A stretch of DNA of 33,624 nt from an uncultured virus (IMG/VR IMGVR_UViG_3300030330_001767) (lineage: Duplodnaviria; Heunggongvirae; Uroviricota; Caudoviricetes), in IMG/VR virus record IMGVR_UViG_3300030330_001767; one strand, given 5' to 3'. Made by a program: the position numbers and the translations under genes. Positions 1 through 33,624 of the stretch are shown piece by piece. The notes beneath the pieces are model-generated. The model had not been told where the DNA came from and searched no databases. It was given only the letters and a program-made list of their open reading frames with translations. The stretch's first letter is position 1, and every line of letters starts with the position of its first letter.

Positions 1-26
1 TTTGACTTACACATGAGGTGATGAAC

Positions 27-314
27 ATGGTAGAGATAAGAAATGAAAGATACAAAACAGACGGAACAGTAGAAGTAGAAATTTTAGAGATAACTATAAC
101 ATGGGAAGAAATATTTGTTGAAAGAGAAATGATGATGAAGAACACTGATTCATTTGTTCTTCCCGATAGAGGACTTACAGACTCTCAATTATCAGATATC
201 CAAACTTACAGACAGGCATGGAGAGATATCACTGATTATGATACTGCTGATGAGGCATATGAAAACCTACCAGTTCTACCTGATTGGGTGTTAGAGAATG
301 GGTTAGTAGGCTAA
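27..314 (+). CDS. Phage tail (fibre) assembly chaperone-like protein
   Basis: Contains TDSFVLPD...IQTYRQAWRDITD...LP, resembling the YRQALRD motif of phage tail assembly chaperones. SD GAGGTGA at 15-21 favours the ATG at 27; the track start is 18. Confidence 0.6.
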   Translation: MVEIRNERYKTDGTVEVEILEITITWEEIFVEREMMMKNTDSFVLPDRGLTDSQLSDIQTYRQAWRDITDYDTADEAYENLPVLPDWVLENGLVG

Positions 315-766
315 TCACCAGTCATCTAAGTCTTCAAACATCTCAGTCAAACACCTAATGAACATTGCACAGGTAGAAAATGGTCTATCGTCTATGTTTA
401 CCCCCCCTTATTAGTCTATATTTCATGTTGTAAAATGAACTCACAGACGAAATTTTCCCCAAGCCCGAAGACTCTTGAATAGGGCAACTAATATCCGTAT
501 CCCTCCAATTGTGCATCCCAATAATCCCAATTCCAATCGGGATTTTTCTTTTTGAGATTGTCTAATTTATTATTACCCCTGCTACTTTTAACACCCAATA
601 CCAAGACCCCGTAAGTTCTACGCTAATACCGTCATCTTCCATCCCGCACCAACTGGTGCAAAAAAAACACCGAAGGTTAATTTACTTTTTGCACTGAATA
701 GTCAGTTGTTGCTATTAATCACATAATAGGGAGTATGCGAATCTTGAGGGGTCGAAATTTTTGCAT

Positions 767-814
767 AAAAAAAAGTTGGCCCTATGGCCGGATTCAATTA
801 TCCGACCATAAGGC
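767..814 (-). terminator. Putative terminator of the long minus-strand block: 15-bp hairpin followed by U8
   Basis: Arms 779-793 and 800-814 pair fully on the - strand (two G-U pairs) around a 6-nt loop. A T8 run (767-774) follows 4 nt later. Confidence 0.65.
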
Positions 815-931
815 TTTACATTCCCTACATTGCCATATCTTGATTTGCTCAAGACTACCAACATAAGTTCCTTTGATGCGTTTTGCAATAGTTGGTTGAT
901 TGCAGAATCTACAAGTTTCTCTGAGAGCCAT
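794..931 (-). CDS. 45-aa zinc-ribbon microprotein (not in ORF track)
   Basis: Hand translation MALRETCRFCNQPTIAKRIKGTYVGSLEQIKIWQCRECKALWSDN has two CxxC motifs. Confidence 0.65.
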   Translation of the reverse strand: MALRETCRFCNQPTIAKRIKGTYVGSLEQIKIWQCRECKALWSDN

Positions 932-1076
932 CTCTCTGCCTCTCTTCTTCAATCAACTTCTCCATATACTCTTCAATACTTTCTTCGGAATATTTACTGT
1001 TTCCAAATGCAGCAAAGAAAAGAAGAGAAATTACCAACACAAATACAAACCATGCTAACCATTCAAACGGGGTCAT
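909..1076 (-). CDS. 55-aa single-TM membrane protein (not in ORF track)
   Basis: Hand translation MTPFEWLAWFVFVLVISLLFFAAFGNSKYSEESIEEYMEKLIEEERQRDGSQRNL. The start overlaps the upstream stop (TAATG). Confidence 0.65.
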   Translation of the reverse strand: MTPFEWLAWFVFVLVISLLFFAAFGNSKYSEESIEEYMEKLIEEERQRDGSQRNL

Positions 1077-1672
1077 TACCATTCCACCTCCAATGTCTTT
1101 ACGATTTCTTCGTCAAGGGAGAATCCTTTAACCATTTTGTTAGAAACCCCATGTTTCCATAGGTCATAGACCAATTCGCAGTCTTTTAGACAATATTCTG
1201 CTACTTCTGAATATCTACCTGCTTTCCAAACTATTGGAGCATCAGCACTATCCATTATCTTATCACTACCCAATGTATGTTGAACTAAATTAGAAAGAGA
1301 ATATCTCTCACCGTACTCCTTAGAAAGTATTGCACTGGTATCAATGTATGACTCATTATCCAAATACTTCTTGATACAATAGATATCCATAGCATTCTTC
1401 AAAACAGGTAGGTCAAAGTTACGAATATTGTGACCCAAAAGAACTCCTCCTTTTTGGAAGTGTTCATCTAAATCAAACTTCAAATCAGATAATGGTTTAA
1501 TCTGAACATTGCTTTTGGCTAATTCATCTACCGCTTTATCAATGTATATTGTTCCCTTGTCGCCATCCCATGTGCAAACAGTTGATACAAGAAACATATG
1601 GGTATTGTCCCATCCTCCAATCTCATAGGAGAAGTTCTTTGTTTCTAAGTCAATTGCTAAAACAGACATCAT
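1076..1672 (-). CDS. DEDD/RNase H-like 3'-5' exonuclease (YprB/DnaQ-like)
   Basis: ExoI IDLET, ExoII GHNIRNFD, ExoIII YCLKD. Confidence 0.85.
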   Translation of the reverse strand: MMSVLAIDLETKNFSYEIGGWDNTHMFLVSTVCTWDGDKGTIYIDKAVDELAKSNVQIKPLSDLKFDLDEHFQKGGVLLGHNIRNFDLPVLKNAMDIYCIKKYLDNESYIDTSAILSKEYGERYSLSNLVQHTLGSDKIMDSADAPIVWKAGRYSEVAEYCLKDCELVYDLWKHGVSNKMVKGFSLDEEIVKTLEVEW

Positions 1673-1917
1673 TCATCATCCTTGTTTGATGCAGTCCATA
1701 TAGATGCAATTTTATCTGCTTCTGATTGTTTAGGGTCAGGGGCATCCTTTCGGTTTTCTTTTGTTAAGAATCCTACTAATTGTGTTTCTCCGACATTCAA
1801 CATTGCCGCCAATCTCCAACCTTCTGCTCCAAATGCGTTCAGTTGTTCGATTATTACTTTTGGGCCTTCTCTTACATCAAATACTAAGTATTGATTTTCT
1901 ACCGTTATTTTACTCAT
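1669..1917 (-). CDS. DUF4177-like small protein
   Basis: LNAFGAEGWRL matches the LNxLGxEGWEL pattern; start/stop overlaps with both neighbours. Confidence 0.55.
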   Translation of the reverse strand: MSKITVENQYLVFDVREGPKVIIEQLNAFGAEGWRLAAMLNVGETQLVGFLTKENRKDAPDPKQSEADKIASIWTASNKDDE

Positions 1918-3488
1918 TGGTTTTCACTCCTTTTTAGTTTAACATATCCGTATCTTCCAACCCTCTTCTCATCAAAATGTTCTGATACTTCCTTGTAATT
2001 TCTATACACTTGGGCTTGTCCTCTTCTTGTTAAAGTCATAATATGCTGAAATAGTGTAGTTTTATTTATCCATCGTTCCCCATCAATTGTTCTTGCTTCG
2101 GGTGTTTGCGATAATTTAACAAACGCTTTCTTAAACTCTCCTAGCATGGCTCTCTCTTGAAGTGACTTCCTTTCAGCCTTTAGTGCTAAGTCAAGCCACG
2201 ACACAAGCGACTTATAGCATTGTCGAGTAAGATATGCGCCCTGCCTAACGTGTTTTTCAGTTACGATAAAACGCTTATCCTTGTTTTTGATAACAGTTCC
2301 CGATTCAGCAATACAAGAAATAACGGCTAATTTGACCATCATTCCCTGCATACGGGTGATAAAGTTGTTTGCAACCTCCATAACTGCGGGTCTACTATTC
2401 TGCACAAACTGTTGAAACTTGAAGGTTTCATTCTTTATTGCTTGATTGAATCCTTTTGCAAAAGTTACAGTTTTTAACGGGTCTTCACCGTTTTCTATGT
2501 AGTGTTCTCTTAGAGTTTCATAGATTTGCACAAAAGCATCAGCATATTGTTGGATGGGTTTAGCGTCATCAATAATAACACCATAATCATCAGCAATAGT
2601 TTCTCTAATCATGTTCTGTTCTTCAATAGGAACTTCCCTAATGTAGATAATAGAGCGTTGCATAGCCCCTGTTTCTGAAATAGCAGTAGTTAGGGTCTTT
2701 GGTATGTATGTAGTAGCCCATGAAGATAGTCTTGCATTGCAAGTAAACTCTCCACCTTCCAACTTCTTCTTTCTAATTCTCCAATTCTGACCCCAAAGAG
2801 TGTTCATTAGAGTATTTAGATAGTAAATGATGTTGTTTCTATGTTGTGTCTTACTAAATACACCTGAATCGTGAAACTCATCAAAGATTAGAAGTCCCTC
2901 ACCTTCAAGTTGACCATAATTTTGAACTGGAACGGTTACTGTTCTTGTTTGTCCTGTATCATCGTCAACAACAGTCTCCTCTTCCTCTCCCATACTTCCT
3001 ACCATACCTGCATCTGTTGATTCTCCAACCTCAATTACCTGATAACCTGCTCCTTGACGGTTATGCTCACCAATAGTCTTGAATCCTTTCTCAAAATCAT
3101 TGATATCTGAACCATATTTACTATTCAATTCGTCAAATACCAATTTTGATACTGGCCCAAAGAAATTATACATCTCAGTCTTACCTGTTCCTGATGTTTG
3201 CATCCAAATAACCTGAACTCTTGTGTCAATTCTTCTTTTTCCGGCAGGGATACATACCATATCCTTAGAAATCTGTCCTAAAAGCAAATAAAATGACAAC
3301 ATAGCGGGAACTTCGTTATTTATCGAAACTTCTACTGCATTTTTTACATATTTTTCTACAACAGATGGTATTCTACTTGCTTTTGAGTATTCTCTTCCTT
3401 CTTGAAGCGACTCAAAGTATAATCTATCTATTTCTGCTTCATATTCATCGTCTTGTCCTAATTTTAATTCATTTTCATTATCACTCAT
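1914..3488 (-). CDS. MCM-like AAA+ replicative helicase
   Basis: Walker A QTSGTGKT, STDAGMVG (cf. MCM SxAGLT), Walker B LLIFDEF, Arg finger MQRS, sensor-2-like ITR. Probable start MSDNE at 3488 after GGAG; the track start is 3572. Confidence 0.75.
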   Translation of the reverse strand: MSDNENELKLGQDDEYEAEIDRLYFESLQEGREYSKASRIPSVVEKYVKNAVEVSINNEVPAMLSFYLLLGQISKDMVCIPAGKRRIDTRVQVIWMQTSGTGKTEMYNFFGPVSKLVFDELNSKYGSDINDFEKGFKTIGEHNRQGAGYQVIEVGESTDAGMVGSMGEEEETVVDDDTGQTRTVTVPVQNYGQLEGEGLLIFDEFHDSGVFSKTQHRNNIIYYLNTLMNTLWGQNWRIRKKKLEGGEFTCNARLSSWATTYIPKTLTTAISETGAMQRSIIYIREVPIEEQNMIRETIADDYGVIIDDAKPIQQYADAFVQIYETLREHYIENGEDPLKTVTFAKGFNQAIKNETFKFQQFVQNSRPAVMEVANNFITRMQGMMVKLAVISCIAESGTVIKNKDKRFIVTEKHVRQGAYLTRQCYKSLVSWLDLALKAERKSLQERAMLGEFKKAFVKLSQTPEARTIDGERWINKTTLFQHIMTLTRRGQAQVYRNYKEVSEHFDEKRVGRYGYVKLKRSENQ

Positions 3489-3490
3489 GT

Positions 3491-4189
3491 TTATATCTCC
3501 ATTTTTTCTTCTGAATTTAGTGTGTCGTGTATTCTTTTTGCTAATACACCGCCAATTCCATCTAACGCACACAATTCATTAGATGAGGCTTCTCCAATTT
3601 CCATTATTGAACCAAATGTATCAATGAGAGCCTTTGCTTTCTTCTCACTGACACCTTTTATCGTTGTTAACACATCAATTCTCAAATCAGTTGTGCTAAT
3701 CTTACGTTTCTTTACTATTCGGGGAGTGTAAACTTCCCTATCGTGCGGTTGCATCTTACAAACTACACAAATCAATTGTGCCGCAACTTTTTCATTCTTA
3801 ACCCATAATAAAGTGCAATCTGTATCCAAAATTATCTTTCCCATTGCACCATAGAACTTTTTTGTTAGTAAAACGCTCTGTGTTGCTTTAGGCATAGTAG
3901 ATTTAGAATGAGATAGATGGGTTTGTATTGCTTCTTCTATTGTTCCATACAGAATAACTATGTTGTTAGCAAATGCTCTATCCATGTTATCCATTTGATT
4001 CCAAAGCCTGTTGTTAACAATAGATTGTAAAAAATCAAAGGAAGACTTTGCTTCAAAGCAAACATCGTTGAAAACATAATCACCAATATCTAACCATTCC
4101 TTTTCAGTTTGAATATTGAGTTCAGATGCTTTTTCTAAGACTTGTTTAGTTAACTCAGAGTTTTCTCTACTGTCTATTTTTAGTTTCAT
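3491..4189 (-). CDS. ERCC4/XPF (Hef-like) structure-specific endonuclease with HhH2
   Basis: IDSRE, GDY and EAKS catalytic motifs; C-terminal IKGVS and LDGIG helix-hairpin-helix motifs. Confidence 0.9.
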   Translation of the reverse strand: MKLKIDSRENSELTKQVLEKASELNIQTEKEWLDIGDYVFNDVCFEAKSSFDFLQSIVNNRLWNQMDNMDRAFANNIVILYGTIEEAIQTHLSHSKSTMPKATQSVLLTKKFYGAMGKIILDTDCTLLWVKNEKVAAQLICVVCKMQPHDREVYTPRIVKKRKISTTDLRIDVLTTIKGVSEKKAKALIDTFGSIMEIGEASSNELCALDGIGGVLAKRIHDTLNSEEKMEI

Positions 4190-4391
4190 CTGAAACCCTC
4201 CACTTTAATACTAATGCCCTTGCTAATTTTGTTTTACTGATTCCGACTCTACCTTGCCATCCATTTTTTTCAGGTATATTCAAAAGAGTGCAAAGTTGTT
4301 TTATTGTAAACATATCGCATAGTTCATCTTCAACACTTCTCTTCCCTTTGATAATTGATTTTGCTTCTTTTAGTCTATCTCTTGCATTCAT
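4167..4391 (-). CDS. Hypothetical protein
   Basis: 74-aa ORF coupled with its neighbours, GGAG SD. Confidence 0.6.
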   Translation of the reverse strand: MNARDRLKEAKSIIKGKRSVEDELCDMFTIKQLCTLLNIPEKNGWQGRVGISKTKLARALVLKWRVSDETKNRQ

Positions 4392-4507
4392 CTAAAATTC
4401 TCCTTCAAATACATCCACTGTTCAAGTGTTAGTGGTTTCATACATTCAGCACATTTTCCATAGTGCCAATCTGTTTGATTCCATTTTCTTCCACAAGAAC
4501 ATTTCAA
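4388..4507 (-). CDS. 39-aa zinc-finger microprotein (TTG start, not in ORF track)
   Basis: Hand translation MKCSCGRKWNQTDWHYGKCAECMKPLTLEQWMYLKENFR. GGAGG SD; overlaps both neighbours and fills the gap exactly. Confidence 0.55.
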   Translation of the reverse strand: MKCSCGRKWNQTDWHYGKCAECMKPLTLEQWMYLKENFR

Positions 4508-5502
4508 TCTACATACCTCCAACATTTTCCTACACAATACCCTTGTGCAATTAGTTTATCACAACTCGGAGTATGATATCCTTTAGAAACTATACCACTA
4601 ACATACATCTTAGTGACATCATAGTTCCAATCTAACCAAACTTCATCAAGAGAAGCAATCTTCTCTAACTCAACCATAATAGTATCAATTACTTTTTCTT
4701 GTTGTTCAGGTGAAATGTTTCTTTCTCTACCTGTAAGCAAATCTCTCCACCAATGTATGAGATACACTCTTGCATTGTGGCTTGGATTTTCCACCATAAT
4801 CGAATTGTGTAAACATGGTAGTATTGGTAAACTACCAACAGGCTTAGGCATTTCAACTTCAATGTCAGAAGCCTCAATCGGTTCTACTGTTGGAAATTTA
4901 ATTCTCTTTGAACCATACTTGATATCTAAAGGAACAATATTCTTTGCTGATTGTAGTATCAAATCTAAATCTTCCAACTTGTAGTTGATTGGAATACAGA
5001 AGTAAGATTTGTCTTCATCGTAGGTAGTGCTTAGATTCATTGAGTTAGGTATTCTTCTCAAGCGATTTATCTGAATCCCACTACTATCCAAAGTAGGATG
5101 GTCTTTAGCCAACTCGGTATAATACTGCTGAATGCACCGGATATCATTTACTCGCTCTCCTAGTGCAATTATGTGGAAGCCTTTACCACTGAAATAACTT
5201 CTGAACATAATGTCTTGTGATTCTAACTTCTTAGCCACTTCGACAAAATCCTTGTGAGCAAGTTCAAGTGGTTTGCCATGTGCATCAAAATCCAAGAACA
5301 TTCTATCCAGTATAACAGATGAATCAATCTGAGTATTATCATTGATATCCTCAAAGTCATAGACTGTCGTATAACAATTCATCTTTCCATTGAATTGGTT
5401 AAACCAATCAAGAAACTCACTTTTTGTTTTTACTACCTTTCTTCTCATCTGTGGTGCGTGTCTTAGATGACTTCCCGCCCACACTACTCTCGGAAACTTC
5501 AT
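4504..5502 (-). CDS. priS: Archaeo-eukaryotic primase: PriS catalytic domain fused to a PriL-like Fe-S domain
   Basis: AEP motifs FLDFD, SGKGFH and RLRRIPNS; C-terminal LPC...PSCDKL...GYCVGKC cysteines. Confidence 0.85.
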   Translation of the reverse strand: MKFPRVVWAGSHLRHAPQMRRKVVKTKSEFLDWFNQFNGKMNCYTTVYDFEDINDNTQIDSSVILDRMFLDFDAHGKPLELAHKDFVEVAKKLESQDIMFRSYFSGKGFHIIALGERVNDIRCIQQYYTELAKDHPTLDSSGIQINRLRRIPNSMNLSTTYDEDKSYFCIPINYKLEDLDLILQSAKNIVPLDIKYGSKRIKFPTVEPIEASDIEVEMPKPVGSLPILPCLHNSIMVENPSHNARVYLIHWWRDLLTGRERNISPEQQEKVIDTIMVELEKIASLDEVWLDWNYDVTKMYVSGIVSKGYHTPSCDKLIAQGYCVGKCWRYVD

Positions 5503-5788
5503 TTGTATTGTCCTCCTTTTTATTAAAATTAATTTTAGCCGTTGTTAGTTCTGCTTTGACTGCGTTTGCTACTGACTCCTTCAACTTAGTTGATGCGATA
5601 GAATAGAACTCCTGTCCTATGTCTTCCCACACTAAATCCAACTTTTCCTTAGCAGATAGTTCTGCATAGATTGCATCTGCAAATCCTTCTACAACACTTG
5701 TCATATTCTGCAATTCTGCAAAAGTCCAGTCTTTATCTTTCAACATTGTTTTTACTCTATCATCAATTGTTATTGTTTCATCACTCAT
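5417..5788 (-). CDS. Hypothetical protein
   Basis: 123-aa ORF with GGAG SD and an ATGA overlap. Confidence 0.65.
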   Translation of the reverse strand: MSDETITIDDRVKTMLKDKDWTFAELQNMTSVVEGFADAIYAELSAKEKLDLVWEDIGQEFYSIASTKLKESVANAVKAELTTAKINFNKKEDNTNEVSESSVGGKSSKTRTTDEKKGSKNKK

Positions 5789-5997
5789 TGTTTTGTCTCC
5801 TGTAAGAACTTGATTATTTCACTTGGCCCACGAATGAACTGTCCATCATCAGTCTCTAATGTAGGAACGGTTCTAATGTCAGAAGGTGGTTTATCTTTAT
5901 CCACATCCATAAGTTGAACTGACACATCAGGGTTTCGTGCTAACCATGCTTTAACTTGTTTACATGGGACACACCATGTTGCTGACCATACTCTCAT
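5785..5997 (-). CDS. Thioredoxin/glutaredoxin-like protein
   Basis: WCVPC redox motif and TVPT cis-Pro motif. Confidence 0.85.
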   Translation of the reverse strand: MRVWSATWCVPCKQVKAWLARNPDVSVQLMDVDKDKPPSDIRTVPTLETDDGQFIRGPSEIIKFLQETKQ

Positions 5998-6056
5998 TTC
6001 TTCTTCCTCCTTTTCTTGTATTCCTCTTTCAATTTACGATACTTTTCCCACTTCAT
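5994..6056 (-). CDS. 20-aa basic micropeptide (not in ORF track)
   Basis: Hand translation MKWEKYRKLKEEYKKRRKKK. AGGTGA SD; ATGA overlaps at both ends. Confidence 0.4.
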   Translation of the reverse strand: MKWEKYRKLKEEYKKRRKKK

Positions 6057-6700
6057 AGTAAATCACCTATTTCATCCCAACCGTGTTCGTTCATGGAAAA
6101 ACTCTCTCTGCAAAAGATGGGGTTTCTATCCCTCGCCGCAGAGTATACACATAATCCGAGAATGTCTACTACTTCATCTTCACCCGGAAAAAACTGTTTC
6201 GCCTTTCGTAACTCATGTAATCTCTTCTTTTGAAAATCAGTCATGTTTGAAGAGTCAATGTTTTCCTTTGTTAGAACGAATGACTTAGAGTTCCATCTAA
6301 TGTCAGAACCCATATAAGGTTGAACATCAACTATTATTATACTGTGTCTAAACTTATTGTCTCCTTTTTCCTTGAGAAGTTCATTCACTATCCAATCAGC
6401 CCAATCTTCATTGTGATTAGGGTGTCCTTTGTAGGTAGAGAATCTATGTCTAAAATGAGTATTTTTGTATGTGATAATATGTATGTCTGAAAACTCCTTT
6501 TCCGGTGCGGGATAATTATATCCATCAGTGCCATTGCGTGTAGAATACGGAAGAGTGTAATTAGTCAATAAATAACGTATGCGTGTTCCACCACCCATCG
6601 GGTCAACAACATATTCCCACTCGCAAAATTCAGGATTAGATTTCCATAATGCTTTAGAATAAGTATTCCAATCCGGTTTTTGTTTATTCTTTTTACGCAT
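6053..6700 (-). CDS. Hypothetical protein
   Basis: About 215-aa ORF. A TAATG overlap favours start 6700; the track start is 6709. Confidence 0.65.
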   Translation of the reverse strand: MRKKNKQKPDWNTYSKALWKSNPEFCEWEYVVDPMGGGTRIRYLLTNYTLPYSTRNGTDGYNYPAPEKEFSDIHIITYKNTHFRHRFSTYKGHPNHNEDWADWIVNELLKEKGDNKFRHSIIIVDVQPYMGSDIRWNSKSFVLTKENIDSSNMTDFQKKRLHELRKAKQFFPGEDEVVDILGLCVYSAARDRNPIFCRESFSMNEHGWDEIGDLL

Positions 6701-7590
6701 TATAGCCACCCTGTTGATTGTGCCTCATCACATATTGAATAATACGAACAGTTAGGGCAACTGCGAGGCTTGTAATCTGTTGGGAATACTCCTCTCTCAT
6801 ATGCGTGAACTAAGTTTGCTAGTCTTTTCAAGAGCGCAGTAGTGCTTGCTTTCTTTACTTCTTCAAGGTGCATAACGTTGTTCTTGGGAAAGAACCAAGC
6901 CCAATGTGTTATCTGCTTATCTCTTGTTAATCCCAATGCTTCAATATCTTCATCCGTTGCATTATCAAACAATAACTTGTAGAAAGCCATCTCTAATCTC
7001 ATATCGGATGCTTTACTGCTATGGTTGTATTTTCCTGTTTTAAGTTCCATAGGGATGTATCCTTCCTCAACTTCAAACATTCTATCTATGATACCTTGAA
7101 GATGAACAACATAATCTCTTTCCAATCTAATTGTAGGGAAGTCTTCACGCCTTATCTCAAACTTAGCATTTAGAGTTGCTTCATTGATTACAGGTAAGAA
7201 AGAATCTAATGTTCCTTCTTCTTTAGCGTCTAAGAACCTATTTGCTTCAAAAGAAGCAATGGTTTCGTACATATAACTCATCTCATCTAAAGGAAAGAGG
7301 GTGTAACAATAGTTCAACAACTCATCAGATGAAAGATTCTCAGCCTTAGCAATGTCAAACTGATTAAAGAAATCCTCTCTTGCATTGTGAACTAAAGTTC
7401 CTTGATACATTGCTTCTGTTGTGTCTTGTGGTTTTTGTTCAATATAGTTGAACTCATATTTCTTAGGACACCATTTGAATCCCATGAATGATGATTTAGT
7501 TATCTTAAGTATAGGTAAACTATCATCACCATAGGTTTCAGGATTCCATTGGTATGTGTATTCATTTGTATTACTACTTGGTTTGCTCAT
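6700..7590 (-). CDS. Cas4-like PD-(D/E)xK exonuclease with Fe-S cysteines (solo, no CRISPR)
   Basis: WCPKK, GTLVH, GIID, ELKTG, EMAFY and C-terminal CPNCSYYSIC. Confidence 0.85.
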   Translation of the reverse strand: MSKPSSNTNEYTYQWNPETYGDDSLPILKITKSSFMGFKWCPKKYEFNYIEQKPQDTTEAMYQGTLVHNAREDFFNQFDIAKAENLSSDELLNYCYTLFPLDEMSYMYETIASFEANRFLDAKEEGTLDSFLPVINEATLNAKFEIRREDFPTIRLERDYVVHLQGIIDRMFEVEEGYIPMELKTGKYNHSSKASDMRLEMAFYKLLFDNATDEDIEALGLTRDKQITHWAWFFPKNNVMHLEEVKKASTTALLKRLANLVHAYERGVFPTDYKPRSCPNCSYYSICDEAQSTGWL

Positions 7591-7999
7591 TTCTTATTCT
7601 CTCCATATATTTTTTTCTTCTTTCTATTGCGTTCAATTTTTCAACGGTTGAACTACTACCTTTACGAACCTTCTGTCTTTCTTGAATTACCTTATCTATT
7701 TCTTCTAAGTTGTTGACAATACACTTGTTACACTTACAACCTTCTTCGCAAGAAGGTGCATCAGGTGCATCAATCAAACCCATTTTAGGCATTCCTTTTT
7801 CTACGTATACCTGATAGCCTATTACATATTTAGGTTCATCAAACATGATAGTTTGGGCTACAAAATCTTTCTTCAATTCAACTGCTTGTCTTGCTGATTT
7901 TATTTCAGGTGGTCTGAACTTCCGATAGAGTTTGATTAACTTATCAACTCTTTTTTGATTAGACCATGAAAGGGATTTGTATATTCTTTTCAAAACCAT
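7574..7999 (-). CDS. Hypothetical protein with a Cys cluster
   Basis: 141-aa ORF containing CEEGCKCNKC. Confidence 0.6.
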   Translation of the reverse strand: MVLKRIYKSLSWSNQKRVDKLIKLYRKFRPPEIKSARQAVELKKDFVAQTIMFDEPKYVIGYQVYVEKGMPKMGLIDAPDAPSCEEGCKCNKCIVNNLEEIDKVIQERQKVRKGSSSTVEKLNAIERRKKYMERIRNEQTK

Positions 8000-8910
8000 T
8001 CATCCAACTCCGTTTGGTTATTGTCTTTCATTATCTTTGATACATCCCAACCCATTGCTTCATAGATAGGTTCTGCCTTACTTACAATAGAAGAAGCATA
8101 ATGCCTGTAATCAGGTGTGTATCCTTCCAGTTCAGCATAAGTATTCTTTGAAATATATCTTGGGCTAACATAGGTTTTATTCATGGGATGATAATATGTG
8201 TCTTTTACATCAACTATTTTTAGATACAAGTATGAATCCTCTATTAGATTATCAGGGTTCATGTAGTTGTGATAGATTACTCCTTCTACGCCTGAACCGA
8301 TAATTGCTCTCTTACCTTCTAACGTTACATATGTAGGATTATTACAACATACCTTCATTGGGTCATTAACTAAATCCATCAATGATATCTTAGGATTCTT
8401 TCTCTTAGAATAAAATCCTTCTTTGGTGCAATTACTACATTTTACGCTAAATCTTTCTTCACGGTATCTACTTCGTTGTGCTAGTTTAGATATCTCAATA
8501 TCTCCACTCAGAACCTTTTGATACTCAGACTGTAAGAATGAAGTTATCTCTTCTTCCGACTGTTCCTTAACCCATCTGTCTAAGACTTCTAACTGAATCT
8601 CCTTAGCAAGAGGAGTAATTGCTACTCTCTTTGCAGTAAATCCTGTCATCGTAAACTGTAACTCATCAAGAAACTCTCCATCTTTCCATGATATTAGACC
8701 TGCATTTCTGTTTTTCTTACATCCTACACCCAATGTCTTGAAGAACTTCTCAAACTCTAAGGTTACAGGATGTTCCTCTAACCCTAATAAGTTTGGAAAC
8801 TTCTCCCTAACATGGGCGTTAAGAATCTGTAAAACATCTTCTGCTTTACTGATATCATCATCTTCCATCTCTACATAGATGGAATCTGTATGTCCATAAA
8901 CTACTTTCAT
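7990..8910 (-). CDS. polB: Family B DNA polymerase, C-terminal part (motif C, thumb, PIP box)
   Basis: Begins MKVVYGHTDSIY (motif C); LEFEK; KKNRNAG; terminal PIP box QTELDEWF. Confidence 0.9.
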   Translation of the reverse strand: MKVVYGHTDSIYVEMEDDDISKAEDVLQILNAHVREKFPNLLGLEEHPVTLEFEKFFKTLGVGCKKNRNAGLISWKDGEFLDELQFTMTGFTAKRVAITPLAKEIQLEVLDRWVKEQSEEEITSFLQSEYQKVLSGDIEISKLAQRSRYREERFSVKCSNCTKEGFYSKRKNPKISLMDLVNDPMKVCCNNPTYVTLEGKRAIIGSGVEGVIYHNYMNPDNLIEDSYLYLKIVDVKDTYYHPMNKTYVSPRYISKNTYAELEGYTPDYRHYASSIVSKAEPIYEAMGWDVSKIMKDNNQTELDEWF

Positions 8911-9273
8911 TTACATCACTATCCTATACAAATATTTACTTTTTCTCTGTGCATTACTTTCAGGTATTAACAAATCCTTTCTATCTAAATTGTGTTGAGC
9001 AACAATTCTACTAACAATGTAGTATGTGTTTTTCTTTGGTGCGGGTAATCCGAAAATATTACCTCTCCACCCAACTGAATTATACCATCCACTTTTTTCA
9101 AATATGGGTATTTTTATTCCATCTTGTTCTATAACCTCTACCTTTTCCGTAGATTGATTATTCATTCTCGCCCACATTTTACTCGGTTCTATTACGACTT
9201 TCTTTTCTACATTATTAACAATCTGATGTATTACGATATCATGGTTAGTTAGATTGACTAACTTTACCATCAT
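8911..9273 (-). CDS. Viral protein of unknown function lying between the polB halves
   Basis: NLTNHDI...GLPAP...YYIVSRIVA...RKDLLIP resembles a family of small uncharacterised phage proteins (recalled, not searched); visibly AT-rich. Confidence 0.7.
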   Translation of the reverse strand: MMVKLVNLTNHDIVIHQIVNNVEKKVVIEPSKMWARMNNQSTEKVEVIEQDGIKIPIFEKSGWYNSVGWRGNIFGLPAPKKNTYYIVSRIVAQHNLDRKDLLIPESNAQRKSKYLYRIVM

Positions 9274-10961
9274 AACTCCCTCACTTTGAATGCCGCTTCT
9301 CTAATGGCCTCTCTTGCGCTTGCGGTGATACTTGCGGCTAAATCAACATTAGCCCAACCAAATCCCTGATACGCAATGATACCGTAAAAAGAAGCCATCA
9401 ATCTCTTTACCGCTAACTGGTTGTTATTCCACTTGTTGAAGTCAGACTTATCTTTAGCGTTCTTCATGTTTTTCTTGTATTCATTACGTAGTTCTTTGAG
9501 TTCTAATACCGCTTTGGGTAAAAGACCCAACTTATCTGTTTTGAAATACATCATGTTCTCTTGCTTAACGTCAGAGAAATCTCTTGGTGTAGCAAGATTA
9601 ACTGCAAACTCTGTCGGTTCAAGTGAAATTGTTTCCCATGAGATATTCCTTGACACAATCATGCTTGGATATAGACCCGCAAAATCAAATGCGGCAACAT
9701 TGTTGTGAATACCATTTGTGCCTTCTGTGAGGGGATTGTATATCATAGCCCCGTCATAGTCCCTGCGTTCTCCTTTGCGCCCCGTAGGGGCTTTCCAAGA
9801 GGCATTACGCATGAAATATATTCCACCCATGTTACTCGCATAGAAACAAGCATCGAATGGAGCAATCAAAAGTTTCTGCAAAGCCAAAACCGCATCAATA
9901 CAATGGTTGTTCTCATCAATCTTGACTAACAACTCAACGTCTTTCTCAGCGTATTCTAAGTAAGTGTCTGCATCTTCTGTCCATGCTTTCTTGAAGAAGT
10001 CATTCTTATCAGGGAACTTTTCACTGACTAACTTCTTCTCGCCTAAGATTGTCTCTGAAACATAGTCCAATGCAAGAGAAGGTAATGTTCCCTTCTGTGC
10101 ATCATTCCATTGACGCTCAAAGACCAAATCTAAGGCTACTGTGATAACACCCTTGATTGGTTGATTGATAGGGGAGAACCTTTCTACTCTTGACTTCCAA
10201 ATAGTAGGTGAATTGTTCTTCCAACCAATACCTGTAATCTCACCAAATGGTGACATCACTCTTGGGTCTAACTCATGATGAACCATACGTGTCAATAACT
10301 TAGGCAAGTCGAACTTCCAACCGAACCATGAAACAAGCATATCAGGTTCTTTGTCAACAAACATAGCCATGAATCTTGAAAGCATATGTCTTTCACTTCT
10401 ACACTCAATCAGTACACTTGACTCGTTATCATCAAACCTATCTCCTTTGAAATCCACTACATAGGGATACCAAACAAATGTGTAATACTTCTCATCAAAG
10501 TTATCATAAACTACGATACAAGTAATCTGCTCATCGTAATCACCGCCTTGCATCCACTCCATATCCCAATACCATTTTCTTGGTCTTTGTTCAGGAATAG
10601 CATCAAGTTCATCAACTGCATATCTGTAATAATGAGCAACATCTGCTTCGTATGTATCAATACCCATCTTATCTAAAGCAACTCTAATGTCCTTAGCATA
10701 TCTTGGATGGTTAGGAGTCCATGTAACTTTGTCTAAAGGTTCACCGTAGAGATTGTTTTCTTCTGTTCTCTCAGAACTGAGTTCTAATCTAAAACTACCA
10801 TGATTGTCTTTACAGGGTATAGATACGCTTCTATCAATAGCCCCTCTATCAACATAGAAGTATGGTCTAAACTCTGAATGAGATACAACCTTAGATTGAA
10901 TCTCACCATCGGTGTTTCTCCACCTTACTCCTATTCCTTCTTCTAAATTACATATTATCAT
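9270..10961 (-). CDS. polB: Family B DNA polymerase, N-terminal part (exonuclease, motifs A and B)
   Basis: YEAD, WDME (ExoI), FDLP (ExoII), YAEKD (ExoIII), DFAGLYPS (motif A), KRLMASFYG (motif B). Confidence 0.95.
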   Translation of the reverse strand: MIICNLEEGIGVRWRNTDGEIQSKVVSHSEFRPYFYVDRGAIDRSVSIPCKDNHGSFRLELSSERTEENNLYGEPLDKVTWTPNHPRYAKDIRVALDKMGIDTYEADVAHYYRYAVDELDAIPEQRPRKWYWDMEWMQGGDYDEQITCIVVYDNFDEKYYTFVWYPYVVDFKGDRFDDNESSVLIECRSERHMLSRFMAMFVDKEPDMLVSWFGWKFDLPKLLTRMVHHELDPRVMSPFGEITGIGWKNNSPTIWKSRVERFSPINQPIKGVITVALDLVFERQWNDAQKGTLPSLALDYVSETILGEKKLVSEKFPDKNDFFKKAWTEDADTYLEYAEKDVELLVKIDENNHCIDAVLALQKLLIAPFDACFYASNMGGIYFMRNASWKAPTGRKGERRDYDGAMIYNPLTEGTNGIHNNVAAFDFAGLYPSMIVSRNISWETISLEPTEFAVNLATPRDFSDVKQENMMYFKTDKLGLLPKAVLELKELRNEYKKNMKNAKDKSDFNKWNNNQLAVKRLMASFYGIIAYQGFGWANVDLAASITASAREAIREAAFKVREL

Positions 10962-11119
10962 TATTTCACATTTCCTTGATTGTTTCTTGTTATCTTGTTA
11001 AAGTACCTTTCAGCACTCATTGCAATTCGTGGGTACGTTGTCATACCCATACTCTTTCCTGTATCTGTCTGTCCAGTACCGCTAGTTTGTAGCCAAACGA
11101 ACTTTATTCTTTCATCCAT
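10961..11119 (-). CDS. 52-aa microprotein resembling the helicase P-loop segment (not in ORF track)
   Basis: Hand translation MDERIKFVWLQTSGTGQTDTGKSMGMTTYPRIAMSAERYFNKITRNNQGNVK. GGTGA SD; its stop overlaps the polB start (TAATG). Confidence 0.55.
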   Translation of the reverse strand: MDERIKFVWLQTSGTGQTDTGKSMGMTTYPRIAMSAERYFNKITRNNQGNVK

Positions 11120-11123
11120 ATAA

Positions 11124-11903
11124 TCACCTATTACCGATGTATGGTGCTTTCAATAGCATTCTTGTTGGTGTTACAAACAATACTGGTGCATCGTCATTGA
11201 TGTAAAGACGAACTGTTCCCTTGAGGAACTTAGATACTTGACCATTGAACTCAACAGTAGCATCTTCACCTTCTGACATTGTAGTTTCAATGATTACATC
11301 AAACTTATCGGTTACGCTTTTTCTACTTGACATGATTAGACTTTCTTCATCTTCATCATAATCAAACTTGTAACGTGCAAGTCCAACAACATCACAACTC
11401 TTACTTGCTGAAAGCATCTCATCTTCTGAGATAACTACCTCAGTCTTGTATTCTGTTTTACCGAAAGTAGGCATACCTTCCCCCATACTGCGTAGTGTCT
11501 TGTGGAAGACTTCTCCTCTACTAATCATATTGGGTGTTGGGTGTTCTTCTACCAACGGCACTCTTGCGATTGAACTGTCATTCTTTATGGTAAGATAATC
11601 TCTAAATTCTAAAGTGACTATTCCAGTAAATCCCTTGAGATACTTTACAGTCTTCTCAATATCAATTACAGTCCTACCACTTCTGAACAACTGTCCCTCT
11701 TCAAGTCTCAAGCGTATAACTGCAATGTTGATGTTATCTGCATTGTATGCTACAAGGTAATCTCCTTCTACTTTCAACACTGCATAGTTGCTAACCTGAC
11801 CATTCTTGCAGGTATCTCCACTATTGTATTTGCCTTTAACGGCAATCTCTTCAATTAATTCTCTAAATGTATTTACTTCTAATTCTATTTGCATTTTAAT
11901 CAT
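11124..11903 (-). CDS. pcn: PCNA-like DNA sliding clamp
   Basis: About 259 aa with a beta-rich clamp-like pattern and C-terminal LLKAPYI (cf. PCNA LAP). Adjacent to polB; RFC and PIP boxes are present in the window. Start is likely 11903 or 11894; the track start is 12014. Confidence 0.75.
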   Translation of the reverse strand: MIKMQIELEVNTFRELIEEIAVKGKYNSGDTCKNGQVSNYAVLKVEGDYLVAYNADNINIAVIRLRLEEGQLFRSGRTVIDIEKTVKYLKGFTGIVTLEFRDYLTIKNDSSIARVPLVEEHPTPNMISRGEVFHKTLRSMGEGMPTFGKTEYKTEVVISEDEMLSASKSCDVVGLARYKFDYDEDEESLIMSSRKSVTDKFDVIIETTMSEGEDATVEFNGQVSKFLKGTVRLYINDDAPVLFVTPTRMLLKAPYIGNR

Positions 11904-11913
11904 CTCTTTTGGT

Positions 11914-11952
11914 GAAGATATCCCTACCCCTTTCGGAGTAGGAGATACCTTC
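11914..11952 (-). promoter_or_regulatory. GNRA-capped RNA hairpin just upstream of PCNA
   Basis: Minus strand gaaggtatctcctactcc-GAAA-ggggtagggatatcttc forms 17 bp (two G-U pairs, one bulge). Confidence 0.6.
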
Positions 11953-11959
11953 TTTGTGT

Positions 11960-12253
11960 TCATCCCCAAATGAACTTCTGTTCTTTTCTCATTTTCAGTA
12001 TTTTTTCTGAACATGAAGGGCAGAAAAATTGGTTCTTACCCAATGTTTTCAAGAAACGCCAATCCGCTACCTTTGCTACTTGCTTTATTTCGGTAGAGTT
12101 ACGTGCATCAATAACTTTCAATGCAACGTTTCTATTACAACTTACTCTCTGTCCTTTCGTAATAGAAGGATGACCAACACACTCAATGTGTAGCATTGTT
12201 TTGTATTGCTTCACCCTATCAACTTTCATCCAGTCTTCTTTCTCATCCATCAT
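11960..12253 (-). CDS. Hypothetical, putative Zn-binding protein
   Basis: 97 aa with C..H..C and CPSC. Confidence 0.6.
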   Translation of the reverse strand: MMDEKEDWMKVDRVKQYKTMLHIECVGHPSITKGQRVSCNRNVALKVIDARNSTEIKQVAKVADWRFLKTLGKNQFFCPSCSEKILKMRKEQKFIWG

Positions 12254-13086
12254 ATTTCACCTGCCTTTATCTCCTCAACACCAGTCCAATTGATTTCGCC
12301 ATCTTTGATAGATAAAACCAATCTTCGTGAACCAATCAATTCAGGCTTTCTTGCACTCGCCTCAAAGAGAGCATGATAATCAGCACCATTCTTTCTTATG
12401 TCTCGGTTCATTCGTATTGTGGAAGTAAAGATGTCTTCTGTTGTAGAGTGCCAATTTGCTTCTACTCCAATAGGATTTGGTGTGCCACCATATTTATCCT
12501 TAGAATGTGCAATGACTATTCGATGACAAGGCATCTCTAATATTTGCTTGTGTAAGAAGTTCTTGTAAGGAGTATTTCTATCTCCCCAAATGTATGGCGG
12601 TTGCTTGATTACAGCATCAGTATCCATTTTGTGCTTTTCACGCATCTTTGTTTCACAGACATCTGTAAGTAGTTTATCTGCTCCATCAACAATAACGGCT
12701 TTTAGTTTACCTTCATTCAAACATTCCATAGCCATTTCATAGAAAGTTCTTGCATTTTCCATAGTAGCATCAAAGTCAACTAAACTGTCTTCTTTACGCT
12801 CTATTGGATTATCAACAACGATGTTATCTATGTTCTTGTAGTGATTTCTTTTCACATCAATAGCACGATTATCGAAATCAAAAACATATACCTTCATGTC
12901 ATTTGCAATATCTTCTTCTGTTAAGATGTCTAATGCAATAGCAGTCTTAGCAGTTTTGGGTTCTCCCCAAATTCCAAGACACATGAAAGATATAGCAACT
13001 TGTGCTTTATGCTTTATCTTTTCCAACCTTTCTTTCTTTCTTTCTTCAAACGTTTTTGTTGTTTTAGTATTTGTGTTCCAACTCAT
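12250..13086 (-). CDS. Sak4/RadA-like (AAA_24) P-loop ATPase, putative recombinase
   Basis: GEPKTAKT Walker A, FDFD, VIVDG Walker B, IAH. Confidence 0.75.
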   Translation of the reverse strand: MSWNTNTKTTKTFEERKKERLEKIKHKAQVAISFMCLGIWGEPKTAKTAIALDILTEEDIANDMKVYVFDFDNRAIDVKRNHYKNIDNIVVDNPIERKEDSLVDFDATMENARTFYEMAMECLNEGKLKAVIVDGADKLLTDVCETKMREKHKMDTDAVIKQPPYIWGDRNTPYKNFLHKQILEMPCHRIVIAHSKDKYGGTPNPIGVEANWHSTTEDIFTSTIRMNRDIRKNGADYHALFEASARKPELIGSRRLVLSIKDGEINWTGVEEIKAGEI

Positions 13087-13351
13087 TGTAATCCCTATTC
13101 CTATATTCTACTAACGGATTTCCTACTGCTTCCAGTATCTCATTCAATCCCTTGTAGTCTACTTTTATTCTGATTTCTTTACCTGATATAGTATGTAACT
13201 TAAGCCAATACTCATCAGTCTTGTTTTGGTTTTGTTTCCACGTAGTGAAATCTACGTTGCTCGCTCTAATCGCATAACTCTGACCATGTATAACACTGTC
13301 ATCATCAGCATAAGAGGTTATTTTGTATTCATCATAATATCCTTTGTTCAT
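13064..13351 (-). CDS. Hypothetical protein
   Basis: 95 aa with AGGAG SD. Confidence 0.65.
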   Translation of the reverse strand: MNKGYYDEYKITSYADDDSVIHGQSYAIRASNVDFTTWKQNQNKTDEYWLKLHTISGKEIRIKVDYKGLNEILEAVGNPLVEYRNRDYNELEHKY

Positions 13352-13431
13352 GTTTATTTCTCCTTTTTGTTAAGAAGGGGGCATTGCACCCCTAAGACCA
13401 ACAATAAGTGTATGGCTACACCTTTACATAA

Positions 13432-14685
13432 TCAAACTGGCATCCAGTCATCATCGAAGTCATCATCATTCTCATCAATGTGAGTGATTTCTTCGGGGCT
13501 TCCGCCTCTTGCCTTTGTTACAAGAATACCTGTAACGTTAATGGAGATGGGTCTTAGGTTTCCATCTTCATCAGTTCCTTGTGATGTTCTTCCCACAACA
13601 ACCACATTAGAACCTGTACCGAAATCAATTTCGATGTGTGGTGGTGTCCAACAGGTTATGGAGTCATCCCATGAAAAGTCGGCAACGTTCTCCAAGTTGT
13701 AATCCGACATATGGAATAATCTGTTTCCATTCTTTGTTGGGTTCATGTTAACAGTTGTTACCTGACCATCAGTGAAGATGTATCTATCGTTGTAGTTAGT
13801 TTTGTTCTGTAACTCATTGTGAGCCAATTCCAAATCAACCACTGCGAAGAAATTATCTCCACTATACTCCATAAGAGATTCTCTCATGTCTACTGAAGAC
13901 ATATCCTTCTTACGGGAATCATCATCAGCAAGTTCACTGTTGTATACAAGACTTCCAAGAGTGTGGGCCTTACCCCCATGTATCTTAGTTCCATCACTTG
14001 AGTTTAGGATACACTCAAAGTGAACCCACTCAAACGTCTTAGGATTGAACTCCTTAGATGATGGCCCTTTGTAGTTGAAGTAGTATTTACCCATGTTACC
14101 TTCGACTTCACCGATAAACACTGCTGACCTTCTCCACTCGGAAGCAGCCAGTGGTTTACCATAGCGAGCCTTGTTCCATTCAGCATCGTTAGTATCAAGA
14201 GGAACTACAAAAGTCCCATCTTCCATATCTACGTTGTTTGCAGGTAGGTTTACCATTACCTTCATCACTTCTTCGCCTTCTCTTACCATTCTTGCTTCAT
14301 ACTTACCATCATCAGTTGGAGTAAATACTGCAACTTGTCCTAAGTTGTATGTTCCATCTCTATCTCTACGATAGTCTGCAACTATTCTCTCGTTCTGCAT
14401 AGCAAGCATATCTCTTGCTTCATCCACACTTACGAAATAACCGAATGCCGTCTTATACCATCCACCGGATGAACCCGATGTGTTAGCAGGGTTGGGGTTC
14501 TTCTGCGCTCTTAACGCATTGTTGTAGAACTCCTTCCACAAGTTTAGAGCCAACATTGGCTCCTCACTCACATTGACGTTGTTCTTGGAACATATGTCCT
14601 CAAACCTCGCCAACGCTTCTGCTTCGGTATAACCGATAGCATCAGCAGTTTTCGCTATTGCTTGTCTTACTTCATTTTCATTCAT
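13432..14685 (-). CDS. RPA/SSB-like single-stranded DNA-binding protein (OB folds, acidic tail)
   Basis: C-terminal OB-like DGQVTTV...GSNVVVVGRT...INVTGI; acidic tail DDDFDDDWMPV; replisome context. Start MNENE at 14685 after GGAGG; the track start is 14724. Confidence 0.65.
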   Translation of the reverse strand: MNENEVRQAIAKTADAIGYTEAEALARFEDICSKNNVNVSEEPMLALNLWKEFYNNALRAQKNPNPANTSGSSGGWYKTAFGYFVSVDEARDMLAMQNERIVADYRRDRDGTYNLGQVAVFTPTDDGKYEARMVREGEEVMKVMVNLPANNVDMEDGTFVVPLDTNDAEWNKARYGKPLAASEWRRSAVFIGEVEGNMGKYYFNYKGPSSKEFNPKTFEWVHFECILNSSDGTKIHGGKAHTLGSLVYNSELADDDSRKKDMSSVDMRESLMEYSGDNFFAVVDLELAHNELQNKTNYNDRYIFTDGQVTTVNMNPTKNGNRLFHMSDYNLENVADFSWDDSITCWTPPHIEIDFGTGSNVVVVGRTSQGTDEDGNLRPISINVTGILVTKARGGSPEEITHIDENDDDFDDDWMPV

Positions 14686-14935
14686 TTTTCTTTTCCTCCA
14701 TTTGTTGCTTTCGCTTTCTTTCATATTTTATTTCCACTAATCCTTCTGTCAGCATGACTAGGCCACACATTATCCAAAAGAAATTGGAATCTACACTGAT
14801 GTAATTTAGCGTGTTTAGTATAGGTAACACAATCAGCAGTGCGCCACCTAACGCTATTATCTCATATCGAAGTAGTAGATGTTCTACATCTTGTAGGTCT
14901 ACTACTCCGTCTTCGTTAAAGTCTAATTTTGACAT
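14678..14935 (-). CDS. Small 2-TM membrane protein with an EF-hand/dockerin-like loop
   Basis: DFNEDGVVDLQD loop, two hydrophobic helices and a basic tail. Confidence 0.65.
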   Translation of the reverse strand: MSKLDFNEDGVVDLQDVEHLLLRYEIIALGGALLIVLPILNTLNYISVDSNFFWIMCGLVMLTEGLVEIKYERKRKQQMEEKKNE

Positions 14936-15021
14936 TACCATCTTCTCCTTCTTCTTCCTGTAAACTCTACTCTCAATACAAATCTCAATAAAATATACGC
15001 AAGTAAAATTACTTCAATCAT
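14935..15021 (-). CDS. 28-aa TM micropeptide with Arg-rich tail (not in ORF track)
   Basis: Hand translation MIEVILLAYILLRFVLRVEFTGRRRRRW. TAATG overlaps at both ends. Confidence 0.5.
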   Translation of the reverse strand: MIEVILLAYILLRFVLRVEFTGRRRRRW

Positions 15022-15935
15022 TATACCATCTGTCCTATCATCCAAGATGCCAATACTTTGGGAGTCATATTACTACTTCTCCATTCGGCTTCCCCAACTA
15101 CACGGAGTAACTTGAACTTAGACTGTCGCCCTAAATCAGTCTTCAAAATAATATCGTGTAAATTTACACAGATAGTTTTCATATCAGTAGACGTATGTAT
15201 CAATTTATGCACCTTCTCCAAAGCATTAGTATGGTTATTCTCGATTATCATGTTTATTATTTCAGAGTATGGCTCTAGGCTCTTGTCTATCTGACTTTGT
15301 AGGCTTCGGTTTGATGAGGATGAAGCCTGTAATTCGTTAATCCCTCGCCTCAAGTCTCCCTGTAAATAGGTAATGAAGGTTTCTAAGTCCTCATCTGAAT
15401 GCCTATTAATGTTCTCAGAATCCAAAATATTTCTCAGAATACCGAACATATTCTCAGAAGAAACTCTCTTGAATCCATAATTTGCACATCTTGAAAGTAG
15501 GGGTGAGATAATTTTGTGTCTATCGTTACAAGTGATGATAAATCTACAATTATCTGAATATCTCTCCATCACTCTCTTGAGTGCATTCTGAGCATCCTTA
15601 GTCATACCATCCATCTCATCGAGAAGTATAATCTTGAATGGGGCTTCACCCAATCTCTTAGTCGTTGCAATATCCTTAATCTTGGTTCTGACAGTTTCTA
15701 ACTTTCTATCATCAGAGGCATTAATCTCAAAGAAATTACCTTCCTTATCTTCTCCTAAGATATCGTTCACTAATGAGATAGATGCGGCGGTTTTACCTGT
15801 TCCCGCCATACCATACAAAATCACATTAGGCATATTCTTGTTTAGCACCCAATGTTCAGCATCGTGAACAAAGTTGCTCTGTCCTACTATTCCACTCAAA
15901 GTGGTTGGTCTATATTTTTCTACCCATAACATCAT
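15021..15935 (-). CDS. rfcS: Replication factor C small subunit (clamp loader)
   Basis: WVEKYRP, GMAGTGKT, EINASDDR, LLDEMD, SRC and GDLR motifs. Confidence 0.95.
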   Translation of the reverse strand: MMLWVEKYRPTTLSGIVGQSNFVHDAEHWVLNKNMPNVILYGMAGTGKTAASISLVNDILGEDKEGNFFEINASDDRKLETVRTKIKDIATTKRLGEAPFKIILLDEMDGMTKDAQNALKRVMERYSDNCRFIITCNDRHKIISPLLSRCANYGFKRVSSENMFGILRNILDSENINRHSDEDLETFITYLQGDLRRGINELQASSSSNRSLQSQIDKSLEPYSEIINMIIENNHTNALEKVHKLIHTSTDMKTICVNLHDIILKTDLGRQSKFKLLRVVGEAEWRSSNMTPKVLASWMIGQMV

Positions 15936-16354
15936 TCTTCACTTCCTCTAATTGATAAATCACCTAATAGATGATACATTTTCTGTTGTTTGATATAATT
16001 CCTGTGATAAGGATTAACTTTTGCAGACATATTCCCATACATAAAGGTCAAAAATTCTCTATTTTCTTCATTTACTTCATTGATAGAATACCATCCTTTT
16101 GAGCCATGTCTTCCATTTTCTCTTACCAAAACACCTTTCTCTACCATTTCATCAAGTCTGCGTAGCACTGTTGTTCTTTTACTACCCATACCTTGTTTCT
16201 CAAGCCAATCGAGTATATCTCTAACACTAACACGGCCTTTGGCATCTATTGCCAATAAAATTTCCATTCTTTGTTCTACACCTAATATTTTTGAATAGGC
16301 TCTAAGTTTGTTTCTTCTTGCTTTTCTAATTTTAACTCTTTCCATTTTCATCAT
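15932..16354 (-). CDS. Winged-helix DNA-binding protein
   Basis: ILLAI...VSVRDI...TTVLRRLDEMVEKGVLVR...WYS wHTH pattern. Confidence 0.7.
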   Translation of the reverse strand: MMKMERVKIRKARRNKLRAYSKILGVEQRMEILLAIDAKGRVSVRDILDWLEKQGMGSKRTTVLRRLDEMVEKGVLVRENGRHGSKGWYSINEVNEENREFLTFMYGNMSAKVNPYHRNYIKQQKMYHLLGDLSIRGSEE

Positions 16355-16955
16355 CTTCCATTATCATTAATTCATCTAACCAATTGTCATCATCATTATC
16401 TTCTTCATAATCTTCTTCATCCATTTTGATGTTCGTTAAGAGAAAAGCATGTCGTGGGTCACGACCACAATAAACACCATAACAATATGAACAAGTAAAG
16501 GTTCTATTGAAGTTAGAAACATCACCGCCTTTTTTATTAAATTTAATATCCACATCAATCGGTAGTCCACAATCAAAACAATCTAAATTAGTTTTCTTAT
16601 CCTTTAGTTTGATGAACACTCTTGTAGATTGAGAGCCATTTTGGGTTTTAACAAATTGCCAACGACCCCTTACTACGATACATGGTTTATTTTTCTGCCA
16701 ATAGTCTTCTACTGCTTTAAGCATTAATTGGCTAAAGAAGTTACTATCTTGATATCTATTTTTTTTAATTTTCCCTATCTTCGTACTTTTTGTAGGTTGC
16801 ACATCCTTTAGCATATGACCCGGCAATGGAACGATGTAATCCATTACATCATCCATGATAAACGGAACGTTAAATGGAAACTCCTCCATGAAAGTAACTA
16901 ATACTCTTCTACATTTATCGTGGTTATAGCGAGTAGTCGCTCCATATGTTCCCAT
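16332..16955 (-). CDS. Hypothetical protein with a C-terminal Zn ribbon
   Basis: CFDC...CSYC and an acidic tail; TAATG overlap at 16955. Confidence 0.6.
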   Translation of the reverse strand: MGTYGATTRYNHDKCRRVLVTFMEEFPFNVPFIMDDVMDYIVPLPGHMLKDVQPTKSTKIGKIKKNRYQDSNFFSQLMLKAVEDYWQKNKPCIVVRGRWQFVKTQNGSQSTRVFIKLKDKKTNLDCFDCGLPIDVDIKFNKKGGDVSNFNRTFTCSYCYGVYCGRDPRHAFLLTNIKMDEEDYEEDNDDDNWLDELMIMEDDENGKS

Positions 16956-17806
16956 TAGAACCACGCTCCTAATCCCTGTTGTGGAACAATTCTATCTGTC
17001 TTCTTTCTCCTTTTCTTTTCACCTAAGTTTAGAAGTCTGCATTCTGCATTATTGTATTTGGTTTTAGCAAATTGCTTGAAACTTTCATCCTTCAATAAGT
17101 CCATTAACAAATAAGACTCTTTAGGCTTTAATCCAACTCTTCTTGATAGACTTGGTAACTTAGAATAAGAACCACGCTTAGGCATCTGCATCTTCCTCGC
17201 CATTCTACCATCATGTGAGTACGCTAGAAGTTCGTAGAAGTAATCGGTATTCCATCTTCTCTTAACTGAAAAATCAACGAATGATAGTTTATTTGGATGT
17301 AAGTTAGGTGCAAGCCAAGACAATAAATGAATGTCTGATGGAGTAGATAACTTCAACATAGTTGCAACTTCATCCCTATCAGGATTCTTTAGATATTCTC
17401 TAACCATAGGGTAGATATCAATATCAAACTCCTTTGGTTCATCTGCTCTTGATGTTTCAACATCATACTCTATCTTCTTATTCGCTCTTTTCAATTGACA
17501 CAATGAAAACAAATCTTTGGGAACTGACTTCTGATTATCAGAAATCAATACCACTTGTCCTCGATATTCTAACAGGGTTTTCTTAATCAATTCTGTATTA
17601 GGTTTGTAGTGAACCTCATCAATTATTATTCCTCTTTCTTTTGGAATACTAAAGTTATCTTCTATGTTATACTCATTAGCATACATTACTATTGCATCTT
17701 CTGATACAAATGACTTGGCTCTCTTCATCTTATTCAATGAAGCGTTACCTACTACAATCATAGGTTTAGTTTTCTTGTGTTCCATTGCCGTTTTTATTAG
17801 ACTCAT
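16955..17806 (-). CDS. Degenerate RFC large subunit-like protein
   Basis: Eroded Walker A (VVGNASLNK), Walker B IIIDEVH, terminal PIP box QQGLGAWF; close to rfcS. Confidence 0.6.
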   Translation of the reverse strand: MSLIKTAMEHKKTKPMIVVGNASLNKMKRAKSFVSEDAIVMYANEYNIEDNFSIPKERGIIIDEVHYKPNTELIKKTLLEYRGQVVLISDNQKSVPKDLFSLCQLKRANKKIEYDVETSRADEPKEFDIDIYPMVREYLKNPDRDEVATMLKLSTPSDIHLLSWLAPNLHPNKLSFVDFSVKRRWNTDYFYELLAYSHDGRMARKMQMPKRGSYSKLPSLSRRVGLKPKESYLLMDLLKDESFKQFAKTKYNNAECRLLNLGEKKRRKKTDRIVPQQGLGAWF

Positions 17807-18107
17807 CTATTCTCACTTCCAATATTTCTTTGTAATTACTATTGCAGTCTTTGCAACTTATCATGGCTACATACCATAACAATTCATTTTCTTCTTGAAT
17901 ACCTATTTCATATCCAAATGTTTTACTTCCACATTCTCTACAACCTTCAAGTTGTAATCTCACCATATGGTGAGTTGCTATTTCTTCTTCGTTCATATGT
18001 TCTGTTTCAGCACCTTCTAACTTCTGCTTTAGAACTTGATTTCTACAAATAGTGCATAATGCAAAGTTAAGCACTGTCTCGTTCTTATTACAACGAGAAC
18101 AAATCAT
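17766..18107 (-). CDS. Double zinc-ribbon protein
   Basis: Four CxxC motifs. Confidence 0.65.
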   Translation of the reverse strand: MICSRCNKNETVLNFALCTICRNQVLKQKLEGAETEHMNEEEIATHHMVRLQLEGCRECGSKTFGYEIGIQEENELLWYVAMISCKDCNSNYKEILEVRIDESNKNGNGTQEN

Positions 18108-18586
18108 TCAATCAACCCCTTAAGCCTGAATACTTCATCTAAGCCTTTAGCAGTCAAGTGTTTTTTAGTTTCTACATTGATTAGAATAAGTAGAAAGGTC
18201 AACCACGTTTCTTTACTATCTTCTTTACCTGCATAGATAATATTAGTTTCATCTAAAGCATCTTGCAAGTAAACTTCTTGAAAATTACGTATTTGGTCTA
18301 TTCTTCCTATTCTAAGTATAGGTCTTGGTCTTGCTTTTGACTCAGACTCCTTTAATGTAGAATAAATACCATTTTGAGTGAAAACTCTCTGTAATTTACT
18401 AAGAAGAAACATATCTCCTCTAAAATCAATAGAGAGTTTGACTTTGTATCCTAAATCATGACGGCTATCCTTGTTTATCCTGACTATTGGCCTTGCTAAC
18501 ACTGCACATATACCTGATACTGCGTCTTTGTTTAGCCCTTCAACCGATATCAAGTTCCACACAACACTTCGTAAGCAATTTAGCAC
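18104..18586 (-). CDS. Single-domain LAGLIDADG-like protein, probably catalytically degenerate
   Basis: LGYKVKLSI strand and C-terminal KKHLTAKGLDEV resemble LAGLIDADG endonucleases. The N-terminal helix VSGICAVLA lacks the acidic residue. Start uncertain. Confidence 0.6.
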   Translation of the reverse strand: MLNCLRSVVWNLISVEGLNKDAVSGICAVLARPIVRINKDSRHDLGYKVKLSIDFRGDMFLLSKLQRVFTQNGIYSTLKESESKARPRPILRIGRIDQIRNFQEVYLQDALDETNIIYAGKEDSKETWLTFLLILINVETKKHLTAKGLDEVFRLKGLIE

Positions 18587-18599
18587 ATAATAATTTGCC

Positions 18600-20156
18600 C
18601 TAAGACATCATTTGTATGTCTAAAATCGAGTTACAGTCTTTCGGGAACTTGTCGTTGCGTATCTTTACAACTCTTGGAAATCGTAGGCCATATTCACCTT
18701 CGCTATCTTGAGTAATAACGTCACAAGTAACCTCAAGAACAATTCTCGGTAAGATATAGAATGTATCTCCTGAATACTTCTCTACAACTTTCTTCAATTC
18801 AGTTGTAAGGTATGCTAAATCTCCATCGGAAAGACCTGTTCCTACTGAACCAACAGATTTGTAGCCACTGGACGAAGATGAATCCAATACAGATATACCA
18901 AATGTACCAAACACATTTCTTCTCTTACCATCACCATATTGAGCAGATGTAATAACAACATCCAAATCAATTCGTGGTGGTTTGTGTTTCAACATTGAAT
19001 TACTTCTCTTCCCCGCTTGATAACTAGCATTCAAATCTTTAATCATTATACCTTCAAATCCATCATTGATAGCCATGTTATATGCTCTTTCTACATCGCC
19101 GTCAGTATACGCTCTTACTCTATTCCATGAAGGAAAATCGGGTAAGTGCATTAATCTTTCACGATATCTTTGTTCAATCAACGAGACATCCATGTAATGT
19201 AGAATATCAAATATCACCATATGAACTGGACAATCTTCAACTGCTTTCTCTATATCTTTGGAATGTACTCTTGTTGCTAATTTCTTATGTTCAGCCGGAA
19301 CATCAGAACCTTGACTCACGACTGGATAAATCTCAGTATCTAAAATGAAATTATGAGCGTTAAATGATTTAACTAAATCTACAACATCAGGGTATTGGTA
19401 TGTTACAATCTTACCTTTACGATTGAAGATTATCACACTATCCCTATCTCTATGAATCTGATATCTATTACCATCATACTTTACATCTATAATGTAGTCA
19501 TCAGGTAACTTGTATGGTGCTTGGTGTTTCTTTGCTAATGAGCAAGGAATGAACTTACCGACACCTGTTATACAAGGCGGTTCATTTCCATTTGACAAAT
19601 ACCTGTATACTTCAACAGGACTGTGAAACTTCACATACTTATCAATATCAGAATTAGGGAATCTTCTCTTCAACAGACTTGTTACCGCTTTTTCACCCAC
19701 ACCGTTTCTTGGGTTTCTCAACCAATATCTTAGAAACCATTTCAATTCAAGAGCAGACATATCATTTGTTCTTTCGTTGAAAACAGTATAGGCATCACTA
19801 TTGATAGAAGAACAGTCAGTAACTAACAAACTATGAAGTTCTTTCAATGTTATATTAGAATCAATAGTGAACTCATCAGATAGAAATTGCATCATTCCCT
19901 CAGACAAATCTCCCCAAATGTCTGCTTGAGTTTTTACCTCATCTTCAAACATACCAAAGGAATTGGCAATCCAAGTTATTGCTCTTTTCTGACCAATGTT
20001 ATTCACATCATATTCTAAAGATAATATCTCAAGAAGAATATGCGGGTCTTTGAAGGCATTCAAGGATTCATCAATAATACGAATCTTGTCTACTGTTCTA
20101 TTTTGTTGTTCTATTGCTTCACACATTCTTGCAAATCTAATCAGACTCATTCTCAT
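18600..20156 (-). CDS. lig: ATP-dependent DNA ligase
   Basis: KYDGNR (motif I), ILDTEI, FDIL, EGIMIK, LRFPR. Confidence 0.95.
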   Translation of the reverse strand: MRMSLIRFARMCEAIEQQNRTVDKIRIIDESLNAFKDPHILLEILSLEYDVNNIGQKRAITWIANSFGMFEDEVKTQADIWGDLSEGMMQFLSDEFTIDSNITLKELHSLLVTDCSSINSDAYTVFNERTNDMSALELKWFLRYWLRNPRNGVGEKAVTSLLKRRFPNSDIDKYVKFHSPVEVYRYLSNGNEPPCITGVGKFIPCSLAKKHQAPYKLPDDYIIDVKYDGNRYQIHRDRDSVIIFNRKGKIVTYQYPDVVDLVKSFNAHNFILDTEIYPVVSQGSDVPAEHKKLATRVHSKDIEKAVEDCPVHMVIFDILHYMDVSLIEQRYRERLMHLPDFPSWNRVRAYTDGDVERAYNMAINDGFEGIMIKDLNASYQAGKRSNSMLKHKPPRIDLDVVITSAQYGDGKRRNVFGTFGISVLDSSSSSGYKSVGSVGTGLSDGDLAYLTTELKKVVEKYSGDTFYILPRIVLEVTCDVITQDSEGEYGLRFPRVVKIRNDKFPKDCNSILDIQMMS

Positions 20157-20361
20157 TCACCTTGTTTTTTATTTTTATTAACGCTTTCAACATTGTATCT
20201 AATTCGTCCATGTTGATTCTGATGCCCTTTTTGGTGGGCTTACCATCACTATACCATCTCACATCTACAACTTCTGTCTTCCAGTAATTACCTGTTTTAA
20301 CCAGTAATTCCATTGTAGCGTTTCTTGGTATTCTCGCTATTGTTTCAAATTTATCACTCAT
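20137..20361 (-). CDS. PC4/YdbC-like ssDNA-binding protein
   Basis: VDVRWY...PTKKGI signature. Confidence 0.8.
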   Translation of the reverse strand: MSDKFETIARIPRNATMELLVKTGNYWKTEVVDVRWYSDGKPTKKGIRINMDELDTMLKALIKIKNKVNENESD

Positions 20362-20759
20362 TCATACCATCCTTCCTTAAATCTATTCAAATCTTTCAAA
20401 CTGGTAAATGTTCTAATTCCCTCTACATCATCTATTCTTGTAGCAATGTAGACAACACCCCCGATACTACTTATCTTAATTATCTCATAAGTCCTATTTT
20501 CAGGGTGTTCAAACACTTCCATTGTCTCAATCTCAGGAACTAAACCATAGGTCTTAGATAACTCAGAACTAATTGAACTTAGGTTGTTAGCCACATACTT
20601 CACAATCAACGCTTTTTGGATTGGAACTTTAGCATCAACAACCAGTTTAATCTTACCTTGCATCTCGCAAACCTTGCATTTATTTCCTTCACAGATAGGA
20701 CACTGTATCTCCGCAGGTAGCGGAGCGGGGAACTGAACAGTTACCGCAGGTTTACTCAT
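20358..20759 (-). CDS. Hypothetical Zn-binding protein
   Basis: CPICEGNKCKVC. Confidence 0.65.
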   Translation of the reverse strand: MSKPAVTVQFPAPLPAEIQCPICEGNKCKVCEMQGKIKLVVDAKVPIQKALIVKYVANNLSSISSELSKTYGLVPEIETMEVFEHPENRTYEIIKISSIGGVVYIATRIDDVEGIRTFTSLKDLNRFKEGWYE

Positions 20760-21214
20760 TCTCTACCATTCCATACACGATATGTTGCACTGTAATCAAC
20801 AGTAACATCAAACGGATAGGATGGGAACATCAAAGAAACATTTCCAAAACCGTATGCGAAACCGCTATCCCAAGTGTAACTTAGATTGTCTATGGATTGG
20901 TGGTAGTATCCTGAAATATCATATGAGTAATTGTTGAATCTAACAGTATTGTTTACTATATCAAAACTTAGATGGGTCATGTTGTATGTGAACTCTCCAC
21001 ATTCAATAAAACCGTATGTAGCGTTAGTGTCCAACCAAACTGTTTCGTATGTTGTATTATTCATGTCCTCATGTAAGTATGTGAAAGAACCTGTTACTGT
21101 GACCCAATCAGGGTCAGTGGATACAACTTCTTCCTCAAACACTTCATCGGGGTCAGGTATTGTGCAACCTGCAAGTAAAACAGATATCATCAGTAAAGCC
21201 ATTGCTTTCTTCAT
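20756..21214 (-). CDS. Putative lipoprotein
   Basis: Signal peptide MKKAMALLMISV with LLAGC lipobox; several NxS/T sequons. Track start 21229. Confidence 0.7.
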   Translation of the reverse strand: MKKAMALLMISVLLAGCTIPDPDEVFEEEVVSTDPDWVTVTGSFTYLHEDMNNTTYETVWLDTNATYGFIECGEFTYNMTHLSFDIVNNTVRFNNYSYDISGYYHQSIDNLSYTWDSGFAYGFGNVSLMFPSYPFDVTVDYSATYRVWNGRE

Positions 21215-21219
21215 TAGAA

Positions 21220-21432
21220 TCACTCCCAATTGTTTTGTTCTTGGTGTATGTCATGTGCAGTTTGTGGCTCAACAAATCTTGGGTCAACTGTTTCTGTTTG
21301 AGGGTCAGCATACAACGCCGCCTCTAACAGATGCGTAATAACATCCTTCACCGTCTTCCCTTCGTCCAATGAAATTTGGACTATTTCTTCAAACATTTCA
21401 TTTCTTTCCAGTTCAATCTTAAACATCTTCAT
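21220..21432 (-). CDS. Hypothetical protein (possible ribbon-helix-helix)
   Basis: 70 aa, coupled; strand-helix-helix pattern. Confidence 0.5.
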   Translation of the reverse strand: MKMFKIELERNEMFEEIVQISLDEGKTVKDVITHLLEAALYADPQTETVDPRFVEPQTAHDIHQEQNNWE

Positions 21433-21755
21433 ATTTCTTCATCTCCGTAAAACTCGTCTATTGATGGCTCAGACTCGTTGCCAAAGGCAATCTCGCCCTG
21501 CACATGAAGGTTATCATTCTTTTTCTCCTTCGCCAAATCCTTCTCATGTTGTATTTCCATCATAATAACGAATGCTCTTTCCAGTTTTTTGTCGCTAAAA
21601 TCAATAGGTTCACCATTGTTACGCATACAATCTTCAAGTAATCCACGCATATGGAATACTAATCCGGCTAATTCTTTATTCTCCTTAACTAAGGTTTTAA
21701 CTCCCTTAGCAAGACTTGTTGCATTTTCTATCATTGTTTGTCCTTCTGTTTTCAT
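21429..21755 (-). CDS. Hypothetical protein
   Basis: 108 aa with ATGA overlaps. Confidence 0.6.
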   Translation of the reverse strand: MKTEGQTMIENATSLAKGVKTLVKENKELAGLVFHMRGLLEDCMRNNGEPIDFSDKKLERAFVIMMEIQHEKDLAKEKKNDNLHVQGEIAFGNESEPSIDEFYGDEEI

Positions 21756-21988
21756 AATATCTTCTTCCTATCAATTGTGAAGTCTGCTACATCCATCAGT
21801 GCTACTCCTTCTTTGTCTGCAATATACTGACCAGTTTCTCTAATCATTGCATACAACTTACTCAAGTTAGCACCGATACGGTAGATTTCTTCGTTGTCGC
21901 CTATTATAATGTCAATGTTCTTTTCTAATTCTGCTACTTTTATTTCTAAATCTTCTATTCTTTTGTTATACATATTTTCATCCTCCAT
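21752..21988 (-). CDS. Hypothetical coiled-coil protein
   Basis: 78 aa with GGTGAG SD. Confidence 0.6.
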   Translation of the reverse strand: MEDENMYNKRIEDLEIKVAELEKNIDIIIGDNEEIYRIGANLSKLYAMIRETGQYIADKEGVALMDVADFTIDRKKIL

Positions 21989-22378
21989 TTACTCACCTAT
22001 TCTCAATGTTCTCCAGTTATTCCATGTTACGGCATCCATTTTAGCAGTGAATATAGTTCCACTTACCATGTGTATGTCTACTGAAAGACAGTTCCGATAA
22101 GGTTCTTCATCAATCGGTTCGTGAGTGTATGCTATTACGTGCTTAGGGCTGAGTGTAGTTGTTCCTGATTCGGTTTCTATTGTAAACAACAACGGCATAC
22201 CAAATGGTTCAGTTCCTAAAGAATCACCACCACCAAATAAGAAACTAGGTCTAAATCCTTGATTTGAATTAATGTCATTCAACTGTCCTTGTATACCCTT
22301 TTCAAACTGCTTAACCTGTTCATGTATTGGACTATCTTCGGGGATTAACCCATCTCTTACATCATCGTAGTAACCCAT
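21989..22378 (-). CDS. Hypothetical protein
   Basis: Start MGYYD at 22378 after GAGGAGG; the track start is 22444. Confidence 0.6.
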   Translation of the reverse strand: MGYYDDVRDGLIPEDSPIHEQVKQFEKGIQGQLNDINSNQGFRPSFLFGGGDSLGTEPFGMPLLFTIETESGTTTLSPKHVIAYTHEPIDEEPYRNCLSVDIHMVSGTIFTAKMDAVTWNNWRTLRIGE

Positions 22379-22379
22379 A

Positions 22380-22883
22380 TCATTCCTCCTCTTGGTGTTT
22401 CTCAGGGTCTTGTTCCAACAACCCATAGTATACTTTCTTTGCACGAATTGTTTCAGGCTCGTATGCTAAATACTGATTGTCTCCAATAACAATTGCAGAC
22501 TTTAGTATAGGCTTCCATGTCTTGATTGTCTTCCAGTCTGTTCCACTGAAATACGCACTACCAAATGGATGTGTGTGAATCCAACACTTAATCGGTATCC
22601 TCATTGGTGCGCCATTCACTAATTCATCTTCATGTCCTTCAAAGGATACGAATGATGCTGAACCACTGCTGATATACAAATCATCTTTATCATCAACGAT
22701 AACTTGCACTTCTTTGTCTCCAAGTATCTCAGTTGACATCTTCCATATCGCCCAAATGAACGCTTCTGTTTCGTTGTTTGGATATAGGAACTCTATCTTA
22801 TCTTTGAAGTCTTCAAAGACTTCTCGGATATGTCCCTTCCAATCAAACTCTTCCTGTTCTGTTAATTCTATTTCTTCTTCCAT
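22380..22883 (-). CDS. JAB/JAMM (MPN+) metallopeptidase
   Basis: Complete JAMM motif: E (KEVQ)...HTHPFGSAYFSGTD (HxHx7Sx2D). Start MEEEI at 22883; the track start is 22940. Confidence 0.9.
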   Translation of the reverse strand: MEEEIELTEQEEFDWKGHIREVFEDFKDKIEFLYPNNETEAFIWAIWKMSTEILGDKEVQVIVDDKDDLYISSGSASFVSFEGHEDELVNGAPMRIPIKCWIHTHPFGSAYFSGTDWKTIKTWKPILKSAIVIGDNQYLAYEPETIRAKKVYYGLLEQDPEKHQEEE

Positions 22884-22885
22884 GT

Positions 22886-23035
22886 TTATTCCTCTTCTGT
22901 TTTTTTCATTTTTGCTGACGCTTTCTCTAATTGTATCCAATCGGAAAACGTTAGACTTTCATTTATTGTTCCATCAAGTAATGCTTGTTCATAAGAATCT
23001 CGCATTTCCTGAAACTTTCTCCCCATCTTTCCCAT
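22886..23035 (-). CDS. 49-aa hypothetical protein (not in ORF track)
   Basis: Hand translation MGKMGRKFQEMRDSYEQALLDGTINESLTFSDWIQLEKASAKMKKTEEE; fills the gap; GGTGG SD. Confidence 0.55.
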   Translation of the reverse strand: MGKMGRKFQEMRDSYEQALLDGTINESLTFSDWIQLEKASAKMKKTEEE

Positions 23036-23269
23036 TCAAGCACCACCCATTTCTTCGGCTATCAAGTCTTGAGCATTCTCAAACTCATGGTATGCCTTGT
23101 GACCTGCAATGAAACCACCTGCATGACGTTTAGTTCCTAAGAACTCTTCACCACAAACAGGACAAGTAACCTTGACTATCTCTGCTTGCTCATAAAATCC
23201 ATCAGTGGATATTGCAGTTATCATTTCGCCTATCATATCTTCATCTAAGTTTTCTATTTCTTCGCTCAT
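23036..23269 (-). CDS. Small Zn-finger protein
   Basis: CPVC...H...H, C2H2-like. Confidence 0.65.
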   Translation of the reverse strand: MSEEIENLDEDMIGEMITAISTDGFYEQAEIVKVTCPVCGEEFLGTKRHAGGFIAGHKAYHEFENAQDLIAEEMGGA

Positions 23270-23511
23270 GCTTTCACCTTCAAATAGTGTCTCAGTGGTT
23301 TTATTACTTTAGGTGTCGAGACAACTTCTTTCACCTTCTCCTGTTTTGGTACGGAGATACCGGAAAGGACTCTCCTTCTATACTGTTCCTTCCACATAAC
23401 TTGAACACAATCATTGCAGAACCTTCTGCTATCTGCCAAATGTTCGGGAACAGGCTCATCCTCTTTACCACAAAGAGTCTTCCCCAATATAGAGAAATGA
23501 ATATACTTCAT
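23266..23511 (-). CDS. Hypothetical Zn-binding protein
   Basis: H...TLCG...CNDC. Confidence 0.6.
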   Translation of the reverse strand: MKYIHFSILGKTLCGKEDEPVPEHLADSRRFCNDCVQVMWKEQYRRRVLSGISVPKQEKVKEVVSTPKVIKPLRHYLKVKA

Positions 23512-23702
23512 TCCTTAGCACCTTCTTCTATTGTTTTCATTATGTTCTTGTCAGCATATCCGTAAGAGACATCCATACCAAATCCTATTTCGTGCATTAA
23601 CTGCATTAGCATGACCATTCTATCTTCAATGTGATGTGGTGGGTCACATGGTTCACCATCTACATCATACTGAACTGCTATTGTGTAGTATTTCTTACTC
23701 AT
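23508..23702 (-). CDS. Hypothetical protein
   Basis: 64 aa with ATGA overlaps. Confidence 0.55.
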   Translation of the reverse strand: MSKKYYTIAVQYDVDGEPCDPPHHIEDRMVMLMQLMHEIGFGMDVSYGYADKNIMKTIEEGAKE

Positions 23703-23944
23703 GTCTCTTTCTCCTTGTATGCGGGATGTTTCTTTGGTAGACGATGTAATCTACTTGTGATTAGTTTCTGTATTTGACGTGCAATTTCTCCACTCCCATC
23801 TTCCCAACGCTTTACCAATCTAGGGTATTTATCATCGTCTTTGTATTGGTGAACCATCTTCTCTTCTAATTCAGACAAGTCAATCTTATCCATTAGATGT
23901 TTAAGCACTTCATATTCAACGTGTATCTTTGAACCTGCTCTCAT
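23699..23944 (-). CDS. Hypothetical protein
   Basis: Start MRAGS at 23944 via an ATGA overlap; the track start is 23953. Confidence 0.6.
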   Translation of the reverse strand: MRAGSKIHVEYEVLKHLMDKIDLSELEEKMVHQYKDDDKYPRLVKRWEDGSGEIARQIQKLITSRLHRLPKKHPAYKEKET

Positions 23945-24117
23945 GGTGTCCACTCCAATACACTAACCCATTCTCTTGTCACTGTTAACGTCACATATTG
24001 TCGTTCATCTTTCCTTTTTCCCATTTCCCTCATAGAGTAATAGATTCTCTTGTCTGCATAATGCTCATCAAGAAAACTATCTATCTCTTCGGGATACCCA
24101 ATCAATTGTATTATCAT
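23941..24117 (-). CDS. 58-aa hypothetical protein (not in ORF track)
   Basis: Hand translation MIIQLIGYPEEIDSFLDEHY...WVSVLEWTP; ATGA overlaps at both ends. Confidence 0.55.
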   Translation of the reverse strand: MIIQLIGYPEEIDSFLDEHYADKRIYYSMREMGKRKDERQYVTLTVTREWVSVLEWTP

Positions 24118-24407
24118 TCTTCTTCACTCCAGTTGACTAAAGCCTCCATTACCATCTCAGGAGTAACTGTTTCATTTTCTTCAACTAACTTATATCGAAT
24201 TTGTCGTTCTCTAAGTAAACCTTTACCAATAGCAATTGCTTGTTGTGTGTCACCGAGTCCCAATCTTGTAGGTATAACAATAAGACAATCACAAACATCA
24301 CAACATCTACCTTCAAACGGTGCGGCGTTGTTTCCTTCGCTCCAAAACACCTTTCCGTTGTGGTCTTTTCTCTGCTCAATTTCTCTTTCGCATAAACTGC
24401 ATTTCAT
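24114..24407 (-). CDS. Cys-rich hypothetical protein
   Basis: CSLC...GNNAAP...RCCDVC. Confidence 0.65.
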   Translation of the reverse strand: MKCSLCEREIEQRKDHNGKVFWSEGNNAAPFEGRCCDVCDCLIVIPTRLGLGDTQQAIAIGKGLLRERQIRYKLVEENETVTPEMVMEALVNWSEEE

Positions 24408-24571
24408 ATTATCATCTCCAAAATAAATGCAATGTTGATTATAACTGATACACCTAACATACCTACAACCTTAGCATATCTCTCTTGTGTTTCTACAAGA
24501 CTTTCATGTAAGCGAGAGTAGACATCAAAATATGTGTGTAGTTGTAAAAAGTCTTCTTTGGTTTCTGTCAT
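24404..24571 (-). CDS. 55-aa tail-anchored membrane protein (not in ORF track)
   Basis: Hand translation MTETKEDFLQ...VVGMLGVSVIINIAFILEMII; ATGA overlaps at both ends; directly downstream of the E1 gene. Confidence 0.55.
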   Translation of the reverse strand: MTETKEDFLQLHTYFDVYSRLHESLVETQERYAKVVGMLGVSVIINIAFILEMII

Positions 24572-25158
24572 ACATTCAACACCATCTTATCTGCAACGTT
24601 CTCATTATCAACGAACCATCTCTGTATCCACTGAGAAGCAACACCTGCAATTGCAATCTGCATACAGTTCACTTGTTCAGGGCTACCATCCCAATCTCCT
24701 CCTTGACAGGAGAACGAACCTTCTGCACCTGCTAACAAATCATCAACAAGATTCTCGTTAACCTTGTAAGAGATTAGTGCGGCGTTTCTGCCTTGCGCTC
24801 TCAAATCTAACCACTTGAGTTTAGCGTCATCACCGTATCCTTGACGGTACAACATTCTTCTCACGGCTAAGTTATCTGCACAACAGATTACCAAGTCGTA
24901 TCCTTTCAGTTGCTTTTCTACTAAAACCAAAAAGGGTTGCTCATCTACTAGTTTCAAACCATTGACCTTCAATCTTTCATTGACGGCACTTACTTTAGTT
25001 TGACCAACTGTATCAGGTATGAAGTTCTGATATGTCAGATTCTTCTCTTCTAACTTATCATCGTCAAATACTGTTATGTCGTATATTCCTATTCGGGAAA
25101 GGAAGTCAATCAAATAACTACCAATTCCACCTGTTCCTATTATCATTATCTTTCTCAT
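24568..25158 (-). CDS. ThiF/MoeB/E1-like adenylyltransferase (Ubl-activating enzyme)
   Basis: IIGTGGIGS, DDDKLEEKNLTYQ, VGQTK and CADN motifs; candidate catalytic Cys in SFSCQ; no CxxC Zn site. Confidence 0.9.
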   Translation of the reverse strand: MRKIMIIGTGGIGSYLIDFLSRIGIYDITVFDDDKLEEKNLTYQNFIPDTVGQTKVSAVNERLKVNGLKLVDEQPFLVLVEKQLKGYDLVICCADNLAVRRMLYRQGYGDDAKLKWLDLRAQGRNAALISYKVNENLVDDLLAGAEGSFSCQGGDWDGSPEQVNCMQIAIAGVASQWIQRWFVDNENVADKMVLNV

Positions 25159-26099
25159 TGTGTATTCCTCATTACTATTACATTTTGCATTATTTCATCC
25201 AATCCATATAGATGAATATTCTTTCTTTCTATTCCCAACATCTCAGAAATGGTATCAGTGTGAGTGCGTAGCGTTACCTCTGATACACTGAAATATTGTT
25301 TTACGTCTATCTGTCTTATTGGTGTGTCTGTTAGTTTACCTGCTATCCAAAGTGTTGTTGCTAATTGACTATCAGCAAACCTCAAATCTCTTTCATTGTA
25401 TTTGTTCTGAATGAACTCTACAAAGTTGAAAAAATCTCTTCTATCTCTAATAGAAACACAGTTTGCTTCAAACCAATCTAAGAACCCTGTTACCATGTTA
25501 GGTATATTTCTCTCAGCAAAGATGTGAGACTTCCTGTAAAACTTAGCAATCTTCTTCGCAGTTCTTACAACTCTCTTCATCTCTACTCCACTAGTTTTAA
25601 CAAAATCTTTCAGTGAAACATTACCATTATCATTCAAGATAAAGTATGCTAAACCTGCTGCCCTGTCTTCTATTGAGTGTCCCCGAAGTATTTGATGTTG
25701 CATCAACCGTTGATACAGATACACCACATGGTCAGTGTCTATCGCATCACCACTTTTATGTGGCGACATAAACATAACACACATACGATGTCCTTGAGCA
25801 TCAGTTCTACTATGATATCTTGTATCAGAAGTAACTCTTCTATTCAGTAAACCCAACCTATGCTTTCTCGTATGGTTACTTTGGTCATGCCAACCACCTA
25901 CAAAAGAACCCAGTGTTTTGTTGTTATCTTTACTATGATTCCAATGTTGTTGATATCCACTATCAGAAGTAACTTGTTTAAGACCAACTCTTTCCTCAAA
26001 TATATCGCAGTTCAACACTAAACCACAATCAGAACAAATAGTGTAGCCTAATCGCTCATCAAACTCAGTTGAAAATGAACCACATTCAGAACACTTCAT
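25155..26099 (-). CDS. tfb: Transcription factor B (TFB/TFIIB) homolog
   Basis: Zn ribbon CSECGS...ICSDCGLV, RGHSIE, two cyclin-like repeats, VSEVTLR recognition helix. Confidence 0.85.
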   Translation of the reverse strand: MKCSECGSFSTEFDERLGYTICSDCGLVLNCDIFEERVGLKQVTSDSGYQQHWNHSKDNNKTLGSFVGGWHDQSNHTRKHRLGLLNRRVTSDTRYHSRTDAQGHRMCVMFMSPHKSGDAIDTDHVVYLYQRLMQHQILRGHSIEDRAAGLAYFILNDNGNVSLKDFVKTSGVEMKRVVRTAKKIAKFYRKSHIFAERNIPNMVTGFLDWFEANCVSIRDRRDFFNFVEFIQNKYNERDLRFADSQLATTLWIAGKLTDTPIRQIDVKQYFSVSEVTLRTHTDTISEMLGIERKNIHLYGLDEIMQNVIVMRNTQ

Positions 26100-27406
26100 T
26101 GTGAAGCCTCCTTCTTACGGGCAATGTATAGGTTTTCCTTTTCCTTAGTCCATGAATTGAGTTTTGACCTATCTAAACGATAGTTAGGGTTTTCTCCACG
26201 TTTTTCTGCTTCACTCACTTTATCCCTGATAGTGTATATCTGATTAGCAGTTGATACATCATTCATCAACGCCAATGCCCTTGCAGTTAGTTGGTCGCCA
26301 ATACTTGAGTTTCTATGGATGTTATCAATGCAGATTGGGCCATGAATTTTATGACCTTTCCATGTATTACTTCCAACCACTGTTGTTTTATTACCAATCA
26401 TGTAAGTGTTTACATTTTGATGTCCTTGTTTCATACCCTTCCTTTCATCAGTTACAACCCAATCAGCAACTTTGCCTCTAACAAAGAGAGCCTTATTCAA
26501 AGGATTCTTGAATTGAACTAAACTAATCTGAGGATATTCGGCATCCATCTCATGTAGTAGTTGGGTTGCTCTATCTTCAACCATGTTCTGCTTTCTGTTT
26601 TGCATTAACCAAGCGACACATAGTTTTCTTTGGATATCTGTTGGTTCTTGACCCATAAGCAATGTCCATAATTTGTCGGGTGTTGCTCTATACCAAACCT
26701 TAGATTTAGATTGATTATGTCTAAATGTATTCAAGAACACATTCAAATCTTTCAGAGTAATAGCACCCCAAACACCTTCTGATATTTCTAACGCACATTC
26801 ATCATTGCTAATCAACCTTGTATTGATTAACACTTCTTGTTTTGTTCCCTCATGATAGAAATGATATGGAGAACGATTCTCAATAGCATGGAGAACATTA
26901 GGAGGAAAGTGAATCACCTTCTCTATGTAATCATCCATTGTGTCCACATTACGAACAAATGCTCCCCTCATGATTATCTTAGCAAGAGTAACTGCCAAAT
27001 CCTTCTTTGGTATTCTCTTACCATCTATATGGTGTTGAGTTCCCTTTCTACCATATACAATAAAACACTCTCCATCTTTGTATTTGAATCCCAAAGTACA
27101 CATATAATTCTCATTACTTGTTTTTGGAATGAAATTCAATGCAACACTATCAGCAAGTAACTTCTGAACAGGATTATCGTATTTACCGTGTTGTAAAGAT
27201 GGTCTTGATGATTGAAGTGAAAACTCACCAAACTGGTTTAGGTTCTTTGGTTTGTAATATACCTTTCTTTCACCATAAGCAGTGTTTAACATCACTCGAT
27301 GATACAAGGATGTAAAGTGCTTCTTCTGTCCTGTTCTGAACAAGAAACTACTCGTTACCCAACCCTGTTGGTCGCCCACTGATGGGATTCTGTATTTTAT
27401 TTTCAT
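26096..27406 (-). CDS. 436-aa uncharacterised protein; C-terminal GPICIDN motif (candidate E2-like domain)
   Basis: Start MKIKY at 27406 after GGAGG (track 27523); HQNV...GPICIDN...GDQL..RALALMND; ATGA overlap with tfb. The confidence refers to the CDS; the function is speculative. Confidence 0.7.
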   Translation of the reverse strand: MKIKYRIPSVGDQQGWVTSSFLFRTGQKKHFTSLYHRVMLNTAYGERKVYYKPKNLNQFGEFSLQSSRPSLQHGKYDNPVQKLLADSVALNFIPKTSNENYMCTLGFKYKDGECFIVYGRKGTQHHIDGKRIPKKDLAVTLAKIIMRGAFVRNVDTMDDYIEKVIHFPPNVLHAIENRSPYHFYHEGTKQEVLINTRLISNDECALEISEGVWGAITLKDLNVFLNTFRHNQSKSKVWYRATPDKLWTLLMGQEPTDIQRKLCVAWLMQNRKQNMVEDRATQLLHEMDAEYPQISLVQFKNPLNKALFVRGKVADWVVTDERKGMKQGHQNVNTYMIGNKTTVVGSNTWKGHKIHGPICIDNIHRNSSIGDQLTARALALMNDVSTANQIYTIRDKVSEAEKRGENPNYRLDRSKLNSWTKEKENLYIARKKEASQ

Positions 27407-27707
27407 TATTATTTTCCTCCTTTTTCCAATAATCAGTATCACCATAATTGTGATAATACCAACAGTCTCTTTCGACTGCTTCTGCAAGTTCTTCCATTGA
27501 TTTGAAAGTTGAGTGCCCCCCAACTACAATACGTTTCATTCCCCTGTAAAGATAACTGTAAGTGCAGTTACCTTCCTTGAATAGTGAAAACTTGTAATGT
27601 AGTTGTGAAACTTGCGGGACACTGCAACTTTGTTTCATCTTGTTTTCGTAAAATAAGAAATCCTTCTGTTTAATCAGGATATCAGATTTCACAAACTCCA
27701 CCTGCAC
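27348..27707 (-). CDS. Hypothetical protein
   Basis: ORF fills the gap between nrdJ and the 436-aa gene; start uncertain (an ATG at 27638 is possible). Confidence 0.45.
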   Translation of the reverse strand: MQVEFVKSDILIKQKDFLFYENKMKQSCSVPQVSQLHYKFSLFKEGNCTYSYLYRGMKRIVVGGHSTFKSMEELAEAVERDCWYYHNYGDTDYWKKEENNNENKIQNPISGRPTGLGNE

Positions 27708-29574
27708 AGGCTAGTTCGCCTTGTAGGTTGGTGGAGTCCTCGTACTCTTTAACCTCACTCAAATCAATTGAGTGAAGTTTACTAACAAGTACATTATATT
27801 CGTCTTCCGATATCTCTTCCATCGGTGCTTGTTCGTATGTTCCTCCGTCATATGGTAGGAAAGCCATACCGTTGTAGTATTCTCTGTTATTCCAAAGCCA
27901 TTCGGTCACTACTTTCCACTCTGCTTCATGAACATATACTGTTGCTGATACATTGTGAGAATTATTTCCACGAACATGACCATTCTTCACCCATTCTTTT
28001 GAAACTACTTTGATTCTTTCAAGCATACCAATAGCACTTTCATCACTGCGTATGATTGCAGTTTCATCAGGTATCTTTTGTGGAATAGTTAGAACTGCAT
28101 CCCCATATGACATTCTATCATCTTCGATAAGGTCAGGTAGTTTTTCAACAAGATAAGGATATATTGCTTCTCCTTTACCTATACGGATTCTTCTTGCGAA
28201 GTATTCTCCATACCATGCGTGAATACCACTTGATGTGCCTAAAACACAACTTGTTGTTCCGGCAGGTTTGACACAAGTAGTTCTTGCGGCGGAATTGATT
28301 CCTAGACGTTCAGCGAACTCTTGGTTAGTTCCTCTTACTAACTCTGCACCTTTCGACAACCAACTATCTTCTATCTTCTGACTAGCAATACCAGTCATTG
28401 ACACACCGATTAAAGCATCCTTCTCTGTTGTTCTTTTCCATATACCTCTAAGATAGTGGAAGTCAGTGTATGTTGCTTGTAGTGTTCCTAAGAAAGATGC
28501 TGCCTCAACTCTACTGAGGAAGTCTTCTCCCGATTCTACACTTGATACATTTACTTCACAAAGATTGCAGAATTGATATGGTCTAAGAGCAATCTCACAA
28601 CAAGGGTTAGTTCCCCAATCCTTGTCATTAGAGAGATAAATTCCGGGTTCACCACTACCACTCTTTTCTATCTTCTTCATTAATTTCTTGAATGTGTATT
28701 CGTCTATCTTATGACGTAGTAGAACTGCTGAGTTATTCGCCCTACCTCTCTGTGGGTTTAGTTCCCACCAGTTACCTGATTTACATAGAGCCATTTGTTC
28801 ATCATCAGCACTGAATAGGCTGATTAACGCCGCTCTACGAATACCACCTGCTAACACTGAATCAGCAATATGGCAAATCATATCGTGAACTTGTATAGAA
28901 GTCATCTTATGACCATTAGGCATATCTCTCAACATACCTTCAATGATTGTAAGACATATTCTAAGTGGTTCAGGGCCGGGTGCTTTTCCACCGCTTGTTT
29001 TCAGCCTTGCACCTTTTGGTCTTATATCTGAATAATCGAATCTTGGGCTTGCAGTTCTCTTGCCAGTGTAACTGTTGAAAAGAACCTTGATTGCGTCAGC
29101 CCAACCTTCTATTGAATCTTGAATCTTATATCTGTAAGTTCTATCAGATAGTGGTTGTTGAATATGTGGTAGTTTAGCCACATGATGTTTCTGTACTGAA
29201 TAACCTACTCCCGTTCCTCCAAGAAGCAAGAACATTGCCTCACTGAAAGATGTAAGATTATCAATTGGCATGTATGCACAATTGTATATTCTGTTTGGTG
29301 ATAGTTCAACTGGTTTACCTGCAAACTGCATTGAGCGCATTGAAGGTAATACTTTCTTCGGTATTACAAATTCATCATAGACAGAATTTATCATTGCTTC
29401 GATAACAGTTTTGTTAACTTCGGTGAGTGCCATTGTATTGATATGCTTAATGTGCATATCTCGATTTCTGTTACAAATCTCTTCCCAAGTTTCCTTTCTT
29501 TGTTCTTCTTCATTCCATTTTGCGTATTTGGTATTAACCACTATTTCTGATAAAACTTCATTTCCTAATTTCAT
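27682..29574 (-). CDS. nrdJ: Class II (adenosylcobalamin-dependent) ribonucleotide reductase
   Basis: PSMR, YNC, GGTGVG, TNPCCEI, KPAGT and C-terminal CAGGVC; no beta subunit in the window. Start MKLG at 29574; the track start is 29610. Confidence 0.9.
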   Translation of the reverse strand: MKLGNEVLSEIVVNTKYAKWNEEEQRKETWEEICNRNRDMHIKHINTMALTEVNKTVIEAMINSVYDEFVIPKKVLPSMRSMQFAGKPVELSPNRIYNCAYMPIDNLTSFSEAMFLLLGGTGVGYSVQKHHVAKLPHIQQPLSDRTYRYKIQDSIEGWADAIKVLFNSYTGKRTASPRFDYSDIRPKGARLKTSGGKAPGPEPLRICLTIIEGMLRDMPNGHKMTSIQVHDMICHIADSVLAGGIRRAALISLFSADDEQMALCKSGNWWELNPQRGRANNSAVLLRHKIDEYTFKKLMKKIEKSGSGEPGIYLSNDKDWGTNPCCEIALRPYQFCNLCEVNVSSVESGEDFLSRVEAASFLGTLQATYTDFHYLRGIWKRTTEKDALIGVSMTGIASQKIEDSWLSKGAELVRGTNQEFAERLGINSAARTTCVKPAGTTSCVLGTSSGIHAWYGEYFARRIRIGKGEAIYPYLVEKLPDLIEDDRMSYGDAVLTIPQKIPDETAIIRSDESAIGMLERIKVVSKEWVKNGHVRGNNSHNVSATVYVHEAEWKVVTEWLWNNREYYNGMAFLPYDGGTYEQAPMEEISEDEYNVLVSKLHSIDLSEVKEYEDSTNLQGELACAGGVCEI

Positions 29575-29685
29575 TTTCTCTCCCTCTCTTGAGTGTGTTG
29601 AAGAGGGCATCTCACCCTCATGACATCTTTCCCGATGCTAGGATTATGTAGGCTTAACCTGAGCCTAATAATAGTTACCACTCAT

Positions 29686-29696
29686 ACATATAAATA
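29686..29696 (-). promoter_or_regulatory. Candidate archaeal TATA box upstream of nrdJ
   Basis: Minus strand TATTTATATG in the 165-bp gap between the Ubl gene and nrdJ. Confidence 0.35.
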
Positions 29697-29739
29697 CCCA
29701 TGAATGGGTTACGTTGTTCCGACAGTTTACTTGTTAAAT

Positions 29740-29943
29740 TTAACAAGAGCCACCGACAATAGCAGGGACAAGGTTAACAGAATCAACGGTTGACCAATCA
29801 ATGTTTGTCACATTTTCTCGGCTTACCATATCTCCATCAACATACACCCAATGAGTTGGGTGGTCTGCTATCTGTTCAATCATCTCAGCACTGGTAACTT
29901 CCAGTTCTGTGTGGCCTGTTTCATTCAATATTCTCAGTTTCAT
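29740..29943 (-). CDS. Ubiquitin-like (ThiS/MoaD/SAMP-type beta-grasp) protein in pro-form, ending GG-SC
   Basis: 67 aa with VYVDG and D-x-V-x-L-V-PAIVGG, the typical end of ThiS/MoaD/SAMP proteins, plus a 2-residue extension; GAGGT SD. Confidence 0.8.
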   Translation of the reverse strand: MKLRILNETGHTELEVTSAEMIEQIADHPTHWVYVDGDMVSRENVTNIDWSTVDSVNLVPAIVGGSC

Positions 29944-29970
29944 TTTTATTACCTCTGTTTTGTTTTTTGT

Positions 29971-30225
29971 CTACTGTTGTAGTTGTTGTTGAAGAGTCGC
30001 AATCGTCTTGTTGAGTTCTTGAACTCTACCCGAAAGGACATTTATTGTTTGCTCGTAGTGAGCGCACAATGCCATATACTGTTGCAACTGGCTTATTGCC
30101 TGTTGAGCAGTTTGTTGGAGTTGAGCGTTGTTTGATTGCATTGCCGCAAGAACCTCACCCGCATCCACCTCTTCTTCTGTTTGCACTTCTTCTTTTTCTT
30201 CTTTCTTCTTACTCATTTTTTTCAT
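29971..30225 (-). CDS. Gln-rich coiled-coil protein
   Basis: Acidic N-terminus and heptad repeats. Confidence 0.65.
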   Translation of the reverse strand: MKKMSKKKEEKEEVQTEEEVDAGEVLAAMQSNNAQLQQTAQQAISQLQQYMALCAHYEQTINVLSGRVQELNKTIATLQQQLQQ

Positions 30226-31388
30226 CTCCTATCATTTAATAATGCGTCAATAAACTTCGATGCACTCTCTTTTGTTAGTGAGTCTGTTTCTCCTTCATAG
30301 CCAAGTTTCCTCAGATAATTAACTTGCTTCTCAGTAGCAGGTGTCTCCTCCGCAGTATCGGCAGTATTGTCTGTAAAGAGTATACGCTTTAACCATTCGG
30401 ATTGCTTTTCTGTTGGTTCTGCCCCACGAATGAATCTTCTTTTCATATCTCTAAGGAAGTTTCTTTCCCAATGAGTAGAACCATGTTCATGAGCATCGAA
30501 TACTGGTAGACCAAAGTAAAGACACGCTTCAAGGAACTTACGTTCCCTCCAATCTTCTTCCATAAGACCACGAATCTTATCCTTAATTTCCAAATCAAGA
30601 GTCTCTAGGAACTTCTTCCTGTCCTCAACATACTTATCCTCAAGTTCAATCTGCTCCAAATAGTCATCAATTAGTATAGAGAACAAGTCCATGTCTCTCA
30701 GAAGTTTATCATTGGGATAACCTCTTGTGTTGATTTGAGCCTTCTTATTGTCGGGGTGATTCCATCTCCAAACGATAGAAGCCATCTTGTAATCTTCTCT
30801 ACCATACTTACCTGAACCAGTTTTTCTGATGTAGGTTATAGGGCGATATTCCTTCAAGTCATTATCATAGTATTTCTTTCCAGTTGTTCTTACGTTCAAC
30901 CTCAAATCCATATCCTTGATTTCATTGAATAACTCAGTGAAACTATCACCGTTCTCATCCCACCATGCTTCTTTGATTAGAGTTTCAACGGCTTGTTTTT
31001 TCCATTCCTCAATCTTTTCCTCTGTAATAGCGGATAGTGGTATGTTCAAAGTTTCAGCCATGTGTCTGAGAACCATCCAATTGTTGATACAGGTAGAACC
31101 TACAATCTCCAATGTTCCATTCTCAGTGTTCTCAATCTCAAAGTTGTAAACAATATCCTTACCACAAAGACAGTGATGTGGATGGTTACTTGGGTGGTTC
31201 TCGATAATATGTCTATGGGTTCCATAGACTGTCTTACGCCAAACCCTACCAGTTATCCTCCACTCCTTCTTCGCTTCTTCGTAATCGTCTGATACAGACA
31301 AATCAAGAAGCCTTCTTGTTAGTGCCGGATAATGGTGGCTTGTTTCCGCAGTGTTATCTACCATGTGTAAATCAGTTACTCTATTCAT
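30222..31388 (-). CDS. Uncharacterised protein with a CxCG...GSxC Zn-binding domain and C-terminal TEKQ helical repeats
   Basis: HCLCGKDI...VGSTCI; PTEKQSEWLKRI and ATEKQVNYLRKLG...ASKFIDAL. Confidence 0.7.
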   Translation of the reverse strand: MNRVTDLHMVDNTAETSHHYPALTRRLLDLSVSDDYEEAKKEWRITGRVWRKTVYGTHRHIIENHPSNHPHHCLCGKDIVYNFEIENTENGTLEIVGSTCINNWMVLRHMAETLNIPLSAITEEKIEEWKKQAVETLIKEAWWDENGDSFTELFNEIKDMDLRLNVRTTGKKYYDNDLKEYRPITYIRKTGSGKYGREDYKMASIVWRWNHPDNKKAQINTRGYPNDKLLRDMDLFSILIDDYLEQIELEDKYVEDRKKFLETLDLEIKDKIRGLMEEDWRERKFLEACLYFGLPVFDAHEHGSTHWERNFLRDMKRRFIRGAEPTEKQSEWLKRILFTDNTADTAEETPATEKQVNYLRKLGYEGETDSLTKESASKFIDALLNDRR

Positions 31389-31629
31389 TCAAATCCATCC
31401 TTTCATGAAGTCTTTGTTCTCTTAGGTAACTATCAAGAAGCATATCTATCTTCTGAAATAGTGCTTCGGGTAATCCCCCGATAGTTTTCCTGTTTAGAGA
31501 TAGCCAAATCAATTGGTTCTGATTTAGAACTACCTTCACTTTATCTTCATCATTCATTGTTATTACTAAGGGTGGCATTTCATCATCGTTTACCAACCTA
31601 AATTCTACATTACTTTCTTTTTGCATCAT
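31381..31629 (-). CDS. Hypothetical protein
   Basis: 82 aa with GGAGG SD. Confidence 0.65.
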   Translation of the reverse strand: MMQKESNVEFRLVNDDEMPPLVITMNDEDKVKVVLNQNQLIWLSLNRKTIGGLPEALFQKIDMLLDSYLREQRLHERMDLNE

Positions 31630-31725
31630 TTTTATTCCTCCTTATTCATACATCATCTGAGTCGCCGTTAGTTGTCCACTTGAACGGGTTAACTATCTGA
31701 TATACAGTTCCTAATATTCCTAACA

Positions 31726-31938
31726 TTATATTCTTCCTCCTTCATCTATCATTTCTTTTATTATGCCATCCATTGTTACCATGATGACGTGCATTGCGTC
31801 TTCCAAAATCTGTTTCCTTACAGGTTTCAGTTCAGGAAGACCTTCGTATCCTTCTACCATATCATTGAAGCCATTTCTCATCTTATCTATGTTGACTGCA
31901 ATTTGTTCGTAGATATCCAACTTTCTCGGTTCAGGCAT
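31726..31938 (-). CDS. Hypothetical protein
   Basis: ATG at 31938 after GAGG; the track start is 31947. Confidence 0.6.
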   Translation of the reverse strand: MPEPRKLDIYEQIAVNIDKMRNGFNDMVEGYEGLPELKPVRKQILEDAMHVIMVTMDGIIKEMIDEGGRI

Positions 31939-32428
31939 AATCCTCAACCTCAGTGTGTAACTTCTTGAATCTATATCTCATCTTCTCCATGTTCTTTCTT
32001 GTGCAAGCCGTAACAAAGTTCTGACCCCCACGTAGAAAAATAACCAACTTGAAGTATTTCTGCTCTCCTTCTCCTACCTTCTGATTCACGAAAAGGTTGG
32101 CAAGGTTTTCTGTCTCTTTCAATGAAGACCATGTAAAAGCCTGAACGTCATTGAGACTAACTATTCCGTTTATGAATCTAATATACTGCTTATCCGGTTG
32201 TCCCATACCTTCTTCCCGATAGCCTCCGGTAGTAATATTTTCTTCTTCGACAATCCCATGAAGTCGAAAGAACTCTTTTTCTGCGAGACACAAGCAAGGT
32301 TCTTGTTCATGTTCGCCCAATAGAGTTTGAATTACTTTTATTCCTGTTCCTGAACAAATGTTACATTTTTCGGTTTCCACTCTTCTTGAGTTCTCTAGTT
32401 TTTCATTAATTTGTTTATTTCTATTCAT
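31931..32428 (-). CDS. Hypothetical protein with an N-terminal Zn knuckle
   Basis: CNICSGTG...PCLC. Confidence 0.65.
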   Translation of the reverse strand: MNRNKQINEKLENSRRVETEKCNICSGTGIKVIQTLLGEHEQEPCLCLAEKEFFRLHGIVEEENITTGGYREEGMGQPDKQYIRFINGIVSLNDVQAFTWSSLKETENLANLFVNQKVGEGEQKYFKLVIFLRGGQNFVTACTRKNMEKMRYRFKKLHTEVEDYA

Positions 32429-32653
32429 TTTACTACTTCCATTTATTTCTATTACAACAATAATTCAAATAAACTACTTTGTGTAAATTATGTCCAGAGT
32501 ATATCAACTCTGACAGAAAAATAGGCTATTGTCTGAGTTTTTTACAACAAGTTGTTTATTTTGGTCGGGGAGTGATATGCGGGAGAGAGCAACGTCTACT
32601 TTGGGAGAAATCTCACTCATTACCGTAGCAAACCGACACGAATGTTCATTCAA

Positions 32654-33184
32654 TCAACAAACAACCGCCATTTGAGTGTACCACTCAGGTGGATAGTGAG
32701 GCCACTTCCATGAAGCGAACCACTTCTTGTCATGAATGTAATAGGCACGATACTTTTCAACAACTGAAAGGTCATCGAAGTTCTCAACCTTTTGCCTACA
32801 TAGTTGGTTGTGGGATATAGCAACTGCAAAGGGTGTTAGCCCAATGTCAGGAAGCAACTCCTCAACCTTATCGAAAACATCGGAATACTCTTCCAATGTC
32901 TTTGCGACTTTGTGTGTGTTACCAGTATACCAGTAACGTTTTGCGTATGTGTCAAGCAATCCTTCAAGATGGCTTCTCAACCATTGGAAGTTTTGTCTTG
33001 ACTCTCTAGCCCAAATAGTGCAAGGATGGTTTAACATTACAGGGTCATAAGGACTATCCAATCCTAAGTGGTCTGCAATGGTGGACATCATTTGCATTGA
33101 TTCAAGGGGCATCTTCACGGAATGTTTGTCTATTACCAAACTTGCCGCAACTTTCGGGTCTTCATCAAGAATGAATATATTCAA
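32654..33184 (-). CDS. Pyrimidine-dimer DNA glycosylase / endonuclease V-like protein
   Basis: MNIFILD...DKHSVKMPLE..QM...NHPCTIWAR...YRAYY, the pattern of the phage DenV-like family. Confidence 0.75.
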   Translation of the reverse strand: MNIFILDEDPKVAASLVIDKHSVKMPLESMQMMSTIADHLGLDSPYDPVMLNHPCTIWARESRQNFQWLRSHLEGLLDTYAKRYWYTGNTHKVAKTLEEYSDVFDKVEELLPDIGLTPFAVAISHNQLCRQKVENFDDLSVVEKYRAYYIHDKKWFASWKWPHYPPEWYTQMAVVC

Positions 33185-33327
33185 TGTAACACCTCTATTT
33201 GATTTAGCACATACTCAAGTGCCTCAACCCAACCCTCTGTGTCGGGTTCCCAATAATACTCTAAGTCAGCCTTCTTAACTTTCAACATCCCTTCTATCTC
33301 TCCTACTAACTGTGCTAACTTACTCAT
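33181..33327 (-). CDS. 48-aa hypothetical protein (not in ORF track)
   Basis: Hand translation MSKLAQLVGEIEGMLKVKKADLEYYWEPDTEGWVEALEYVLNQIEVLH; overlaps both neighbours. Confidence 0.55.
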   Translation of the reverse strand: MSKLAQLVGEIEGMLKVKKADLEYYWEPDTEGWVEALEYVLNQIEVLH

Positions 33328-33623
33328 TCTTCTTCACCTTCTTGCTCTTTCCATACTCCATCTTCTAAATAGAAGGCTTCGCTTTTAGGGGAGTTTTCAC
33401 CCCATACATACGGCCCTCTTTGAAGTGTCTTAATTTCCTCGCAAAGAAAACACCCACCTTCAATACCACCACATACCCTTTCTTCGTGAAGGGATAAACA
33501 TTCGTCAAAGGAATCCATTCTACAACTCATTATATCAATGACCTTCTCCAACCGCTTGACTTCTGCGAGCAGACCTTCTCCATTTTCATGGAACCAATGA
33601 GCCTTCGCCTCTTCTACACCTTC
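33324..33623 (-). CDS. Hypothetical protein, 5'-truncated by the window edge
   Basis: The frame stays open from the track start at 33551 to the window end (EGVEEAKAHWFHENGEGLLAEVKRLEKVID...). Confidence 0.55.
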   Translation of the reverse strand, partial: EGVEEAKAHWFHENGEGLLAEVKRLEKVIDIMSCRMDSFDECLSLHEERVCGGIEGGCFLCEEIKTLQRGPYVWGENSPKSEAFYLEDGVWKEQEGEEE

Positions 33624-33624
33624 T

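Follow-up and report, generated by a model that had tools for sequence, protein, structure and literature searches.

The DNA analysed here is a 33,624-nucleotide stretch of an uncultured virus (IMG/VR record IMGVR_UViG_3300030330_001767), hereafter called the window. A first-pass annotation had assigned it to an archaeal virus, and the gene content of the window and of a 96%-complete relative (G105) bore this out, identifying the window as the replication module of a head-tailed virus of archaea, of magrovirus-like type. Genes for a ubiquitin-like protein (Ubl), an E1-like enzyme and a JAB peptidase had also been reported on one strand, and all three open reading frames were recovered, on the minus strand (Table 1). 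For the JAB gene, the starts of homologues favour the ATG at 22883 over a TTG further upstream, at 22940. The start of the E1 gene overlaps the stop of a TFB-like gene.

Table 1. Positions of the three genes in the window
Feature	Position	Strand	Remarks
Ubl (putative precursor)	29740-29943	-	67 aa ORF, ends ...PAIVGGSC
E1-like (ThiF-family) adenylation domain	24568-25158	-	196 aa ORF
JAMM/MPN+ metallopeptidase (JAB)	22380-22883	-	167 aa ORF

The small protein is predicted to be a beta-grasp Ubl

No Pfam family, ThiS included, was matched by the Ubl above its threshold (ThiS: E 0.037, 15 bits, under the cut-off of 22.5). Its AF2 model (alignment A1) had a pLDDT of 81, secondary structure in the order b-b-a-b-b-h-b, and disordered residues 64-67. 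Every Foldseek match listed for this model was an entry for ubiquitin or NEDD8 (best E 2.6e-3, probability 0.89-1.0, TMq 0.38-0.52). A wide search with VIA-align gave Fubi as the best match (Z 5.1), followed by MoaD, ISG15, a bacterial Ubl, ThiS, TtuB, CysO, SAMP1 and Urm1 (Z 4.1-4.9); with both kinds between Z 4.1 and 5.1, the fold search cannot tell a ubiquitin-like from a ThiS/MoaD-like beta-grasp. The beta-grasp proposed for the 67-aa protein is thus upheld as a predicted fold by the three methods, with a GG tail that is predicted to be disordered. Gly64 and Gly65 were invariant in the 15 aligned sequences, and the viral proteins end in a conserved VGG followed by one or two variable residues (SC, Y, C, IR, NQ, SL, L or IN).

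The family was surveyed with 121 representatives, 96 of which have at least one domain reaching the C-terminal end of the profile. Among the 111 domains that reach this end, 105 finish in GG; 12 proteins carry two or three head-to-tail domains, with GG at the end of each, and the Ubl also occurs fused to the N-terminus of other proteins. Beyond the last GG, 9 proteins carry no residue, 27 carry one and 18 carry two. GG ends, head-to-tail domains and short tails are typical of ubiquitin-like modifiers.

Motifs of the E1-like enzyme and of the JAB peptidase

The E1 matched Pfam ThiF (E 8.3e-18, 64.8 bits, cut-off 28.1) over profile positions 22-130 of 238 only. Compared with the PDB, its profile matched Cap2 (5.5e-10), MoeB (1.6e-9), UBA5 (2e-9) and MccB (2.9e-9), in each case over no more than the N-terminal half of the viral protein, and also PaaA (1.5e-4) and, weakly, BubCD (2.2e-4). 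The best NCBIfam matches were ThiF models (4.1e-15, 56 bits), far under their cut-offs, and the UbaA equivalog model gave 40.6 bits for a cut-off of 450. PADLOC E1-E2 models were matched over their E1 part only (4e-14); no PADLOC model matched the viral Ubl or JAB. In the AF2 model (pLDDT 70.8) confidence was low at residues 122-134, 144-156 and 186-196, and Foldseek paired the whole domain with UBA5 (E 1.8e-8, TMq 0.60), Cap2, MoeB and MccB. No rhodanese domain, CxxC pairs or E2 domain were found in the protein.

Residues invariant among the aligned relatives are G8xG10G11xG13, D32, D34, K55, D95-N96, R100 and C151, Asp95 aligning to the 'tDN' motif of MoeB. The first-pass annotation had mentioned a candidate cysteine; Cys151, within an invariant FSCQ motif, is the candidate catalytic residue. 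It lies 56 residues after D95 and presumably corresponds to the cysteine of ThiF, MoeB and UbaA, an equivalence based on spacing and on what is known of these enzymes, in a region modelled with low confidence. The nucleotide-binding motifs had been called intact, which is only partly right: the position of the Arg of NLxRQ (MoeB 'nlqRq') is Tyr in 16, Asn in 2 and Arg in none of the 18 viral E1s, and His in the host forms inspected. This Arg contacts ATP in MoeB and ThiF. In addition, the viral E1 begins only 7 residues ahead of the Gly-rich loop, so that it lacks the N-terminal segment of other E1s and its adenylation activity is not assured.

The JAB protein matched Pfam Prok-JAB under the cut-off (E 0.0018, 18.6 bits, cut-off 25), and its profile (A3) matched AMSH-LP (5.2e-5), AMSH (1.4e-4) and a Caldiarchaeum Rpn11-like protein (3.8e-4) in the PDB. 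The JAMM motif is complete, as had been claimed: across all 17 aligned sequences, the five residues of E58...H103-x-H105-x7-S113-x2-D116 do not vary. The motifs of the three proteins are beyond chance, because they are invariant at a mean column identity of 43-71% among relatives.

Modelling of the E1 with the Ubl, suggested in the first-pass annotation, gave a score of 0.34, compared with 0.01 for the best control; at least 92% of contacts were shared between runs, and the partner had a pLDDT of 82 or more. In reference sets, 116 of the 157 solved complexes attain the score mark, as do 2 of the 215 mismatched pairs, but scores of 0.60 or less came from only 18 of those 157 and from both of the mismatched pairs above the mark. 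The prediction may also stem from solved E1-Ubl structures memorised by the model. The predicted complex weakly supports the E1-Ubl pairing.

Co-occurrence and gene content in related viruses

Thirty-eight magrovirus loci with an E1 were found. JAB was present in 37, the remaining locus stopping about 0.5 kb past E1. Ubl was present in 27, and the 11 others, including the rearranged L037, end before the expected Ubl site; the absences thus coincide with sequence ends, and the proposed co-occurrence held among these loci. The genes lie on one strand throughout, with an E1-to-JAB distance of -12 to 1716 bp (median 743) and a Ubl-to-E1 distance of 3.0-5.0 kb. As the Ubl gene is 3-5 kb away from E1, in a block where all genes are conserved, viral co-occurrence alone is weak evidence. 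In the near-complete relative, the set belongs to the replication module, and the structural genes are encoded on the other strand.

The candidate E2 announced in the title of the first-pass annotation was not recovered: no E2 family was matched by 25 window ORFs at E<=0.1, by 23 further window ORFs at E<=0.001 or by the 100 ORFs of G105 at E<=1e-4. No E3 was found. Family searches with the same three thresholds in the window and G105 gave no thiamine, molybdopterin, cysteine or tRNA-thiolation genes, in agreement with the absence noted earlier for the window, and neither sequence holds a recognized sulfur-donor or sulfur-acceptor gene.

A homologous system in the host order Ca. Poseidoniales

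All three families were also found in the host order, Ca. Poseidoniales. The chromosomal form comprises a 'polyUbl' gene of two or three repeats and an E1-JAB operon, the latter present in 5 of 5 Poseidoniales genomes examined. The host lineage also has Ubl-Ubl-E1 (P0135, L101) and Ubl-E1 (P0155) fusions (ThiF E 1e-17), E1-JAB fusion proteins of 409-422 aa (L096-L098) and tight Ubl-E1-JAB operons (L099, L100, L103). These fusions and operons link Ubl, E1 and JAB functionally, independently of the viral loci. Of 101 sampled host-order genomes, 56 had a match to the Ubl profile and 59 to the JAB profile; comparison of the lists by hand gave 55 genomes with both, 1 with Ubl only, 4 with JAB only and 41 with neither, in a sample whose genomes are not phylogenetically independent and where some MAG matches may be binned viral contigs.

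The viral E1 profile matched the host compact E1s over their full length (58-85 bits), whereas the match to the hosts' canonical E1s was limited to the N-terminal half (37-38 bits). Judged by their sequences, the viral and host compact E1s are a distinct E1 subfamily. The canonical host E1s are MoeB/MoeZ-like and have a rhodanese domain, so that the sulfur-relay E1 is a separate host gene. A tree places the viral E1s within the host compact E1s, at the end of a long stem branch (length 4.11), which indicates strong divergence after capture. GH(T/S), W-x-F-x-D and GG motifs are common to viral and host Ubls. A Taw1/TYW1-like tRNA-modification gene adjoins the host E1-JAB operon at 3 of 5 loci and lies within 3 kb at the other 2; it is absent from all 38 viral loci. 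Sequence comparison indicates that the viral set descends from a cellular Ubl system of Ca. Poseidoniales, copied long ago.

The first-pass observations are partly confirmed and their interpretation partly supported. The host-lineage homologue shifts the reading: the virus keeps a diverged copy of a host-type system, rather than inventing a writer/eraser set.

Discussion

We propose, with a probability of about 0.6, that the trio serves Ubl conjugation and processing during infection, in a sampylation-like manner that needs no E2. The beta-grasp Ubl would be made as a precursor with one or two residues past the conserved Gly-Gly; the JAMM peptidase most likely removes this tail, and may later cleave the Ubl from conjugates. 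Using ATP, the compact E1-like enzyme would most likely adenylate the C-terminal glycine exposed in this way and take the activated Ubl onto Cys151, from which, by analogy with archaeal sampylation, it would be passed straight to amino groups of target proteins. Since the genes lie in the replication and early-gene module, the system would operate within infected cells, with host or viral proteins as its targets. That no E2 or E3 was found fits sampylation, yet it takes away the feature by which a conjugation pathway is most clearly recognized.

Archaeal sampylation (SAMP1-3/UbaA/HvJAMM1 of Haloferax volcanii) is the closest match in how the viral system would work: it too combines a GG-ended beta-grasp Ubl with a JAMM peptidase and just one E1-like enzyme, and has no E2 or E3. 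Compared with UbaA, the viral E1 is about 75 residues shorter, lacks CxxC pairs and has Tyr or Asn for the NLxRQ Arg; here, moreover, a virus carries the genes, and the Ubl of the host version is a head-to-tail polyUbl. Bacterial '6e'/Bub operons encode a polyUbl, a JAB-E1 fusion, an E2-like protein and DUF6527; like the viral and host sets, they have Ubl proteins with one to three beta-grasp domains and a peptidase fused or adjacent to a minimal homodimeric-type E1, and their JAB releases the Ubl, as proposed for the viral one (accessible parts of PMC1779556 and PMC11601596). Neither the E2-like protein nor DUF6527 was found in the window or the near-complete relative, and the domain order is JAB-E1 in BubCD but E1-JAB in the host-lineage fusions. 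BubCD, only a weak sequence match to the viral E1, lacks the crossover-loop cysteine and uses oxyesters (PMC11601596, accessible part), whereas the SCQ Cys is invariant in the viral E1. Bil (BilABCD) and CBASS Cap2/Cap3 also combine an E1-like adenylation domain with a JAB peptidase, Cap2 being the best PDB sequence match of the viral E1; the viral set differs by lacking an E2, being virus-borne and lying outside a defence island. QbsE/QbsC/QbsD and CysO/MoeZ/Mec+ share with it a small beta-grasp protein, residues past GG that a JAMM peptidase removes, and an E1-like activator, but their E1s have a rhodanese domain and stand beside sulfur-acceptor enzymes (PMC1779556, accessible part), and the viral set has neither.

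This last likeness raises an alternative that we consider possible but unlikely: a sulfur-carrier system, in which the Ubl, adenylated by the E1, is converted to a C-terminal thiocarboxylate that supplies sulfur to an enzyme of the host or the virus (such as one that thiolates tRNA or nucleotides, or one that needs sulfur for a cofactor), and the JAB only matures the carrier, as in QbsD-QbsE or Mec+-CysO. The same three families do serve sulfur relay elsewhere, and JAB-trimmed carriers with a GG-xx tail exist, as in QbsE/QbsD (PMC1779556, table rows 4a-4e and 4, in the part accessible). ThiF models lead the NCBIfam matches of the viral E1, MoaD, ThiS, TtuB and CysO rank level with ubiquitin-like proteins in the fold search, and the missing E2 would also be expected. 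Set against this, the viral E1 has no rhodanese domain while the hosts' separate MoeB/MoeZ-type E1 has one, sulfur donors and acceptors were not found in the window or near-complete relative, and head-to-tail polyUbl and N-terminal Ubl fusions are a habit of ubiquitin-like modifiers. We know of no sulfur carrier built in either way. The Taw1/TYW1-like gene near the host operon at 5 of 5 loci could suggest a link with tRNA modification, but Taw1 chemistry is not known to involve sulfur transfer and the viral loci lack the gene.

It is still less probable that the viral proteins build no conjugates and act as antagonists or decoys of the homologous host pathway, the JAB stripping or mis-processing host polyUbl or conjugates and the Ubl or E1 competing for host partners. 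Homologues of all three in the host order, motifs shared by viral and host Ubls, which make cross-recognition conceivable, and the long viral E1 stem would suit such a role; a pure decoy, however, would not need catalytic and terminal motifs that are invariant in all three proteins. Two other roles are very improbable. Phage TAPI/TAPK (lambda) use a Ubl and a JAB in tail assembly (PMC1779556, accessible part), but the present genes belong to the replication module, opposite in strand to the structural genes, and no NlpC/P60 domain was found. Adenylation of a peptide C-terminus for a small product, of the MccB/PaaA type, is suggested by the PDB matches of the E1, but here the protein in the place of the substrate is a folded beta-grasp of 65 aa bearing a conserved GG, rather than a short peptide.

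In the literature, as far as it could be searched, only the viral E1 of the trio had been noted before. The RaFAH paper (PMC8276007) counts a MoeB/ThiF-family gene among the auxiliary genes most often carried by archaeal viruses and links it to ubiquitination, and an Asgard-virus preprint (10.1101/2021.07.29.454249) reports three E1-like genes in Nidhogg viruses; the accessible parts of these two sources report no viral Ubl, viral JAB or host polyUbl/E1-JAB system. The homologous, so far undescribed Ubl system of the host order is the main new result. The virus is an abundant ocean virus of marine archaea, and its carriage of a Ubl with an activating enzyme and a protease suggests that protein tagging is part of infection.

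Genomic setting of the three genes

All long ORFs of the window lie on the minus strand, and the ORFs for the ubiquitin-like protein (Ubl), the E1-like protein and the JAB peptidase were found where the first-pass annotation had placed them (see table). The family-B DNA polymerase is split, a known feature of magroviruses. G105, the closest near-complete relative found (92.4 kb, 96% complete by tool estimate), has an E1 97% identical to that of the window and additionally encodes a terminase, a portal protein, a prohead protease, an SU10-type capsid protein and a tail tube protein. The record nearest to the window, G001, is a 20-kb fragment that lacks the Ubl region. The gene content of the window and G105 agrees with the magrovirus description in the parts of PMC5434244 covered here, including the ribonucleotide reductase, which is reported there for magrovirus group B. 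Two proteins, p475 and p388, flank the Ubl/reductase region; their profiles found no match in the PDB below E 0.7.

Features of the window, with the evidence for each assignment
Feature	Position (nt)	Strand	Evidence or remarks
JAB peptidase	22380-22883	-	167 aa
E1-like protein	24568-25158	-	196 aa
Ubl	29740-29943	-	67 aa
Split family-B DNA polymerase	9270-10961 and 7990-8910	-	Pfam; 120-aa ORF (8911-9273) in between
RFC-like clamp loader		-	Pfam
ATP-dependent DNA ligase		-	Pfam
ERCC4 nuclease and PD-(D/E)XK nuclease		-	Pfam
Class II-like ribonucleotide reductase		-	Pfam
TFIIB-like factor		-	Pfam
PC4 transcriptional coactivator-like protein	20137-20361	-	Borderline Pfam match (24.6 bits, cut-off 25); recurs in G105
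Pyrimidine-dimer DNA glycosylase-like protein	32654-33184	-	Borderline Pfam match (22.9 bits, cut-off 23)
p475	26096-27523	-	In nearly all related loci; no Pfam or PHROGs match
p388	30222-31388	-	In nearly all related loci; no Pfam or PHROGs match; invariant C73/C75, W-R-W-N-H-P motif

Contigs from RNA libraries (four marine metatranscriptome runs, two studies) were 90-99% like parts of the window; they may derive from DNA and are read as presence only. They cover JAB (22623-22980) and the Ubl gene (29497-29998 and 29840-30008), they give no ranking of genes, and the uncovered parts are uninformative. One such contig (run X2, record 10) joins position 24487 to 24568 via eight other letters and skips most of a 55-aa ORF that overlaps the E1 stop; most likely it represents a related strain without this ORF.

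Properties of the Ubl, E1 and JAB proteins

The Ubl belongs to a family unrecognised by Pfam: it scored 15 bits against ThiS, below the cut-off of 22.5, and by sequence its profile (A1) matched nothing meaningful in the PDB (best E 0.14). That it adopts a beta-grasp fold, as proposed earlier, is borne out as a prediction by an AF2 model, Foldseek and VIA-align. The model (pLDDT 81) has the order b-b-a-b-b-h-b, with a short second helix and a disordered tail. The Foldseek matches listed were all to ubiquitin or NEDD8 (probability 0.89-1.0, E only 2.6e-3, TMq 0.38-0.52), and VIA-align against all representatives gave Z 4.1-5.1 to Fubi, MoaD, ISG15, a bacterial Ubl, ThiS, TtuB, CysO, SAMP1 and Urm1; Z values of this size are commonly seen, so that fold support is moderate, and because they are obtained for both kinds, Ub-like and ThiS/MoaD-like folds are indistinguishable here. 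The A1 alignment holds 15 of the 21 distinct viral Ubls, near-duplicates and two calls with truncated starts having been left out. G64-G65 is invariant in all 15, as are G10-H11-T12 and H28-P29-x-H31-W32, and the GG pair is followed by one or two residues that differ among viruses (SC, Y, C, IR, NQ, SL, L, IN).

The E1-like protein matched Pfam ThiF (PF00899) at 8.3e-18 (64.8 bits, cut-off 28.1), which places it in the E1-like/ThiF adenylation-domain superfamily, whose members have a Rossmann-like fold with a Gly-rich nucleotide loop. Near-duplicates being left out, the E1 alignment (A2) holds 18 of 29 distinct viral sequences and the JAB alignment (A3) 17 of 30. Invariant in the 18 E1s are the Gly-rich loop GxGGxG, D32, D34, K55, D95-N96, R100 and C151. 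The first-pass annotation had called the nucleotide-binding motifs intact; this holds for the Gly-rich loop and for D95-N96, which align to MoeB 'ctDN' and so to the Mg-binding Asp of the (T)DN motif, and fails for the Arg of NLxRQ, an ATP contact in MoeB and ThiF that none of the 18 sequences has. The position aligned to this Arg (MoeB 'nlqRq') is Tyr in 16 viral E1s, Asn in the other two, and His in the host forms printed.

The AF2 model of E1 (pLDDT 70.8) gave whole-domain Foldseek matches to UBA5, Cap2 and MoeB (E about 1e-8) and to MccB. The E1 sequence profile matched solved E1s over the N-terminal half only, the alignments ending near residue 102. C151 (FSCQ), the candidate for a cysteine in or after the crossover loop, is invariant, and SCQ is kept in host forms; the C151 region has pLDDT <50 and lies beyond the aligned part of solved E1s. 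MoeB/ThiF/UbaA-type E1s have two CxxC zinc pairs and often a C-terminal rhodanese domain. In contrast, the cysteines of the window E1 are C92, C93, C151 and C165 only, with no CxxC, Pfam detected no rhodanese domain in the viral E1, and no match reached equivalog level: NCBIfam scores were 56 bits for ThiF (cut-off 159), 46 for MoeB (266) and 40.6 for UbaA (450). PADLOC models matched the viral E1 in the E1 part only of E1-E2 models, and none matched the viral Ubl or JAB. With every match far below its cut-off, NCBIfam and PADLOC assign the viral E1 to no named subfamily. In marine data the E1 family is very large: of 8000 candidates, 1609 proteins scored at E<=0.001. The top 120 of these range from 187 to 224 aa, and their contigs reach ~100 kb.

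Prediction of an E1-Ubl complex, a check that the first-pass annotation had proposed, gave weak support. The score was 0.34 (best control 0.01), the runs agreed on no fewer than 92% of contacts, and the partner had a pLDDT of 82 or more. Of 157 solved complexes, 116 pass the mark used, as do two of 215 mismatched pairs; scores <=0.60 were seen with only 18 of the 157 solved complexes, and with both of the mismatches that passed. The pass may be due to resemblance to solved E1-Ubl complexes.

JAB scored 18.6 bits against Pfam Prok-JAB, below the cut-off of 25. Its JAMM motif (E...HxHx7SxxD), which provides the metal-binding and catalytic residues of JAMM/MPN+ metallopeptidases, was correctly described as complete: E58, H103, H105, S113 and D116 are invariant in all 17 viral sequences. 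Around the motif, the A3 profile matched AMSH-LP (5.2e-5), AMSH and the Caldiarchaeum Rpn11-like protein (3.8e-4) in the PDB.

Co-occurrence in related viruses

In 38 related viral loci selected by E1, profile searches found JAB in 37 and Ubl in 27, in concordance with tblastn, and every gap falls at a locus end. The single locus that lacks JAB stops about 0.5 kb past E1, and the 11 that lack Ubl all end short of its expected site, upstream of the reductase or of p475; one of these (L037) is rearranged and uninformative on Ubl. The three genes thus co-occur in related viruses. They lie on one strand, E1 and JAB being separated by -12 to 1716 bp (median 743) and Ubl lying 3.0-5.0 kb upstream of E1. 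Conservation extends over the whole block, so that this co-occurrence would by itself be weak evidence that the genes function together.

The candidate E2 of the first-pass annotation did not hold up: neither 48 ORFs of the window nor 100 ORFs of G105 matched an E2 family in Pfam. The small ORFs that separate E1 from JAB (23036-24571) were rejected for this role, as they are not conserved across viral loci; one of them, p97, is present only in some and in varying places. A very diverged E2 may be hidden among the unannotated ORFs.

A homologous system in Candidatus Poseidoniales

A search of 1.84 billion representative proteins with the Ubl profile gave 121 relatives. At least one domain reaching the profile end was present in 96 of them, and 105 of 111 such domains end in GG, the tail after the last GG being mostly 0-2 residues. 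Two or three Ubl domains stand head to tail in 12 of the 121, and there are fusions to E1, as Ubl-Ubl-E1 (P0135) and Ubl-E1 (P0155). Source records assign members of the relatives' clusters to Candidatus Poseidoniales, and the contigs concerned reach 0.8-2.0 Mb. Four others of the relatives (P0131, P0171, P0151, P0165), on Poseidoniales-type contigs of up to 2 Mb, carry one or two GG-ending Ubl domains before a domain of ~300 aa, for which no homologue was found in Pfam or in the window and no usable match was given by Protein Atlas (P0171 domain). Some ribosomal proteins are made as ubiquitin fusions; the ~300-aa domain could likewise be synthesised in fusion with Ubl, or it could be a partner enzyme.

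A tri-Ubl gene was found at 39 loci in species-representative genomes. In all five tri-Ubl genomes examined, a compact E1 of the viral type and a viral-type JAB adjoin on long contigs among housekeeping genes, and the same genomes encode a separate MoeB/MoeZ-like E1 of 384-438 aa with a rhodanese domain. In other genomes of the order, E1 and JAB form a single protein (L096-L098), JAB follows a Ubl-Ubl-E1 gene (L101), or the three genes make up tight Ubl-E1-JAB operons (L099, L100, L103). Given these host-lineage fusions and operons, the three proteins very likely act on one another. No host-type fusion was found in the viral contigs scanned.

The order was sampled with 101 genomes of at least 70% completeness, of which 56 have a match to the Ubl profile and 59 to the JAB profile; comparing the lists by hand gave 55 genomes with both, one with Ubl only, four with JAB only and 41 with neither. 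These genomes are interrelated, and some matches may be viral contigs binned into MAGs (e.g. G091:C31, E 1.8e-31). Of 201 genomes sampled from the phylum, 27 had a JAB match, all of which were already present in the order sample.

Scored with the viral E1 profile, host compact E1s reach 58-85 bits along their full length; the canonical E1s of the hosts reach 37-38 bits and match in the N-terminal half. A tree was built from E1 domains with hand-cut ranges (18 viral, 14 host compact, four canonical). All viral sequences group in a single clade (100/100; stem 4.11), which, with the canonical E1s as root, is nested among the host compact forms; its exact place is unsure because the branch is long.

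Several observations concern the surroundings of the host genes. A Taw1/TYW1-like radical-SAM gene adjoins the host E1-JAB operon in three of five loci (L091-L095) and lies within 3 kb in the other two; in L101 such a gene is next to the Ubl-Ubl-E1 gene, on the opposite strand. The host polyUbl gene lies two to three genes downstream of a TYW2/Trm5-like methyltransferase gene in eight of 11 loci (L045-L075), and in all 11 the next gene downstream of it is an RFC-like AAA+ gene. Two separate parts of the host system each have a wyosine-pathway gene nearby, which may be mere synteny among kin or may indicate a link with tRNA modification. Directly downstream of the host JAB, in five of five loci (e.g. 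L095:10700-10942), is an acidic, apparently helical protein of ~80 aa ending in (C/K)W(V/A), the start of which overlaps the JAB stop in each case; it had no Pfam match and no viral counterpart was recognised. Finally, on the 68-kb contig L100 of a Poseidoniales MAG (1790-12221), the Ubl-E1-JAB operon is followed by an AAA ATPase and preceded, three genes before it, by a 1357-aa protein whose RNA polymerase domain is of the single-subunit T7 type (PF00940, 5.8e-40); L100 may be a different virus or mobile element with the same system.

Mode of action and alternative readings

We consider the trio to be probably (about 0.6) a Ubl conjugation and processing system that works without an E2. Ubl would be a ubiquitin-like modifier, cut free by JAB and activated by E1, as in sampylation. 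Several features fit a modifier: the GG pair with its short variable tail, the head-to-tail polyUbl genes, the presence of Ubl ahead of other proteins, an E1 devoid of rhodanese beside a separate rhodanese-bearing host E1, and the lack of a sulfur-acceptor gene. Counting against a modifier, or leaving it open, are that the position of C151 is inferred and that E1 is devoid of the usual Arg and of the N-terminal segment of other E1s. The existence of JAB-matured sulfur carriers with GG-xx tails is to be weighed in the same way and, together with the ranking of MoaD and ThiS alongside Ub-like proteins in the Ubl fold search, speaks for a sulfur-carrier system; this reading is nevertheless unlikely, given that no sulfur-acceptor gene was found in the window or G105 and that the rhodanese-bearing E1 of the host is a separate protein.

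It is less probable still that the trio interferes with the homologous host system, and other roles are very unlikely. Phage tail assembly by a Ubl and a JAB protein (TAPI/TAPK) was rejected, as the trio lies in the replication module, the structural genes of G105 are elsewhere and on the other strand, and there was no NlpC/P60 match; peptide adenylation was rejected because of where the genes lie and what kind of protein the partner is.

As an E2-less conjugation system, the trio would be closest to SAMP/UbaA/HvJAMM1 in the way it works. Its architecture most resembles that of the bacterial '6e'/Bub class, in which, in the covered parts of the sources, polyUbl occurs with a peptidase fused to a minimal E1 (PMC1779556, PMC11601596). 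It differs from both in that no E2-like protein and no DUF6527 were found, the order of the fusion is reversed (E1-JAB), the cysteine is retained and the Ubl family is not in Pfam. The E2 (UBC-fold) member of Bil/Bub/CBASS-type systems was likewise not found among the window and G105 ORFs searched.

Relation to earlier reports and significance

As far as the covered parts of two reports go, a MoeB/ThiF gene is a prevalent auxiliary gene of archaeal viruses (RaFAH paper, PMC8276007) and E1-like genes occur in Asgard viruses (preprint, 10.1101/2021.07.29.454249); the viral E1 is therefore known in outline. A search of the magrovirus literature for ubiquitin, with a scope short of subscription journals, figures and most supplements, gave nothing: ThiF, JAB, ubiquitin and MoaD are absent from the main texts of PMC5434244, PMC10160649, PMC11706807 and PMC8651126, and ThiF, JAB, ubiquitin, MoeB, Mov34 and adenylyltransferase from two supplementary PDFs of PMC5434244. 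Literature on Poseidoniales or Marine Group II and ubiquitin or ubiquitin-like proteins had nothing relevant. Within this scope, no report of the viral Ubl, the viral JAB or the host polyUbl/E1-JAB system was found, though some of the genes may already appear in annotation tables of magrovirus papers.

In conclusion, the finding is an E2-less Ubl/E1/JAMM triad in a new setting; it is real, and better supported than the first-pass annotation could know. More tentatively, and with the odds somewhat against it, magroviruses may carry their own tag, writer and eraser, drawn from an unrecognised polyubiquitin-like system of Marine Group II, and use them to re-tag host or viral proteins during replication. 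Replication proteins are one conceivable class of targets, a pure speculation from gene position (host polyUbl by an RFC-like gene, viral Ubl in the replication module). On this more tentative reading, virus and host would contend via Ubl conjugation in archaea, in parallel to the use of ubiquitin by eukaryotic viruses.

If the conjugation reading is true, a full Ubl-E1-peptidase set would here be reported from an archaeal virus for the first time, and the host order, which is euryarchaeal, would have a lineage-wide polyubiquitin-like gene. A minimal E1 of 196 aa with no zinc sites, rhodanese domain or E2 would be a model for Ubl activation with few parts, and three small soluble proteins offer a cheap test system for E2-free tagging in virus-host conflict beyond eukaryotes and bacteria.
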